64,000 nucleotides of DNA from an uncultured Candidatus Saccharibacteria bacterium (GCA_964349675.1 CAYGHD010000002.1:4012-68011); one strand, 5' to 3'. Positions 1-64,000 are shown, counted from the stretch's first letter. The notes: generated by a model not told the origin, from the letters alone. A program made the numbers and translations.

Positions 1-491
1 GTCCGCAAGCGCGCGATGAGCGAGGATATAAAAAACTAGTCGAGGTGCAGGTGCTCCCACTTTTGGCGGCGCTGCAAAGCTCTATCGAGCAAGCCCATTT
101 TGTGCACGTGGTTGCAGAGCGTTTGCATGTGCCAGAAACTGCAGTGTGTGCAGAAGTACTCAAGCGCCCCAAACTCCCTGAGGTTGCTGAAACGCCTGCT
201 GCCGTGCTGCAAGCAGAAGTGTTTGCGCCGACGCCCTTTGAGCGTAAGGTCGGCATTATTTTATTTTCATTTGCAGCAGAGGCTCCAGAGCGGCAGCGTT
301 TACTTGAGTTGTGTGGGGAACATCGGTTGAGTGAATTGGAGTCGCTTTTGTTGCCACATGCAGAGCGGCTGCGTTTTGAGTTTGAACGAGAGGTGGGGGA
401 GCATTCGACCGCAGAGACTATTGCAGGCGACGTGTTGGGTGATATAGAGCGCGTGGTGACCCGTGAGCGCTTGAAACAAAAGTTTTCATGA
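1..491 (+). CDS. dnaG: DNA primase DnaG, C-terminal fragment (5' partial; gene begins upstream of the window)
   Basis: Open frame runs from the window edge to the stop at 491 and lies immediately upstream of rpoD, the conserved dnaG-rpoD arrangement. The helical C-terminal region resembles the DnaB-interacting domain. No catalytic motifs are in view. Confidence 0.45.
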   Translation, partial: PQARDERGYKKLVEVQVLPLLAALQSSIEQAHFVHVVAERLHVPETAVCAEVLKRPKLPEVAETPAAVLQAEVFAPTPFERKVGIILFSFAAEAPERQRLLELCGEHRLSELESLLLPHAERLRFEFEREVGEHSTAETIAGDVLGDIERVVTRERLKQKFS

Positions 492-538
492 ATTAGACCT
501 CTTTATTTTTTTGTATATATGAGGTATACTGCCGGCAC

Positions 539-1837
539 ATGGCACTCAAGAAAAAAGCAGTAAAAAAGCTTGCCCAGGGCGGTAAAATCCAAAAAAAGAA
601 GGCCGCTGTGCCTGCACGCAAGGCAGCTGCACGGGTGAGTGTTGTTGCAAAAGCCAAGAAGCTCCGAGAGGTCGCAGCAAAGCGTCGCGCAAAACTTGTA
701 GTGAAGAAAGCGCCTGCAAAAAAAGCAAAAGCGCTCGCTCCGGTTAAAGTAAATCCAAAAGTCGCCAAAAAAGCAGATGAGCAAAGCAAAAAAGCAGATA
801 TACTTTTGGCGCGCGGCCGCGAGATAGGGTTTGTCACCTACGACGAAATCCTCAAAGCATTCCCCACTATCGAAAGCGACGTGATGTTTTTGGAAGAGTT
901 GTATGAAAAATTTGCAACCGCGCATATCGACGTGCTCGAGGGTGGCGGCATGTTGGAGATTACTGAAGACCCGGTAGAAAAAGGCTACTCCCGCTCAGAC
1001 TCGCAATACGACTCTATCCAGATGTACCTGCGCGAGATAGGTAAGTACCCCCTCCTCTCTGCAAGCGGTGAGCGTGACTTGGCAAAACGTATTGTCGACG
1101 GCGACGCCGAGGCGCGCAATTTGCTTGCCCGCGCAAACCTACGCTTGGTGGTCTCTATTGCAAAAAAATATGTCGGCCGCAGCCCAGACTTGACCCTGCT
1201 CGACCTCATCCAAGAGGGTAACTTGGGGTTGTTTAAGGCGGTAGATAAATTTGATTATACAAAAGGGTATAAGTTTTCAACCTACGCAACCTGGTGGATC
1301 CGCCAGGCGATTACCCGTGCGCTTGCCGACCAAAGCCGCACCATCCGCATCCCTGTCCACATGGTTGAGACAATTGCCAAATACAAACAAGTGTCTCGCC
1401 GCCTGAGCCAAGACCTTGGCCGCGACCCGCTTGCAGAAGAGATTGCGCTTGAGATGGGCGTCGATGTTGAAAAAATCTACCAAATCGAAAAAATAGACCA
1501 AGACACCGTCTCGCTTGAAAGCCCGGTTGGCTCGGACGATGACGATGGTAAATCAGTCCTTGGCGACTTTATCAAAGACGATAAAATACTCTCGCCCGAC
1601 CAAGAGGTGTCGCGCCGCATTTTGGGCGACCAGCTGCATGAGATTTTGGACGAACTCTCGCCCAAAGAGCGCGAAATTTTGAAACTCCGTCACGGGCTTG
1701 AAGACGGCATTTACCACACGCTTGAAGAGGTGGGAAAGAAGTTTGGCGTCACCCGCGAGCGCATCCGTCAAATCGAGGCCAAAGCCCTCGACCGCATCCG
1801 CACCCACGACAAAGCAAAACGTCTCCGCAGCTACTAA
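539..1837 (+). CDS. rpoD: RNA polymerase primary sigma factor RpoD (sigma-70), short form with a lysine/alanine-rich basic N-terminal tail
   Basis: Region 1.2 to 2.x motifs are present: [45 protein letters not shown]. Region 4 is [16 protein letters not shown]...[20 protein letters not shown]. The first ~95 aa are KKA/AKK repeats in place of an acidic region 1.1. Confidence 0.9.
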
Positions 1838-1871
1838 CTACGGCCTTTCAGCATGGCTACATAGGATACTC

Positions 1872-3068
1872 CTATGTAGAGGGTTGGTCGACCAGGTCCC
1901 AGATATGCTTCGCTACATTGCGGGGAGTGCCCTCAAACGGCAAATGGTGATTGTCAAAAAACGGCATTGAGTTGCACTCGATGACGCCGCATTTTTCTTG
2001 CTCCTTCCACGAGCGGGAAATGTCGTCGATGATAAAGTCGATGCCAACTACGGGCGCTTTGAGTATCGTTGCTATTTTTTCAAACAATGCGATGTTGTCT
2101 GGGTGGACGTCATCTGTTACGTCGGTGGTGGTGCCGCCCACAGACCAATTTATCTTTTGATGCAGTTGTACGCGCTGCCCTTTGTGCGGCACACTTTGCG
2201 GGGTGAGGTTTTGATACGCAAGTTCGGCAAGCGCTGCCTCGTCTAATTTTATGTGCGAAAAATAGGGCCCTTGCCGGCCAGGGTGTTTGTTTGCCGTGGC
2301 CACCAGCTCTTCCACCGTGTGTATGCCGTCGCCATAGACAACCGGTTGGTCACGGCGCAACGTCGCTATCAGCTTGCCGTCTACGAGTGTGGGGCGGTAG
2401 ACTGCGCCCACCAACTCCTCTTCAATCATCGCAAAGGGTGCAACTTGTTTGGCAACACGGTACGCCTCTTTGAGCTCGTCCGCTGTCTGTACATGCATGG
2501 TGGTGTGGCGCGACGCTGAGCCGACAAAAGGTTTTACAACAACGGGGTGCGGGATCTCGGCAAAAATACGCTCTGCTTTTTTGAGTGTGCCGGCTTTGCC
2601 GCCTTTGGCCACAGGGATGCCTGCTTTTTTAAATTTTTGGGTCAAGGTTGATTTGGTATCAAGCCACCACACCCCTTTGTCTTTATGTGCGGGTATGGGC
2701 AGCCCTTCAAAACTGATGCGTTGCCCTCCTGGCAGCGTTGCGATAAAAAACGACCGAGGCAAGCCAAACAGGCGAAACTCGCGCATTACAATGCCTCGGG
2801 TGTCCGCCTCTTGCCAGAGCATTTGGTGCAGCAACAGGGTGTGCTCGTCGGGCTTTAAGAGGTTGGTGCCCAGTGAAAGGTTTGCGAGCGTCATGTAGAG
2901 GTCAAACCCCGAGGATGGTTTGCCGGTGCTCAGGGCACTGCGGAGTGCGCGCGTGGTCAGCTGCATCACGGGGAGCATCACCATGTCCATGAGCAGTGCA
3001 GTAAACTCAACCCAATGCCGCACTTCGCCTCCGCAATGCGGGCAAACCTTTGCTGCTTCTTTTGCCAT
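1872..3068 (-). CDS. ATP-grasp ligase, cyanophycin-synthetase-N-terminal / RimK-like, with N-terminal CxxC zinc-ribbon
   Basis: CPHCGG lies at the N-terminus. ATP-grasp signatures are VVVKPFVGSASRHT, GGTTTDVTDDVHPDNI, GIDFIIDD and GVIECNSMPFF, which is the E-x-N motif. There is no Mur-ligase C-terminal domain. Confidence 0.6.
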   Translation of the reverse strand: MAKEAAKVCPHCGGEVRHWVEFTALLMDMVMLPVMQLTTRALRSALSTGKPSSGFDLYMTLANLSLGTNLLKPDEHTLLLHQMLWQEADTRGIVMREFRLFGLPRSFFIATLPGGQRISFEGLPIPAHKDKGVWWLDTKSTLTQKFKKAGIPVAKGGKAGTLKKAERIFAEIPHPVVVKPFVGSASRHTTMHVQTADELKEAYRVAKQVAPFAMIEEELVGAVYRPTLVDGKLIATLRRDQPVVYGDGIHTVEELVATANKHPGRQGPYFSHIKLDEAALAELAYQNLTPQSVPHKGQRVQLHQKINWSVGGTTTDVTDDVHPDNIALFEKIATILKAPVVGIDFIIDDISRSWKEQEKCGVIECNSMPFFDNHHLPFEGTPRNVAKHIWDLVDQPST

Positions 3069-3122
3069 AGCCTCCAGTATACTGCGTTTTTGCCCAGATT
3101 TTGAGCCTAAAATGGTATACTG

Positions 3123-3968
3123 GTGGCTATAATGCGCAGGGGTAAGTTACCGATACGGCATTGGAGCCACTCTTCCCTAATGGCCTTTTTGCGCAATCCG
3201 CTCGCGTGGTATAAGCGCTATGTTGAGGAGATATACGATACGCCGTCTTCGCCTGCGTCAGTGGTGGGGCGAGCGGGGCACGTAGCGCTCCAGCATTTTT
3301 ATGGCGGCATAGACAAAGAGGGTGCTATTGCACTTGGGCTTGAATATTTGCGCCAAGTACCTGATTTTGAAATTTCATTTGGTAAAGCAAAAAGCCGCCG
3401 CGCCCAAAAAGAAAAACGCGCGTCAATGGAGCGAGAATATCTGCAGATGACCGGATTTTATTTGGCGCGTCCGCCTCGGCACAAAGTGCTCGGGGTCGAG
3501 GTAAAAGGGGTGGCGACGGTTGAAGGGCTGATGCTCCCGCTTAAAGCGGTGTCAGACTTGGTGGTGCGGTCACGGGTTGACCCGGCGGGTATTGATATTA
3601 TCGACCACAAATTCGTCGACTCATTTAGCAAACAGGGTGCGCAAAAAGCGCTGTTTGTCATGCAGGCGCTGTTTAATTACTACACCGTGCGCTCTTTGTA
3701 CGACCAGCCCGTGCTGCGCTTTATTGTGTACGAATGCAAGAAGTCAAAAAACGCAGACGGGGCAGCGCAGTTGCGCCGCTACATCATCGACTTCCGCAAA
3801 TGCAAAGATGAGTTTGCGTTGTTCCATCGGCTTGTCAACGATGCAACCACAGAGATTACCCGAAAGCGGGTATACCTACCTAACCCATCAGATATGTTTG
3901 AGGGCGAGAATTCTTTCGATATTTACCGGCTCAGTTTGGTTGAGGAGCAGCTTGCTATCGAGGAGTAG
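3123..3968 (+). CDS. PD-(D/E)xK superfamily nuclease-like protein (RecB/Cas4-like fold, no Fe-S cysteines)
   Basis: N-terminal SHSSLMAFLRNPLAWYKRY motif plus a GIDIIDHKFVD-type D...(D/E)xK segment. Weak, fold-level call only. Confidence 0.4.
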   Translation: MAIMRRGKLPIRHWSHSSLMAFLRNPLAWYKRYVEEIYDTPSSPASVVGRAGHVALQHFYGGIDKEGAIALGLEYLRQVPDFEISFGKAKSRRAQKEKRASMEREYLQMTGFYLARPPRHKVLGVEVKGVATVEGLMLPLKAVSDLVVRSRVDPAGIDIIDHKFVDSFSKQGAQKALFVMQALFNYYTVRSLYDQPVLRFIVYECKKSKNADGAAQLRRYIIDFRKCKDEFALFHRLVNDATTEITRKRVYLPNPSDMFEGENSFDIYRLSLVEEQLAIEE

Positions 3969-4662
3969 TTGTTGCAGTGCCTCCGGGGATTTGTGCGAGT
4001 ACGGTGTCGATGGCTGCGCGCATTGAGTCATATGGCTGTGCGCCGTCAAGCGGGAGCACGTCATTGCCAACCATGATGAGGGTAAACGGTGTGCCTTTGC
4101 CGCCAGCTGCGATTGCCTCGCTGTAACTGTCGCTCACCTTTTTTGTGTACTTGCCGCTCGAGAGGCATTGGTTAAAGACGGAGACGTCGAGGCCAAGCTC
4201 TGCTGCAATGATGGGGAGCTGCGCTAGGTCAAGGTTGTTGTCGCCAGGGGTAACTGAGTAGAGGCGGTCAATGTATTTGTAAAAGGTTACGTCACCTCCT
4301 TGGTCGGCAGCACATTCAGCGGCAGCGGCCTCTTGAGGTGCTTTAGAGTGGATTTGCGCAAGCGGGAATGGCCGGTACACCCAAGCAACTTTTCCAGATG
4401 GGCCGTAAAAGTCCATGATTTGGTGCATGGTGGTGTGGAAGGTTTTGCAATGCGGACATTCAAGGTCTGCGTACTCAATCACTTTGACCGGTGCGTCCGG
4501 GTTGCCAAGGATATGGTCGATTTTTGGGTCATACGCGCGAGCGGCAGTTTTTTGCGTATTTACTCCAGATGGGCTGCCGTTTTTACCAACCCAAAACACA
4601 GCGCCTGCGATGAGTGCGCCTGCAATAACAATGGTGAGCGGAAGTGCGTATTGGGATTTCAT
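3955..4662 (-). CDS. DsbA/BdbD-like thiol:disulfide oxidoreductase, membrane-anchored
   Basis: N-terminal TM helix and a thioredoxin-fold CPHC active site (EYADLECPHCKTFH). Confidence 0.75.
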   Translation of the reverse strand: MKSQYALPLTIVIAGALIAGAVFWVGKNGSPSGVNTQKTAARAYDPKIDHILGNPDAPVKVIEYADLECPHCKTFHTTMHQIMDFYGPSGKVAWVYRPFPLAQIHSKAPQEAAAAECAADQGGDVTFYKYIDRLYSVTPGDNNLDLAQLPIIAAELGLDVSVFNQCLSSGKYTKKVSDSYSEAIAAGGKGTPFTLIMVGNDVLPLDGAQPYDSMRAAIDTVLAQIPGGTATTTPR

Positions 4663-4702
4663 AAATACTATCTAATTACTTAATACGCACATTCTAACAT
4701 AT

Positions 4703-5278
4703 CTAGAAAGGTAGTGTGTGGGTCAGGAGCGCCGTTTCGGCCGCCTTTTCCCAGCCAGCAGGGTTAATTTTTATATCGCGGATCCCGTCAAAATCTTTGT
4801 ATTTAAGATGTTTGTGCTTTTTTGCATAGTCGTAGAGCTCTTTGGTCACCCGGACGTCGTCGATACAATACTCGCGCAATTTATCTATGTTGCCTTCTTG
4901 CCACCACTTCACCGCATCAAGTCCGCTTGCTATTTTGCCTTTACCCAGCGTCGCCTCGGCAATGTTGTCCATTTTGAGCCGACGCCCGAGCACTGCGCGC
5001 ACCTCTTTAAGCAGGTCGATACTGCGCATCTGGGTCAAGTCGCCCGGATAGTATTTGTTTAAAATAGGAATGTCGAAGTGGTCAGAGTTGTAGCCGATAA
5101 GTACATCTGCACGCTCCAAGATGCCCCAAAGTTTTGGAAGCTCCTCTTTTAAATAGCTCGAGTAGCTGTCTGTTTTTGAATCATAAATACAGACAATAGT
5201 GAGCTCTTGGTTAGTAAAATCAATACTCCCTTTTTGCATCTGACCCGTTGTTTCAATATCAAAGACAATGCGACGCAT
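4703..5278 (-). CDS. 3'-5' exonuclease, DEDD (DnaQ-like) family
   Basis: Exo I motif FDIETTG, Exo II motif GYNSDHFDIPIL and Exo III motif YCIDDV (Y-x3-D). Confidence 0.65.
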   Translation of the reverse strand: MRRIVFDIETTGQMQKGSIDFTNQELTIVCIYDSKTDSYSSYLKEELPKLWGILERADVLIGYNSDHFDIPILNKYYPGDLTQMRSIDLLKEVRAVLGRRLKMDNIAEATLGKGKIASGLDAVKWWQEGNIDKLREYCIDDVRVTKELYDYAKKHKHLKYKDFDGIRDIKINPAGWEKAAETALLTHTLPF

Positions 5279-5284
5279 ACGACA

Positions 5285-6535
5285 CTAGTGTTTAAGGAAA
5301 AAAGCGGCAAGTGCGTCTGCGGCGAGCTTTGTCTCTTGCCCGGTTTTGAGGTCGCGTACGGCAAAGATGCCTGTCCGCAACTCGTCGTCGCCCATAACCA
5401 ACAAATAGGGGATGGTGTGTTTTGAGGCGGCTTTTATCTGGTCAGCGAGTTTTTTGTCGCCAAAGTCTAGTCCAACGTTTACTCCGCTTGTGCGCAGTGT
5501 TGTTGCCAGCGCAAGCCCATCGTTGAGTAGTGCAGGGTTGGTGAGCGCGATATAGACGTCAGTATGCGGCGCGTATGCGGGCAACAGGCCGCGCACAGCT
5601 AAAAAGTCTTGGATGGTTACGTCACCCATGCCAAACCCCACTCCCGCGATAGGTTCGTCGTCAAAAAGTGCAGTCAGGTTGTCATAGCGTCCGCCACCAA
5701 AGAGCGAGCGGTTGTTGTCTTTGTGCGTATCAAACACTTCAAACACCACGCCGGTGTAGTAGTTAAACCCGCGCACCACGCTGGTGTCGAACTCAACATT
5801 GGTAATATCCAAGGTTTTGAGATGCGCCATTGTCTCTGCCACATCTGCGGGTGCATTTGCTGCAGAGAGTCTCTCAAGTGGAACGCCAAATGCAGCGAGC
5901 TCCGCTTTAAACTCCTCCGCGGGCATTTTTGCGCGACGGTCGAGCAGATACAAAAAACGTCCACGCGACTCTTCGGGGAGAGAATACTCATCCATCAGCG
6001 CGTTTAAAAATGCACGGCTACTTATTTTGATGACAAAGTCGTCTTTCTTTGCGCCAAAGGCCGCCATTACTGTTGCTGCAAGGGCTATGACCTCGGCCTC
6101 GGCTGCTTTGGACGCCGAGCCAAAGATGTCGACATTTAACTGCCAATGTTCGCGCAAGCGGCCACGCTGCGGGCGCTCGTAGCGAAAGACGTTGGGTATA
6201 GAGAAAAGGCGGAGCGGGAAGCCAAGCTCGCGCCGTTTACCGGCAACCATGCGGGCGACCGAAGGAGTCATCTCAGGGCGGAGCGTTACTTCGCGGCCGC
6301 CGCGGTCGGTAAAGGTGTAGGTTTGGTCATTTACGATTTCCTCATTATCGCTGCCTTTTGCGCGATACAGCTCGGCTGGCTCTAGAACAGACGCGTGGTA
6401 TTCGACATAGCCAAATCGCTCTGCGACGCCGCGGCAGGTGCTGATGATGTAATTTAAAAACGCCTGGTCTTCGGGGTAAAAGTCGCGGACGCCCTTATAC
6501 GGCTCAACGGAAAGTTTATTTTTTTTGCTGCTCAT
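5285..6535 (-). CDS. hisS: Histidine--tRNA ligase
   Basis: Class II aaRS motifs: GVRDF, TLRPEMTPSVARM, FRYERPQRGRLREHWQ, and a C-terminal anticodon-binding domain. Confidence 0.9.
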   Translation of the reverse strand: MSSKKNKLSVEPYKGVRDFYPEDQAFLNYIISTCRGVAERFGYVEYHASVLEPAELYRAKGSDNEEIVNDQTYTFTDRGGREVTLRPEMTPSVARMVAGKRRELGFPLRLFSIPNVFRYERPQRGRLREHWQLNVDIFGSASKAAEAEVIALAATVMAAFGAKKDDFVIKISSRAFLNALMDEYSLPEESRGRFLYLLDRRAKMPAEEFKAELAAFGVPLERLSAANAPADVAETMAHLKTLDITNVEFDTSVVRGFNYYTGVVFEVFDTHKDNNRSLFGGGRYDNLTALFDDEPIAGVGFGMGDVTIQDFLAVRGLLPAYAPHTDVYIALTNPALLNDGLALATTLRTSGVNVGLDFGDKKLADQIKAASKHTIPYLLVMGDDELRTGIFAVRDLKTGQETKLAADALAAFFLKH

Positions 6536-6566
6536 AGGATTATCTAGTATTCTAGCAGAAATGCCT

Positions 6567-7379
6567 CAAGAAAACAGGGAGACAAAAAAAGAGCCTATGG
6601 TCACTCCGCGCACGGTGGGGGGCAAGGTACTTAACCTCTACAAACAAGCGGGAGAGACACCACGCGAGCGCTTGGAGCGTTTGCGTGCACAAAAGCCAGA
6701 GTACGCGCATGAGGTGCTTTCATACGCAGGCCGCTTGGACCCAATGGCCGAGGGGATACTCATTACGCTCGTTGGGTCGGCCAACAAAATGCGCGAGGCA
6801 TATTTAGACATGGATAAAGAGTACGTATTGGACGTGCTGTTTGGATTTTCAACCGATACGTATGACCTGTTGGGGCGAGTGATGGAAAGCGGTGATGCAA
6901 GTGGGCTCCGCAAAGCACAGCTTGAAAAAGAATTGAACGAGTTTCGCGGACGATTTTCGCAAGAGTATCCGCCATTTTCATCTAAAACCGTGGAGGGGAA
7001 GTCTTTGTTTGAGTGGGCGCGCGGCGGGCTCATCGGCACCCTGGTGATGCCGCGCAAAACAGTGACGATTTATGACATCACGCTGGAGCATGTCTACAAA
7101 ATTAAAGAAAAAGATTTACTTACTTATATTGAAACGTCGATAGATAAAATCCAAGGAGACTTCCGGCAAGAAGAAATTTTGCGGCTGTGGAACCGCAACT
7201 TGCGCAAAGAGGGTGACCGCACCTTCCCCTGCGCGACCATCAAAATTTCCTGCTCGAGCGGTACCTACGCGCGCTCTATTGCCCACACCATGGGGCAAGA
7301 TTTGGGCGTCCCGGCCCTGGCGCTCCACATTTTACGCACCAAAGTAGGGGACTATGACGTTTCAAAAAGCTTGAAATAA
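6567..7379 (+). CDS. truB: tRNA pseudouridine(55) synthase TruB
   Basis: Catalytic motif GRLDPMAEGILI (compare GALDPLATG). The overall sequence is collinear with TruB. The start is ambiguous; 6525 and 6597 are alternatives. Confidence 0.85.
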   Translation, partial: QENRETKKEPMVTPRTVGGKVLNLYKQAGETPRERLERLRAQKPEYAHEVLSYAGRLDPMAEGILITLVGSANKMREAYLDMDKEYVLDVLFGFSTDTYDLLGRVMESGDASGLRKAQLEKELNEFRGRFSQEYPPFSSKTVEGKSLFEWARGGLIGTLVMPRKTVTIYDITLEHVYKIKEKDLLTYIETSIDKIQGDFRQEEILRLWNRNLRKEGDRTFPCATIKISCSSGTYARSIAHTMGQDLGVPALALHILRTKVGDYDVSKSLK

Positions 7380-7388
7380 AAATAGCAA

Positions 7389-7428
7389 AACCCCCGTAAG
7401 TCCGACTTACGGGGGTTTTCTTTTTAGT
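7389..7428. terminator. Bidirectional intrinsic terminator between truB and nrdB
   Basis: aacccccgtaagt-ccg-acttacgggggtt perfect 13-bp stem, flanked by A-run and T-run. Confidence 0.65.
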
Positions 7429-7431
7429 AGT

Positions 7432-8424
7432 TTACCAATCCAACTCTCCAGTCTTGTACTCAGTAACGCGAGTCTCGAAGAAGTTCTTCTCTTTTGGCAT
7501 ATCGATAATCTCCGACATCCAAGGGAAGGGGTTGTCTTTGTGGTACTGGCGCTCCAAACCAATGCGCTCGAGGCGGCGGTCGGCAACATGCTCAACGTAT
7601 TGCTTAACGGTTGTTGGGGTAAGGCCAACGATGCCTCTCGGGAGTGCGTCGTCTGCATATTTTTTCTCCAATTCAACGCCGCGCATGATGTTGTCGGTCA
7701 GCTCCTTTTTAAATTCTGGAGTCCAGATCTCCGGATTTTCTTGCACAATGGTGTTGATGAGGTCGGCGCCAAAGGCCAAGTGTACCGACTCGTCGCGCAA
7801 AATAAACTGGAACTGCTCGCCCACACCTACCATGCGGCTTTTGCGTAGCATCGACAGCATCATCACAAACCCGGCGTAGAAGAAGATGCCTTCCATAATG
7901 ACGTAGTAGCCAACCAGGTCGTGCACAAAGCGTTTAATATTTTCAGGCCCTTCAGTCGTAAAGCCCGGGTCAAATACGTTTTTGGTCATCTCGACCACAA
8001 AGTCATCCTTCTCTTTTATCGACGGAACGTTTTCGTACATCTTGTAGATCTCGTCGGGGTTGAGTCCGAGCGTGTCGCAGCAGTAGATAAATGTGTCGGT
8101 GTGTACCGCCTCTTCATACGCTTGGCGCAAAATGTATTGCCGTGCTTCGGGGTTGGTGATGTGGCGGTAAATCGCCAGCACCAGGTTGTTGGCAGTCAAA
8201 GACTCAGCGGTAGAGAAAAATCCAAGGTTCCACAAAATCATGCGACGCTCGTCTTCGCTCAGTGCGCCGGGCTTCTTCCACAACTCCACATCTTGCTGCA
8301 TGGACACCTCTTCGGGTACCCAGTTGTTGGCAACACCTTTTTTGTAGTGGGTACGCGCCCACTTGTACTTCATTGGGAGGATTTTGTTCGGATCGGTTGT
8401 TGATGCGCCGTTGATGATACCCAT
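7432..8424 (-). CDS. nrdB: Ribonucleotide reductase class I beta (small) subunit
   Basis: Ferritin-like di-iron and radical site residues (EAVHTDTF, EGIFFYAGF). The C-terminal tail ends ...TGELDW. Confidence 0.9.
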   Translation of the reverse strand: MGIINGASTTDPNKILPMKYKWARTHYKKGVANNWVPEEVSMQQDVELWKKPGALSEDERRMILWNLGFFSTAESLTANNLVLAIYRHITNPEARQYILRQAYEEAVHTDTFIYCCDTLGLNPDEIYKMYENVPSIKEKDDFVVEMTKNVFDPGFTTEGPENIKRFVHDLVGYYVIMEGIFFYAGFVMMLSMLRKSRMVGVGEQFQFILRDESVHLAFGADLINTIVQENPEIWTPEFKKELTDNIMRGVELEKKYADDALPRGIVGLTPTTVKQYVEHVADRRLERIGLERQYHKDNPFPWMSEIIDMPKEKNFFETRVTEYKTGELDW

Positions 8425-8561
8425 AATCTAGTGAGTGAGCGAATAAAAGTTTACTTTTAACTCAGTATTTCTGTTAGCTGACATCTTTATTGTATTGGCG
8501 AGGTAGGTAATCGACAAGGTTTTTCAGCACGAAACCCTTTTTCTAGAGCGCTGTATAGGGT

Positions 8562-8590
8562 TGACAAAATAACTAAAATAGTATATAATG
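8562..8590 (+). promoter_or_regulatory. Near-consensus sigma-70 promoter (TTGACA-17 bp-TATAAT)
   Basis: ttgacaaaataactaaaatagtatataat. Read directly from the sequence. A GGAG Shine-Dalgarno and the ATG at 8619-8621 follow. Confidence 0.5.
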
Positions 8591-8620
8591 AGCGCAGGAC
8601 TGAGTTTTTGGAGAAAGAAG

Positions 8621-8854
8621 ATGCTCCCAGATAGTGGCTTTCGGTCAGTGATTAACCGCTTAGCGCAGCCTGAAGAAGGTTGGAGATTCAAAGGCTACCG
8701 ACTACACAATCGGACGGTCTGCGAATTTTATGCCTTTTTTGAGACGGGTTCGCCTGACGGTTACGATAAAGAAACGTGTAGCCGAATGGCGCGCAATGCC
8801 GGCGGCCAAAAGGCCGAAGAAATGCAATACGCACTACTGCACTGGCCTCAATAA
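8621..8854 (+). CDS. Hypothetical small protein (77 aa) downstream of the consensus promoter, antisense to the nrdA-nrdB operon
   Basis: ORF with GGAG-N6-ATG. No recognisable domain. Confidence 0.3.
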   Translation: MLPDSGFRSVINRLAQPEEGWRFKGYRLHNRTVCEFYAFFETGSPDGYDKETCSRMARNAGGQKAEEMQYALLHWPQ

Positions 8855-8897
8855 GTTAGTGCAACACCCCGTCATCGAAAGATGCCGGGTTTGTTAG

Positions 8898-9182
8898 TTA
8901 TTGCTCCAATTTCATCAACCTTCTGCTGTGGGTTTCGAGTGTGCGGTGTTGTTTGTAGATTGATTTGCCAACCGCAACTACATCCTCTTTTAACATTTTT
9001 ATATCCTTGCTCGTTTCTTGCTGCTCAATTTTAATGTCGCGGATTTCTTTACTCATGAGATGCAATTGGCCGTTCACGAGTTCGAATCGTTTCTCCACCA
9101 CCTCAAATTGGTGTTTAGTGAAGGTTATAAAGTCGGTCAGGACATTATAGACCTCTGTTATTGTACGTTCTTTCCTTGCCAT
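8898..9182 (-). CDS. Hypothetical coiled-coil protein (94 aa) encoded between nrdA and nrdB
   Basis: Heptad-rich, charged sequence. It is neither NrdI (flavodoxin) nor NrdH (CxxC). Confidence 0.35.
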   Translation of the reverse strand: MARKERTITEVYNVLTDFITFTKHQFEVVEKRFELVNGQLHLMSKEIRDIKIEQQETSKDIKMLKEDVVAVGKSIYKQHRTLETHSRRLMKLEQ

Positions 9183-9213
9183 ATTTTTTTAATTATACAG
9201 CTAGTAATCTGTC

Positions 9214-12200
9214 TCAGGCCGAGCAGCTTTCGCAAACTTCACCGATCATTTCTATCTTTGGACGCACCGTGCCTTTGTTTTTAGCGGCTTCTTCAGCAAG
9301 GAGTTTGGCAAGGCGGTTTTCTGATACTTGGGCAAGCGAGGTGTCCGCAAAGACGGGTGCTGCGGTTTGCGCCACTGCCAGAGGCGTTTCGCGCGCTACA
9401 GAGGCGGTCAGCATCGGGGTGCTCTGTGGGCGGGGCGCTTCAGCAAAAGCCATCTCGCCTTGGGCGTTCATCATGAGGGGCGAAGGTATAGAGCCGCTGA
9501 GTGGGCTGTGTGCAGCTTCAGTAATGGTCACAATTTCCTCGATGGTGACGGTGGCCATGCCGTTGCTGACACTTGCGTCAGTTTTTGAGGTGCCACCGAA
9601 CTTTTGCAGGTTTATGGTCGACTTTTCGATGCGGGATGCGCCCATGGTGCGCAGGTAGTACGTTGTCTTAAGTCCCAGTGCCCAGGCGTATTGGTAAATC
9701 TCTGAAAGTACTTTGCCCGAGGTGCCGCTGTAGAAGATGTTGAGCGACTGCGACTGGTCTATCCAGCGGCCGCGGTAGGCAGCTGCTTTGATGAGCCACT
9801 GTGGGTCAATCTCGAAGACTTCTTTATATTTGGCACGCAGCGCAGGGGGGATCTCCGCTATTTCTTGGATGCTGCCGTCGTAGAATTTGATTTTCTCCAG
9901 CATATCCATATTCCACAGTCCAAGGCGCTTCAGGTCTTCAACCAAAAACTCGTTCACGATCATAAAGTCGCCCGCCATGTTGGACTTTACGTACAGGTTT
10001 TTGTATATGGGTTCAATGGTTGGGTAGCAGCCGGCAATGTTTGCGGTTGATGCGGTTGGCGCATTTGCCATGGTGTTTGAGTTACGCATGCCCCACGTGC
10101 GCACCGCTTCGCGCACTAGGCGCCAATCCAAGCTCTCTGCGCGAGGTACGTCGATGCGGATGCCGCGCTCTTGCTCGAGCAATGCAAGGGTGTCTTGCGG
10201 CAAAATGCCGCGATCCCATTTGGAACCTTTGTACGACTCGTACGTACCGCGCTCTTTTGCAAGGAGTGCCGACGAGAGGATGGTGTGGTACGCAATGACC
10301 TCCATACTTTCGTCAGAAAAGCGGACGGCTGCATCTGAGTCAAAATTAATGTCCAGTTTGTAGAGCGCGTCCTGGAGCCCGCGGAGTCCCAGCCCCACAG
10401 GGCGGTGGCGCATGTTTGAGTTGCGGGTTTTGTCGGTTGGGTAGAAGTTAACGTCAATGACGTTGTCGAGCATGCGCATCGCAACAGGCACCACGCGGGC
10501 TACCAAGTCGCGGTCAAAGGCGCCGTGGCGTACAAAGCTCGACATATTGATTGAGCCTAGGTTGCAGACAGCCGTCTCCTCGTTGGGGCTTGAGTTGAGG
10601 GTTATCTCGGTGCACAGGTTGCTGGAGTGGACGACGCCAACGTGGTCTTGCGGGCTGCGGACGTTGCTTGGGTCCTTCCACGTTATCCATGGGTGGCCTG
10701 TCTCAAACAACATGGTGATGTGTTTGCGCCACAGGTCAGCAGCGCGCACGCGCTTAAACATCGGCATCTTGCCTTCGTCAGAGAGGCGCTCATATTCTGC
10801 GTAGCGCTCTTCAAACTTGCGGCCATATATCTCATGCAGGTCGGGCACATCAGAAGGTGAAAAGAGCGTCCAGTAGCCATCCTCTGCCAAACGCTTCATA
10901 AAGAGGTCGGGGATCCACGTTGCCGTGTTAAGGTCGTGTGCGCGGCGGCGTTCGTCGCCGGTATTTTTGCGCAGCTCGATAAAGTCTTCAATGTCAGCGT
11001 GCCAATACTCCAAGTACACTGCCTGGGCGCCACGGCGGCGGCCTGAGCGGTTGATTGAAATGGTGACGTCGTTTGCGATTTTGAGGAAGGGGATGACACC
11101 CTGGCTTTCTACCCCTGTAGTCTTAACCAGCGAGCCCGTTGCGCGCACGTTTGTCCAGTCGGTGCCAAGGCCGCCAGCATACTTCAACAACTGCGCGCCG
11201 TCTGAATATTCGCGGAAGATGGCGTGCAGGTCGTCGCCCACCGTAGCCAAAAAGCATGATGACAGTTGGGGGAGTTTGAGCCCTGCGTGGTAGAGCGTAG
11301 GGGACGAGGGGGTGTAGTACATAGCCGACATCACCTCATAAAACTCAACAGCATAGCGCTCTCTGTCTTCGGGCGTCTTTTCTGCCAAGGCGCAGCCCAT
11401 TGCAACGCGCATCCAGAATATCTGCGGAGTCTCAAGGAGTTTGCGGGTGCCGTGCTCTTTGGACAGGTAGTTTGCCTGTAGCGTCTGCAACCCAAGGTAG
11501 CGGAAGTCACGGTCGCGCTCGACAATCAGCGAGTCAGCGAGTTTTGCAAGGTCAAAGTCGAGCATGCGGGGGTCAAACTGGCCTATCTCAACGCCGCGAT
11601 GGATAGTCTTGATGAAAGCATTTTTATGCACCTCCTCAAGCTTAGTGAAGTCCATTTCGCCAAATACTTCTTTATAGAGCGACTGGAGCAAAAGCCGTGC
11701 TGCAACGGTAGAGTGTGCTGGGTCGCGCTCGATCATCGAGCGCACCACCATAATCAAAACGTCATGGATGTCTTTGGTCTTCATCTGGTCGTACATCTCT
11801 GCGCGGACACGGCCGATGATTGCGGGCACGTCTATCACGCGCTCCAGCCCTTCCGCGGCGCGCAAGAGGGTGCGGGTGAGTTTACTCTCACTAAATGCCT
11901 CTTTTGACCCATCCCGCTTGGTAATGAGGAGTGTATTTTCTATAATTTTTTCAATAACCTCCTCCTTTTTCTCTTCGCGGAGCTTGTTATGCTCGTAGCG
12001 GTAAATGATGTAGGATTTTGCGACGTTAAAGTAACCCCGCTCCATCAAAGCAGTCTCTACGAGGTCTTGAATATCTTCGACGCTGGGGATAAACGCGGTC
12101 GTGCCAAACTTCATGTCGATAGCGTCGACCACGACGCGGGTGATGTCTATTGAGTCTGCGTCATGCGAGTCGCCTAAAACCGCGGCAAAGGCTTTTTGTA

Positions 12201-12381
12201 TGGCCACCGTGACTTTGTCAGGATGAAAATCGACAATCTCTCCGTTTCGTTTTTTGATTTTTTGGGTGATGGCCATAGACGCGCGGCTTACGTTAATAAA
12301 TTGCCCTTGTGGGAAATACATTATACCTCTGACTCGTGGCATCATGCCCTGTGCATAGCGAATCCGAGAACTTTTTATCAA
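9214..12381 (-). CDS. nrdA: Ribonucleotide reductase class I alpha (large) subunit with N-terminal ATP-cone and extended C-terminal tail
   Basis: ATP-cone near the N-terminus (VDFHPDKVTVAIQKAF). Active site NLCTEITL. C-terminal CESC redox pair. The true start is probably the MAITQK Met near 12276. Confidence 0.9.
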   Translation of the reverse strand: MIKSSRIRYAQGMMPRVRGIMYFPQGQFINVSRASMAITQKIKKRNGEIVDFHPDKVTVAIQKAFAAVLGDSHDADSIDITRVVVDAIDMKFGTTAFIPSVEDIQDLVETALMERGYFNVAKSYIIYRYEHNKLREEKKEEVIEKIIENTLLITKRDGSKEAFSESKLTRTLLRAAEGLERVIDVPAIIGRVRAEMYDQMKTKDIHDVLIMVVRSMIERDPAHSTVAARLLLQSLYKEVFGEMDFTKLEEVHKNAFIKTIHRGVEIGQFDPRMLDFDLAKLADSLIVERDRDFRYLGLQTLQANYLSKEHGTRKLLETPQIFWMRVAMGCALAEKTPEDRERYAVEFYEVMSAMYYTPSSPTLYHAGLKLPQLSSCFLATVGDDLHAIFREYSDGAQLLKYAGGLGTDWTNVRATGSLVKTTGVESQGVIPFLKIANDVTISINRSGRRRGAQAVYLEYWHADIEDFIELRKNTGDERRRAHDLNTATWIPDLFMKRLAEDGYWTLFSPSDVPDLHEIYGRKFEERYAEYERLSDEGKMPMFKRVRAADLWRKHITMLFETGHPWITWKDPSNVRSPQDHVGVVHSSNLCTEITLNSSPNEETAVCNLGSINMSSFVRHGAFDRDLVARVVPVAMRMLDNVIDVNFYPTDKTRNSNMRHRPVGLGLRGLQDALYKLDINFDSDAAVRFSDESMEVIAYHTILSSALLAKERGTYESYKGSKWDRGILPQDTLALLEQERGIRIDVPRAESLDWRLVREAVRTWGMRNSNTMANAPTASTANIAGCYPTIEPIYKNLYVKSNMAGDFMIVNEFLVEDLKRLGLWNMDMLEKIKFYDGSIQEIAEIPPALRAKYKEVFEIDPQWLIKAAAYRGRWIDQSQSLNIFYSGTSGKVLSEIYQYAWALGLKTTYYLRTMGASRIEKSTINLQKFGGTSKTDASVSNGMATVTIEEIVTITEAAHSPLSGSIPSPLMMNAQGEMAFAEAPRPQSTPMLTASVARETPLAVAQTAAPVFADTSLAQVSENRLAKLLAEEAAKNKGTVRPKIEMIGEVCESCSA

Positions 12382-12618
12382 AAAATCAACTCTCTGAGGT
12401 AAAAAAGGACCAAAAGAATAAAATTTTACTCTTTATATCGCTTTTTTTGCGCAAAAATGAGCAACTTCTCCCACTTGCAACACATCTGCGTGGGTTGCGC
12501 CAAGTCTCCAGTGTGTCAAGGTAGCATGCGTTGGCGGGTGTGGACTGCGCAAGAGGCTATAGAAAACAATAAAGGTAGGGTACACTATAGGGCATTAGCC
12601 AGAGTAACGCATATATCC

Positions 12619-12774
12619 ATGGAAACTGAAGTAGCATACTGTGTTAAGTGTCGAGAGAAGCGAGACATGAAGGATCCTGCAGAGGTAGAGATGAAGGGTG
12701 GTCGCCGTGCGATGCAGGGCACTTGCTCGGTGTGCAGTACAAAAATGTTTAAGATCCTGGGCAAAGCAAAATAA
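12619..12774 (+). CDS. Small zinc-ribbon protein, DUF5679-like (~51 aa)
   Basis: CVKCREKRDMKDPAEVEMKGGRRAMQGTCSVCSTKMFKILGK, two CxxC pairs. The longer ORF from 12457 is probably 5' extension artefact. Confidence 0.5.
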   Translation: METEVAYCVKCREKRDMKDPAEVEMKGGRRAMQGTCSVCSTKMFKILGKAK

Positions 12775-12819
12775 TTACAAGGAGCATGGGCGGCCGATAA
12801 GCCTCTTTCCACCAAATGC

Positions 12820-13329
12820 GTGGGAGGGGCTTATCCGTTGCCTCTATCGACCTTTCCATCATCCATGAAAGCAAAAACAACATATACTCCAGGACTTTTT
12901 GACCTTGCGGTGCGCCGCTCTACTGCGGGGCTCGGCCTTTTTACCAACAGCGCTATCCCAAAAGGGGCCTGCGTTATCGAATATGTTGGCCGCGTACTGT
13001 CTAAAGAAGAAGAATATTCGAGCCGGAGCAAATATTTATTTGAAGTAACCAAAACCAAAACCATTGACGGTGCGTCGCGGAGCAACACCGCACGGTATAT
13101 CAACCACTCGTGCCGCCCAAACTGCGAAATTCGGATACGCGGAGGTCAGGTGTTTGTATTTGCAAAGCGCGCCATAGCGGCAGGAGAAGAGCTGTCATAC
13201 GACTATGAGTCTGACTATTTTGATGCGTACATCAAACCAAAAGGCTGCCGCTGCGCTAAATGCAGTGCTACAGCACCAAAAACCAAAACAACAACGCGAC
13301 GAGTATCCGGTACACGCCAAACGGTATAA
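12820..13329 (+). CDS. SET-domain protein-lysine N-methyltransferase-like protein
   Basis: NHSCRPNC and ELSYDY SET signatures plus a post-SET CRCAKC cluster. Starts at GTG 12820 or ATG 12865. Confidence 0.75.
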   Translation: MGGAYPLPLSTFPSSMKAKTTYTPGLFDLAVRRSTAGLGLFTNSAIPKGACVIEYVGRVLSKEEEYSSRSKYLFEVTKTKTIDGASRSNTARYINHSCRPNCEIRIRGGQVFVFAKRAIAAGEELSYDYESDYFDAYIKPKGCRCAKCSATAPKTKTTTRRVSGTRQTV

Positions 13330-14035
13330 AGGTGTGGTGTTTAATCATGCGCAGCAGCCAGGTGATGCTTAAAAGCGCGACCACAAACGCGGTGACGTAG
13401 CCTACTGCTAAAGGGGCTATGTGCGCCGTGGTGAATGATTGGTAATTTTTGAGTACGTCTAAGCCCGTTGCGGCTGCCATGGTCGGTACCGCCAAGAGGA
13501 ATGAAAACTCTACAATCGTGTGCCGCCGCAGCCCCAGCAGCAGGCCGCCCACAATGGTCGCTGCCGAACGAGAGACTCCAGGGATTACAGCCAATGCTTG
13601 AAAGAGTCCGACCCCGAGCGCTTGAAGGTATCCAACTTGCTCCACCTCGCCCTCTTTGGCGGGACGCTCTTTGTGGAATAGTTCGAACAAAATAAGCACG
13701 GCACCGCCCAAGGCGAGCGCCCACAGCACTACCTGCTGGTTGCCCACAAGGTGTGCTTTGATGAAGGGGTAGAGCAGTAGCCCAATGACCGCTGTGGGCA
13801 TAAAGCCGACCGCCAGCCGCTTTAAAATTTCGATATCAAGGAACTGCCGCCAATACAGCGCCAACACCGCGCCAATGGCGCCAAGTTGTATTGCAATTTC
13901 AAATGTTTTTACAAAGTCGCTCTGGGGCAGCCCAAGGAGGTGGCTGGCAAGGATGAGGTGGCCGGTTGAGGAGATGGGTAAAAACTCGGTAACACCCTCA
14001 ACAACTCCCAGTATGAATGCTTGCAGCAAGTCCAT
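13268..14035 (-). CDS. uppP: Undecaprenyl-diphosphatase
   Basis: VVEGVTEFLPISSTGHL motif. Multi-TM protein of the BacA family. Confidence 0.9.
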   Translation of the reverse strand: MDLLQAFILGVVEGVTEFLPISSTGHLILASHLLGLPQSDFVKTFEIAIQLGAIGAVLALYWRQFLDIEILKRLAVGFMPTAVIGLLLYPFIKAHLVGNQQVVLWALALGGAVLILFELFHKERPAKEGEVEQVGYLQALGVGLFQALAVIPGVSRSAATIVGGLLLGLRRHTIVEFSFLLAVPTMAAATGLDVLKNYQSFTTAHIAPLAVGYVTAFVVALLSITWLLRMIKHHTFIPFGVYRILVALLFWFLVL

Positions 14036-14145
14036 GTGTTGTATTGTACATGATGAAGGAGAGTATTTACAAAATTACATATAGTTGCATAATTTTTACT
14101 TTTAGGTACTCTTTAATTGTATGTGGCGCCTGGCGCTTCAGACGT

Positions 14146-17100
14146 ATGACTCTCTATAAAAACACGGCCTACGCCAAGGGGTTTGCGACTATATCTATAG
14201 GTATTTTGCTGCTGACACCCCTCCTTTCATATGCACAAGAGGCGGCTTTAGATACGCCTGTGCAACAGTCTCCAAGCGCCCCAGTAGAGGAGGTTGCTGC
14301 CCCAGATGCTCCTGCGGCTAGTGCAGAGCCACAAATTGCAGCAGCAAGCACGGCTGAGGTTGCGCGGCCTACCATTGATGCGCCCCAACTTTTTACGCAC
14401 GGGTCGCTGGCGCCAAAAGTTTCAGAAACAACCGGCGCGCTCACTGAGCGTGTCGAGCTGGCATTGCCACCGGGGCGAGGAGGCATGACTCCCGACTTGG
14501 CGCTTGTATATAACAGCCAAGATCGCAAAGACAGCATCGTCGGCTATGGATGGTCGCTTTCAATACCCTATATAGAGCGGCTCAATAAAACAGGGTCTGA
14601 GCGCATGTATGTCGACAACTACTTTAGTGCATCGCAGGGTGGTGAGCTTGTGGCGGCTGTAGAAGCAAATGAATATCGGCAGCGCATCGACGACGGCACG
14701 CTGTATGTTTTTAAAAACAATGTTTGGACTGCGTTTGATAAAAAGGGCATCCGCTATACCTATGGGCAGACCCAAGCAGGGCGGCAATTTGCAGCAGAAG
14801 ATCCTGCAAAAGTAGCGCGGTGGATGCTGCAAGAAATCCGGGACACCAACGATAACCGCATTGTTTATGCCTACGCCAAAGAGGGAAGTACGCTCTATCC
14901 AGCCTCCATTACGTATACCAACAGTGGCGCTACTGCGGGGGCATTTGCTGTGCGTTTTGCCTATGAGGCTCGCCCCGACACATTGGTGTCGCACGCCACG
15001 GGTTTTGCCGTAACGCTGCAAAAACGGCTTAAAGCAGTTACGGTTTTGGCAGAGGGCACGGTGGTGACCAAATATGCCCTTACCTATGTGCCGGGGAACA
15101 ACGGTGTCCGCTCGCTATTGAGCGCGCTGCAGCAGACAGGATACAGCGATGGGGGGCAGCAGCAGCGGCCAGCAATACAATTTACCTACTCGGCAACACC
15201 ACCCACATACACACCCAAAGAAAGCTCCCAGTTGTACAATGCGGCGCACGTCGCTGCAGATGCGGACGGCAACGGTTTGCCCGACTTTGCACTGTCGTAT
15301 CAAAACCCTGTATCTCTACAAAAATGGATGTCCGTAGACCTTAATATGTACTCGGTTGTTGCAAACAGGCTCTACCCAAACATGCCCGAGCATTGGTCTA
15401 TATCCGTAGCAGCGCCAGACAACTACCGGCCAGCAGAGGAGGGAGTGCGGTTTTTTGACGCAAACGGAGATGGAAAAGCAGACATTGTGCGCAGTATACG
15501 TATGCGCGATGGCGAGTTGCGTCAAGCGTACTATCAAAACGAGTCAGTCGGCTCGGGGTTGTCGTGGATCCCAAAACCTAATACAGGACTACCTATATTT
15601 GCATACAACCGCATGCGCAATTCTTATGAAGACGTTACCTACAGCACAGGGCTCTTTGGCAACGTAAATGGTGATGGGTTGGTGGACTATGTCTTTTCAC
15701 TCCCGCAGATTGTCTACTCTGGCCTCGACGGTACCTACTTGCACACCAGCGAGCAGGCTGGGTGGGAGTTTGCGACGAGCACGTTTAGCCCGGTGGCAAC
15801 TATGCCCATAACCACCGACGACACCACCGCATCCCAGCTGGTCGACATCAACAGTGACGGGCTTGATGACTGGATGGTGTCGGCAGGGCCAGCGACGTAC
15901 TTTTGCCTCAATACCGGCACGGGTTGGGAAGCAAATTGTGAAAATGGATGGAAGATAGCCACCACGACGCGCCAGGAGACAGGTTGGGACAAAGGCATCA
16001 GATTTATAGATATGAATGCAGATGGACTGCCAGACTATGTGCGCGCCTACCACATGCCGCAATATCAGTACTTAACGAACGGTGCAAAACCGATAGATAC
16101 GAAAATATATAATTATGTATATCTAAACACCGGCTCTGGCTGGGCAACCAGCACGCTACAAATGCCGTCCTTCATATTTTTAGGGCACCCAACGTCGGTG
16201 AGTTGGGGAGGTGATGTTGAATATGATGAGTATGTTGATTGGAATGGCGATGGATTTTTAGACAGCAGCCATATGCAGAGTGAGGGCATGATACCTGATG
16301 TTTTGACCACAGTAACGTACCCAACCGGCGGGAGCATTGGCGTAACGTACGCATTTTCAACCAAGTCGGGGGAGAACCCAGACCTCGCCTTCCCCATGCT
16401 GTTGGTGACAGACATTACGGTCAATAACGGCCTTGGCCGCAGCGACAAAACAACCTACTCGTATGCGGGAGGTAAGTGGCACATCCCGGGCGATGTGCGC
16501 GAGCGGCGATTTGCAGGCTTTGCCAAAGTCACGGCGGTGGATCCAAACAAAACAGTGGTGACGTATTTTAACCAAGGGGATGCGGTGTCTGGCGATGGAG
16601 AGCAGAGCGACCATGTGGCGCAAATCGGGCGCGCATATCGAGAAGATATACTAAGCCCCTCGGGTGCGCTCGAGCGCAAGACGCTCACGCGCTATCAAAC
16701 GTTTGACCAAAACGGTGCGTACAAAGTGTTGCCAGTGCAAGAAGTGTCACAAGACTACAATCAAAATGATACACATCGAGATGCGGCAAAAACGTATACC
16801 TATGACCCGCTGACGGGGGATTTGCTGCAAGAGGTGCAGTGGGGCGAAGTTGCGGGGTTGGCAAACGGCTCATTTACTGACATGGGCGCGGACACGTACA
16901 CCGCCATCATGCGCTATGCGCCAGGTACGGCAAAGGCGATGCGGGTGCTGGTGAGCGAAACAAAAACTGACAGCGCAGGTAGCAAGCTGGCCGAAGCGAA
17001 GCATTACTACGATGGTTTGCCGTTGGGCAGCGCCACGCGCGGCATGGAGACAAAAACAGAACGCTGGCAGCAGGGCGCTGTGTATAGCACAACGCTGCGC

Positions 17101-19935
17101 GCCTACAATGCACAAGGGTTGCTGACGCAAGAGACAGACCCCCGCGGCAATACAACAGCATATACCTATGATGCGCGGCTGTTGTATCCAAGCGTGGTGC
17201 GCAATGCCTTGGGGCAGCAAGAGACATACGCATACAATTATGCATTTGGCACAGTGGTGCAAAAAACCGATGCAAATGGGGCGGTATATCAGACGCAATA
17301 CGACCCGCTCGGGCGGGTGGCAGAGGTGCGGGTGCCCGAGCTGGGCGCCACTGCTGTCAAAACGCGGTATCACTATACAGACACCGTGCCGACAATGGTT
17401 AAAAAAATAGACTACCTTGACTCTGCTGTAAGTACTGCGGCAGTTACCTACTATGACGGCCTTGGACATGCCGTGCAGGAAAGAAAGCAGATGGAGGATG
17501 GGATGTTTGGGGTGATTGACTATCAATACGACACCGCGGGGCTTTTGTTGTCGGACTCACTGCCGTATGCGGCGGGTGGTGCTGAAGCGCGGCTTGGCCA
17601 AGCACCTCTGACACTTAAGCGCACCTACACATACACGCCACTTGGCGATGTTGCGTCGGTGACCAACGCTGTTGGAGTGACCACGTTTGCTCGCGACGAC
17701 TGGAGCACCCGGGTGACTGATGCAAAAGGCAAACAAAAAGTGCTCTACACCGACGCGCATGGCAACCTGGCGCAAGTGGACGAGCAGCTTGGCGGCTCGA
17801 CCTATACAACGCGTTATGCATATCAATTGGGGCTGCTGACCCGCATCAGCGATGCTCTGTCTAATGTGCGCGCCTTTGCCTATGACGGGTTGGGCAACCG
17901 TGTGCGTGCAGAAGACCTGCATGCGCCAAGCGACACACAGTTTGGTGTATGGGTGTATGAGTATGATGCTGCAAGTAACCTTATGCAAAGCAAAAATCAA
18001 GCAGGGCAGGTGGTGCGGTATGCATATGACTCGCTCAACAGAGTAACAAGCGAAGATTTTTTGGGTGCCGGCGGCATAGAGAGTGCATTCACCTACGATG
18101 CATGCGCCTTTGGAGTGGGGCGTTTGTGCACAGCAACCATGCGCCCCGGTGTCGCAACTGCATACACCTACAACCCACAAGGGTTGGTTGCCATCGAGCA
18201 AAAAACAATCGGCGCAGGCGTGTATGCAACAGCATATGCATACAACCGGCAAGGGCAGGTGACCCACATGCTCCACCCAGACAACCTTGAGACGCGCTAC
18301 ACGTACAACACCGCAGGGTTGCTTGAGTCTGTGCTGGGCGGAAAGGTGGGTGGTACGCTGGTTGGCGCATCAAATATTAATTACTCGCCCGCAGGGCAGG
18401 TGAGCGGCATGTGGTACACCAACAACACGGTAACCACCAACACCTATGACCCAAACAAATTGTATTGGCTCAAAACCAGACAGACGGTGGGGCCAAACAA
18501 CACCATGGTGCAAAATCTTTCCTACGTCTACGACCCGGTTGGCAACATCACGCGCATTACCGATGCGGCCGATGCAAACGATGTGAAGATGTCGTTGTTT
18601 GCCTATGACGACCTACATCGGCTGGTCATTGCATCAACTACTGCAGCAACAACTACCCCAACCTACCGCTATGTATACCGCTACAATCCGCTTGGCAACA
18701 TGGTGAGCGACTCCACCACCACCTACACCTACGCGGGCACCGGCTATGCAAACCCGCATGCCCCCACCGACCTACGCACAGGCTCATCAACCACCACCTA
18801 CACCTACGACCCCCTCGGCAACCTCACTCACAGAGGAGACACCACCCACACCTTTGACTACCAAAGCCGCCTTACCCAAACCAACATAGGCACCTCCACC
18901 AAAGTGACCTACCGCTACGACCATCAAGACAACCGCGTCTTGGTACACGACGGCATCCAAACCCTCTACCCAACACACCACTACAGCAAACAAGGAGCCA
19001 CCTCCACCCTCTCACTCTTTGCAGGAGACACACTCATAGCAACCCTAGAGTCCAAAGCCACCCGCACCACGCCTACCTACATCCACACCGACCACCTAGG
19101 CAGCACACAGCACACTACTAACCAACAGGGAGCAGTCACCCAAACACTCCAGTACTATCCGTATGGGGAAGCGCAAGCCCACACAGGCACTGCAACCCAG
19201 AGAGAATACATCGGCCAAGTGCACGATGAGGCAAGTGGATTGCTTTACCTGAATGCGCGGTATTATATGGGCAGGGGACAGTTCTTGTCAGAGGACCCGG
19301 TGTTTTGGGAGGTGGGGCAGAGTCTCGAGGATTCAGATATAATGCATTCTCATCAAACAGGATTGTATGCAGTGCCAGGATATGACAATACCCTCGGCAA
19401 AAAGAGTAAAGCTTCTGTTCAAGAGGAATTCCTGCTTGACCCCCAAATGCAGAATTCGTATGGATATGCACGGAATAATCCTATAAATAGGAAAGATCCA
19501 ACTGGAGAACTTCCAATATTGCCAATACTTGCAGTATATTCTGTTATGCAAAATCTTATAAACTTGTACGAAGCAAAAACAGTGTTTTTGGACTACCCAG
19601 AAGTGTTTACTTCACAAGAAAAATGGCAAACTGGATTTAAGGTTGGATTTGATGCAGCGATCTTTGGTGCAGGTCGGGCAACAAAAGATATTGCCACAAA
19701 AACTTTCTTACAAGTTGGGCCCGTTATTCTTGATGTAACAGATCATTTCTTTGCACCACAGATTTATCAAAATATAGATCAGTCGCAAACAAAAAATCGA
19801 TCGCCTATTCTTACTGGATACAATCAAGCGCAGTTATCAGCAATGTCCTCTTTCGCACAATCATTCGGATTCTCTACCCTTTCTCCAATGCAGGTAAAAG
19901 CTGTGGAGCAAGTACGTGCCGTATTCAGTAAATAA
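14146..19935 (+). CDS. Secreted SpvB/FG-GAP/RHS-repeat polymorphic toxin (Tc-toxin TcB-TcC-like fusion) with variable C-terminal toxin domain
   Basis: Signal peptide, then the SpvB motif (GYGWSLSIP). FG-GAP-like D-x-N-x-D-G repeats follow: DANGDGKADIV, DINSDGLDDW, DMNADGLPDY. Many YD/RHS repeats follow: YTYDPLGN, YAYDSLNRV. The RHS core is RYYMGRGQFLSEDP...NPINRKDPTGE. A ~145-aa C-terminal domain follows, with no recognisable family. Confidence 0.85.
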   Translation: MTLYKNTAYAKGFATISIGILLLTPLLSYAQEAALDTPVQQSPSAPVEEVAAPDAPAASAEPQIAAASTAEVARPTIDAPQLFTHGSLAPKVSETTGALTERVELALPPGRGGMTPDLALVYNSQDRKDSIVGYGWSLSIPYIERLNKTGSERMYVDNYFSASQGGELVAAVEANEYRQRIDDGTLYVFKNNVWTAFDKKGIRYTYGQTQAGRQFAAEDPAKVARWMLQEIRDTNDNRIVYAYAKEGSTLYPASITYTNSGATAGAFAVRFAYEARPDTLVSHATGFAVTLQKRLKAVTVLAEGTVVTKYALTYVPGNNGVRSLLSALQQTGYSDGGQQQRPAIQFTYSATPPTYTPKESSQLYNAAHVAADADGNGLPDFALSYQNPVSLQKWMSVDLNMYSVVANRLYPNMPEHWSISVAAPDNYRPAEEGVRFFDANGDGKADIVRSIRMRDGELRQAYYQNESVGSGLSWIPKPNTGLPIFAYNRMRNSYEDVTYSTGLFGNVNGDGLVDYVFSLPQIVYSGLDGTYLHTSEQAGWEFATSTFSPVATMPITTDDTTASQLVDINSDGLDDWMVSAGPATYFCLNTGTGWEANCENGWKIATTTRQETGWDKGIRFIDMNADGLPDYVRAYHMPQYQYLTNGAKPIDTKIYNYVYLNTGSGWATSTLQMPSFIFLGHPTSVSWGGDVEYDEYVDWNGDGFLDSSHMQSEGMIPDVLTTVTYPTGGSIGVTYAFSTKSGENPDLAFPMLLVTDITVNNGLGRSDKTTYSYAGGKWHIPGDVRERRFAGFAKVTAVDPNKTVVTYFNQGDAVSGDGEQSDHVAQIGRAYREDILSPSGALERKTLTRYQTFDQNGAYKVLPVQEVSQDYNQNDTHRDAAKTYTYDPLTGDLLQEVQWGEVAGLANGSFTDMGADTYTAIMRYAPGTAKAMRVLVSETKTDSAGSKLAEAKHYYDGLPLGSATRGMETKTERWQQGAVYSTTLRAYNAQGLLTQETDPRGNTTAYTYDARLLYPSVVRNALGQQETYAYNYAFGTVVQKTDANGAVYQTQYDPLGRVAEVRVPELGATAVKTRYHYTDTVPTMVKKIDYLDSAVSTAAVTYYDGLGHAVQERKQMEDGMFGVIDYQYDTAGLLLSDSLPYAAGGAEARLGQAPLTLKRTYTYTPLGDVASVTNAVGVTTFARDDWSTRVTDAKGKQKVLYTDAHGNLAQVDEQLGGSTYTTRYAYQLGLLTRISDALSNVRAFAYDGLGNRVRAEDLHAPSDTQFGVWVYEYDAASNLMQSKNQAGQVVRYAYDSLNRVTSEDFLGAGGIESAFTYDACAFGVGRLCTATMRPGVATAYTYNPQGLVAIEQKTIGAGVYATAYAYNRQGQVTHMLHPDNLETRYTYNTAGLLESVLGGKVGGTLVGASNINYSPAGQVSGMWYTNNTVTTNTYDPNKLYWLKTRQTVGPNNTMVQNLSYVYDPVGNITRITDAADANDVKMSLFAYDDLHRLVIASTTAATTTPTYRYVYRYNPLGNMVSDSTTTYTYAGTGYANPHAPTDLRTGSSTTTYTYDPLGNLTHRGDTTHTFDYQSRLTQTNIGTSTKVTYRYDHQDNRVLVHDGIQTLYPTHHYSKQGATSTLSLFAGDTLIATLESKATRTTPTYIHTDHLGSTQHTTNQQGAVTQTLQYYPYGEAQAHTGTATQREYIGQVHDEASGLLYLNARYYMGRGQFLSEDPVFWEVGQSLEDSDIMHSHQTGLYAVPGYDNTLGKKSKASVQEEFLLDPQMQNSYGYARNNPINRKDPTGELPILPILAVYSVMQNLINLYEAKTVFLDYPEVFTSQEKWQTGFKVGFDAAIFGAGRATKDIATKTFLQVGPVILDVTDHFFAPQIYQNIDQSQTKNRSPILTGYNQAQLSAMSSFAQSFGFSTLSPMQVKAVEQVRAVFSK

Positions 19936-19941
19936 TACACT

Positions 19942-20196
19942 ATGTCAATTGAATTGATGCTACAAATAATCACTCTAATATTAGGAAGTTGGTTCTCGTA
20001 TACTGGATTTCGAACACTCTTGTCAAAAAAATATTACGTTGATGAGATTGAAGAAACAAGAGGTGAGTCTGTAGAAGACAAATATAAGTCGTTACCATCT
20101 TGGCGAATAATGTTTACAAGATACAGTTATGGTGGACAATGGTTGGTATTCGGATTGGGATTGCTCACGCTTTTCTTTCTGAGTTTATTTAAATAG
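19942..20196 (+). CDS. Putative immunity protein for the RHS toxin C-terminal domain (small 2-TM membrane protein)
   Basis: Starts 7 bp after the RHS stop. Low GC (~35%), matching the toxin tip. Two hydrophobic helices. Confidence 0.4.
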   Translation: MSIELMLQIITLILGSWFSYTGFRTLLSKKYYVDEIEETRGESVEDKYKSLPSWRIMFTRYSYGGQWLVFGLGLLTLFFLSLFK

Positions 20197-20263
20197 TAAA
20201 TCTAAAACTAGAAGACAACTGAATACAAAAAAGAGATAATAGGGCCAGCCACTATCTCCATAA

Positions 20264-20330
20264 CCAGAATACATTGGCCAAGTACACGATGAGGCAAGTG
20301 GATTGCTTTACCTAAATGCGCGGTATTGAG
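20264..20330 (+). repeat. Orphan duplicate of the RHS core junction (IGQVHDEASGLLYLNARY-stop)
   Basis: About 58 nt nearly identical (3 mismatches) to 19208-19265 inside the RHS gene, followed directly by a stop codon. Confidence 0.65.
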
Positions 20331-20341
20331 AATATAAATAA

Positions 20342-20362
20342 GCCGCCCGGAGGCCGGGCGGC
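20342..20362 (-). terminator. Intrinsic terminator for the minus-strand gene ending at 20375
   Basis: gccgcccgg-agg-ccgggcggc hairpin followed by a T-run on the minus strand. Confidence 0.5.
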
Positions 20363-20374
20363 TTGGAAGGGGTG

Positions 20375-20707
20375 TCAGAGTCCAAGGCTGAAGGAAAGAT
20401 AGTACAGCCCGATGCGGATTCTCCGATAGAGCCGATATGCGTGGAGGCCCAGCCATAGGAGCACGTTGATGATGGGTACGGCGTACATGAGCTCCAGCCA
20501 AAAGGGTACCGGCACTTCAAGCCCGAACGCCCGGTAAAATGCGGCCAGCGGCTGGAGCCAAGCGACGCCAGCCGCAGCCAGCATAAACCCCGCTACGCAG
20601 ATGGCCACAAGGCATGTAAAAACGAATACAAAGGCTTTCCAGAATGCCAACCCTGGGTCGTCGTCGTTTGCTGGGGTCACCCCATGCGTGTATTCCATGG
20701 TTCCCAC
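20375..20707 (-). CDS. Hypothetical membrane protein
   Basis: Two to three hydrophobic helices. Last gene of the minus-strand sigma/RND/DedA string. Confidence 0.35.
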   Translation of the reverse strand: MGTMEYTHGVTPANDDDPGLAFWKAFVFVFTCLVAICVAGFMLAAAGVAWLQPLAAFYRAFGLEVPVPFWLELMYAVPIINVLLWLGLHAYRLYRRIRIGLYYLSFSLGL

Positions 20708-20809
20708 GGCGTTTCTCCCTATCTGTGAGACAACAAGATAAAAGCCAAACGGTCTGTCCGCTTTGAGCGTAGCATAGTCAAATACGGCGCACTAGAGGGC
20801 CTCTGGATG

Positions 20810-21376
20810 TTACCCGTGTAAGAGCGCAAGTAGATGCTGCCCGCCCCATACATACACAGCAACCATAACCGACTCGCCGATAAATATGCCGAGCATAAAT
20901 TTGCTAAAGCGTATATTAAGACTGCCTGCCACGTAGCAGATAATGTCGGTGGGGAGAAAGGGGAATGCACTCCAGCTGATAATAATAGGCAGTTCATGTT
21001 TTTGCAGTATCCGCTGCACCCACTGCACGTATTTTTGATACTTGCGTTCAAACATTTCATCCAGCTGCAGTAGTTCAGAAAAAAAGTACACCGATGCGGA
21101 CGATACCATAATCCCGACCATGGTGAGTATAAACAGCGGCAGCGGCTCAAACAGCAAAAGCCCTGCGGCGATAAAATACGTAACCGGTATCAGAGTAAAG
21201 CCGCGGATACACCCAAGGAGTAAAAAAATAGCATACGCCAGATATAGCGACGTGCCGGCGCTCAAGGTCAAGTACTGCTCTATGGCGCCAGGGTAGTACA
21301 GGTATGCAGAAAAGCTGCCCACCAAAAAGAGCAGCCATGCAATGAGAAAAATTCTTCGGATATGGTGGAGCCGCAT
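20810..21376 (-). CDS. DedA/TVP38 (SNARE-associated) family membrane protein
   Basis: Characteristic F...PFLPTDIICYVAG motif and multi-TM topology. Confidence 0.7.
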   Translation of the reverse strand: MRLHHIRRIFLIAWLLFLVGSFSAYLYYPGAIEQYLTLSAGTSLYLAYAIFLLLGCIRGFTLIPVTYFIAAGLLLFEPLPLFILTMVGIMVSSASVYFFSELLQLDEMFERKYQKYVQWVQRILQKHELPIIISWSAFPFLPTDIICYVAGSLNIRFSKFMLGIFIGESVMVAVYVWGGQHLLALLHG

Positions 21377-21417
21377 CGTCTCACTATACCGTACTCAAGC
21401 GGCTTTTGAGGCTCCTA

Positions 21418-24400
21418 TTATTTTGCAGGCACGCCGCTCCCTGGCCAGCGATAAAAGAGCACCGGCACCATCACGAGCGTGAGTATCATGGCAAAGGTAA
21501 GTCCAAACATAATCGTAAATGCCAACGGCCCCCACAGGCTGGATGCCCCGGCAAGCGGTATCATGCCCACGACGGTGGTGATGGTGGTGAGTACAATAGG
21601 GCGCAAGCGCACGGCAGCTGCTTCAACAATGCCTTCTTTAAGTCCCAGATGCGCTTCGTTTTGGAGTTTGTGTATCACCGAGTCGAGCAGGATGATTGCA
21701 TGGTTAATGATCACGCCGGCAAGCGCGATGACGCCAAGGAGCGACGAGAATGAGAGCGCCATGCCCGACAGTGCCAACCCAGCAAGCACGCCGATGAGAG
21801 ACAAGGGGATGGTGAGCAGCAGGTACATGGTGTAGCGGAAGGAGTTAAAGCTCAACACCAAGATGCCGAGCATCAGCGCCATCCCCGCCAAGAGCGCCAG
21901 CCCCATTTCTGCAAACGACTGATTTACATCTTCGCTCTCTCCGCCGTAGTCGGCAGTGACACCAGAGGGCAGGCCTGCTGCGGCGATCTGTTTTTTAAAC
22001 TCATTAGTAACCTCGAGCGCGTTGGCGCCTGTCGCAAGTTTGCTGGTGACGGTAACGACTCGTTTTTGGTCGGTGTGGGTGATGGCTGCACGCGACTCGT
22101 CTGCCGACGCGGTAATGAGCGAGCCAAGGAGCACAGTACCCGTGGGGGTGCTCAGGGGGATTTGCTTGAGACTGTCTATGGTTGTTTTGTTGGTGTCCTC
22201 TGGATGCACATAGGCTGCGTTAAGGTTCATCTTTACCACTACATCAATGTCATCCTGCGGAGTTTTGATGGTGGTTGCGGTTGACCCTGAAACTGCGATG
22301 CGCAGCGCTTGGGCAACTTGGGCAGCACTGAGCCCCACACTGGCTGCTTTGGCACGGTCGACTTCGATGGTAAATTGCGTGCCGTTGTCGCGCACCGATG
22401 ACTGCACGTCGATGGCACCGGGGATGCCTGCAAGCACAATTTCAGCTTTGTTTGCCGCCTCGGTGAGCGCTGGCAGATCGTCGCCGGTAAATGCAATAGA
22501 CACCGGCGTGCCCGATGATGGGCCGCCCGACGCCTCTTCAACGCGTATCGTTGCGGTAGTGACTGCGGCAAGCTCAGTGCGCAACAGCTGCACTATCTCT
22601 GTTGATGTTTTTGAGCGGTCTTTGGGCAACAGTACGGTAATATTGGCCGTTTTTGTGTTGCTCCCGCCGCCACTTTGATTAAAGCTCGATCCTGCGCCGA
22701 CTGTGGTGACAAAAGATTCGACGTAAGGGTTTGTGTACAAAAATTCCTCAACCTCCCGTGTAGATTTGTCGGTCTGGAGCAATGGGGTGCCCTGCAAGCG
22801 CTCAACTTCAATATACACAAAGTCCTGGTCGTCCTGAGGGAAAAACTCTACTTTCACGAGTCCTGCAACGGGCAAGGCAAGCGACAAGACAAACCCAACG
22901 CCAAGGAGCGACAAAAGCCAATTTTGTTTTTTGCGGTCGCTGAGGAAGGCGCGTAAAAAGTTTTTGTACCAGGTCTGCGCGCGCACTGCATACTCCTCTT
23001 GCAGCACTTCTAGGCGGTTTGGCGCGCTGTGTTTGGTAAACAGCAGCGCCAAGAGCGGCACCATGCCCAATGCCACAAAGATGGACGCAACCAGCACAAA
23101 GATGACCGTAAAGGGGATGCTTGATATAAATTTGCCGACGATACCCGAGAGGAAAAAGAGCGGCGCAAACACCGCAATGGTGGCAACCGTGCCGGCGATA
23201 AGTGGCCATGCATACTCGCGTATCGAGGCGACCGCTGCATCGTAGCCATTGCCCAGGCGCGCAAGCCTTGTGTGGATGGCCTCGGTCACCACGATGCCCG
23301 AATCAACTAAAATTCCGATGGCGAGTATGAGCGAGAAGAGCGAAACAAAGTTTATCGTGTTGCCAGAGACATACAGGCCGATAAATGCGATAACAAATGA
23401 AAGGGGGATAGAGAGCGCTGCCACCACTGCCTCTCGCCAGCCGATGGTTATGAGCAGTACCAACAGCACCAACAGGACAGTCTCGAGCCCTACGCGCGTC
23501 AGTTCGGAGAGGTCTTTTTGCACCAGCTCGCCGCTGTTGTAAGACACTACTACTTGCGCGCCCGCGAGCGTTGTTTGCTTTAACTCTTCAAGCCGTGCCA
23601 CCGCCGCATCTGCTATCTGCGTCACATCGCCCCCGCTTTTTTTGTAAATGTTGAGCGTCAGTGCGTTGCTTGCGGGCTCACCGCCGACTGATGCGCGGGA
23701 TATGGTGCTTGGGGGCGCTAGGCCGTCGATGACCGCTGCGACATCTCGCAGATATACCGGGGCGCCTGCGTTGGTTGCCACCACAATGTCTTGGACGCTT
23801 GCCGGGTCGGTGATCTCGCCGGCAAAAGTAAGGGGGTAGTCAATGTCGGCAACAGTGATGCTCCCGATGGGCATCGATACATTTGCGCTCTGCAGTGCTG
23901 CGACCACTTGGTCCATGCGGACTCCGTAGGTAGTGAGCGCCTCTTTGCGCACCACCACTTGCACCTGGTGTTTGCGCGTACCCGACACAACCACTTTCGA
24001 TACGCCAGAGACTTTGCGGAGCTCTGTTTCGAGGTCGTCCCCTAACTTTGCAAACAGGGCGGGGGAGAGGTCTGCCGAGACTGAGACCATCAGTATCGGT
24101 TGATCAGCAAAATTTACTTGGAGCACCTGCGGCTCGTCAGCCTCGTTTGGGAATGTAAGTTTTGCTCGGTCGACGGCGTCTTTTAAGTCTTGGATGGATT
24201 TGTCGATATCTGCTTTTGCAACAAATTGGACGGTTACCGACGACACTCCTTGCCCCGAAGTGGAAGTGATTTTGTCTACGTTTTCAATATTTGCTGCTTC
24301 GCTCTCTATCTCTTTAGTGAGCAGCTGTTCGATGTCTGTGGCAGAGGCGCCGCGCAAGGTACTGACGACGATGCCAATGGGCACCACCACCTCGGGTGCC

Positions 24401-24510
24401 GACTCTTTGGGGATTGCGAGCAGGGCATAGACTCCGCCAAGCGAAAGGACGCACATAAGCATGTACGTAAAGGCTCGTTTTTTAAGAAAAAATATCCAGA
24501 AGGTCGGCAT
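21418..24510 (-). CDS. RND-superfamily efflux permease (AcrB/HAE-like, 12 TM with two large loops)
   Basis: 1030 aa with typical RND organisation and conserved TM4/TM10 regions. Confidence 0.85.
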   Translation of the reverse strand: MPTFWIFFLKKRAFTYMLMCVLSLGGVYALLAIPKESAPEVVVPIGIVVSTLRGASATDIEQLLTKEIESEAANIENVDKITSTSGQGVSSVTVQFVAKADIDKSIQDLKDAVDRAKLTFPNEADEPQVLQVNFADQPILMVSVSADLSPALFAKLGDDLETELRKVSGVSKVVVSGTRKHQVQVVVRKEALTTYGVRMDQVVAALQSANVSMPIGSITVADIDYPLTFAGEITDPASVQDIVVATNAGAPVYLRDVAAVIDGLAPPSTISRASVGGEPASNALTLNIYKKSGGDVTQIADAAVARLEELKQTTLAGAQVVVSYNSGELVQKDLSELTRVGLETVLLVLLVLLITIGWREAVVAALSIPLSFVIAFIGLYVSGNTINFVSLFSLILAIGILVDSGIVVTEAIHTRLARLGNGYDAAVASIREYAWPLIAGTVATIAVFAPLFFLSGIVGKFISSIPFTVIFVLVASIFVALGMVPLLALLFTKHSAPNRLEVLQEEYAVRAQTWYKNFLRAFLSDRKKQNWLLSLLGVGFVLSLALPVAGLVKVEFFPQDDQDFVYIEVERLQGTPLLQTDKSTREVEEFLYTNPYVESFVTTVGAGSSFNQSGGGSNTKTANITVLLPKDRSKTSTEIVQLLRTELAAVTTATIRVEEASGGPSSGTPVSIAFTGDDLPALTEAANKAEIVLAGIPGAIDVQSSVRDNGTQFTIEVDRAKAASVGLSAAQVAQALRIAVSGSTATTIKTPQDDIDVVVKMNLNAAYVHPEDTNKTTIDSLKQIPLSTPTGTVLLGSLITASADESRAAITHTDQKRVVTVTSKLATGANALEVTNEFKKQIAAAGLPSGVTADYGGESEDVNQSFAEMGLALLAGMALMLGILVLSFNSFRYTMYLLLTIPLSLIGVLAGLALSGMALSFSSLLGVIALAGVIINHAIILLDSVIHKLQNEAHLGLKEGIVEAAAVRLRPIVLTTITTVVGMIPLAGASSLWGPLAFTIMFGLTFAMILTLVMVPVLFYRWPGSGVPAK

Positions 24511-24515
24511 ACTGT

Positions 24516-26117
24516 TTATTTGACGCCAACGGTCATCCCTTCTTTAAGGCCGCGCGCGTCGGTTACGATGCGGAGTTCTGGGGAAATGCCGCCCAACACC
24601 ACCATCTGCTCTCCCATGAGTGCGCCTTCAATAATCGGATGTGCAACGAGTATGTTTTGCTCGTTGACGGTAAAAACAAACGAGCCGTTTGGTGTAATTT
24701 TAATTGCCGACAGTGGCAGCCGGATGACCGCGGTCGTTGCTTCTGCTGTTTTGGCGCGGGCAACCTCTACCCGTACCGACTTGCCGTTGACCAAGGCACT
24801 GGTGCCGATGATGCCGATGCGTACTTCTATCTTTCGTGTTGTTGGGTCAAGTGCTGGGGCGATTTTGGTGACCACCCCATCAACTGCGTCGTCAATGCGC
24901 GCTGTTGCCCCAACCGCAATCGCTGTTGCGTCGGTATCGCTGACATAGGCTACCACCTCAAGCGCGTTATTGTTTGAGACTACTGCGATGGGCGAAAAAG
25001 CAGAGACAAAGTCTCCTGTCTTCACCGGGAGCGAGTTGACTGTGCCTGAAATCGGGCTACGCACGATTGTCTGTTCAAGCCGAGCTTGCGCTGCTTGGAG
25101 GTTGCCAAGCGCCGATTTGACGCTTGCATCCGCGCTTGCCAGCGCCCCGGTTGCAGCACCGCCACCGCCTGCCGAGGTGTTTGCGGTTGTTGCGGCGTTG
25201 AGGCTGTTGCGCGCCAAGGTGATGGACGAGAGCGCGGCGCTCACGGTGGTTCGGCCTGCGTTGATGTTGTTGCGGATGGCGTCAATGGTTGCTTGCGATG
25301 CAGCAGAGTTTGACACTGCTTGCGAGAGCGCAGTTGCAATGTTGTCGAGCAAACTTTTGACTGCGCGGGTGTCGCGCTCAAGCATGTCGAGCTCTTTGGA
25401 TAATGCCGAGTCTACCGTGAGCGTTTTGTTGCGTGCCGCAAGCGCTTTGAGTGTTTGCTCAACTTGCGCGCGCTCTTGCTCGATTGTTTGGATCAGATTT
25501 TGGTTAGGGACGGTGATATTAAATTTTGCCTGGCTGGTTTGCGCATTGATAAATACCGCATCCGCTTTAAGGTGCACTGCATCGTCAAGCGAACTGTAGA
25601 CGGATGAAAAAGTGTTGAGTGCAGCAACCTTCGCTTCACCAAGCGACATTGTGGTGCCGCCTTGTGCAATGCGCGCAATGTCCCTACTTGCTTTTGCGGC
25701 CTCGTACGCACCTTCGGCTTGGAGGAGTTGCGCACGCTCTGTCGCGTTTTCAAACGTTGCAAGGGTTTTGCCTGCAGCGACCGTGTCGCCCAATTTTGTG
25801 TATACGGTTATTTGTCCCGAGGACTCTGCGCGCACCGACGCTTCAGAGCGGGAGGTAACGGTGCCGGTCAGCGGCAGCGGGGTTGCGTTGGATGAGAGCG
25901 CCCCGACACTTTCCAGCGTAACGGTGCGCTGATTTTTTTCTGCCACACTGTCTGCTGGGGTGGTGTGGAATATGAGATTGCCCAAAGCACCCACGACAAT
26001 TACGAGCACGGCAATCACAGCTGCCTTGCGCCAACGGGAGAGCTCCATAAACCATGCATATGTTTGGCGTGCTGCGTCGGCGAGGTCGCTTTTAATTTTG
26101 ATGAGGTGTTGGTTCAT
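24516..26117 (-). CDS. Membrane-fusion (HlyD/AcrA-family) periplasmic adaptor with very long coiled-coil hairpin
   Basis: N-terminal TM. Biotinyl/lipoyl-like half-motifs: VTSRSEASVRAESSGQI and VRSPISGTV. About 200 aa of Ala/Gln-rich coiled coil. Stop is 5 bp before the RND start. Confidence 0.75.
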   Translation of the reverse strand: MNQHLIKIKSDLADAARQTYAWFMELSRWRKAAVIAVLVIVVGALGNLIFHTTPADSVAEKNQRTVTLESVGALSSNATPLPLTGTVTSRSEASVRAESSGQITVYTKLGDTVAAGKTLATFENATERAQLLQAEGAYEAAKASRDIARIAQGGTTMSLGEAKVAALNTFSSVYSSLDDAVHLKADAVFINAQTSQAKFNITVPNQNLIQTIEQERAQVEQTLKALAARNKTLTVDSALSKELDMLERDTRAVKSLLDNIATALSQAVSNSAASQATIDAIRNNINAGRTTVSAALSSITLARNSLNAATTANTSAGGGGAATGALASADASVKSALGNLQAAQARLEQTIVRSPISGTVNSLPVKTGDFVSAFSPIAVVSNNNALEVVAYVSDTDATAIAVGATARIDDAVDGVVTKIAPALDPTTRKIEVRIGIIGTSALVNGKSVRVEVARAKTAEATTAVIRLPLSAIKITPNGSFVFTVNEQNILVAHPIIEGALMGEQMVVLGGISPELRIVTDARGLKEGMTVGVK

Positions 26118-26229
26118 AGAATATAGATACTATAACACCATTATATAGCACGTGTAATAAAAAATGTCAATATCTTTCGACGCAGACACACAAGTCCGCC
26201 GCAACCTGGGGAGAGGTTGCGGCGGGTAA

Positions 26230-26424
26230 CTACTCGGTGTCTCGGTCGGTGGGGCTGGACAGCCAGGGGTCAAAATTTGGGAGGCGGTCGGCCTCCTCGA
26301 TCTTTTTGTAGGCCGGGCCTCCGGCCCGAGCGACATAGCGGCAGTTTGCCGGGTCGCCGCAGCATCCGGTGCTGCAGCTGTCGGTCTCGGCCCCAAGGGG
26401 GCAGCCGTGTGCTCCAAGCGACAT
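26230..26424 (-). CDS. Small cysteine-rich protein (64 aa), unknown function
   Basis: GGAGG Shine-Dalgarno 8 nt upstream of the ATG. MSLGAHGCPLGAETDSCSTGCCGDPANCRY, then an acidic tail. No TM helix. Confidence 0.4.
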   Translation of the reverse strand: MSLGAHGCPLGAETDSCSTGCCGDPANCRYVARAGGPAYKKIEEADRLPNFDPWLSSPTDRDTE

Positions 26425-26472
26425 TTTGATTTCCTCCAGGTACAAGGTTTACGCTTTTATAGCATGCTCGTT

Positions 26473-27420
26473 TCAGACTGTACAGAGATCTTCTTGCGCA
26501 ACGCGCCCTTGCCTCCTTTTCCGGACGTACGGCCCAAGATTCAGATTGCCGAGCGTTGGTTTGGTCTCTGGCACCCCCATTGCCTTTTGGAGTTTTTGAA
26601 TCGCTCTCGCCTCAATTTGGCGCATGCGCTCGCGCGTGACGCCATACTCTGCTCCAAGCTCTGCCAGTGTGAGCGGAGTCTCGGCAAGTCGCCGTTTTGT
26701 AAGCACATCCAGCTCTTTTGGCCTGAGCGTCGAAAGCGCTTGCCGCAAAGCGGCTTTGCGCTGGGTGAGCTCTTCAGCTTCAGCAAACACGGTGTCGTGT
26801 GCTGGAGACGAGTCAATCAAGACGTCCTGCAGCTCCATGTAGGAATCATCGCCAGCAAGCGGCTGGTTGAGGCTGGTGTCGCCACTGAGCCGGCGATGCA
26901 TGTTGACGACATCATCCTCTCCAACGCCCAGCATGTGAGCGATGCGCCTGAGATGCTGTGGCTGAAGGTCGCCATCCTCAAGTGCTCCAACGCTGCTCTT
27001 TGCTTGCCGCAGTTTGAAAAACAGCTTCCGGTCTGCCGAAGTGCTGCTTATCTTCACCATCGACCAGTAGTGCAGCACACCCTGCTTTATTTCCGCATGC
27101 ACCCACCATTGCGCATACGTTGCCAGCCGGGTGTCTCTGTCTGGGTCAAACTTCGCCACTGCTTTGAAGAGGCCGAAGTTCCCCTCGCTGATGCAGTCTG
27201 CAAAAGGCACGTTGTACCCTAAATAGCCTCTGGCTATCTTTGCAACAAGCCGCAGATGGGGGAGTGTCAGCGCATCGAACGCGCGCTGGTCGTTGTGGTC
27301 GCGCAGGCGTTGCGCGAGTCTCGACTCCTCTTCAGGGGTGAGTAGTGGGAACTTTTGGATTTCAGCGAGATACCGCTGCAATCCGTCTGGGGTGTCGCGT
27401 ATCACGGGCACTTTGCTCAT
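26473..27420 (-). CDS. RpoH-like (sigma-32 type, group 3) RNA polymerase sigma factor
   Basis: Collinear with sigma-32 (LRLVAKIARGY, ISEGNFGLFKAVAKFDP), including an RpoH-box-like ADRKLFFKLRQAK. Region 4 HTH is LAELGAEYGVTRERMRQIEARAIQKL. Confidence 0.8.
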   Translation of the reverse strand: MSKVPVIRDTPDGLQRYLAEIQKFPLLTPEEESRLAQRLRDHNDQRAFDALTLPHLRLVAKIARGYLGYNVPFADCISEGNFGLFKAVAKFDPDRDTRLATYAQWWVHAEIKQGVLHYWSMVKISSTSADRKLFFKLRQAKSSVGALEDGDLQPQHLRRIAHMLGVGEDDVVNMHRRLSGDTSLNQPLAGDDSYMELQDVLIDSSPAHDTVFAEAEELTQRKAALRQALSTLRPKELDVLTKRRLAETPLTLAELGAEYGVTRERMRQIEARAIQKLQKAMGVPETKPTLGNLNLGPYVRKRRQGRVAQEDLCTV

Positions 27421-27534
27421 GACAGACCTCTTATTTCAATACAAGTAACCAAAAAATTTATAGCACGCATAATGTATGGAGTCAAATAAAAAACACCACC
27501 CTGTGAAAACAGGATGGTGCTGCGCGACGCTGGG

Positions 27535-28281
27535 CTACTTGAGCTCGCCGCGCATGATCCGCATCATTGCTTCGAGCACGGCCATGGTGGCCAGCTCGAT
27601 TAACGTGTCTTGCCCGCTGTAGTCGTAGGAAGCTGCCCCAGACATGGTGCGTCCACTGGCAGGCCGCATCATCGCGCGGGCTTCTGGCGTCCATTTGTCG
27701 GCAGGCTGCCAGCAGGCTGCCAACTCTCCGAGCTTGCCTGCCGAGAAATTGTCCATCTGGCCCATCACGGCGTCGTGCCAGTCGCCGCAGAGGGCCTCTG
27801 CAGCCTCGCCCAAGCTGGTGCAGTCGGCGTATGCTGTCTTGCTGATGTTGAGGCCCCGCATGACCTGCTCGGCGACGCGCCAGGCAAGCCCTTCCTTGCC
27901 TACAATGTCTACGCCGCCGAAGGTGGCGTTCAGAGCATGGACGACCGACTTGCCATTGATGGTCATACCACCCATTTTGCAGTCGTCGATGATCATGTTG
28001 GTGAGGTTGCAGCCCTTGATGACCACGTCGCCCAGATGGCAGTTGTGGAAGATACCATCCGACAAGTTGACGTTCATGACGCGCGCGCTTCGGGCGCCCA
28101 CGTTATTGAAATGCAGGGCACCAATTCCGGCGTTGTTGACTGCCAGCATGGAATAGCTGACGCCAGCCGTCTCCAAGCTGGCCAGCTGTGTTTCAGAGAC
28201 GTCCATCCGTCGACTCCTAGGTACTGCCCAACCTTGCTGGGCTTCTAAAACGCAATATACTATGTTATTTAAAAATGTCAA
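27535..28281 (-). CDS. Pentapeptide-repeat protein
   Basis: Tandem A(D/N)LxX-type pentapeptides (NVNLSDGIFHNCHLGDVVIKGCNLTNMIIDDCKMGGMTINGKSV) plus a non-repeat C-terminal half. The start may be the internal Met at 28206. Confidence 0.7.
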   Translation of the reverse strand: MTFLNNIVYCVLEAQQGWAVPRSRRMDVSETQLASLETAGVSYSMLAVNNAGIGALHFNNVGARSARVMNVNLSDGIFHNCHLGDVVIKGCNLTNMIIDDCKMGGMTINGKSVVHALNATFGGVDIVGKEGLAWRVAEQVMRGLNISKTAYADCTSLGEAAEALCGDWHDAVMGQMDNFSAGKLGELAACWQPADKWTPEARAMMRPASGRTMSGAASYDYSGQDTLIELATMAVLEAMMRIMRGELK

Positions 28282-28564
28282 AAAATATTTTCGATAATTA
28301 GGGTTACTGAGAGAAGTGTGTCATAAAGCGATTTAACTTGTATTTTGTCAAATTTTATTATATTCTTTATCTGTCGCAACAATATCTCATTTACGGTAGT
28401 ACGCGTAGATTCCGTACGTCTCCAAGAGTCGAGTGCAGTCACCCTAACAGGGCTGCGATGGAGGGGCTTCTACAAGGCGCACTGAGGGAAATTTGCTTCC
28501 AAGGACGTGTTCCGAAGATGTAACCGCCTAACCGTGCTCTTATTTGGTTCTTATACAAAATCAT

Positions 28565-29191
28565 ATGATTAAAAAAATAGGTCTTATCGCTGTGTCCGCT
28601 CTTATGGTCGCTGCACCGTTTGTTGCATCTGCCGATGCGCTTAACCGCCAGCTTGAAGTTGGCATGTCGGGCGCCGATGTGTCGGTGCTCCAGACGTTTC
28701 TTGCAACTGACATAACCCTCTATCCACAACAGTTGGTGACCGGGTACTTTGGTTTTTTGACTAAAGCTGCAGTATCAAACTTCCAAAGCCGCAATGGCAT
28801 CCCTGCTGTTGGCCGCGTTGGCCCACAGACCCTTCCTGTGCTTAACCTCCAGATAGCTGGTGGCATGCAAACCCAGAGTTCTGCTGCGCCAATTATCACG
28901 AGCGTGATGGTTACCACCTATCCAACAAACGCAACTGTGAGTTGGAACACGAATGAATTGTCAAAAGGGGTAGTGTATTACAGCACGAGCCCGCTGACGA
29001 CCTATGAATACCAGAATGCAGTTACGGTAAGCGGCATGACCGCGATGACCGACACTGCACTGCGTGTGTCACAAGCAGTGGTGTTGCCAAACCTTGCGCC
29101 AAACACACTCTACTACTACATGGTCTACACAACAGACCAGGCAGGCAACGTGAGCGTGACATGGCCATCGAGCTTCCAGACGACAAACTAA
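28565..29191 (+). CDS. Secreted peptidoglycan-binding-domain (PG_binding_1) protein with FN3-like C-terminal domain
   Basis: Signal peptide MIKKIGLIAVSALMVAAPFVASA. PG-binding helical repeat GMSGADVSVLQTFLA...FQSRNGIPAVGRVG. Beta-rich NATVSWNT...YYYMVYTTD domain. Confidence 0.65.
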   Translation: MIKKIGLIAVSALMVAAPFVASADALNRQLEVGMSGADVSVLQTFLATDITLYPQQLVTGYFGFLTKAAVSNFQSRNGIPAVGRVGPQTLPVLNLQIAGGMQTQSSAAPIITSVMVTTYPTNATVSWNTNELSKGVVYYSTSPLTTYEYQNAVTVSGMTAMTDTALRVSQAVVLPNLAPNTLYYYMVYTTDQAGNVSVTWPSSFQTTN

Positions 29192-29215
29192 CTATTTTCT
29201 GAAATAGTTGAAAAC

Positions 29216-29250
29216 AAAAAACCGCTGGGCATAAGCTCGGCGGTTTTTTG
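29216..29250 (+). terminator. Probable intrinsic terminator
   Basis: aaaaccgc...gcggtttttt hairpin plus T-run after the PG-binding gene. Confidence 0.4.
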
Positions 29251-29303
29251 TTTTGTGCAATAAAAAACACTGCCAGTTTGGGGCCTGGCAGTGCGAGCGG
29301 GCT

Positions 29304-29663
29304 TCAGCGCAGAAGGTCAAGATTTTCTCTGACGTAGTTGTAGGTTGCGGTGCGGCAACGCCGGTTTACCCAGTGCCGCAGGCTTACGCCGAGGCTCAAG
29401 TACAACGCTGCGGTGCCGCCAAGGACAGTCAGCGGGGACAGCATCCCGCCTATCACCAGTGATGTGCCGAAGATGAAGCTGAGAAACCCCAGCGCCATAG
29501 CGCCAAGCAAGTGGCCCGTGCACAGGTATCCCGTGGGCATGTTGGCGGACTCCTCCTGTTCGTCTTGGGCAAGCCCCCACGCTTTGATGGGCCACAAGAT
29601 GAGGTTGACCGCGGGGGCCAATGCCCGCATATAGAGCGGTGTGTATGTGCGTGACTGCGGCAT
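29304..29663 (-). CDS. Hypothetical membrane protein
   Basis: ORF with two TM helices. A hairpin with a minus-strand T-run at 29266-29290 follows its stop. Confidence 0.3.
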   Translation of the reverse strand: MPQSRTYTPLYMRALAPAVNLILWPIKAWGLAQDEQEESANMPTGYLCTGHLLGAMALGFLSFIFGTSLVIGGMLSPLTVLGGTAALYLSLGVSLRHWVNRRCRTATYNYVRENLDLLR

Positions 29664-29866
29664 TTGTGCGCCTCCTGAGTTGGTTGTCTGCGCCCACTAT
29701 GCCATAACAGCACACAATTTTGTAGTGGTGCGGCCGCCGGCCTCTACTTCAATTACTGTAAAAACTATGTATAATATTGAGTGTTCGATATATTCCGGTG
29801 TAGGGCCGACGTCTGAATCGGCCTCCCGACCGAAGCGTCGGGACTCAATACGCTGGTTAAGTAGAT

Positions 29867-30168
29867 TCCGGTGTAGCTCAATGGTAGAGCAGCTCCCTGT
29901 CTAAAGGCAGCCTTTCAGAGGAATCTGAATTGAAAAACGAGGTGAATTCGGGGAAACCCCTCTGGGGCAATCCCGAGCCAAGCTCCAACCACATGTTGGA
30001 GAAGGTGTAGAGACTATCCCGAAAGGGAGTAGCCTTGCAATGTGCAGGGCGAAGCGCCTCGCATCCGACAACTTCTTGTAAGTTGGGATGATGATATAGT
30101 CCACGCCCGCAGCAATGGGGGATTCACGTGTAAGGAGTTGGTTCCAGGTTCGAGTCCTGGCGCCGGAG
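29867..30168 (+). tRNA. tRNA-Asn(GUU) interrupted by a 230-nt intron between anticodon-loop positions 35 and 36
   Basis: 5' exon 29867-29900 is TCCGGTG-TA-GCTC-AATGGTA-GAGC-A-GCTCC-CTGT. 3' exon 30131-30168 is TAA-GGAGT-TGGTT-CCAGG-TTCGAGT-CCTGG-CGCCGGA-G. All four stems pair; U8, A14, GG18-19 and the T-loop are canonical. U1-A72 and G73 are as in bacterial tRNA-Asn. The spliced loop is CUGUUAA. Confidence 0.8.
29901..30130 (+). ncRNA. Group I (IC3-like) self-splicing intron within tRNA-Asn
   Basis: Strong resemblance to the conserved IC3 core of cyanobacterial tRNA-Leu and Azoarcus tRNA-Ile introns: GGGAAACC...CAATCCCGAGCCAAGC...GAGAAGGTGTAGAGACTAT...ATAGTCC. P1 can form between exon CUGU|C and intronic GGCAG with a U.G wobble at the 5' splice site. 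The intron ends in G. Confidence 0.75.
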
Positions 30169-30180
30169 CCGCTGACATAA

Positions 30181-30203
30181 ACCGCCTGCAATGGGCGGTT
30201 TTG
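30181..30203 (+). terminator. Intrinsic terminator downstream of tRNA-Asn
   Basis: accgcc-tgcaat-gggcggt followed by tttt. Confidence 0.5.
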
Positions 30204-30355
30204 TCGTATGCGGCTCCGAGCGAGGAAGTGTGGGACACTTCCGTCCAGAACTCGAACGCCGGAGCGGGCCCCGCGTCAGCAGATGCGGGAGCGAGGCGCG
30301 GCTAGTAAAAAATTTTGTGACGACAAAGTTTTTATGCGGAGCCGAGTCCTGGCGC

Positions 30356-31003
30356 TCAATCTCGAAAATGGGGCCTGACCCCAACTCCTCTCGGCACCAT
30401 TTCCTGTCGTATGTAGGGAGGATTGCCGATGACGTGTGTAAACTTTTGTTCAAACGCGGTGAGGAGGAAGTCGCCCTGAATCAGCCAGGACGCGAGCACA
30501 GTATCGGCTTGCGTCGCGTCGAGGCCATTCTCTTGCAGGATTTTCTTGAGAGTGCCTTTTGTCTTTTCGAATGATTCGATATGAAGTTCAACCGCCCTGA
30601 TACTGTTTTTTAGAAGCTCTGCGGTCGGCTTCAGTTTTTGGTTGCGAAGTGATTCCATCAAACGCTCCACGGCCGGGATAAGAAAATCGCCGTGCCCGAA
30701 CGAGGGTTCGAGGAGGCTCATGAATTGCAATTTCTGCGACGGCCAATATTCAACCAGATCGAGGATAAAATCGGCTACTTCGCGGCGTGTAAAGACCGCT
30801 CCGCGGTCCTCGGTATTAGCCCCGGCGAGTGTCGCAACGGCAGACGCAAGAAGCTCATTTTCGAATGGGAGTCCTATCGTTCGTGCCTTTGTGGTGCTCA
30901 CGTTCATTACACCTATTTTACCACTTTTACTTGCAACAAAGCTACGCCACCTACCCCTTCTGTAGGTGATAAAATGGAACTCCATAGCGACGCGAATGCC
31001 CTC
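30356..31003 (-). pseudogene. Truncated N6-adenine DNA methyltransferase (gamma-class, motif I then motif IV NPPY), lacks target-recognition domain
   Basis: AVFTRREVADFILDLV..LEPSFGHGDFL...IGNPPY, then stop 18 aa later. The truncation point abuts a partial copy of the tRNA 3' end (30338-30350). Confidence 0.55.
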
Positions 31004-31071
31004 GGTCGAGCCGGGGCATTTTCGTTGGTTTACAAAAAAGAAAGGGCGCGACCACTTGGTAGCGCCCAGTT

Positions 31072-32193
31072 TCAAACCGACAACCTTACCGGTTTGTAAG
31101 TGTTGCGAAGATCGGCCGGTGAGAACACGAACTGACCTACGCTGATACGTCCAGAACCGAACCCGGCGATGTAGAGCGAGAGATAGAAATCGTATTTGCG
31201 ATAGTACCGCAGTCCGTACATTTTTACGATCTCGTTTCGATGTCGAACTAGGTTCTCGCGCCACCCGACAAACGTTTTCACGTAGTCTTCGGGAAAGAGC
31301 TCCTGATCGAGTAGATGAAAGATATCCTGCGTGGCTTCTCTGATCTGACCGAGCGTCGGAAGCATTCCGTTCGGGAAGATGTGTTTCTCCGTCCATGGAT
31401 CCATCGTTGCACGCTTATCGCATGCAAGGATGCACTGCATAACAAAGACTCCATCTTTTCGTGCAAGCGAGTCGCACGCTTTTTGGAAGTACTCCCGATA
31501 GTGGCTTGGACCCACATGCTCGATGACGCAAATGGACACGACCGCATCAACCTTGCCACTAAAGTCACGGTAGTCTTGCAGTCGAAACTCCAGAGGTAAA
31601 TCGCGGTACCTTTCTGCAGCGTACTTACGCTGCGTTTGAGATATCGTGAGTCCGATGCCACTAGAGCCATAGTGCTGTCCTGCGTAGCCGAGAAAACCGC
31701 CCCAGCCAGAGCCGATGTCGAGCACCGTCTTACCGGTCCCGAGAAAAGCTTTCCTGCAGATCAAATCCATCTTCTGGTCTTGCGCCTCATCAAGTAACAA
31801 GACGCCATCCCATCGTCCGCACGTGTAGTTGGTCGTGCGGCCGAGTAAGATGTCGAAGAATTGCGGATCCTCATCGTAGTGCACTTCAGCGACTCGTTTC
31901 GAACGAGTACGGTTTTGCGCGTCGATCACGCCGAAGCGGAGTCTCCTCAGCAACACATCAAGGCGAGGTATCCTGAGATGGATGCCAGATTTTATGATTC
32001 GCTCTATAAGTCCAGCGATATCCGAGCAGTTCCACCAGCCATCCATGTAAGAATCGCCGAGGCCAACAGAACCTTGTAAAAGAACACGCCGGTACCATCG
32101 ATTATCCAGGATCTGCGGATCCCATAGATTTGGGCCGTTGATCACTATTCCAGCTGCCCCGAAAAGGCGCTGGATCGCGAACTTCGCAACCAT
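31072..32193 (-). CDS. cfa: Cyclopropane-fatty-acyl-phospholipid synthase-family SAM-dependent methyltransferase
   Basis: VLDIGSGWGGFLGYAGQHYG SAM motif. DAVVSICVIEHVG and the C-terminal region are typical of the CFA/mycolic acid cyclopropane synthase family. Confidence 0.75.
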   Translation of the reverse strand: MVAKFAIQRLFGAAGIVINGPNLWDPQILDNRWYRRVLLQGSVGLGDSYMDGWWNCSDIAGLIERIIKSGIHLRIPRLDVLLRRLRFGVIDAQNRTRSKRVAEVHYDEDPQFFDILLGRTTNYTCGRWDGVLLLDEAQDQKMDLICRKAFLGTGKTVLDIGSGWGGFLGYAGQHYGSSGIGLTISQTQRKYAAERYRDLPLEFRLQDYRDFSGKVDAVVSICVIEHVGPSHYREYFQKACDSLARKDGVFVMQCILACDKRATMDPWTEKHIFPNGMLPTLGQIREATQDIFHLLDQELFPEDYVKTFVGWRENLVRHRNEIVKMYGLRYYRKYDFYLSLYIAGFGSGRISVGQFVFSPADLRNTYKPVRLSV

Positions 32194-32307
32194 CAGAACC
32201 TCCTCAAGGTTGGATTTGTGGACACGATCGTCCGTTGACGAATATACCAAGGAAATTTCTTATCGGCTATCCAGGCATTTTCGTTGGTTTTTTGCTAAGC
32301 TTAGGGC

Positions 32308-32886
32308 ATGGAAATTGGCATTTGGGGAGACAGCATAACTTACGGCGAAAGCGACTCCGAGGCCCTTGGGTGGGTTGGCAGACTGCGGAAATCTACATCT
32401 GTAGACGAAGATAAACAGGTCTACAATCGCGGAATCTGTGGCAACACAACTGAAGATTTACTCAAGCGTTTTAAGGTGGAAGCTGACTCCCTTGAGCCAA
32501 ATATCGTGGTATTTGCTATCGGCATAAACGACTCAAAGTATCCGGTCGGAGAGCAAACAAATAAGATTTCACTTGAGCAGTTTAAGAAAAATATCGAGTC
32601 TCTTTTGCAGCAAGCAAAAGTCTACACGCAGACGATTTTCGTTGTCGGGGCTACGCAAGTTGATGAGGAGGTTGTGTCGCAATGGAAAGATAGCTCGCTC
32701 TTTTACAATGCGGAGATACAAAAATATAACGACGTTTTGAAAGAGACCGCTGCTTCCAGCGGTGTTTCGTATGTGGATGTGTCTGAAGTTTTAGATGCAA
32801 AAACTGATTTGCATGATGGGCTGCACCCAAATGCAAAGGGGTATGAAAAACTTGCGATGGCAATAAAAAGCGAAATTAAAATATGA
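32308..32886 (+). CDS. SGNH/GDSL-family hydrolase
   Basis: GDSITYG block I, GxND block III (AIGINDS) and DGLHPN block V. Confidence 0.7.
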   Translation: MEIGIWGDSITYGESDSEALGWVGRLRKSTSVDEDKQVYNRGICGNTTEDLLKRFKVEADSLEPNIVVFAIGINDSKYPVGEQTNKISLEQFKKNIESLLQQAKVYTQTIFVVGATQVDEEVVSQWKDSSLFYNAEIQKYNDVLKETAASSGVSYVDVSEVLDAKTDLHDGLHPNAKGYEKLAMAIKSEIKI

Positions 32887-33428
32887 ATCTGACTTTTATA
32901 ACCGGAAATGCCGCTAAAGCCGAGCAACTTGGTAAACATTTAGACCACCCTGTAGCTCACAAGAAATTGGACTTACCCGAGATTCAGTCTTTAGACCTGC
33001 ATGAAATTATCGAGCACAAGACCAAGGAAGCGTATAAACAAATTGGCGGCGTAGCACTTGTGGAGGATACCTCCCTTACTTTTAAGGCCTTGGGTAGATT
33101 GCCAGGCCCACTCATAAAGTGGTTTCTTACAGAGTTGGATAATGCAGGGCTCTGTAAACTCTTGGACGGTTACGAGGATAGGTCTGCAGTTGCGGAAGTG
33201 TGTTTCGGTCTTTACGACGGTAAAGAGCTAAAGATGTTCGATGGCAAAGCTCATGGCTCCATCGCTACTGTGCCGCGTGGTGAAAGAGGATTTGGCTGGG
33301 ATCCAGTGTTTATTCCCGAAGGTCACCATAAGACTTGGGGCGAAATGGATCCGGAGGAGCAGAAAGAAACCTCTATGCGTCGTATAGCCCTTAAGAAATT
33401 GGAGGCATATCTCAAACAAAATGGCTAA
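32883..33428 (+). CDS. rdgB: Non-canonical purine NTP pyrophosphatase (RdgB/HAM1 family)
   Basis: FITGNAAK, EDTSL, GFGWDPVFIPEG and SMRRIA motifs. Confidence 0.85.
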   Translation: MNLTFITGNAAKAEQLGKHLDHPVAHKKLDLPEIQSLDLHEIIEHKTKEAYKQIGGVALVEDTSLTFKALGRLPGPLIKWFLTELDNAGLCKLLDGYEDRSAVAEVCFGLYDGKELKMFDGKAHGSIATVPRGERGFGWDPVFIPEGHHKTWGEMDPEEQKETSMRRIALKKLEAYLKQNG

Positions 33429-33756
33429 GACTTACTCAGGCACTATTGTTGAGAGCAGTCTTTCCGACAAAAATGTCCTCGACCAACTCCAAGTAATCAA
33501 AAAATATCCCTCTGGGGGTTGGACTTTGTACGATGTCTTGGTTAACGAGGAGCAGATACCGCAGCTCGCCAAATCTTTGGCGAACGGTCCCTGGTATATC
33601 CACCTGTGGCAGCCCGGGCAAGACGAAGTAAAAGTGATCTTTAAAGATAAAGTTTTTTCTATTAAATATTCCGACAAATCTACCTGGGTTGGCGTGGTCG
33701 CTTACGGAAAGTCCATCGGCATACCGGACGAGCAACTCGACTTCCCAATAAACTAA
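33421..33756 (+). CDS. Hypothetical protein
   Basis: ORF translationally coupled to rdgB. No recognisable motif. Confidence 0.3.
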   Translation: MAKTYSGTIVESSLSDKNVLDQLQVIKKYPSGGWTLYDVLVNEEQIPQLAKSLANGPWYIHLWQPGQDEVKVIFKDKVFSIKYSDKSTWVGVVAYGKSIGIPDEQLDFPIN

Positions 33757-33817
33757 GCACGCAGACTTACGTGAATGCACGCAACTAAACGCCTCTCATT
33801 CACTAAAATCTCGCCTT

Positions 33818-34135
33818 TTAGCGTGAATTGGTCTGCGGCCTTACTCTTTCCATCCACTTCATCGTTTCCTCGTCAAACGGCTCCTCGCCCCGGAGCATTT
33901 TGACGGCAGCCTCCATCTCGTAGGACTTGTAGCCGTTCAAAATAACGGTTCGAAGTTCCTGCGCTGCTCGGAGCTTGGTTAGCAACAAATCGCCTTTGGG
34001 CGATTTTTGCGTTACAAGCCCCAGGCGAGGAAGCAACTTGAGTTGCTTCCGTCCAGGACTCGAAAGGGTTGAGTCTATCGTAGCGAGTTTGTAAAACGAA
34101 GCGAGATACAAAACCCATACTGTTGCTGTAAGCAA
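33818..34135 (-). CDS. Hypothetical protein
   Basis: ORF only. Confidence 0.2.
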   Translation of the reverse strand: MLTATVWVLYLASFYKLATIDSTLSSPGRKQLKLLPRLGLVTQKSPKGDLLLTKLRAAQELRTVILNGYKSYEMEAAVKMLRGEEPFDEETMKWMERVRPQTNSR

Positions 34136-34515
34136 AGAGTCCTATTTTGACGCCAGAATAACTCTTGACCCATTTATATTTTATAAGCACAATACCTCCG
34201 GTATGTGTGTTTCTCTTGGGAGAATAAGGCAATGAAAGACAGTGCAACGGGTGCGTGGTGTGCCCTTTGGTCGGGGGTCAAGGTGTCTGGATGGACGCCT
34301 GCAGCCTTGTTGCTTGTGATGTGCGCCGTGCCCATCGTGCACGGTTGCCTGAGCGAAAGCGGGCCGGCGCTAGAGCCCTGCAGCATCTTTGAGGCAGGGG
34401 ACGCTGGCCGCCTTTGCGCAAAAGCAATCATGATGCGTGGCGGGGGACTACCCTGAGTAAATTATCCAACAACGCGCGATAGACCATTTCCACCCCAGAC
34501 AGCAAAGTCTGGGGT

Positions 34516-34620
34516 ATTTTTTTATTCCCTATACGTCGCCGTGTTATTTTTTATAGCCTCCACACTTTTGGGTACGCACTTTGCACAGGTCTGACCTGTG
34601 CAGCAGGTTCATACGGGGGA
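34516..34620 (+). repeat. Intergenic repeat element, copy A (contains perfect palindrome gcacaggtctgacctgtgc)
   Basis: Shares tttattcc...ttatagcctccac.cttttggg.acgcact.tg.cag.tctgacctg.gcagca...acggggga with copies at 36125-36210 and 37263-37369. Confidence 0.55.
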
Positions 34621-34718
34621 GCCTGTGCTTTACAGAACTATTTTAATGTGATATATTAGTAGGTAGTCGAATCACAGCATGCCCCTCCTGCCGTGTTAGC
34701 ACAACACAGGAGAGAAGA

Positions 34719-35180
34719 ATGACTTTACTAACAGGCCTCGGCATCGACGAGCATGAGGTGAGGTGCTGCCCTGACTGTGGGGCAAGGGAGGTGCGTGTAG
34801 CTGCGGAGAGTCGCAGCCTAAACCACACGCATGGTAGTGCTGTGAAATTGAGTGTTGTGATACCTATCTGGACCTGCAAGGATTGTAGGTTTGCCTACAC
34901 AGATGGGCGCGGACAGCAGATTGAGCAGGAGGCAGTTGAAAGTTTTTTGCAACGTCGGCTATTGCCACACGAAGTGCGTAGTATACGAGTTGTTTTGGGT
35001 TTGTCGCGAGAGCAATTCGCTCTACTGACAGGCTATGGAACGGCGACGATTAAACGCTGGGAAAATGGTACGCTGGTGCAAAACGCATCAGCTGACCGAT
35101 TCTTGCGGTTGATTGCTGACAGTGAAGTGGCACAAAAACTGCTGCGACTCGGAAAGGAGATAGATGCAGCGAATAAATAG
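34719..35180 (+). CDS. MqsA-family zinc-ribbon + XRE-HTH antitoxin-like regulator (orphan; no MqsR-like partner seen)
   Basis: N-terminal CPDCG...CKDC zinc ribbon. C-terminal LGLSREQFALLTGYGTATIKRWENGT HTH, collinear with MqsA. Confidence 0.6.
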   Translation: MTLLTGLGIDEHEVRCCPDCGAREVRVAAESRSLNHTHGSAVKLSVVIPIWTCKDCRFAYTDGRGQQIEQEAVESFLQRRLLPHEVRSIRVVLGLSREQFALLTGYGTATIKRWENGTLVQNASADRFLRLIADSEVAQKLLRLGKEIDAANK

Positions 35181-35272
35181 ATACGACACCCGGTCCACTT
35201 GGCCGGGTTTTCTTTTACCTAAAGTAGGTCCCAACCCCGAGAACTTTTACGGGGGCGTGCTATCTTTCTAGA

Positions 35273-36061
35273 ATGAACGAATTTTCCAAAGAACTCAATG
35301 CAGCAAAAAAGATAGCTCGACAAGCCGGAGAGATAATGCTCAGGTATTTTTCCGACGAACTAATTGTTGAGCGGAAAAATGACGACTCTCCCGTTACGAA
35401 AGCTGATATTGAAATAAATCGTCTTGTTATTGAAGAGTTGGGAAAGCAATTTAACGATGGTATTGTCGGTGAGGAAGAGAGTACTGCGGAGTATGGAATG
35501 GGTCGAAGATGGATATGCGACCCAATTGATGGCACGAGAGCTTTTACTTGGGGTTTGCCAACATCAATGTTTTCGCTTGGACTCGCCATAGACGGAATCC
35601 CAGTGCTGGGCGTTGCATACGACCCTTTCCTTGATCTCCTCTATGAAGCAACAAAAGATAGTGAAAGCCTTTGTAATGGCAAGCCTATCCACGTATCGTC
35701 TGTTGGAATTACAGGTGCCTCAATTGCTGTCTCTGGTAGTCCAGAGAAACTTTTAGACGACCCTTCACAAGCCGCCCTCCTCGCACGTCTCGTCGAGAAA
35801 AAAGTACGTATCGTTGGTTTTAGTGGATCGGTATATCGTGCATGTCTGGTCGCGCGTGGAAGACTTGCCGGTTATGTTGAAAAAAATATAAATACACACG
35901 ACCTTGCTGCTGTGGAAGTTATACTGAAACAAGCGGGTGGCATGATTACTGATTTTGAAGGGAAACAGTTGGATTACAGCAAGGCTTTTAAAGGGGCGGT
36001 TATTTCTAACTCGGTCGTTCATGCGGATCTTTTGGAGTGTGTAGCTGGTCTTGATTGGTAG
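35273..36061 (+). CDS. Inositol monophosphatase family protein (SuhB/CysQ-like)
   Basis: EE..TAEY metal-binding segment, WICDPIDGT motif and C-terminal DxxxGG region. Confidence 0.8.
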   Translation: MNEFSKELNAAKKIARQAGEIMLRYFSDELIVERKNDDSPVTKADIEINRLVIEELGKQFNDGIVGEEESTAEYGMGRRWICDPIDGTRAFTWGLPTSMFSLGLAIDGIPVLGVAYDPFLDLLYEATKDSESLCNGKPIHVSSVGITGASIAVSGSPEKLLDDPSQAALLARLVEKKVRIVGFSGSVYRACLVARGRLAGYVEKNINTHDLAAVEVILKQAGGMITDFEGKQLDYSKAFKGAVISNSVVHADLLECVAGLDW

Positions 36062-36124
36062 AAACTTGACGTTTTAGTCATAATGTGGAACTTCGCAACC
36101 TTAAAGCCGCCTTTCCACAAGGCG

Positions 36125-36210
36125 GCTTTTCTTTTTATTCTATATACACCACCGCTCTAGTCTCTATAGCCTCCACGCTTTTGGGTACACACTTTTGCAA
36201 ACTAGGGGAC
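36125..36210 (+). repeat. Intergenic repeat element, copy B (palindrome deleted), fused to terminator hairpin 36103-36137
   Basis: See copy A. Preceded by aaagccgcc-tttccacaa-ggcggcttt hairpin and T-run. Confidence 0.5.
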
Positions 36211-36692
36211 AGTAGGGGCAGCGCGTTTTCTAGAGGCATAAAAATGTATTCCTCAAGCTCCCCAGTGTCTAGTTTTATTGATGCAATTTGATCGTCGGTT
36301 AGCGTGCCGCCATAGAAGACAAATTTAAGAGAGTCTGGGTATACTCCTTTTTTGTGTGCAAAATATATTCCTACCAGTTGTAGCGTTATCGCGCTCAATC
36401 CAATTTCTTCCCGCGTCTCTCGCAGGGCGCAGTGGAGCGGGGATTCATCTTCGTCGGCTGCTCCGCCAGGCACCAACCATTCTTCCCTGTAATCTGGTTT
36501 AACTACAAGCAATTCGTTTTTGGAGTTAAAAAACAGCACCGCAGTCCCAACCTGTTTCTTGGGCAGCAGGGCGGCATACTCTTCGTCGGTATATTTTTTT
36601 ACCACACGCACATCATAGCATTGAGAAGCCCCGCCCGTTTCTTGTAAGGGAAGAGTCCTGGCGCCGGAGCAAAAGTTGACAATTATTTGCAT
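36135..36692 (-). CDS. NUDIX hydrolase
   Basis: Nudix box GGAADEDESPLHCALRETREEIGL. The start is uncertain: ATG 36692 or a GTG near 36610. Confidence 0.75.
   Translation of the reverse strand: MQIIVNFCSGARTLPLQETGGASQCYDVRVVKKYTDEEYAALLPKKQVGTAVLFFNSKNELLVVKPDYREEWLVPGGAADEDESPLHCALRETREEIGLSAITLQLVGIYFAHKKGVYPDSLKFVFYGGTLTDDQIASIKLDTGELEEYIFMPLENALPLLSPSLQKCVPKSVEAIETRAVVYIE
36653..36670 (+). repeat. 18-bp direct repeat of the tRNA-Asn 3' end (att-like island boundary)
   Basis: gagtcctggcgccggagc is identical to 30152-30169. Confidence 0.55.
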
Positions 36693-36729
36693 TTTGTTTT
36701 AAATATTTTCTGAACAGCATGCTCTGCAA

Positions 36730-37227
36730 ATGCACAGCAGTAAGGAGGAGAAAATGTTTCAGCTTCTGATGAAAAAGTTCTTCGGCGATAAAGATAGAGT
36801 GAGTACAACCGCCCACCTGGAAGAAAAGAGTGGGAATGCCTACATCACGCCTGAGCTTCACCGTGAGATGCTCGCAAAGAAGGCTGCTGTTGCGGAAAGG
36901 CGGGGAGTCTTTAAGCGCACATGCTCTTTTGAAGATTGGCAAAGGCGAGAGTTTGAGCTGCAAACACGCATTAGGACAAACAACCCTATGTCTTTCAAAT
37001 GGGTTGAAGATACGGAAGGAACGCCAGTCGGTTTTCCGTTGTTTGTTTTTCACATCACCATGCATGACATGTTTCCGTCTGCCTGCAACCAGTTTCTAAC
37101 AGAAGAAACTTTGATCGCGGGTCTCAGGTGCAACGCGGTAAGTTGTGGTCGCTTTGTGCAGATCGACAAGCACGAGGGATTCATTGAGGTGCAGCCTCGG
37201 TGGGTCGAAGATCTCGGGGCAGAGTAA
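36730..37227 (+). CDS. Hypothetical protein
   Basis: ORF with a terminator hairpin at 37235-37275. No recognisable domain. Confidence 0.3.
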   Translation: MHSSKEEKMFQLLMKKFFGDKDRVSTTAHLEEKSGNAYITPELHREMLAKKAAVAERRGVFKRTCSFEDWQRREFELQTRIRTNNPMSFKWVEDTEGTPVGFPLFVFHITMHDMFPSACNQFLTEETLIAGLRCNAVSCGRFVQIDKHEGFIEVQPRWVEDLGAE

Positions 37228-37262
37228 CTGCGTGCCGCCACCTCGTCTCGGACGAGATGGCG

Positions 37263-37369
37263 GTTTTTCTTTTTATTCCACATACACCACCACGTTAGTG
37301 TTTATAGCCTCCACGCTTTTGGGCACGCACTCTGTGCAGTCTGACCTGCGCAGCAAATAAGACGGGGGA
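37263..37369 (+). repeat. Intergenic repeat element, copy C, fused to terminator hairpin 37235-37275
   Basis: See copy A. 13-bp stem ccgccacctcgtc/gacgagatggcgg, a T-run, then the conserved block with GGCACG-N4 motif and palindrome. Confidence 0.55.
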
Positions 37370-37394
37370 ACTTTTCGGATATACTCATACGTAT

Positions 37395-38495
37395 ATGAAG
37401 ATACTCTTATGGGTCGGAGCAGTTGTTGTGCTGGCAGTGGGAGGGTTGTACGCGTTCAACATATACAGTCCACAGTCTGTTCGTCTGCTGATGCAACAAA
37501 CTGCCGATACAGAGACGGTTGGTGGGCAAAAAAATAGTGCAGCGTCTCCCCAAGACCAAATCCAAGAGGCGCTTCCTGAAGTTGAGGGGACTACTGTGGC
37601 GTCAAACCAAAATGCAACCACGAAAGAAACTATTGACGACAGGGCAACTCCTCCAATTGTTGCAGTGCTTGAAGTTGATTCAGTGAAATCAATAAATCCT
37701 TATGACATAGTCAAAACGTATTTAACAAAATACAAGGACTCAAACGATTTTCTTGCCATTTTTAATTACGGAGGTCCACGAGACCAGTATCATCTCACCG
37801 TCAAAAACAACACAAAAGGTATCTATAATCCAGATGTTGCCAGGGGTGATAGTTCGTCGACGTATGGGAGTAGTGGGACGCTGCTTGGCATTGGTGTTGT
37901 GGGTAACATCAAGCAATACCAATCAGACACACCCATCTTTAATGTCCTCCTGGAGGAAATTTACGCACACTATTGGGGCGTATACATCGGCGATGTCATA
38001 GACAGCACGCACCAGCTCCCGCTTCAAAACACCCTCGCCAGAGCGCATTGGACCACCTGTTTAAATTTTCTCGACAACCCCGATGTGCGATATTGGAAGG
38101 CAAGCCATTGGGAGAAGGTCGGGCAAAACAAATGGAAGTTGCTTTTACCCGATAATCCACTGCCACGGTTCGATCCTATTTTACTGTATCTAATGGGATA
38201 TCTGGATGCGTCAAAAGTTCCTGATGTTGAATTGATCATTCCTGACTCTGGGCAAAAGGCTGCATATTGTAATCAGGGCGAGACTATCGAAGGGACTAGT
38301 CGGATTATTTCAATGAAAGAGATTATTGAGTACCTTGGCCCCCGAGAGCCATATGTGAATACAAAGAGGAATTATTCCATCGGATATATTTTGGTAGTAG
38401 AGCGCGGTACGACCCCCTCGGCCTCGAGTATACAAACTATTGAGCGGGTTGCGGCGGGCTTACCAAAAGTGTTCCAAGATGCAATTACCTACTAA
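37395..38495 (+). CDS. Hypothetical membrane-anchored extracytoplasmic protein
   Basis: Single N-terminal TM helix, then a 340-aa domain with no recognisable motifs. Confidence 0.4.
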   Translation: MKILLWVGAVVVLAVGGLYAFNIYSPQSVRLLMQQTADTETVGGQKNSAASPQDQIQEALPEVEGTTVASNQNATTKETIDDRATPPIVAVLEVDSVKSINPYDIVKTYLTKYKDSNDFLAIFNYGGPRDQYHLTVKNNTKGIYNPDVARGDSSSTYGSSGTLLGIGVVGNIKQYQSDTPIFNVLLEEIYAHYWGVYIGDVIDSTHQLPLQNTLARAHWTTCLNFLDNPDVRYWKASHWEKVGQNKWKLLLPDNPLPRFDPILLYLMGYLDASKVPDVELIIPDSGQKAAYCNQGETIEGTSRIISMKEIIEYLGPREPYVNTKRNYSIGYILVVERGTTPSASSIQTIERVAAGLPKVFQDAITY

Positions 38496-38538
38496 CCTCT
38501 CCAGAGAAGGAAGCAGAGTTTGACAAAAAGGCTCATGT

Positions 38539-40467
38539 ATGGCAGAGTGCCGCTGGGTAGCTACAGAGTCTGGTTTCTACGGCGAGCCAGACTTTGTTCA
38601 AAAGAGAGCCGAAAGGAGATGCCCGATGGGCGGAAACTATTTTGTTTTGGCGGCAGGCATCACAGCCTTCCTTGGCGTGGTGCCGCTTCTCATCAAGGGG
38701 CGGCTCACTGCCGCTGCTGTCCTTGGTGGACTTGCCTTCCTGCTGCTGTGGCTCCTGTTCTATGCGACGACTCCATCAACAGTATACCCATTCTGGGGGC
38801 CGGTCGGATTCTTCTGCATCCTGCTATGGACCATCTGCGCTATCGTCGACGGCATTCGCGAAAAAAACCCGACCTGGGTCGCAGCTGTGCCGCTTGTCGG
38901 TTGCCTTATATGGTTCGGTTCGATGATTGCTGGCTGGTCTGCATTCAACGCGCAGACGTACGCCACGATGATCGGCCAAATTGAGGAAAGGGTCTGGACA
39001 CGGGACGTCCAGCCCAAGGATACACGGCACATGATCATGGTCTCGTCTCCAACGGCGGACTTCCTGGCGAGGAAGGCGGTCGCGCAAGGTGGGACTATCG
39101 GCAGCCAATTCAGCCTGGATACCGTCAACGTGCGGCTCCAGCGGGTCAACGGAGAGCTTGTCTACGTATTTCCGCTCGACTTCAAGGGGTACTCGACCTG
39201 GCTCAACTCTTCGGGCGTCCCCGCATACATCATTGTGTACGCGGAAGACCCTGAGCGTGCGCCGCACCTTGTGACCTTGCCGTCGGAGAAAGCGTTTCGC
39301 TATACGCCCGGCGCGTACTTCAGCGCCGACCTGGAAAGGCATATGCGCAACAATGGCTTCCTCAACGACGGGCTCGACGATTTCCATCTTGAGCTCGACG
39401 AAGAGGGAAACCCACTGTGGATCGTGACGACCTACAAACCAAGCGTGACGTGGTATGGCGCAAAAGTCACTGGCGTCGCGACCATTAACCCGGTCAACGG
39501 CGTCATTAACCGGTACAGCGTCGAAAACGCTCCTGCCTGGATCGATCGAATCATCCCAAAAGGGTATGTTGAAGACTACCTCGAGTGGCAGGGCGGGCTC
39601 TCTGGCGGCTGGCTCAACAGCTGGTGGGGGACGCTCAATGTGACCAAGCCCGAGCAACCCATCCTCATCTACGGGGCGGACGGCAATATCGAGTTCGTCA
39701 CCAGCATGACGTCGAGGAATAATAAGGACGACTCGCTTGTCGGCCTTATGTATACGGACTCCCGAACGGGGAAAACCATCCTCTACAAGGTCAATGGCGG
39801 CGCAACTGACGCTGCGATTATGTACGCGGTGAACAAGAACAGCCAAGTCCAATTTCGTCATCTGACTGCCACGACGCCGCAGATCTACAACGTCTACGGC
39901 AGTATGGCAGCGGTGGTGCCGCTGGTAAACGCTACCGGCGCCTTCCAAGGTGTCGCCATCGTGTCGGTGTTGAACGTCCAAGATGTCGCAGTCGGTGCCA
40001 CTCCGGTGGAAGCGCTGCGAAACTATCAGACGCTCGCTTCCCGGCAAGGGCAGCAGGTGGCACTCCAGAAGAGCGCGGATGTGAAGCAGCTGACGGGCGT
40101 GATAGATCGCATCCGCCAGGATGTCGGCTCGAACGGCGGACCATACCTCTTCCATGTTGAGGGGGTGCCGCGGATCTTCATGGCTTCCAGCCAGGAATAC
40201 TCAAAATTGCCGCTCACGCAGGTCGGCGATTCCGTGACTATCGAATATGTCGCCTCCGGCGAGGAGACCGTGCCCGTCCTTCGGTTCGACAATCTTTCTC
40301 TGCCACTCGACAAGACTGAGATGCAACAGGAAGTCGAGCGGGCGGCAGCGGCGCGGATTGCCGCTGAAGGTACCCGCAGAGCCGAGAAGAGTCTCGTCGA
40401 CCAGCTCAAAGGGATGTCTCCAGACAAACTGAAACAGCTTGAACAGCTGCTGCGTCAGACTCAGTAA
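38539..40467 (+). CDS. Hypothetical polytopic membrane protein with large extracytoplasmic C-terminal domain
   Basis: Four N-terminal TM helices followed by a ~480-aa soluble domain. The start is more likely the Met at 38626. A clean intrinsic terminator lies at 40492-40525. Confidence 0.4.
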   Translation: MAECRWVATESGFYGEPDFVQKRAERRCPMGGNYFVLAAGITAFLGVVPLLIKGRLTAAAVLGGLAFLLLWLLFYATTPSTVYPFWGPVGFFCILLWTICAIVDGIREKNPTWVAAVPLVGCLIWFGSMIAGWSAFNAQTYATMIGQIEERVWTRDVQPKDTRHMIMVSSPTADFLARKAVAQGGTIGSQFSLDTVNVRLQRVNGELVYVFPLDFKGYSTWLNSSGVPAYIIVYAEDPERAPHLVTLPSEKAFRYTPGAYFSADLERHMRNNGFLNDGLDDFHLELDEEGNPLWIVTTYKPSVTWYGAKVTGVATINPVNGVINRYSVENAPAWIDRIIPKGYVEDYLEWQGGLSGGWLNSWWGTLNVTKPEQPILIYGADGNIEFVTSMTSRNNKDDSLVGLMYTDSRTGKTILYKVNGGATDAAIMYAVNKNSQVQFRHLTATTPQIYNVYGSMAAVVPLVNATGAFQGVAIVSVLNVQDVAVGATPVEALRNYQTLASRQGQQVALQKSADVKQLTGVIDRIRQDVGSNGGPYLFHVEGVPRIFMASSQEYSKLPLTQVGDSVTIEYVASGEETVPVLRFDNLSLPLDKTEMQQEVERAAAARIAAEGTRRAEKSLVDQLKGMSPDKLKQLEQLLRQTQ

Positions 40468-40491
40468 TCTTCCAAATCCGGATTTCCGGTA

Positions 40492-40525
40492 CCCCGCAGA
40501 GTTTTCTCTGCGGGGTATTTTCTTA
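40492..40525 (+). terminator. Intrinsic terminator
   Basis: ccccgcagag-tttt-ctctgcgggg followed by tattttctt. Confidence 0.65.
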
Positions 40526-40569
40526 TATACAAAATATTTTTCTAACTTTGCTATACTTATGTAACTAGT

Positions 40570-41052
40570 ATGAGCAAATATGTAATAGCAATTGTGGGTG
40601 TTGTGGCTCTGGGCCTGGCGGCTTGGTATGTGTATGCACCACAGCCGCAGACACAGGGTACAGACGTTAAACTCTATTTTTATAACCCGGCGCTCGACCA
40701 GGGCCCCGGCGGGGTGCAATGCAGCGCCCAGGGCCTTGTTGCGGTGTCGCGAGTTATTCCACACACTGCCACCCCTCTTGCTGACGCGGTACGGTTGCTT
40801 TTGCAGGGCGAGATTTCTAGTGCAGAGCGGGCGGCCGGTATCGAAAGCGAATTCCCACTCCAAGGCCTTACACTTGCCAGCGCCGCTACTTCGGATGGGG
40901 TTGCGACGCTTACTTTTAGTGACCCGCAAAATAAAACGGGCGGCGGTTCTTGCCGAGTCGCTATTTTATGGGCTCAAATTGAGGCGACTGCAAAACAATT
41001 TCCAACAGTAACCCGCGTGCGCTTTCTGCCGGAGGAGTTATTCCAACCTTAG
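40570..41052 (+). CDS. GerMN-domain-like secreted/lipoprotein
   Basis: N-terminal TM/signal, then the LYFYNP...PxxxxxAVRLLLQG pattern typical of GerMN domains. Confidence 0.4.
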   Translation: MSKYVIAIVGVVALGLAAWYVYAPQPQTQGTDVKLYFYNPALDQGPGGVQCSAQGLVAVSRVIPHTATPLADAVRLLLQGEISSAERAAGIESEFPLQGLTLASAATSDGVATLTFSDPQNKTGGGSCRVAILWAQIEATAKQFPTVTRVRFLPEELFQP

Positions 41053-41160
41053 CGGTGGACATCCCAGGCCTTCGCGTTTTTGTGAGGGTCTTTTTTTAAT
41101 TCCGCACTCAACGCTGTGGGTTGCATTTGCGCATAAAACAGTGAAGTATAGTGACTGGAC

Positions 41161-41976
41161 TTGCCGTACACTGTCGGCGCACGGTACAGTGGTGAACATA
41201 TGACAGAGAAAGAAACAACGATGATCAACACCCCGGATGCTCACGGAATGGGCGACGCATATGATGCGTTTGCTGCTGCGTTTGGCGAAGCAGACAAGCT
41301 GCCAACATGGCTGTTTGTCGGCAAACCGGCGATGGAAGATTTGCTGCAGCCGTATTTGAAACCAGAAACGCGCTGTCTTGATTTCGGCTCTGCGAGCGCG
41401 CGGGTTGAAAATGGAGTGCTGCTTCCTCAAGGGGTCTTGCCGCAAAACATCACTGGCGTTGAGATCAGTCCCGATCAAGTCAAAATGGCGCAAGTGCGCA
41501 TCCCGGGCGCGCGCTTTTTGGTTGGCGATGTTGCCGACCCGTCGCTGCTCAGTGATGAGTCTGGCACATACGACGTCGTATTTTCACACATGGTCTTTGA
41601 ACACTTGGACGATGAGCAGCTGGCGCGCGCCTGCGCAAATGCCTACCGGCTGTTGCGGCCGGGCGGCACCTTTGCCTTTGTGGTTACGCACCCAGACAAA
41701 ATGACTGACCTGGACGGCAATCTGGTTACCACCTTTGGGCCGTTTATGACTACGGCACCGTGGGGAGGCGAACTTCACAATTGGCGACGCAGCTTGGCAG
41801 ATACCGAGCGTCTGGTGCGCGGTGCGGGGTTTGTGGACTACGTCGCCAGTGAAGTCCAATTTCCAGAGCATCCGCCAGCAGGCCTGAGTGATGCTGACAA
41901 TGCTGCGTTTACCGCCGCTGCCGCAAAATACCGCAAATACCCAGCCATTCGTCTTGCTGTGCAAGCAAAGCGATAG
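41161..41976 (+). CDS. Class I SAM-dependent methyltransferase
   Basis: CLDFGSASA motif I-like and LLRPGGTFAFVV motif. Confidence 0.6.
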   Translation: MPYTVGARYSGEHMTEKETTMINTPDAHGMGDAYDAFAAAFGEADKLPTWLFVGKPAMEDLLQPYLKPETRCLDFGSASARVENGVLLPQGVLPQNITGVEISPDQVKMAQVRIPGARFLVGDVADPSLLSDESGTYDVVFSHMVFEHLDDEQLARACANAYRLLRPGGTFAFVVTHPDKMTDLDGNLVTTFGPFMTTAPWGGELHNWRRSLADTERLVRGAGFVDYVASEVQFPEHPPAGLSDADNAAFTAAAAKYRKYPAIRLAVQAKR

Positions 41977-42060
41977 TGGTTTGCCGCCGCTCCTTCCAAG
42001 TTATGAGGGGGCGGTTTTCTTTTTTCAAACATCTTTTGTGCTAGGTAGTATACTGAAGGC

Positions 42061-42624
42061 ATGACATTCTCTTGGCGCATGGCTCTTGGTGTAGCGGTTG
42101 GGCTCGTGGCTGCACAAGTGTTGGTGCTCTATTTGCTTGGCCAACCATGGCTGTGCTCTTGCGGGTACGTCAAACTGTGGGAGGGGATGATCTTCTCCGT
42201 CGGCAACTCACAGCATATAAGCGACTGGTATACATTTTCACACATCATCCACGGGTTTGTTTTTTATGCCGTGCTTACATACTTTTTTCCTCGAGTGCCG
42301 ATGTTGTGGCGTCTTGCCTTGGCGCTCGGGCTCGAGGTCGGCTGGGAGATTATGGAAAACACGCCCTGGGTTATTAATCAGTATCGAGAGCAGGCCTTGG
42401 CGGCAGGGTATACGGGTGACAGTATTCTTAACTCGCTGTCGGACACCCTCGCTATGCTCGCGGGGTTTTTGTTGGCTTGGCGGTTGCCGGTGTGGCTTAC
42501 GGTTGCTTTTGCAATAGGTATGGAGCTGTTTGTGGGATACGCAGTGCACGACAACTTGGCGCTTAATATACTCAATTTCATCTATCAGTTTGATGCTATT
42601 GTCCGCTGGCAAAGCGGTGCATAA
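42061..42624 (+). CDS. DUF2585/UPF0314-like membrane protein
   Basis: Four TM helices and a CSCG motif. Weak family assignment. Confidence 0.35.
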   Translation: MTFSWRMALGVAVGLVAAQVLVLYLLGQPWLCSCGYVKLWEGMIFSVGNSQHISDWYTFSHIIHGFVFYAVLTYFFPRVPMLWRLALALGLEVGWEIMENTPWVINQYREQALAAGYTGDSILNSLSDTLAMLAGFLLAWRLPVWLTVAFAIGMELFVGYAVHDNLALNILNFIYQFDAIVRWQSGA

Positions 42625-42631
42625 TGCTTCT

Positions 42632-43339
42632 ATGACGCATCATATGACTAACCCGATGCCCGCATTGCTGGGTAAGGTAACAGCACTCTGGGCAGCTGCA
42701 AACGTCGGCTATTTTGTCATATTTCCGGTGTTTGGCTATGATGCAAGCTATAACGCGTCGCCTTGGATACTCACAGGATATTTTTTACTGTGGGCAGCAG
42801 TGAGTGTGTGGGTATTTTGGGAGCTACTCAGTCCACATTTCGCGGTTGACTCTTGGCTCTGGCTGTATGGGGCGCTCTGTCTGGTCTCTGCCGGAGTTAT
42901 GTTTGGGCTGCTCTACTTTTTTTCTTTGCTCCAGGCGCTGCATGGCCCGGCTTTGGCACCCTATACCGACTTACTGCTTGCAACGCCGTGGTACTTTCTT
43001 CCTAAAGCGGCTGAGATATTGGTGCAGCAGGTGCTGATTACGGCGCTCGTATTCGGACTGTATATGCACTGTAAGTCATTAAAAAAAGTGATGCTGCGCT
43101 ACAGCCTGCTGTTTGGCGGCGGGCACGTCATACTTTTTTTACTCAGCAATGCACCCACGCCGCATGCCAGCGCCATGACCTTGGCTGCGCTGCTATCTGG
43201 GCTTGTGTTTCCGTATCTACTGTTGCGGGTGAGGGGAGGGTTTATTTATAGCTACCTTATCCATTTTGTGTTTTATCTAGTCCTAGCCCTCGTGCTCCAC
43301 ACCTGGCCGCCCGCGGGGTATAGTGTTGGCTTGTTGTAA
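42632..43339 (+). CDS. Hypothetical polytopic membrane protein (possibly CPBP-like)
   Basis: Six to seven TM helices. EILVQQ and GGGHVILFLLSN loosely resemble CPBP motifs. Confidence 0.3.
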   Translation: MTHHMTNPMPALLGKVTALWAAANVGYFVIFPVFGYDASYNASPWILTGYFLLWAAVSVWVFWELLSPHFAVDSWLWLYGALCLVSAGVMFGLLYFFSLLQALHGPALAPYTDLLLATPWYFLPKAAEILVQQVLITALVFGLYMHCKSLKKVMLRYSLLFGGGHVILFLLSNAPTPHASAMTLAALLSGLVFPYLLLRVRGGFIYSYLIHFVFYLVLALVLHTWPPAGYSVGLL

Positions 43340-43388
43340 ATATATGCAGAAAAAACTTTCTCCAAAAAAGACCAGTTATAAGGAAGTG

Positions 43389-43604
43389 ATGAAAGTCCGA
43401 GTCAAGGCTGGAGCAAAACACGAGTCTGTGCAGCGCGTAGGCACCACCTTCATTATCGCCGTCAAAGAGCCTGCTGCAGAAAATAGGGCTAACCTCCGTG
43501 TGCGCGAAGTGCTCTCGGCAGAGCTTATGGTGCCTTTTGCTCAGGTGCGGCTCGTGTCGGGCCATCATAAGCCAAACAAGATGTTTGAAATTATCCGCTC
43601 CTGA
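43389..43604 (+). CDS. DUF167 (YggU) family protein
   Basis: VKAGAKHE...AVKEPAAENRANLRVREVLSAEL...VRLVSGHHKPNK pattern. Confidence 0.55.
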   Translation: MKVRVKAGAKHESVQRVGTTFIIAVKEPAAENRANLRVREVLSAELMVPFAQVRLVSGHHKPNKMFEIIRS

Positions 43605-43618
43605 TTCATACTAGAGGT

Positions 43619-43969
43619 ATGCATTACAACATCAAAGGTACCGGTTTGGCAGTAAGTGACGAAATTCGCTCATATATTGAAAAACGCTTACCAACGATAG
43701 AAAAGTATACCAGCGACGCTGATGCTCGGGTGGATATTGAGCTCGAGTATTTAAAAGATGAGGCAAAAATGTATCGCGCAGAGCTGATGTTCCATACGGT
43801 GCGCTCTGCGTCCATGCGTAGCGAGGCGCGCGGGGCCACGCTCCATGAGTCTATCGACATTGCCATAGGAGACTTGTCTCGAGAGCTTTCGCAGCATAAG
43901 AAAAAGCGTCGAGATATATTCCGCCGCGGCGCAGCAAAGGTTAAGGCTGTGTTGCGGGGTTGGTACTAG
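43619..43969 (+). CDS. hpf: Ribosome hibernation-promoting factor / RaiA (short form)
   Basis: Collinear with the S30AE family (NIKGTGLAVSDEIRSYIEKRL..VDIELEY). Confidence 0.75.
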   Translation: MHYNIKGTGLAVSDEIRSYIEKRLPTIEKYTSDADARVDIELEYLKDEAKMYRAELMFHTVRSASMRSEARGATLHESIDIAIGDLSRELSQHKKKRRDIFRRGAAKVKAVLRGWY

Positions 43970-44826
43970 CCAAGATACTGCGCATAATCCATCTCACTCT
44001 TTCCTTCAGGGATAACGCGGATAATAACCAACTTTCCGTCTTCAATAGACGCATCCGTCACAATAAGTCGCGTATTGTTGTGGAAAAAGTGCGCACGGGG
44101 GCTTTTGTCGAACGCGCGGATTTTGAGCAGCTCAGCGCGCGGGTCGCCCAAGGGGTCAATAAGTGCATCTTCTGAAGAAAATTTTTTGGTGTATGTGGCA
44201 GCAATCTCATTCTGTGGTTCTGCAGGTATCTCGCCAGAAATCCAGGGTTCAAGGGTCTCCGCCAGCAGGGTGCCTCCTTCTGCAGCTAAAAATGTTTCAA
44301 ACGCGCTGCCTTTTGGAGGCCAGCCGCCTTCTCCCGTATCTTCATCCACCTCAATCCGTGCTTGGGCAACAATGGGTCCGGCATCCATTTTTTCGGTGAG
44401 CTGCATAATCGTTACCCCGGTAGTGCGCTCATCTGCCAATATGGCAGAGAGTACCGGGGATGGTCCGCGGAACTTCGGTAAGAGTGATGGGTGTACGTTG
44501 AGCGTGCCGCGTCGCGGCAGATCAAGAATATGTTTTGGGATCAGTTTGCCGTACATGGCCACCACAAACACATCCCAGTCTGTGTTTTCTATCGCAGCAA
44601 GAAAGTCGGCATCTGCAAGCGTTTCGGGTGTGCACACATCAATCCCTTGTTTTTCACCCCATGCTTTTGCGGGGGAGGGTGTGGTCACCAGGCCGCGGCC
44701 TTTTGGTTTGTCTGGCGCGGTGACGATGAGCGCCGGCTTGTAGCCGCGCGCATACAGCGCTTCAAGCACGGTGACCGAAAGATCGGGGGTGCCAAAGAAT
44801 ACAAAGAGTGGTTTTTTTACGCTCAT
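43966..44826 (-). CDS. fmt: Methionyl-tRNA formyltransferase
   Basis: FFGTPDLSV N-terminus, the HPSLLPKFRG catalytic region and a C-terminal domain. Confidence 0.9.
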   Translation of the reverse strand: MSVKKPLFVFFGTPDLSVTVLEALYARGYKPALIVTAPDKPKGRGLVTTPSPAKAWGEKQGIDVCTPETLADADFLAAIENTDWDVFVVAMYGKLIPKHILDLPRRGTLNVHPSLLPKFRGPSPVLSAILADERTTGVTIMQLTEKMDAGPIVAQARIEVDEDTGEGGWPPKGSAFETFLAAEGGTLLAETLEPWISGEIPAEPQNEIAATYTKKFSSEDALIDPLGDPRAELLKIRAFDKSPRAHFFHNNTRLIVTDASIEDGKLVIIRVIPEGKSEMDYAQYLG

Positions 44827-44829
44827 AGG

Positions 44830-45342
44830 TTATATCGCCTGGTCGTCATGCAGCTCGACTGTTTTGTCAGTGTAGAGGATACCTTCCAAATGGTCATACT
44901 CATGCTGGAAGATATGCGCCAGCAACCCAGAGCCTTGATACGTAAAATAATTGCCAGCACTATCTTGCGCGCGGACGGACGCTTTTTCGTGCCGAGATAC
45001 GCTGCCGTATTTGCCGCGCACCGACAAACAGCCTTCAGCTAAATCCTTCTTCTTTTTTGAAAGGCGCATGATCTCTGGGTTGATGAATATCTTGTTTGGT
45101 ACTGCAGGCTGCTCCTCGTTTTTCTTGGAGGTCTCAAATGCTTTGTTGGCGACCACAAAGATGCGTTTTGATACACCAATTTGCGGCGCAGCAATGGCGA
45201 CGCCAAATTTTTCTTTTGCGAGCGCGCGCTCCATTTTTCGGATAATCGCAATAAGCGCTTTTGAACCAAACTCGGCTTGGGTTACTGGCGCAGCTTTTTT
45301 GCGCAGCACCGGAGCGCCCGTCTGGACAATAAGGTCTTTCAT
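44830..45342 (-). CDS. def: Peptide deformylase
   Basis: GVAIAAPQIG, EGCLSV and QHEYDHLEG metal-binding motifs. The fmt-def pair is conserved. Confidence 0.85.
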   Translation of the reverse strand: MKDLIVQTGAPVLRKKAAPVTQAEFGSKALIAIIRKMERALAKEKFGVAIAAPQIGVSKRIFVVANKAFETSKKNEEQPAVPNKIFINPEIMRLSKKKKDLAEGCLSVRGKYGSVSRHEKASVRAQDSAGNYFTYQGSGLLAHIFQHEYDHLEGILYTDKTVELHDDQAI

Positions 45343-45661
45343 GTTCCTACAAAATACGCTGTTTTTGCCAAAAAAGAAAGGTCGGGGAGGGTTTGCTATA
45401 CTGATTGGGACATGAAGCACATAAGCGCGCATAGTATTTCCGCCGCAGAGAAAAAAAGCCGCGCAACCGAGCGCGGTGAGCTGATGGAATATTTTCTTAA
45501 AAAACTCAATCAAGCACGGGTGCAAGATGGTTTGGCGCCGATGACCATGGGGCGCATCGCCCGGCTGCTGATGGCGACTCCGACCAAAGATCTATACTAT
45601 CTGCAAACAGTCTGCGACCGAGCGCCGCATTTTTCAAAAAAGTTTTGGTGGGAGGTAAATC

Positions 45662-46981
45662 CTAAGAAGCATGATCCTCAAACACAGCAACTGACGCCCC
45701 CAAAGAAGAGAGTTTGGAAGCAAGCCCCTCGTAGCCTCGATTAATACTATATATATTGCGCAATATCGACGTACCTGGCGCCGCAAGCATTGCAATGAGC
45801 AGTATGGTTGCGGGGCGGAGTGCTGGCGGGCAGGTTAAGTCGCCTGCATGAAGTGGCGTTTTACCGGTCACAAAGATGCGGTGCGGGTCGGCAAGGAGCG
45901 TCTGTCCGCCCAGTTTATCGAGTTCGGTAAAGTACAGTGCGCGTTTTTCATATGCCCAGTCGTGTATGAGCGTTGTGCCCTCTGCTTGTGTTGCAATGAC
46001 TGCAAAAAATGGCAAGTTGTCGATGTTGAGCCCAGGGTAGGGGCGTCCGTAGAGTTTTTCGGGGCTGGCAACCAACGCGCTTGGCAGTGTTTCAATATCA
46101 GCCAAGGCGACGTGGCCATCTTCGCTTGTGTAGCGTTTAAGGAGTTTGTACTGAAAGCCCATTTTTTCGAGCTTGAGCAACTCGAGCTCCAAAAAGTTGA
46201 TAGGGCAGCGCTCAATGGTGATTTGAGATTGGGTGACGATCGCTGCTGCCAAAAAAAACATCGCATCAGTCGGGTCTTCGTGTATCGTAAACGTGATGTC
46301 TTGATTGATATCTTTTTTGCCGCGTACCACGAGCGTTGTAGTACCGACGCCCTCTATCGAAACACCGAGTGCTTGGAGAAAAAAGCATGCGTCCTGCACT
46401 TGGTAGTTTGCCGACGCGTATTTAATGGTGCTCTCACCGTCGATGCCCGCTGCAGCCAAAAGCGCGTTGATGGTTGCTGTGTCGCCCGACTCATACATAA
46501 TGACTTCGCTTGGCACAAGGCCTTTGTGCGATACTTCCCAGAAATTGTCTGTTGTCTCAATGTTGACGCCAAATTTTTCAAGCGCATAGAGGTGCGGGCG
46601 TACCGTGCGGCTCCCCAGTTTGCATCCACCTGCCTGCGGCAGTTTAAAAGCGTTCATGCGATGGATGAGCGCGCCGGTAAACATCAAAATGCTACGTGTT
46701 TTTTCTGCAGCGATTTTGTCTATGGTGGTGAGGTCGATGGTTTGAGGCGGGGTAATGACCACGTCGCCGCCCTGCCAAACTACCGACACGCCGACGCTCT
46801 GCAGCACTTCGATGATGCGGTTCACTTCTTCAATCTTTGGCATGTGTTTGAGCGTCGTAGTGCCGCGGTTGATGAACGACGCGCATAAAAGTGCAACCGC
46901 ACCGTTTTTTGATGAATTTATCTCTATGGTGCCATGGAGCTGCTTGCCGCCCTCGATGCGGAAGTTGAGTGTTGGTTTCAT
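45662..46981 (-). CDS. murA: UDP-N-acetylglucosamine 1-carboxyvinyltransferase
   Basis: EPSP-synthase fold collinear with MurA (KNGAVALL...). Confidence 0.9.
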   Translation of the reverse strand: MKPTLNFRIEGGKQLHGTIEINSSKNGAVALLCASFINRGTTTLKHMPKIEEVNRIIEVLQSVGVSVVWQGGDVVITPPQTIDLTTIDKIAAEKTRSILMFTGALIHRMNAFKLPQAGGCKLGSRTVRPHLYALEKFGVNIETTDNFWEVSHKGLVPSEVIMYESGDTATINALLAAAGIDGESTIKYASANYQVQDACFFLQALGVSIEGVGTTTLVVRGKKDINQDITFTIHEDPTDAMFFLAAAIVTQSQITIERCPINFLELELLKLEKMGFQYKLLKRYTSEDGHVALADIETLPSALVASPEKLYGRPYPGLNIDNLPFFAVIATQAEGTTLIHDWAYEKRALYFTELDKLGGQTLLADPHRIFVTGKTPLHAGDLTCPPALRPATILLIAMLAAPGTSILRNIYSINRGYEGLASKLSSLGASVAVFEDHAS

Positions 46982-47041
46982 ACCTCTCCAGGGTAGCACA
47001 GATGAGCAATAGTTTGAAAAAGGGGAGAAACCACAGTACCA

Positions 47042-48064
47042 TTGCTAGTAATGGGATTTTTCACTCCGAAGTTGGGGATAGATTTAGGAACGGCAAACAC
47101 CCTGGTGTTTGTACCGGGCCGTGGAGTGGTGCTTAACGAGCCTTCAGTGGTCGCAATTTCTGAAATTGATAAGCGTATTCTGGCAGTCGGTGCCGAAGCA
47201 AAAGAGATGATCGGCCGCACTCCGGGCGAGATAATCGCATACCGCCCGCTCAAAGACGGAGTCATTGCAGACTATCGTGTAACGCAAGCGATGCTCCGCT
47301 ACTTCATCAGCAAGGCGCTGCCAAAATTTCAACTCTTTAAACCAGAGGTTATGGTGTCGGTACCAACCGGAGTTACGTCGACCGAGCGAAGAGCGGTAGT
47401 TGAAGCTGCCATTCGTGCCGGCGCGCGCAATGCCTATGTGGTGAAGGAGTCTATTTTAGCGGCCATCGGTGCGGGGATTCCCATACAAGAGCCCCGCGGA
47501 AATATGGTGGTTGATATTGGTGGTGGCACGGCGGATGTTGCGGTTATATCGCTTGGCGGCATCGTCGCTTCCACAAGCGTTAAATGCGGGGGAGATCGGC
47601 TGGACCATGCTATCGCCGACTATATAAAGAAGACCTATAACTTAGGTATCGGAGAAAAAACCGCTGAGAGTGTAAAAATTGCTGTGGGCTCGGCCGTGCC
47701 CCTGGAGGAGGAGTTGGTGACCACGGTGCGCGGGCGCGATTTCATCACCGGACTTCCGCGCTCTGTTGATTTAAAAACAAACGATATTGTTAAAGCGATG
47801 GGTAAGGAGTTGCGCGAGATAATCAAAGCTATTCGCGATGTGCTGCAAGAGACCCCACCCGAGTTGGCGAGTGACATTATCGACCGTGGCATCACCATGA
47901 CCGGCGGCACCTCGATGCTTCGCCATTTTCCAGAATTAGTACTGCGCCGCACGGGCGTAAAGGCTCGTGTCGCTGAAGACCCGCTCTACTGTGTCGCGCG
48001 CGGCACTGGCATTGCGCTGGAACATTTGGATACCTACAAAAAAGCGATTATCGCAAAACGCTAA
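47042..48064 (+). CDS. mreB: Rod-shape-determining actin homolog MreB (paralog 1)
   Basis: GIDLGTANTLV phosphate-1 motif, DIGGGTADVAV, and adenosine motifs. Confidence 0.85.
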   Translation: MLVMGFFTPKLGIDLGTANTLVFVPGRGVVLNEPSVVAISEIDKRILAVGAEAKEMIGRTPGEIIAYRPLKDGVIADYRVTQAMLRYFISKALPKFQLFKPEVMVSVPTGVTSTERRAVVEAAIRAGARNAYVVKESILAAIGAGIPIQEPRGNMVVDIGGGTADVAVISLGGIVASTSVKCGGDRLDHAIADYIKKTYNLGIGEKTAESVKIAVGSAVPLEEELVTTVRGRDFITGLPRSVDLKTNDIVKAMGKELREIIKAIRDVLQETPPELASDIIDRGITMTGGTSMLRHFPELVLRRTGVKARVAEDPLYCVARGTGIALEHLDTYKKAIIAKR

Positions 48065-48068
48065 GGCT

Positions 48069-48731
48069 ATGGAGCAGCATCATGCATATTTGTACGAAGG
48101 CCCACTGTCGGTTTTTGAGCCTCTGGTTGCTGACGCAAGGGCGCGCTTTGCTAACGGTGCGCTCGCAGACAGTTTGTCGGTGTACGCGCGCGTATGGGAC
48201 AAATTTGGCATTGATGAGTCCCGTGAACTTGGGAGCGCTGCATCGCTGCGCGCTGTGGGCGGCGCGCAGGTGTTTATTGTCGGGGTGGGGAGTATCACCG
48301 CTGAGGCACAGCAAGCACTGCTGAAGTTGCTCGAGGAGCCGCATGCCGGTGTCGTATTTATTTTTTTAGTGGGGCATGGTGCATTGTTGCCTACGCTGCG
48401 CTCTCGGTTTGCTGCGTACCCAACGGCACTCAGAGCTGAGGATTCCTCCCGCACGGACGCGGCTCATTTTTTGTCGCTGCCGTACAAGCAGCGCAGTGAC
48501 TGGATTGCTGCATTTTTAAAAGATGAAGAAGGGGTGCATGAGCGGGTGCGCGTCTTTGTACAGGATCTCGAAGAGATGCTCTATACAAGACTTACGATGG
48601 GCACACAACCGAGCGCCTCTTTGTACGAGGCTCTAGAATCTGTGACAGCGATACGTCCGTATCTATCTGACCGAGCGCCCTCGTTGAAGATGATACTCGA
48701 GCACTTTGCTGCGACGCTCCCAAAACTCTAG
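48069..48731 (+). CDS. DNA polymerase III delta-prime-like clamp-loader subunit lacking the N-terminal P-loop region
   Basis: ALLKLLEEP...VFIFL...LLPTLRSR matches the sensor-1/SRC region of HolB/RFC-like proteins. There is no Walker A motif. Confidence 0.45.
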   Translation: MEQHHAYLYEGPLSVFEPLVADARARFANGALADSLSVYARVWDKFGIDESRELGSAASLRAVGGAQVFIVGVGSITAEAQQALLKLLEEPHAGVVFIFLVGHGALLPTLRSRFAAYPTALRAEDSSRTDAAHFLSLPYKQRSDWIAAFLKDEEGVHERVRVFVQDLEEMLYTRLTMGTQPSASLYEALESVTAIRPYLSDRAPSLKMILEHFAATLPKL

Positions 48732-48746
48732 TTCAACTATAGAAGC

Positions 48747-49424
48747 ATGACTCCCGCACAGCAAAAAGAAAGGAAAAGTCGTTTAGCAAAGCTCGATCGG
48801 GTGCTTAAAAAACTCTATCCCGATGCAACGATAGAGCTTTCCTACAACAGCCCCTGGGAGCTTTTGGTCGCGGTGCAACTCTCGGCACAGTCGACCGACA
48901 AGGGGGTAAATAAAATCACTGAAAAATTGTTTAAAAAATATACGACGGTAGGTGCATATGTGCAGGCGGGTAAAACAAAAAAAGGAGTGCGCGCCTTTGA
49001 GAGAGATATATTTGCTTCTGGATTTTATCGTGCAAAAACAAAAAACATCCTAGGTGCTGCAAAAATGATACACGAGCAGTTTGGAGGCGAGGTGCCTCGT
49101 ACGATGCAAGCGATGCTCACTCTCCCGGGTGTTGCGCGCAAAACCGCAACAGTCGTTTTAAAAGAAGCATATGGGGTTGTTGCGGGCATTACCGTCGATA
49201 CGCACGTCATACGGTTTGCCCAGCGGTTTGACCTCTCTGACTATACAGACGCAGTGCGGATAGAAAAAGATCTAATGCTTTTGGTACCAAAAAAAGAGTG
49301 GGGGCATATCACGCATCGGATTATCCACTATGGCCGCTACCTAGCCCCGGCTCGCCCCTATGACACAATGCATGATCCGTTGGTTAAAATATACCCACCT
49401 GCAGCAAAGCGGTTTCGTGTATAA
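48747..49424 (+). CDS. nth: Endonuclease III-like HhH-GPD DNA glycosylase (no C-terminal Fe-S cysteine cluster)
   Basis: PWELLVAVQLSAQSTDKGVNKIT, the HhH (LPGVARKTATVVL) and the catalytic Asp region. Confidence 0.7.
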   Translation: MTPAQQKERKSRLAKLDRVLKKLYPDATIELSYNSPWELLVAVQLSAQSTDKGVNKITEKLFKKYTTVGAYVQAGKTKKGVRAFERDIFASGFYRAKTKNILGAAKMIHEQFGGEVPRTMQAMLTLPGVARKTATVVLKEAYGVVAGITVDTHVIRFAQRFDLSDYTDAVRIEKDLMLLVPKKEWGHITHRIIHYGRYLAPARPYDTMHDPLVKIYPPAAKRFRV

Positions 49425-49431
49425 TGGGCCT

Positions 49432-49983
49432 ATGGCGTACGATTTTAAACCGTTTGACAAGCGTATTGCAGAGATTACTGACAGGCTCACAAAAGAGCTG
49501 GGGAGTGTGCGCACCGGCAGGGCAGCACCTGCCATACTTGATGCTGTCCAAGTAGAGAGTTACGGTACCCGCATGGCGCTTAATCAAGTAGCAAGCATGT
49601 CGGTTGAGGATGCCCGCACCCTGCGGGTAGTGCCCTGGGATATGAGCTTGGCTAAAGATATTGAAAAGGCGATTACTGTGGCAAATCTAGGCCTCTCCGT
49701 TGGTGTTGATGAAAAAGGCGTGCGTATATTTTTTCCCGAGCTGACCGCAGAGCGCCGCACGTCGCTGGTCAAACTCGCAAAAGAAAAAGTAGAGGAAGCC
49801 CGCACACTGCTGCGTTTGGCTCGCGACGAAGTGTGGACAGATATCCAAAAGCAGGAACGCGAGGGCGCCATGTCAGAGGACGACAAGTTCCGCTCAAAAG
49901 ATGATATGCAAAAAAAAGTAGATGCGGCAAATAAATCTTTTGATGGGCTCTTTACTCGCAAGGAAACAGAGCTTATCGGATAA
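49432..49983 (+). CDS. frr: Ribosome recycling factor
   Basis: Collinear with RRF (RTGRAAPAILD...). Confidence 0.9.
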   Translation: MAYDFKPFDKRIAEITDRLTKELGSVRTGRAAPAILDAVQVESYGTRMALNQVASMSVEDARTLRVVPWDMSLAKDIEKAITVANLGLSVGVDEKGVRIFFPELTAERRTSLVKLAKEKVEEARTLLRLARDEVWTDIQKQEREGAMSEDDKFRSKDDMQKKVDAANKSFDGLFTRKETELIG

Positions 49984-49986
49984 TCT

Positions 49987-51105
49987 ATGACCTTTCTCCT
50001 TTTTATCTTGTTGCTCGTGGTGCTCATTTTAGTGCATGAGTTTGGACATTTTATTGTTGCAAAAGCATTTGGGATAAAAGTAGAGGAGTTTGGCATTTTC
50101 TTTCCGCCACGCATAGCTTCAGTGCAGTGGGGCGAGACAGTTTACTCGCTCAACTGGCTTCCGTTTGGCGGATTTGTAAAAATATTTGGCGAGAGCGTGC
50201 AGGACGAAAACAAGGAAGCGGCAAAAGATCCTCGCAGTTTTGTGCATCAGCCGAGGTTGGTGCAAGCGGCTGTGGTCGTCGCGGGTATTTGTTTTAACCT
50301 ACTGTTTGCGTGGCTGGCGTTATCTGCAGGATACATGGTTGGTATGCAGACCTCTGCCGATCATAAAGGATTTGGCCAAGTAACCGAGGTGCACACCACC
50401 ATCGTTGGTGTGCTGCCGGAGGGCCCTGCAGACAAAGCAGGAATTATGGCAGAAGACCGCGTGCTTGCTATACGCACCGGCACCGCCGAGCTTGCGCCGC
50501 CGATACAGGCAGACAGCGTGCAAAAGTTTATCCGCGCACATCAGGAGGAAAGTATGCTGCTGACCGTTGAGCGTCCACTTAAAGATGGTGGCCGGGAAGA
50601 GAAGATATTTTTAGCAAAACCAGCAGAGGGTATTGCCTCTGATGCAAAAGTTATTGGTATCGAGCTTGATGATGTGGGGCTGCTTACACTTCCGCCACAC
50701 ACCGCGCTGTTGCAAGGGGCGCTGCTGACAAAAGACCTTACTGTTGCTGTTGCAGAGGGGCTTGGAAGCTTTTTTTACCGGACCGTGACGGGGGCGGGGA
50801 GTTGGGCTGGCGTGGCTGGGCCGATTGGCATTGTGGGTATTGGAGCAGGTGCGGTTGAAGACGGTTTGCTTGCAACAATTATGCTTGTATCCCTTATCTC
50901 TATTAATCTCGCAGTCATTAATCTGTTGCCGGTACCAGGGCTCGACGGCGGCAGACTTCTTTTTATTAGTATTGAAAGCATATTGCGTCGGCCGCTGTCG
51001 GAAAAATTGTCGCTACGGCTGACTATTTTTGGGTTTGCGCTTTTGCTGTTGGCGATGGCGGTTGTATCGTTCCACGATATCGCGAGACTCATCAAGATTG
51101 TATAA
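49987..51105 (+). CDS. rseP: RIP metalloprotease RseP (site-2 protease) with PDZ domain
   Basis: HEFGHF zinc motif in TM1, a PDZ domain and C-terminal LDGG motif. Confidence 0.85.
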   Translation: MTFLLFILLLVVLILVHEFGHFIVAKAFGIKVEEFGIFFPPRIASVQWGETVYSLNWLPFGGFVKIFGESVQDENKEAAKDPRSFVHQPRLVQAAVVVAGICFNLLFAWLALSAGYMVGMQTSADHKGFGQVTEVHTTIVGVLPEGPADKAGIMAEDRVLAIRTGTAELAPPIQADSVQKFIRAHQEESMLLTVERPLKDGGREEKIFLAKPAEGIASDAKVIGIELDDVGLLTLPPHTALLQGALLTKDLTVAVAEGLGSFFYRTVTGAGSWAGVAGPIGIVGIGAGAVEDGLLATIMLVSLISINLAVINLLPVPGLDGGRLLFISIESILRRPLSEKLSLRLTIFGFALLLLAMAVVSFHDIARLIKIV

Positions 51106-51149
51106 AAAATATACCCTGCACATGTTGTTGTGCAGGGTGTCCTTGTGTC

Positions 51150-51851
51150 CTAGTTTTTTGGGATGCGGTAGTCGATTGTTTTGCCGTTGCGGGACAGTAC
51201 ACAGTCCCGGCCGCTCCGGCTCTCCAATCGCCAGCCTTCAGAGAGGAGTTTTTTAAGATACGCCTCCGTGTCTTTTGGTTTCTTTTGCCGGAGTTTGCGC
51301 ATTCCAGTGTCCCGGATATCTGGCCGGAGGTCATCCATCCGCAACAGCGCTGACCGGTGTTCCACGGGGAGGGGCGGCACAATGGGGATGAACACTACTT
51401 CTCCCACAAGCGGCCTCGGTACGATGAAGCGCGTCTGGGTTGGAGGTAGCTCATAGGTGCTCACCCGCTCGTGCACCACTAGGGTGTGGGATGGCGCTGC
51501 TGCGTCGGTGTCCAGCAGCTTTCCAAAAAAATGCGTCTGCTGTTTTCTCTGGTTGTGTCGGCTATAGAGTTCGAGCTTCAGCAGCTGTGATTGCCCTATG
51601 TACGTGTCGGGCTCTCGGGTGATGATGTGAAGTCCCAGTGACCCTCCTTGCAGCGGCCGCTGGACGCGGATGGTGGTGGGCTGGCTCGGGTCCCTCCTCA
51701 GTAAGATTTGAGCGAACTCTGGCACTGTAATGCGGATAATCGCCGTGAAAAGCAAGGTGTCAATCTCTTCTGACGCGAGCAAGTCAGACGTTTCTCCATA
51801 AAGTACGTTCATGCTGGATACTCCCGTGTGCTGCTGCGCGGTTTGTACCAT
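51150..51851 (-). CDS. Hypothetical protein
   Basis: ORF only. Faint PilZ-like and HicA-like resemblances are not supportable. Confidence 0.25.
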   Translation of the reverse strand: MVQTAQQHTGVSSMNVLYGETSDLLASEEIDTLLFTAIIRITVPEFAQILLRRDPSQPTTIRVQRPLQGGSLGLHIITREPDTYIGQSQLLKLELYSRHNQRKQQTHFFGKLLDTDAAAPSHTLVVHERVSTYELPPTQTRFIVPRPLVGEVVFIPIVPPLPVEHRSALLRMDDLRPDIRDTGMRKLRQKKPKDTEAYLKKLLSEGWRLESRSGRDCVLSRNGKTIDYRIPKN

Positions 51852-51961
51852 TTTATATAGAGAGAGTCAATGTTCTGCGTAGTATGGGTCAGGTCTGAAA
51901 TATAAAAAATCAGGCCCGCATCACACTGGATGAGGGCCTGCGACTCAAGAAGAGTCTGAAG

Positions 51962-52462
51962 TTACTTCGGTATCACCTTCCCGTTGTTGGGGCCGCCCAC
52001 TTTCATTCTTGGCGGCAGGATGATGATACGGCCATTGAGGGGAGGGGGTGTTTCAAAGACCACCGAATCCCCCGGCAGTATCGAACCGTCGATACTGCTT
52101 TCCGTCACCACCCGGTGCGTGACCGGCGTGCTCGACTCCACCGGAATGAAGTCGAGGTAGAGGTACTCCCGGCCATCCTCCAGCGTCTTTTTCATCACGT
52201 GCAACTGTGCTGTGATGATTGTTTTGCTGGCGAGGGCATCCTGACTTAGGTGCGTATTTATGTGCGCGAAGCAGTTGACGCGTCCGCCTCGTACAGTGAG
52301 CGGAAACATCAGGAAGAGGATGCACGTTTCCCCGTCCTCATAGGCGCCTATTTTGGCGCCTTGCGGTATCCGCGTGCGGACGATGCCGCCCGACCACAAA
52401 CACACACGCTCAGTGACGGCTGCACGTGTTGAGGCTGCATGAGCAGCATCTATGCTCAACAT
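51962..52462 (-). CDS. Hypothetical protein
   Basis: ORF only. Confidence 0.25.
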   Translation of the reverse strand: MLSIDAAHAASTRAAVTERVCLWSGGIVRTRIPQGAKIGAYEDGETCILFLMFPLTVRGGRVNCFAHINTHLSQDALASKTIITAQLHVMKKTLEDGREYLYLDFIPVESSTPVTHRVVTESSIDGSILPGDSVVFETPPPLNGRIIILPPRMKVGGPNNGKVIPK

Positions 52463-52604
52463 GGCTTACTCCCATTTTTGAAAGGGCGAAACTACCCTCG
52501 CAGTTTATATCATATAATCATATATATGTCAACAGACGCTGCTTGGCCTACTACATGTTCTAGCCTGCTTTGCCTGCAAGGCTGTTTCCTCGTACAATGG
52601 CAGT

Positions 52605-53882
52605 ATGAAAGGACTACAATCGTCACAAAAGCAGTCGAAGCTCTTTACTAAGACGCGCCGCGAGGCGCCCAAGGACGAAGTGTCTAAAAACGCGCAGTTG
52701 CTCATCCGCGCAGGGTATGTCCATAAAGAAATGGCAGGCGTGTACGCATATTTGCCGCTCGGGTTGCGCGTAGTCGAGAATATTAAACAGATTGTACGCG
52801 AAGAAATGCACGCCATTGGCGGGCAGGAAATCATTATGACCGCGCTGCAGCGCAAAGAGCTGTGGGAGAAAACAAGACGCTGGGATGACAAAGTTGTGGA
52901 CGTGTGGTTCAAATCAGAGCTCAAAGCGGGTGGGGAGGTTGGGTTTGGTTGGTCGCATGAGGAGCCTATCGCAGACATGATGCGCAACTATGTTTCAAGT
53001 TTTAGAGACTTGCCTATTGTGGTGTATCAATTTCAAACAAAATTGCGCAACGAGCTGCGCGCAAAGTCGGGTATTATGCGCGGCAAAGAGTTTGTGATGA
53101 AAGATGCGTACTCTTTTTCTTTAGGAGAAGAAGATCATACGATGTTCTACAACCAATCGATAGATGCCTACAAGCGTGTGTTTGATCGTGTAGGTGTCGG
53201 CGAAGATACGTTTGTCACCTTTGCGTCGGGCGGGGCATTTACGCAATTTAGCCATGAGTTCCAAACGATTGTTGATACGGGAGAAGATGTGACGTATATC
53301 AACAGAGAAAAAAATATTGCGATTAACGAAGAGGTACTCAATGACGAAACGCTCAAGACACTGGGGGTTACTCGCGACGAGCTGCAAGAAGTAAAAACAG
53401 CAGAAGTCGGGAATATCTTTAACTTTGGCGTGCAAAAATCTGAGGATTTAGGGCTGACCTACAAAAACGACAAAGGAGAGGACGTGCCGGTGTGGATGGG
53501 CTCATACGGCATCGGCATCACGCGTTTGATGGGGCTCTTGGTAGAAAAATTTGCAGATGATAAAGGCATTGTTTGGCCAGAGGCAGTCGCGCCATTTCGG
53601 GTGCACTTGGTCGAGTTGGGGGGCGCCGATAATGAGGACGTGCACACCGAGGCAGAAGAATTGTACCGCGAGCTCAGCGAGGCGGGTATTTCGGTGCTGT
53701 GGGACGACCGAGACGTGCGCCCAGGAGAAAAATTTGCAGACAGCGACCTACTTGGGCTACCGTTGCGCGTTGTAGTGTCAGAAAAGACGCTCGCTGCAGG
53801 TAAGTTTGAATGCGTACAGCGCCGCAGCGGAAAAACAGAGCATAAAAGCATATCAGAGTTGATCGGCTACCTTACTGCATGA
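52605..53882 (+). CDS. proS: Proline--tRNA ligase, short bacterial type without INS editing domain
   Basis: N-terminal SKLFTKTRREAP...SHQLLIRAGY-like region, class II motifs and a C-terminal anticodon-binding domain. 425 aa. Confidence 0.85.
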   Translation: MKGLQSSQKQSKLFTKTRREAPKDEVSKNAQLLIRAGYVHKEMAGVYAYLPLGLRVVENIKQIVREEMHAIGGQEIIMTALQRKELWEKTRRWDDKVVDVWFKSELKAGGEVGFGWSHEEPIADMMRNYVSSFRDLPIVVYQFQTKLRNELRAKSGIMRGKEFVMKDAYSFSLGEEDHTMFYNQSIDAYKRVFDRVGVGEDTFVTFASGGAFTQFSHEFQTIVDTGEDVTYINREKNIAINEEVLNDETLKTLGVTRDELQEVKTAEVGNIFNFGVQKSEDLGLTYKNDKGEDVPVWMGSYGIGITRLMGLLVEKFADDKGIVWPEAVAPFRVHLVELGGADNEDVHTEAEELYRELSEAGISVLWDDRDVRPGEKFADSDLLGLPLRVVVSEKTLAAGKFECVQRRSGKTEHKSISELIGYLTA

Positions 53883-54931
53883 GCACCTTTTCCGACCGCT
53901 TCGTACCACTTTTTTCAAATGACATCGGTATCGACTTGGGTACCGCCAATACGCTTGTCTATTTGCGCGGCAAGGGGATTGTGGTCAGCGAGCCATCGGT
54001 GGTTGCGGTTAACCAAAAAACCAGTCAGGTTGTGGCGGTTGGTCAGGCAGCAAAAGATATGCTCGGCCGCACCCCGGGGCACCTTATTGCGGTGCGCCCG
54101 CTCGTTGACGGCGTCGTCTCAGACTTTGAAGCAACTGAAGAGATGCTCGCGTATTTAATCAACCGCGCACAAGGCACCTCTCGCAGACTGTTGGGCCCCC
54201 GTGCGGTCATTGGAGTGCCAGCGGGGATTACCAACGTCGAGATGCGCGCGGTAAAAGATGCTGCCCAAAATGCTGGTGCGCGCGAAGTGCATATTGTCGA
54301 GGAACCGGTTGCGGCGGCGCTCGGCGTGCGGCTCCCTATACGCGAGGCGGTCGGAAGTATGATCGTCGATATGGGTGGCGGGACGGTTGATATTGCCGTA
54401 CTCTCGCTTGGCGGGATTGTGCGCGCAAAAAACTTGCGCGTTGCGGGAGACAAACTCAACCAAGACATTATTGCGTATGTGCGCTCTGAGTTTAAAATTT
54501 TAATTGGTGAAAAAACGGCAGAGAACGTAAAAATCGCCATCGGCTCGGTCATCGAAGAGGGGAGTCGTATGGAGTCTGTAGTCCGCGGGCGCGACCTGAT
54601 AACCGGCTTGCCGCGTGAAATTATCTTGACCGACCAAGATGTTCGCGAAGCGATATCGCAATCAATCGATACGTTGGTAGAGTCGGTACGCGAAGTGCTT
54701 GAGACAACGCCGCCGGAGATTCTCTCGGATATTATGCGTTCAGGCATTATGTTGGCTGGAGGAGGCGCGCTGCTCAAGGGGCTTGATCAATTGCTTGCAC
54801 AGTGGCTCAAGGTGCCGGTCTTTGTTGCTGACGATCCGCTAACAGCAGTGGTGCGTGGCACCGGAGTGATTTTAGAGAACATTAATCTGCATAGAGACTT
54901 GCTGCTTGAACATGATGATGACTTCGCGTAA
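53879..54931 (+). CDS. mreB: Rod-shape-determining protein MreB (paralog 2, in mreBCD-mrdA operon)
   Basis: GIDLGTANTLV and DMGGGTVDIAV motifs. Followed by mreC and mreD. Confidence 0.9.
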   Translation: MSTFSDRFVPLFSNDIGIDLGTANTLVYLRGKGIVVSEPSVVAVNQKTSQVVAVGQAAKDMLGRTPGHLIAVRPLVDGVVSDFEATEEMLAYLINRAQGTSRRLLGPRAVIGVPAGITNVEMRAVKDAAQNAGAREVHIVEEPVAAALGVRLPIREAVGSMIVDMGGGTVDIAVLSLGGIVRAKNLRVAGDKLNQDIIAYVRSEFKILIGEKTAENVKIAIGSVIEEGSRMESVVRGRDLITGLPREIILTDQDVREAISQSIDTLVESVREVLETTPPEILSDIMRSGIMLAGGGALLKGLDQLLAQWLKVPVFVADDPLTAVVRGTGVILENINLHRDLLLEHDDDFA

Positions 54932-55673
54932 GTACACACAGCGCAGTGGGTGGCGCGCACGAGCGCTTTCTTCGCTTGCGCCAGCATTGTTATTGTTTTT
55001 AACACTAGTCGCTTTGTTGATGTGGCGCGGTTTTTTTTCTGGTCTGTTGCTGTCGGCTATGGCCCCGGTGCGCTCTCTGCAGGCGGTTTGGTATGGGTCT
55101 GAGGTTGTAGCGCTTAAAGCGGCGCTTGCATCAAGCACGGCACTGCTTGCTGATCGCGAGATATTGTATGCAGAAAATCTAGAGCTCAAAAAGCGTCTCA
55201 ATCGCGACGCCAGTGTCGCGGTGATCCTTGCGGGTGTTGTGTTGCGTCCGCCGGGTGTTCCGTACGACACGTTGGTGGTCGACGCTGGGGCAAGAGAGGG
55301 TGTTGCCGTGGGGGATATGGTTGCTGCGGGCGGCACTGTGCTCATTGGAAGAGTATTTGAAGTCTACGGTACGACCTCCCGGGTGAGGCTTTTTTCGGCG
55401 CCGGGGGAGGTGTATGATGCGCTGCTTAAAACAGCAGATCGCGCAGTGCCGGTGCAGGTAGAGGGGCAAGGCAGCGGCTCGTTGACGACGCAGGTGCCGG
55501 TTGGCGTGTCGGTGGCTGTCGGCGACGCTATTGTTTTTCCAGACAGTACGGGAGGTTATGCAAGCGTGGTGTCTGCAGTAGTGGCAGAGGATGGCGCTTC
55601 ATTTAAAAAAATATATGCACGGCTCCCTGTTGACCCCCTCGAGCTTACGTTTGTTGAAATTTGGAAACACTAG
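54906..55673 (+). CDS. mreC: Rod-shape-determining protein MreC
   Basis: N-terminal TM and coiled coil, then the beta-rich MreC domain. Confidence 0.8.
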   Translation: MNMMMTSRKYTQRSGWRARALSSLAPALLLFLTLVALLMWRGFFSGLLLSAMAPVRSLQAVWYGSEVVALKAALASSTALLADREILYAENLELKKRLNRDASVAVILAGVVLRPPGVPYDTLVVDAGAREGVAVGDMVAAGGTVLIGRVFEVYGTTSRVRLFSAPGEVYDALLKTADRAVPVQVEGQGSGSLTTQVPVGVSVAVGDAIVFPDSTGGYASVVSAVVAEDGASFKKIYARLPVDPLELTFVEIWKH

Positions 55674-55677
55674 CCAT

Positions 55678-55959
55678 ATGATGCGCTCCTCGATACTTCT
55701 TTGGGTTTCGGTGCTCGCGGGAGTAGGGAGTGTTGCTGTCCCTTTTTGGCCGCTTTCGCTTTTGGCGATAGGAAGCGCCGCGCTTGGCAAGCATACTGCC
55801 GTGGCGCTGATGCTCGGTGTTTTTTTTGATGTGCTATATGGCACATCCACCTTCTTTTCTTTTTTGTATATACCCTGCACCGTTTTTGCGCTCAGCAGCA
55901 TTGCGCTGCGGTATGTATTATCAAACATACTCCGCAAACCGCTGACAGATAGGCTATAA
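55678..55959 (+). CDS. mreD: MreD-like membrane protein
   Basis: Small three-TM protein placed between mreC and the PBP2 gene. Confidence 0.5.
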   Translation: MMRSSILLWVSVLAGVGSVAVPFWPLSLLAIGSAALGKHTAVALMLGVFFDVLYGTSTFFSFLYIPCTVFALSSIALRYVLSNILRKPLTDRL

Positions 55960-55967
55960 TCGGGCAC

Positions 55968-57656
55968 ATGTGGTTTAGGAAATACCGGAGAAAAAAACTC
56001 CATACAGAAATCCATCCCGATGAAATTTTGATCGACGCATCAAACGTTGCAGATTTTGACCGTGACCAGTTTGAAGGCAGGCTTGAACGCCCCTTAGGGA
56101 GCCGCACGTTTGTTGTTGCTGGAATTTGTTTGTCGGCATTGTTCGCTCTCTTACTGATGCGAGTGGGCACGCTGCAAATCGTGCAGGGAAAAACATTTGC
56201 AGAGCGCGCCCGCAATAACCAGCTTGCCCAAGATATTGTATTTGCAGACCGCGGTGTCATCGCAGACCGCAACGGCATCCCTCTTGCCTATAACGAGCGT
56301 GATGCGGTCACTGATGATTTTGCCCGCCGCGTGTATGCTGCATACCAGGGACTCGCGCATGTGGTTGGGTATGTAAAGCCGCCAACAAAAGACTCCTCCG
56401 GCGTCTATTTTCGCAGCGTGTTTGAAGGGGTCGAGGGCGCTGAAGAAGTATTTAATTCGGTGCTTATGGGAGAAAACGGGATGAAGCTCACCGAGACCAA
56501 CGTGCGCGGGAAGGTCGTATCTGAAAGTATTGTAGAGCCGGCAAAAATGGGGCAAAAGGTGGTGCTTTCAGTGGATGCGGTAGTAACCCAAGGGCTGTAT
56601 AAGGCAATAGCAGCCCGGGTGGCAGAGTCAAAATTCCAAGGAGGCGCTGGAGTCATTATGGATGTTCACACCGGCGAGATCATTGCGCTCACGAGTTATC
56701 CCGAATTTCCGCAAAACGATTTGCAAAAAGGCGACGCTGCTGTTTTTAAATCGCTCATGGCTGACAGCAGACAGCCTTTTTTGGATAGAGCGGTGGATGG
56801 TTTGTATGCGCCGGGATCCATCGTGAAGCCCATCGTTGCTGCCGCAGCGCTCGCCGAGGGGGTGATATCCGAGCATAAACAAATCCTCTCGACCGGCTCT
56901 ATTAGTATTCCAAACGCCTACGATCCAAAACGTCCGACCGTATTCCGCGACTGGAAGGCGCATGGATGGGTGGATATGCGAGAGGCGATTTCGGTCTCTT
57001 CAGACGTATATTTTTATGCAGTAGGCGGCGGCTATAAAGATCAATTGGGACTTGGGATTGAGCGGTTGGAAAAATATTATCGTCTGTTTGGGTTTGGGCA
57101 AGATGCGGGGCTGGCAGGGTTTAGTGCTAAAACGGGCAACATCCCGACCATTGCATGGAAAGCAAAAACTTTTCCTGAAGACCCAAATTGGCGGGTTGGG
57201 AACACCTACCACACCGCAATTGGACAGTACGGCATGCTCGTAACACCGCTTCAGGCGGTGCGGGCAGCTGCAGCACTCGCAAATAATGGAACATTATTAA
57301 CCCCCTCTATTGTCGCCAGTTCCACACCACAAGGAGCGTCTATCGGGCTCCCCGCGCATGCGCTCCAAGTTGCGCGCGAAGGGATGCGGCAAAGCGTGAC
57401 GAACGGTATTGCGCAGGCAGTTAAGTTTGATTTCGTGCATGTTGCTGCAAAAACCGGCACCGCACAAATTGGGGTGCGCAACGAATATATAAATTCATGG
57501 ATGATCGGATTCTTCCCCTATGAAAACCCTCGCTATGCCTACGCGGTGGTGATGGAACGGGGGCCTGCAGGCACCTTAATGGGCGCGCCTGCGGCAACAG
57601 GACAGTTTTTTATGTGGATGCGTGAGTATGCCCCAGAGTATCTGAAAGGGGAGTAA
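55968..57656 (+). CDS. mrdA: Penicillin-binding protein 2 (peptidoglycan D,D-transpeptidase)
   Basis: N-terminal TM and dimerisation domain, then a transpeptidase domain with SxxK/SxN/KTG motifs. Confidence 0.85.
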   Translation: MWFRKYRRKKLHTEIHPDEILIDASNVADFDRDQFEGRLERPLGSRTFVVAGICLSALFALLLMRVGTLQIVQGKTFAERARNNQLAQDIVFADRGVIADRNGIPLAYNERDAVTDDFARRVYAAYQGLAHVVGYVKPPTKDSSGVYFRSVFEGVEGAEEVFNSVLMGENGMKLTETNVRGKVVSESIVEPAKMGQKVVLSVDAVVTQGLYKAIAARVAESKFQGGAGVIMDVHTGEIIALTSYPEFPQNDLQKGDAAVFKSLMADSRQPFLDRAVDGLYAPGSIVKPIVAAAALAEGVISEHKQILSTGSISIPNAYDPKRPTVFRDWKAHGWVDMREAISVSSDVYFYAVGGGYKDQLGLGIERLEKYYRLFGFGQDAGLAGFSAKTGNIPTIAWKAKTFPEDPNWRVGNTYHTAIGQYGMLVTPLQAVRAAAALANNGTLLTPSIVASSTPQGASIGLPAHALQVAREGMRQSVTNGIAQAVKFDFVHVAAKTGTAQIGVRNEYINSWMIGFFPYENPRYAYAVVMERGPAGTLMGAPAATGQFFMWMREYAPEYLKGE

Positions 57657-57748
57657 GATGGGCTTGCTTTTTTGGACTTTGGACGGTAAGATTATCCCTC
57701 GACGGCCACTCTTACCACTGTTCCCTAACTACTAAAACCTAATTTTAT

Positions 57749-58210
57749 ATGACCGAAGAACTTATTTCGCAAGAAAAATTTGAAGAGCTCACTAAAGAGC
57801 TTGAAGCGCTGCACACAACGCGCCGCAAAGAGGTAGCAGAGCAGCTTGAGTACGCTCGGTCGCTGGGCGATTTGTCGGAAAATGCAGAATACCAAGAGGC
57901 GCGTGAGATGCAGGCTGCGGTAGAAGAGCGCGTCCAAAAACTTGAGGCTATTTTAAAAAATGCAAAAATCGTGCGCGGTATCAAAACCGACTCCGTCAGC
58001 ATGGGGTCAACAGTCACGGTGCAAAATTTAAGCGGGGAGGATAAGCACACCTATATCATCGTCGGTGCAGAAGAGGCAGACATGTTTGCCGGAAAAATCT
58101 CATATCACTCACCTTTGGGTGCTGCACTATTGAATAAAAAGAAAGGGGATGAGTTTTCCTTCCATACTCCAAAAGGTACGCAGAAGTACAAAATTTTAAA
58201 GGTTGAATAG
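57749..58210 (+). CDS. greA: Transcription elongation factor GreA
   Basis: N-terminal coiled coil and C-terminal FKBP-like domain. Confidence 0.9.
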   Translation: MTEELISQEKFEELTKELEALHTTRRKEVAEQLEYARSLGDLSENAEYQEAREMQAAVEERVQKLEAILKNAKIVRGIKTDSVSMGSTVTVQNLSGEDKHTYIIVGAEEADMFAGKISYHSPLGAALLNKKKGDEFSFHTPKGTQKYKILKVE

Positions 58211-58237
58211 TCGGCAGCACAACGGTATGCTGTAGGT

Positions 58238-59818
58238 ATGTTTTGGCTTGACCGAGTATTCGGGCAGATAGAAGTGTCTTTGAAAGATGCTATTGCGTCG
58301 GGAAGGACGCTCGTGGTGCGGGATGAAAAGACCGCCTCTGGCCGCGTGCACGTGGGCTCAATGCGCGCACTTGCGCTGCATGCGGCAATTGCCGAGCGGC
58401 TTGGGGAGGCCGGTATTCCGCATGTATTTAAATACGAGATCAACGACATCGACCCTATGGATGGGTTGCCCGTGTATCTCGACCAGGCAGTACACGAAAA
58501 AGAAATGGGGAAGCCACTGTATACCATTCCATCGCCTGACGGAAAAGCAAAAAACTTCGCAGAGTATTTTGCTGCAGAATATATGGCTGCCATACAAACA
58601 GCCGGATTTACCCCAGAGTTTTATCGCGCAAGCGAGCTCTATCAATCGGGGAAGATGAATGCCGCGATTGAGCTGGCGCTGACGCGTGCTGGGGTTATCC
58701 GCGCTATCTACAAAGAGGTCTCTGGTGCCGAGCGTCCAGATGACTGGTTCCCGCTTTCGGTTATTTGCGAGAAGTGCGGCAAAGTAGGTACCACTAAAGT
58801 ATTTGCATTTGATGGAGAAAAGGTGTCATACCGCTGCGTGCCCAATGCGGTTGCGTGGGCAGTAGGGTGTGGCCATGAGGGGACTGTATCTCCCTATAAT
58901 GGCAATGCAAAACTACCATGGAAGGTTGAATGGCCGGCAAAGTGGTTTGTAGTCGGTGTTGATATTGAAGGCGGCGGCAAAGATCACTATTCAAAAGGAG
59001 GTGCCCGCGATGTTGCGCGGCGTATTGCGCGGGAGGTGTTTGACTACCCAGAGCCCTTTGGCGTCCCTAATGAATTCTTTCTAGTAGGGGGCAAAAAAAT
59101 GTCATCCTCAAAAGGTGCCGGATCTTCTGCGCAAGAAATTGTTGACTTGCTGCCTGCGCACTTGTTCCGGTTGGCACTGTTTGGTAAAGATATCAACCAA
59201 CAGATTAACTTTGATCCGGAAGGAGAGACCATTCCTATACTCTTTGATACGTATGACAAGTTGGCACAAAAGCAATGGGATGGTGTCGTCGACGATGAGA
59301 CACGGTTGTTTGCATATCTCTTTCCCAAAGGGATGCCGTCTCGCCGTTTTTTACCGCGTTTTTCACAAATCGCTTTTATGGTGCAGATGCCGCATATGCA
59401 GCTTGAGGACGAAGTAGCTGCTTTGAAAGGCAGCGCACTGACACCCGAAGACAAAGCAGAGGTTGCAGAGCGTGCGTTGTATGCAAAACGCTGGCTCGAC
59501 CGCTATGCCCCAGAGAAGTTTGTATATAAGCTGCAAGAGTCTTTGCCTGAAGCTGCAAAAAACCTAAGCGACGTGCAAAAAAAGGCACTTGGTATGTTGG
59601 CAGAATATATAGAAGCTTCAGCGGCGATGCCAAACGGAGAAGATCTGCATCATTTTTTGCACGGACTGAAAGATTCAGTGCCTATTGTCCCGAGCGACCT
59701 ATTTAAAGCAATGTATGGGGCATTTTTAGCGAAAGAAAGCGGCCCCAAAGCAGGGTGGTTTTTGTCGAGTTTAGACCGCACTTTCGTACTTACACGTCTC
59801 AAGGAAGTAGCCGAATAA
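58238..59818 (+). CDS. lysK: Lysine--tRNA ligase, class I type
   Basis: HVGS (HIGH-like) and KMSSSKG (KMSKS) class I signatures. 526 aa. Intrinsic terminator at 59840-59868. Confidence 0.85.
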   Translation: MFWLDRVFGQIEVSLKDAIASGRTLVVRDEKTASGRVHVGSMRALALHAAIAERLGEAGIPHVFKYEINDIDPMDGLPVYLDQAVHEKEMGKPLYTIPSPDGKAKNFAEYFAAEYMAAIQTAGFTPEFYRASELYQSGKMNAAIELALTRAGVIRAIYKEVSGAERPDDWFPLSVICEKCGKVGTTKVFAFDGEKVSYRCVPNAVAWAVGCGHEGTVSPYNGNAKLPWKVEWPAKWFVVGVDIEGGGKDHYSKGGARDVARRIAREVFDYPEPFGVPNEFFLVGGKKMSSSKGAGSSAQEIVDLLPAHLFRLALFGKDINQQINFDPEGETIPILFDTYDKLAQKQWDGVVDDETRLFAYLFPKGMPSRRFLPRFSQIAFMVQMPHMQLEDEVAALKGSALTPEDKAEVAERALYAKRWLDRYAPEKFVYKLQESLPEAAKNLSDVQKKALGMLAEYIEASAAMPNGEDLHHFLHGLKDSVPIVPSDLFKAMYGAFLAKESGPKAGWFLSSLDRTFVLTRLKEVAE

Positions 59819-59886
59819 AACCCCTCACCAGGCGCACAAAAGACCCCTTTCGAGGGGTATTTTTTTGTGGATAACATGCGCGCGCT

Positions 59887-59932
59887 GTGGGACAAAGTGT
59901 CATATACTAGTATGTAGTGGGACAAAGTGGGA
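59887..59932 (+). promoter_or_regulatory. MraZ operator-like direct repeats flanking a -10-like palindrome upstream of mraZ
   Basis: GTGGGACAAAGTG occurs twice (59887-59899 and 59917-59929) plus a third TGGGA 10 bp later. The ATACTAGTAT palindrome with a TATACT hexamer lies between the repeats. Confidence 0.5.
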
Positions 59933-59951
59933 TGTCCTCTGAAAAACCCTT

Positions 59952-60386
59952 ATGCTGATTGGCGAATATCTACACACACTTGATAGTAAAAAAAGACTTT
60001 CTTTGCCTGCAAAGTTTCGCAAAGAGGTGGGGAAGAAGGTGGTCATCACTCGGGGGCTCGATGCTTGTCTTTTTATGTTTCCAGAAAAAACATGGAACAG
60101 CATTGCAGAAAAATTGACCAGTTTGCCATTTGGCCAGGCCGATACGCGCGGGATGAGCCGATTTCTTTTGGCGGGTGCGGTCGAGAGTGACGTTGATGGC
60201 GCGGGTCGCATTTTGGTGCCGGATTTTCTTAAAGACTTTGCGGATCTGAAGTCGCGTGTGGTGTTGGCAGGAGTGTCTGACCGTATCGAAATATGGAACG
60301 AAAAGACTTGGGAGGAATATAAGCGCCGTATTGAAAAAAGCGCTGACCAAATGGCAGAAAAATTGGGAGACTTGGGTATTTTGTAA
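59952..60386 (+). CDS. mraZ: Transcriptional regulator MraZ
   Basis: Tandem MraZ (SpoVT/AbrB-like) repeats. Confidence 0.9.
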   Translation: MLIGEYLHTLDSKKRLSLPAKFRKEVGKKVVITRGLDACLFMFPEKTWNSIAEKLTSLPFGQADTRGMSRFLLAGAVESDVDGAGRILVPDFLKDFADLKSRVVLAGVSDRIEIWNEKTWEEYKRRIEKSADQMAEKLGDLGIL

Positions 60387-60392
60387 ACGCTT

Positions 60393-61346
60393 ATGAAAAC
60401 GCAAACGCTACAACGTCCATCTTTAAAAAAAATAGCAAGCGCTGACTATGCGCCGCATGCGAGCGTGTTTGGGGACGAGGTGGTCGAATTACTGCACCCC
60501 ACGGGAGCGGAGCTGTTGTTTGATGCAACGGCAGGGCAGGGCGGGCATAGCTATCTGTTTCTTAAAAAAGCGCCGCACGTGCGTGTTATCGCGGTCGACG
60601 CAGACCCTGTGGCGGTTGTTGCAGCGCAAAAAAAACTTGCACCGTTTAAAAACCGCGCTGTCGTTGTGGAAGCAAATTTTGCGGATACCGAGCAGACACT
60701 GAAGCGTCTTGGTGTGAGTGCGGTAGACAAAGCACTTTTTGATTTGGGCTGGAATTCTGGACAGCTCTCTGGCAAGGGTATGTCTTTTTTGGTCGACGAG
60801 CCGTTGTCTATGAGTTATGGCGCAACCCCTGCTTCTGGGTTTACCGCGAGCGAAATTTTAAATGAGTGGGATGAAGAAACGCTTGCAAATATGCTCTATG
60901 GTTACGGCGAAGAGCGCTATGCGCGCCGTATCGCACACGCAGTGGTGGAACGCCGGGCAATAGAGCCGATACACACCACGCTGGAGTTTGTGGAAATTAT
61001 TCGAGACGCAGTTCCTGCAGCGTATCGCCGGCCAAGCAATCGCATACATTTTGCCACGCGGAGCTTCCAAGCGCTGCGCATGGCAGTGAATGATGAGCTT
61101 GGGGTGATAGGGCGGGGGGTTGCTGGCGTATGGAAGCATCTTTCCTGCGGCGGAAGGGTCGCGGTCATTACCTTCCACAGCATCGAGGATCGTGCGGTGA
61201 AGCGTTTGTTTGTGGAGTTGGCCAAAGGAGAGGGGAAGATTATTACTAAAAAACCGCTTGTGCCGAGTCGTGCAGAAATTATCCGTAACCCACGTGCGCG
61301 CAGTGCAAAACTGCGTGTCATTGAAAAAATATGCAAAAAACAATAA
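60393..61346 (+). CDS. rsmH: 16S rRNA (cytosine1402-N4)-methyltransferase
   Basis: SAM-binding DATAGQGGHS motif and MraW family collinearity. Confidence 0.9.
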   Translation: MKTQTLQRPSLKKIASADYAPHASVFGDEVVELLHPTGAELLFDATAGQGGHSYLFLKKAPHVRVIAVDADPVAVVAAQKKLAPFKNRAVVVEANFADTEQTLKRLGVSAVDKALFDLGWNSGQLSGKGMSFLVDEPLSMSYGATPASGFTASEILNEWDEETLANMLYGYGEERYARRIAHAVVERRAIEPIHTTLEFVEIIRDAVPAAYRRPSNRIHFATRSFQALRMAVNDELGVIGRGVAGVWKHLSCGGRVAVITFHSIEDRAVKRLFVELAKGEGKIITKKPLVPSRAEIIRNPRARSAKLRVIEKICKKQ

Positions 61347-61681
61347 CCGCAGTTGCCGCCTATGACGTATATACACCCCGCGTTGCCGCGGTGCTTGCCG
61401 GAGCATGCGCCTTGTCGGTGTTTTTGTACGGCATCTTTTTGCTTCTGGCGGTGGTGCACACCACAACCCGCACCTCGCTTGAAAAACAGATAACAGCACA
61501 CATGGCAATGCTTGGTGACCTCGAGGCGGAGTATTTGGCACAGACCAAAAATTTTACTCCTGAGCGCGCGCAAGAGCTCGGATTTGCGGCTCCGGTTGCC
61601 GTTACTACCGTATTTGCCGGCGGTTCAGCGGGGGCACTGGCCCAGCAAAACAGAGATACGCTTTCGCTCCGATCTCGATAG
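61331..61681 (+). CDS. ftsL: FtsL-like cell-division membrane protein
   Basis: Small bitopic protein with one TM helix and a coiled-coil segment, between rsmH and ftsI. Confidence 0.5.
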   Translation: MQKTITAVAAYDVYTPRVAAVLAGACALSVFLYGIFLLLAVVHTTTRTSLEKQITAHMAMLGDLEAEYLAQTKNFTPERAQELGFAAPVAVTTVFAGGSAGALAQQNRDTLSLRSR

Positions 61682-61684
61682 TTC

Positions 61685-63397
61685 ATGAATAGGCGCTTTT
61701 TGAGTCGTGTGCGCATTTTGACGCTCTGCTTTATTTTTGCAGCGCTCGTTATTGTTGGCAGATTATACATATTGCAGATTGTTCGCGGAGATACCTACAT
61801 GGCGCGCGCTGACGCGCAATTTTTGCCGCCGCAAAGTCCTTTGGTTGATAGGGGAAATATTTATTTTACTGACAAAAACAACGCGCAGATTACTGCAGCA
61901 ACTTTGAAAACCGGCTGGGGCATTGCCGTTAATCCAACAAAAGTTACCGACCCAAAAGCGCTCTATGTAGCAGTGAAGCCCTACACAACACTCACTGAAG
62001 AAGAGGTGATTGCAAAAGCAACAAAAGAGAAAAGCAAATATCAGTCAATAGTAAAACGAGTCACTGACGATTTGTCTGAAACGCTGATGCCGCAAAAAAT
62101 GGAGGGGCTTATTATCGAACAAGACAGATGGCGCCTGTATCCCGGTGGGTCGTTGGCTGCGCAGACGCTCGGGTTTGTGGCTTTTAAAGGGGGAGATACG
62201 CAAGAGGGTCGCTACGGTTTGGAGCGGCAGTATGAAAAAAATTTGGCTCGCACTGCTCCGGATGCCTATAAAAATTTATTTGTAGAATTGTTTGGAGAGG
62301 TGCAAAACATGCTCTCGGGCGAGCCTCAGCAGGGAGATATTGTAACCACAATAGAGCCTTCAGTGCAGGCAGAGCTTGAGCGGCAGCTCGCGCTCTATGA
62401 CGAGGCATGGAACCCAAAGCTCTCTGGCGGCATCATTATGGACCCGAACACCGGAGAGATTATCGCTATGGCAGTGTCGCCTACGTTTGACCTCAATGCG
62501 TTTAAAGACCAGACCGACCCTTTAATTTATGCAAATCCATTGGTAGAAAATGTATATGAAATGGGTTCTATCATTAAGCCGTTGACGATGGCGGCAGGTA
62601 TCGACGCGGGGGCAGTAAAAGAAGAGACGACCTACAATGACACCGGCTGCATCACATTAGATAAAAAAACTATCTGCAATTTCGACCTTAAAGCGCGGGG
62701 TGTGGTGCCCATGCAAGAGGTGTTGAGTCAGTCGCTCAACCTTGGTGTGTCTTTTGTGGCCACCCGCATGGGCTCAAGCACGATGCGCAGTTACTTTTTA
62801 GATAAATATCACTTTGGGTCAAAAACAGGTATCGACTTGCCTGGCGAAATTCCGGGTATGGTCAAAAACTTACAAAGCGCCCGTCAGGTTGAATATGACA
62901 CTATATCGTATGGCCAAGGAGTTGCTTTGACTCCAATCATAACAATCCGTGCGCTCGCGACGCTGGCAAACGGCGGGTACACCGTTACGCCGCACTTGGT
63001 GCGCAGTATCCGCTATACAACGGGTGCCACAGAAGTTTTGTCCTGGGGTGAAAAAAAACAGGTGCTAAAACCCCAAACAGCAACCGTGGTGAGCCGTATG
63101 CTGACCAAGGTAGTAGACACTGCGCTGGTAAATGGCAAATACAAACTCGAGCATTATAGTGTGGCAGCAAAAACGGGGACGGCGCAGATTGCAGACCCGC
63201 GCGGCGGAGGCTACTATAGTGACAGGTTCCTGCACAGTTTCTTTGGCTACTTCCCGTCCTATAACGCACGCTTCATTGTGTTTTTGTTTGCGGTAGAGCC
63301 GGTGGGTGCGCCCTATGCCTCAACCACGCTGGCACCCCCGTGGCATGCGCTTACTCAATTCCTTATTCGTTACTATGATGTACAACCCGACCGATAA
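61685..63397 (+). CDS. ftsI: Penicillin-binding protein (FtsI/PBP3-like peptidoglycan transpeptidase)
   Basis: N-terminal TM, PBP dimerisation domain and transpeptidase SxxK/SxN/KTG motifs. Confidence 0.8.
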   Translation: MNRRFLSRVRILTLCFIFAALVIVGRLYILQIVRGDTYMARADAQFLPPQSPLVDRGNIYFTDKNNAQITAATLKTGWGIAVNPTKVTDPKALYVAVKPYTTLTEEEVIAKATKEKSKYQSIVKRVTDDLSETLMPQKMEGLIIEQDRWRLYPGGSLAAQTLGFVAFKGGDTQEGRYGLERQYEKNLARTAPDAYKNLFVELFGEVQNMLSGEPQQGDIVTTIEPSVQAELERQLALYDEAWNPKLSGGIIMDPNTGEIIAMAVSPTFDLNAFKDQTDPLIYANPLVENVYEMGSIIKPLTMAAGIDAGAVKEETTYNDTGCITLDKKTICNFDLKARGVVPMQEVLSQSLNLGVSFVATRMGSSTMRSYFLDKYHFGSKTGIDLPGEIPGMVKNLQSARQVEYDTISYGQGVALTPIITIRALATLANGGYTVTPHLVRSIRYTTGATEVLSWGEKKQVLKPQTATVVSRMLTKVVDTALVNGKYKLEHYSVAAKTGTAQIADPRGGGYYSDRFLHSFFGYFPSYNARFIVFLFAVEPVGAPYASTTLAPPWHALTQFLIRYYDVQPDR

Positions 63398-63424
63398 TCA
63401 TTTTTCCGTATGCGTATTTTTTTA

Positions 63425-64000
63425 AAACAACTGCTCGTGTCGGTGCTTTTGTGGGAGGCGCGGCTGGTGGTGCGTAAGTATCGGCCGCGTATCGTGGCGG
63501 TGACCGGGAGCGTGGGAAAAACAGGGACAAAAGATGCAATCTTTTCAGTCCTTGCAGGGAATTTCCACGTACGCAAAAGCGACAAAAGCTTTAACAGCGA
63601 AATCGGCGTGCCACTTACTATCTTGGGTTGCCCCAATGCGTGGAACAATCCCCTGCGATGGCTGCAAAATATCATCGATGGTCTGCTGCTCTTAGCGCTC
63701 CCAACCCGTTATCCCGAATGGCTTGTGCTTGAAGTGGGTGCTGATAGACCCGGGGATATCAGCTCTTTGGCGAGTTGGCTGCCCGTTGATGTGGCAGTGA
63801 TTACACGCCTACCAGAGGTGCCAGTGCATGTAGAATTTTTTGATTCTCCAGCAGAGGTAGTGGCTGAAAAAGCATCGTTGATTGCTGCGCTTAAAAAAGA
63901 TGGTTCGCTGGTGTTGTATGGAGATGATGCGCAAACTCGCGAGCTTGCAGCTTTGGCACAAACAAAAGGCAATCCGGTGTATTTTTTTGGGTTGCAGACA
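63425..64000 (+). CDS. murF: Mur ligase family protein (MurF/MurE-like), 3' partial with unusually short region before the P-loop
   Basis: IVAVTGSVGKTGTKDAI P-loop about 25 aa from the earliest possible start. No ATG in frame after the stop at 63395-97, so the start is probably TTG or GTG. Continues past the window. Confidence 0.6.

What the first reader, a model, noticed from the sequence alone, without database searches (positions are those of the whole stretch)
34516..37369. Three-copy ~100-bp intergenic repeat: terminator hairpin + conserved block with sigma-54-like GG-N10-GC motif and a perfect palindrome
Copies at 34516-34620, 36125-36210 and 37263-37369 share TTTTTCTTTTTATTC.A.ATACACCACC...TATAGCCTCCACGCTTTTGGG(T/C)ACGCACT.TG.CAG.TCTGACCTG.GCAGCA...ACGGGGGA, with roughly 80-90% identity in the conserved block.

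Copies B and C begin immediately after strong stem-loops that end upstream genes. Copies A and C sit upstream of plus-strand genes: the MqsA-like regulator and the 366-aa membrane protein.

Within the block, GGTACG/GGCACG-N4-TTGC matches the -24/-12 spacing of RpoN promoters in copy A. TGCACAGGTCTGACCTGTGCA is a perfect 21-bp palindrome (regulator operator-like) that is deleted in copy B.

The short ORFs translated from these copies (GGFSFYS.YTT.LV.IASTLLGTH) are artefacts of nucleotide conservation.

This could be a mobile promoter/operator cassette, an sRNA family or a MITE.
Basis: seen in the sequence. Interest (0 to 1): 0.55.

Follow-up and report, generated by a model that had tools for sequence, protein, structure and literature searches.

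The report
Duplicated NUDIX gene-end relics
The three-copy "intergenic repeat" is the last ~20 codons of a NUDIX hydrolase gene on the opposite strand: one copy is the end of the working gene, and two are dead fragments joined to a palindrome that belongs to a neighbouring regulator gene, so it is a scar of gene shuffling in a candidate-phyla-radiation bacterium, not a sigma-54 promoter, small RNA or MITE.

Summary
The repeat is real: three direct copies, 79-86% identical, with none expected by chance. On the minus strand the conserved block reads (K/E)CVPKSVEAI...Y.E-stop. That is the native C-terminus of a 156-aa Parcubacteria NUDIX family.

- **Copy B** is the 3' end of the only intact NUDIX gene (36135-36692, minus strand).
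- **Copies A and C** are truncated, in-frame relics of that 3' end.
- **Core variation:** of six changes in the 10-codon core across A, B and C, five are synonymous third-position changes.

A and C are cut at the same codon and fused to the same ~45-nt arm (21-bp palindrome ... ACGGGGGA). This arm is the left end of a 645-bp module (34579-35223) holding a promoter, an MqsA-family gene and a terminator. The module recurs at 94% identity in another metagenome without any NUDIX tail, and its palindrome there carries a compensatory change.

The sigma-54 match occurs only in copy A and is at chance level. There is no Rfam hit, no shared RNA fold, no terminal inverted repeats and no integrase nearby.

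The locus lies in a hypervariable region next to an intron-containing tRNA. Terminator hairpins and junction pieces persist there while genes are swapped. This is an ordinary kind of feature with modest interest. How the duplication arose is unresolved.

The parts
34492..34515 (+). Hairpin A plus T-run: terminator-like stem-loop ending the upstream plus-strand ORF.
   Evidence: Found. A 98% identical copy lies in L001 729-775, behind different genes.
34522..34581 (-). Copy A: truncated relic of a NUDIX 3' end. It reads KCVPKSVEAIKNNTATYRE-stop and has no start codon or gene body.
   Evidence: Translation. tblastn E=2e-4 with the 40-aa tail query (0.01 with the full-length protein). The 30-nt core is identical to the functional L001 gene. 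The penultimate residue is R, where all 14 aligned sequences (window, L001 and 12 database homologs) have I, V or L.
34582..34602 (.). Perfect 21-bp palindrome TGCACAGGTCTGACCTGTGCA, the left end of the MqsA module. ACGGGGGA follows at 34613-34620.
   Evidence: Sequence. Hairpin z-score -2.45. Conserved with a compensatory A:T to G:C change in L004 and L005, and present at L001 149-169.
34579..35223 (+). 645-bp MqsA-family gene module. It comprises the palindrome, a sigma-70-like promoter (34629-34657), the gene (34719-35180) and a terminator (35188-35208).
   Evidence: 93.6% identical to L004 2240-2884 and L005 3310-3954, with both flanks unrelated. TIGR03830 scores 68.9 bits against a cutoff of 61.8. 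Promoter and terminator.
35273..36061 (+). Inositol-monophosphatase-family gene, convergent with NUDIX.
   Evidence: Pfam PF00459, E=5e-46.
36103..36129 (+). Hairpin B plus T-run, a shared terminator between the phosphatase gene and NUDIX. Its stem base GCCGCC...GGCGG is shared with hairpin C.
   Evidence: The B-C hairpin/T-run segment matches at 16/20 positions.
36135..36194 (-). Copy B: the functional 3' end (KCVPKSVEAIETRAVVYIE-stop) of the intact NUDIX gene.
   Evidence: The tail is conserved in all 14 aligned sequences (window, L001 and 12 database homologs).
36135..36692 (-). The only intact NUDIX hydrolase gene. The mechanical ORF is 185 aa. The true start is probably near 36605, giving ~156 aa as in homologs.
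   Evidence: Pfam PF00293. 151 homologs, mostly 156 aa. Alignment A1. tblastn finds no second gene body.
36653..36670 (+). Exact 18-nt copy of the tRNA 3' end (GAGTCCTGGCGCCGGAGC) inside a conserved promoter-upstream motif of the 165-aa gene. Homology to L001 stops here.
36730..37227 (+). 165-aa gene of unknown function, divergent from NUDIX. The same pairing occurs in L002.
   Evidence: No family hits. L002 alignment.
37234..37268 (+). Hairpin C plus T-run.
   Evidence: core 37243-37260. 89% identical to L004 3526-3560, where it sits behind an unrelated 171-aa gene.
37273..37332 (-). Copy C: truncated relic of a NUDIX 3' end, reading ECVPKSVEAINTNVVVYVE-stop.
   Evidence: Translation. tblastn E=2e-6 with the 40-aa tail query (5e-4 with the full-length protein). 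The stop-plus-distal-tail segment matches the functional L001 gene at 28/30 positions. Only a mechanical 27-codon TTG ORF overlaps it.
37332..37369 (.). C-type arm: imperfect palindrome CTGTGCAG-TCTGAC-CTGCGCAG (37332-37353) followed by ACGGGGGA (37362-37369).
   Evidence: The arm matches copy A at 33 of 47 aligned positions. Hairpin z-score -2.4. Half of it is deleted in L004. It is absent upstream of homologs of the downstream 366-aa gene.

Best explanation
**What it is (shown).** The conserved ~60-nt block is the last ~19 codons plus the stop codon of a NUDIX hydrolase gene on the minus strand. A short T/A-rich spacer separates it from a convergent terminator hairpin. Copy B is the living end of the only intact gene. 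Copies A and C are dead 3'-end fragments.

The block is conserved because it was recently under protein-coding selection, not because it acts as a promoter or an RNA.

Both relics are cut at the same codon, just 5' of (K/E)CVPK. Both are fused there to the same ~45-nt arm (palindrome ... ACGGGGGA). That arm is the left end of a self-contained 645-bp module: palindrome, sigma-70-like promoter, MqsA-family HTH gene and terminator.

**How it arose (inferred).** A palindrome-led module was joined once to a NUDIX gene at a 7-8-nt microhomology. The NUDIX sequence there is CACTTTTGCA and the module starts CTTTGC(A/G)CAGG. This truncated the gene.

The tail-plus-arm junction was then spread and reshuffled by homologous exchange within the shared tail and hairpins. 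Copy C is a chimera: its hairpin base and T-run resemble B, and its arm resembles A. An intact NUDIX copy was retained or re-acquired.

**What the pieces do now (inferred).**
- The hairpins terminate the upstream plus-strand genes.
- Palindrome A is probably the operator of the MqsA-family regulator.
- The relic tails have no function except as patches of homology.
For: **Coding origin**
- The minus-strand frames of A, B and C read (K/E)CVPKSVEAI...Y.E-stop.
- This tail is native to the family, as shown by 14 aligned sequences (window, L001 and 12 database homologs).
- tblastn finds one intact gene plus the two relics and nothing else.
- Intact 3' ends from L001, L002 and L003 align across the whole block, down to the stop codon and T-run, each beside an unrelated hairpin.
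- In the 10-codon core, A is identical to the functional L001 gene. B differs only at 2 synonymous third positions. C has 2 synonymous changes plus K to E.

**The arm belongs to the MqsA module**
- L004 and L005 share 34579-35223 at 93.6% identity. The homology starts exactly at the junction, and the left flank there is not a NUDIX tail.
- The palindrome keeps its symmetry through a double change.

**Shared ancestry of the junction**
- L001 carries the same palindrome-tail junction and hairpin A. There it is split by a 143-aa gene module and lies on the other side of NUDIX.

**Chimeric structure of C**
- Segment identities are given.

**Relics decay**
- In L004 the C-type site has lost the tail and half the palindrome.
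- L001's relic has an internal deletion and an insertion.

**No recombinase**
- None appears in the Pfam, NCBIfam or PHROGs scans of ORFs between 26 and 45 kb.
Against: - **History not reconstructed.** Only three related genomes give context. The order of events is unknown, and copy C lies on the 5' side of the intact gene, which no simple scheme predicts.
- **Relics look young or refreshed.** A and C are about as similar to the functional L001 tail (89% and 88%) as the resident tail B is (88%). That argues for either young relics or gene conversion. It is also what recurrent site-specific capture would give.
- **Different NUDIX alleles.** A and C derive from different alleles, with different distal tails and hairpins, yet they share the same cut point. 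One illegitimate event explains this only if later exchange occurred.
- **Operator role untested.** The palindrome lies 27 nt upstream of the -35 box. Its half-sites (AGGT-N3-ACCT) are in the opposite order to the E. coli MqsA site AACCT-N3-AGGTT (PMC4894380).
Confidence: 0.7

Rival explanations
1. **Integrase-type target duplication.** Small integrative elements (or their decayed, integrase-less remnants) inserted site-specifically into the 3' end of NUDIX. They carried a replacement tail, as prophage e14 does at icd or ICESt elements do at fda. On this view A is the displaced original tail (attR-like), B is the element-borne tail that restores the gene (attL-like), and C is an attP-like joint left by accretion.
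For: - Direct repeats of a gene's 3' end flank a 1.6-kb insert while the gene stays intact.
- C shares its left arm with B and its right arm with A, as attP relates to attL and attR.
- A and C come from different NUDIX alleles but are cut at the same codon.
- The same locus also holds duplicated tRNA 3' ends flanking a 3.8-kb insert.
- Precedents are documented: PMC6379469 for e14/icd', and PMC5704250 for CIMEs and accretion.
Against: - No integrase or recombinase is found in the ORFs scanned between 26 and 45 kb.
- The MqsA module sits in L004 with no NUDIX tail at its left end.
- Five loci of more distant orthologs (four distinct contexts) have no extra tails within up to ~10 kb of fetched flank, less on some sides.
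- C lies upstream of the NUDIX body, not between B and A as tandem accretion predicts.
- The arm pattern has no match in the metagenome or viral collections.
Confidence: 0.22
2. **Functional regulatory or recombination cassette.** The hairpin, block and palindrome are maintained as a terminator-promoter/operator unit, like the PeSL cassettes of T4-type phages. Such a unit would insulate and drive downstream genes, and its copies would serve as exchange points for single-gene modules.
For: - Each copy follows a terminator, and A and C precede plus-strand genes.
- Hairpin A and hairpin C persist at 98% and 89% identity in relatives behind unrelated genes.
- A palindrome-plus-promoter arrangement also occurs in L001, in front of a third gene.
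- The PeSL precedent is PMC2839356.
Against: - Conservation of the block is fully explained by coding.
- A sigma-70-like promoter is predicted only downstream of A.
- The sigma-54 match is at chance level and occurs in one copy only.
- The C-type arm is half deleted in L004 and absent upstream of orthologs of the 366-aa gene.
- There are only three copies.
Confidence: 0.1
3. **Small RNA family, MITE, or short protein gene.** The last option would be the 27-codon ORF at 37273-37356 on the minus strand.
For: - The palindrome hairpin is stable (z about -2.4).
- Two single-arm variants retain G-U pairing on the plus strand.
- A mechanical 27-codon ORF exists in copy C.
Against: - No Rfam hit at E<=1.
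- The folds of A, B and C differ, and B's z-score is +0.9.
- There is no promoter upstream and no terminator downstream of the block.
- There are no terminal inverted repeats or target-site duplications (junctions).
- Copy A has no ORF in that frame.
- The collections yielded no match other than the orthologous locus L001.
Confidence: 0.03

Closest known systems
Pseudo-3' end left by integration into a protein-coding gene (e14 prophage at icd, 163-bp icd'; PMC6379469)
   Same: A short direct duplicate of the 3' end of a protein gene flanks inserted DNA. The gene stays intact with an alternative tail that differs by a few, mostly conservative, codons.
   Different: No integrase or phage genes are present. 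The insert is only 1.6 kb (a regulator and a phosphatase). A third copy lies on the 5' side of the gene. The relic is fused to the promoter region of a gene module that also occurs elsewhere without the tail.
CIMEs and tandem accretion at the 3' end of a target gene (ICESt1/ICESt3 at fda; reviewed in PMC5704250)
   Same: [quoted passage not shown] Several events stack at one locus.
   Different: No functional partner element or integrase is visible. The order of the copies does not fit simple accretion. The site is not reused in more distant relatives.
PeSL promoter-early stem-loop cassettes of T4-type phages (PMC2839356, PMC4122927)
   Same: Short conserved terminator and promoter sequences lie between small, mostly unknown genes in a hyperplastic region. 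Between close relatives the genes differ while the junction sequences persist.
   Different: This is a bacterial (CPR) chromosome, not a phage. There are three copies rather than dozens. The hairpins differ between copies. The conserved core is a gene fragment, not a promoter. No mini-circles have been shown.
MqsA operator palindromes, 5'-AACCT(N)3AGGTT (PMC4894380)
   Same: A palindrome built from ACCT/AGGT tetranucleotides with a 3-nt spacer sits upstream of an MqsA-family gene.
   Different: The half-sites are in the opposite order (AGGT-CTG-ACCT). The site lies upstream of the -35 box. No MqsR-like toxin gene is adjacent. Binding has not been tested.

Membership tests
Gene 3'-end relic (pseudogene fragment) of the NUDIX family | In-frame similarity to the family's C-terminus, including the stop codon | tested here: met
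   The frames of A and C read (K/E)CVPKSVEAI...Y.E-stop. tblastn E-values are 2e-6 for C and 2e-4 for A with the 40-aa tail query (5e-4 and 0.01 with the full-length protein). The tail is conserved in 14 aligned sequences (window, L001 and 12 database homologs).
Gene 3'-end relic (pseudogene fragment) of the NUDIX family | The substitution pattern reflects past coding constraint | tested here: met
   Across A, B, C and L001, the 10 core codons vary at synonymous third positions apart from one K to E change in C.
Gene 3'-end relic (pseudogene fragment) of the NUDIX family | Truncated, with no start codon or gene body | tested here: met
   A stop codon lies 29 codons upstream in A. No ORF in that frame is listed for A, and C has only a 27-codon TTG ORF. 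There is no second NUDIX body in the window.
Sigma-54 (RpoN) promoter | GG-N10-GC spacing with the TGGCAC-N5-TTGCW consensus conserved across copies | tested here: not met
   Only copy A matches, with 2 mismatches at 34570-34585. B and C do not match.
Sigma-54 (RpoN) promoter | Match stronger than chance | tested here: not met
   56 matches with at most 2 mismatches occur in the window, against 50.7 +/- 7.7 in shuffles.
Sigma-54 (RpoN) promoter | rpoN gene present in the genome | not testable with these tools
   Only the window (from a 77.7-kb contig) is available. The sole sigma factor seen among the ORFs scanned (26-45 kb) is sigma-70 type, at 26473-27420.
MITE | Terminal inverted repeats and target-site duplication | tested here: not met
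   No inverted repeat bounds the unit. The junctions show no direct duplication.
MITE | Many dispersed copies | tested here: not met
   There are 3 copies in 64 kb, all within 2.9 kb. One orthologous locus was found in 185,579 species genomes, and none in the metagenome contigs. The core pattern was not run against the viral contigs.
Structured small RNA or cis-regulatory RNA | Match to a described family | tested here: not met
   Rfam gives nothing at gathering threshold or at E<=1.
Structured small RNA or cis-regulatory RNA | Shared secondary structure | tested here: not met
   Only the palindrome hairpin in A and C is stable. The block folds differently in each copy, and B's z-score is +0.93.
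Integrase-mediated att duplication (e14/icd-like, CIME-like) | Direct repeats of the target gene's 3' end flank the insert and the gene stays intact | tested here: met
Integrase-mediated att duplication (e14/icd-like, CIME-like) | Integrase or recombinase gene in or next to the element | tested here: not met
   None is found in the ORFs scanned between 26 and 45 kb with Pfam, NCBIfam and PHROGs. Several ORFs of unknown function remain.
Integrase-mediated att duplication (e14/icd-like, CIME-like) | The same site is used again in other genomes | tested here: not met
   No extra tails occur in five loci of more distant orthologs (four distinct contexts), within up to ~10 kb of fetched flank and less on some sides. 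The module in L004 is not at a NUDIX tail.
PeSL-like promoter-terminator shuffling cassette | One conserved motif holding a strong promoter and a stem-loop | tested here: inconclusive
   The hairpins differ (A versus B/C). A sigma-70-like promoter is predicted only after A.
PeSL-like promoter-terminator shuffling cassette | Gene insertions and replacements between close relatives are bounded by the motif | tested here: met
   Hairpin A (L001) and hairpin C (L004) are conserved behind unrelated genes, and the module boundary falls at the palindrome.
PeSL-like promoter-terminator shuffling cassette | Circular recombination products | not testable with these tools
   This needs raw reads or PCR.
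MqsA operator | Palindrome upstream of an MqsA-family gene and conserved with it | tested here: met
   TIGR03830 scores above its cutoff. The palindrome is retained with the gene in L004 and L005, with a compensatory change.
MqsA operator | Sequence 5'-AACCT(N)3AGGTT | tested here: not met
   The site here reads CAGGT-CTG-ACCTG, with the half-sites in the opposite order (PMC4894380).

The most novel reading that the evidence does not exclude
The hairpin, tail relic and palindrome junctions, together with the tRNA-end-like promoter motif, could be working exchange points of a recombinase-independent, PeSL-like system. Such a system would shuffle single-gene promoter-gene-terminator modules within a hyperplastic region of candidate-phyla-radiation genomes. 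Alternatively, the 645-bp palindrome-led MqsA-family module could itself be a small mobile unit that targets a specific codon of NUDIX.
Probability: 0.12. Interest if true: 0.6.

Novelty: new member of a known kind. Interest (0 to 1): 0.25.

Why it matters
The main value is corrective. A striking "conserved intergenic motif" with promoter-like and operator-like features turns out to be a gene-end fragment read on the wrong strand. That guards against annotating a false sigma-54 promoter, small RNA or MITE.

A second point concerns how small CPR (Parcubacteria) genomes vary. The stretch between an intron-containing tRNA gene and the S30AE-fmt-def genes is a mosaic of single-gene modules. Close relatives differ by module swaps whose breakpoints fall at terminator hairpins, a palindrome and promoter motifs, with no recombinase in view.

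If that pattern proves general, it would be a useful handle on how these reduced genomes acquire accessory genes.

Tried and rejected
1. **Phage origin.** megablast of 33-39 kb against phage records found nothing. The window carries housekeeping genes.
2. **Sigma-54 promoter.** Rejected: one copy only, and at chance level.
3. **Known RNA family or shared fold.** Rejected.
4. **Further copies in public collections.**
   - The core pattern gave one orthologous locus in genome contigs and none in the metagenome contigs.
   - The arm pattern gave none in the metagenome or viral contigs.
   - These scans need exact matches, so diverged copies would be missed.
5. **A second NUDIX gene body to pair with relic C.** None found in the window.
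6. **The C junction as a conserved upstream region of the 366-aa gene.** Rejected, because it is absent in L012 and L013.
7. **The L001 359-aa gene as an ortholog of the window's 366-aa gene.** Not similar.
8. **The 165-aa gene as the conserved CTP-transferase-like or 157-aa neighbour of NUDIX.** Not similar.
9. **NUDIX-tail relics as a recurrent hotspot.** None found near five loci of more distant orthologs.
10. **Transposon hallmarks at the ends of the 645-bp module.** None seen when reading the junctions.
11. **A full reconstruction of the order of rearrangements.** Not possible from three related genomes.


Full report
**1.

Three direct copies sit at the stated coordinates.
- The repeat finder family D1 covers 34508-34580, 36121-36193 and 37259-37331.
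- The 21-nt core matches three times, against none expected in shuffles.
- Self-BLAST gives A~C 79% over 102 nt, B~C 86% over 73 nt, and A~B 80% over 64 nt.

Every copy begins at the T-run of a terminator-like hairpin, and the three hairpins are not the same sequence.

**2. What the conserved block is**

The only sizeable ORF that touches a copy is the NUDIX hydrolase ORF on the minus strand, 36135-36692 (Pfam PF00293). It reads into copy B and ends ...LLSPSLQKCVPKSVEAIETRAVVYIE-stop.

This tail is not a read-through artefact.
- 151 homologs were found, most of them 156 aa, from Parcubacteria/Patescibacteria metagenome bins.
- In a 14-sequence alignment (window, L001 and 12 of those homologs) every sequence carries the same tail. 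The family consensus is ...LLSSSLQKSVPxCLEAIKNNTVAYIE.

Translated in the same frame:
- Copy A reads ...KCVPKSVEAIKNNTATYRE-stop.
- Copy C reads ...ECVPKSVEAINTNVVVYVE-stop.

tblastn of the NUDIX protein against the window finds one intact gene plus exactly these two fragments. Intact NUDIX 3' ends from three other assemblies (L001, L002, L003) align with the whole block, down to the stop codon and T-run. Each lies beside an unrelated hairpin.

Within the ten core codons:
- A is identical to the functional gene of L001.
- B differs at two synonymous third positions.
- C has two synonymous changes and one K to E change.

So the block is conserved because it is, or recently was, coding sequence. 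A has no ORF in that frame, and C has only a 27-codon mechanical ORF. A also has R at the penultimate position, where all 14 aligned sequences have I, V or L.

**3. The part shared only by A and C**

Just 5' of the KCVPK codons, the NUDIX homology stops in A and C. Both continue with the same ~45 nt: the palindrome, then ACGGGGGA. The two arms match at 33 of 47 aligned positions, while A against B over the same stretch is at noise level.

This arm belongs to the neighbouring gene, which encodes an MqsA-family zinc-ribbon/HTH protein (TIGR03830, 68.9 bits against a cutoff of 61.8).

Two Logan assemblies (L004, L005) carry a 93%-identical protein. Their DNA matches the window over 34579-35223 at 93.6%. 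That 645-bp unit runs from the palindrome, through a sigma-70-like promoter (34629-34657) and the gene, to its terminator (35188-35208).

Both flanks of the unit differ in L004, and the left flank there is not a NUDIX tail. The junction in A is therefore a fusion of two unrelated things.

In L004 the palindrome reads TGCGCAGGTCAGACCTGCGCT, against TGCACAGGTCTGACCTGTGCA in the window. This is a mirrored A:T to G:C double change that keeps the symmetry. It suggests the dyad matters, most simply as the regulator's operator. The E. coli MqsA site is AACCT-N3-AGGTT (PMC4894380). The site here has the same tetranucleotides in the opposite order, so the resemblance is a lead and not a membership.

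**4. Comparative context**

The only public genome hit to the core pattern is a MAG labelled Candidatus Nomurabacteria (L001).
- Its NUDIX gene is 86% identical in DNA.
- It also has hairpin A at 98% identity, with the last five relic codons.
- About 530 nt away it has the palindrome joined to the start of the relic.
- So L001 holds the ortholog of copy A. There it is split by an inserted 143-aa gene module and lies on the other side of NUDIX.

L004 has hairpin C (89%) behind an unrelated 171-aa gene. It is followed by a C-type arm that has lost the tail and half the palindrome.

Homologs of the 366-aa gene downstream of C have neither tail nor arm upstream.

More distant NUDIX orthologs sit mostly in a conserved context: a CTP-transferase-like or unannotated gene reading leftward, then NUDIX reading rightward, then (in four of the five loci) a phosphoribosyltransferase gene reading leftward. 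They show no extra tails within the fetched flanks of up to ~10 kb.

The junction therefore arose in this lineage, predates the split of the window organism from L001, and is decaying differently in each genome.

By segment, C resembles B in the hairpin base and T-run (16/20, against 9-10/20 for pairs that include A). C resembles A in the arm.

**5. Other readings tested**

- **Sigma-54:** the match with 2 mismatches occurs in A only, spans the fusion point, and is one of 56 in the window against 50.7 expected.
- **RNA:** Rfam finds nothing at gathering threshold or at E<=1. Only the palindrome hairpin is stable, and the folds of the block differ between copies.
- **MITE:** there are no terminal inverted repeats or target duplications, only three clustered copies, and no hits to the arm pattern in the metagenome or viral collections.
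- **Recombinase:** no integrase is found in the ORFs scanned between 26 and 45 kb.

**6. Most likely mechanism**

Shown:
- The repeat is a NUDIX 3' end, live in B and dead in A and C.
- The relics are fused at one codon to the left end of the MqsA-family module.

Inferred:
- The fusion formed once at a short microhomology. NUDIX reads CACTTTTGCA there, and the module starts CTTTGC(A/G)CAGG.
- The junction was later copied and recombined through the shared tail and hairpins, which explains the chimeric copy C.
- An intact NUDIX copy was retained or re-acquired.

The main rival is integrase-type insertion with an element-borne replacement tail, as for e14 at icd (PMC6379469) or CIME accretion (PMC5704250). 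It fits the attL/attR/attP-like pattern and the shared cut point. It lacks an integrase, reuse of the site in other genomes, and the expected order of copies. I give it about 0.2.

A PeSL-like functional cassette (PMC2839356) is a weaker rival at about 0.1. A small RNA, MITE or micro-ORF is unlikely.

**7. Verdict**

This is a new instance of a known kind of feature: gene-fragment scars at recombination junctions. The idea that the palindrome is operator-like survives, and is in fact strengthened. Interest is modest.

The residual novelty lies in the module-by-module mosaicism of this CPR locus, with no visible recombinase.

Noticed in passing
window 29867-30170 (+): A tRNA gene is interrupted in its anticodon loop by a 230-nt group I intron. 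ARAGORN in intron mode calls it tRNA-Thr(UGU), and Rfam RF00028 matches 29886-30122 at 62.6 bits. The default tRNA scan missed it. The whole gene is about 90% conserved in the related MAG (L001 4257-4745). The exact splice site, and therefore the anticodon, was not verified.
   Followed up: partly
window 30172-33975: A ~3.8-kb insertion lies at the 3' end of that tRNA relative to the related MAG. A degenerate copy of the tRNA 3' end (33950-33975) is followed by the flank that directly follows the tRNA in L001. The cargo is two methyltransferase-like genes, a GDSL lipase, a Ham1-family pyrophosphatase and a 111-aa ORF. No integrase was detected.
   Followed up: partly
window 36651-36670 and 34135-34160; L002 ~205-231 (-); L004 2905-2935 and 1984: A recurring motif AAGAGTCCT(ATG.)CTGGCGCCGGAGC sits just upstream of -35 boxes. 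The window copy at 36653-36670 matches the tRNA 3' end exactly over 18 nt. It may be decayed att relics that now sit in promoter regions. It marks the other ends of the swapped modules.
   Followed up: partly
window ~30.2-43.6 kb compared with L004 and L001: The region between the tRNA and the S30AE-fmt-def genes is hypervariable among close relatives. L004 shares only the MqsA module, hairpin C and the S30AE/fmt end. The region consists largely of single-gene units of unknown function, each with its own promoter-like and terminator-like sites.
   Followed up: partly
window 14017-19935 (+), 19203-19264 and 20266-20327: A 1972-aa SpvB/FG-GAP/RHS-repeat protein is encoded here. The 62 nt that encode its core-end motif (EYIGQVHDEASGLLYLNARY) recur at 95% identity 1063 nt downstream, after an 84-aa ORF. 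This looks like an orphan Rhs toxin-tip cassette. If so, it is a second case in this window of a duplicated gene fragment serving as a recombination handle.
   Followed up: partly
window 34719-35180; L006 2-918: The MqsA-family gene has no adjacent MqsR-like toxin gene in the window or in L004. In a more distant homolog locus (L006), a 151-aa ORF ends exactly where the MqsA-like gene starts, which could be a toxin partner.
   Followed up: no
L001 201-728: In the related MAG, a 143-aa gene module with its own promoter-like region and hairpin is inserted inside the copy-A relic, between GCTATAAAAAA and CGTATAGGGAATAA.
   Followed up: no
window 29211-29254: A 44-nt near-palindrome (86% self-complementary) follows the peptidoglycan-binding-domain gene. 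It is probably a terminator.
   Followed up: no
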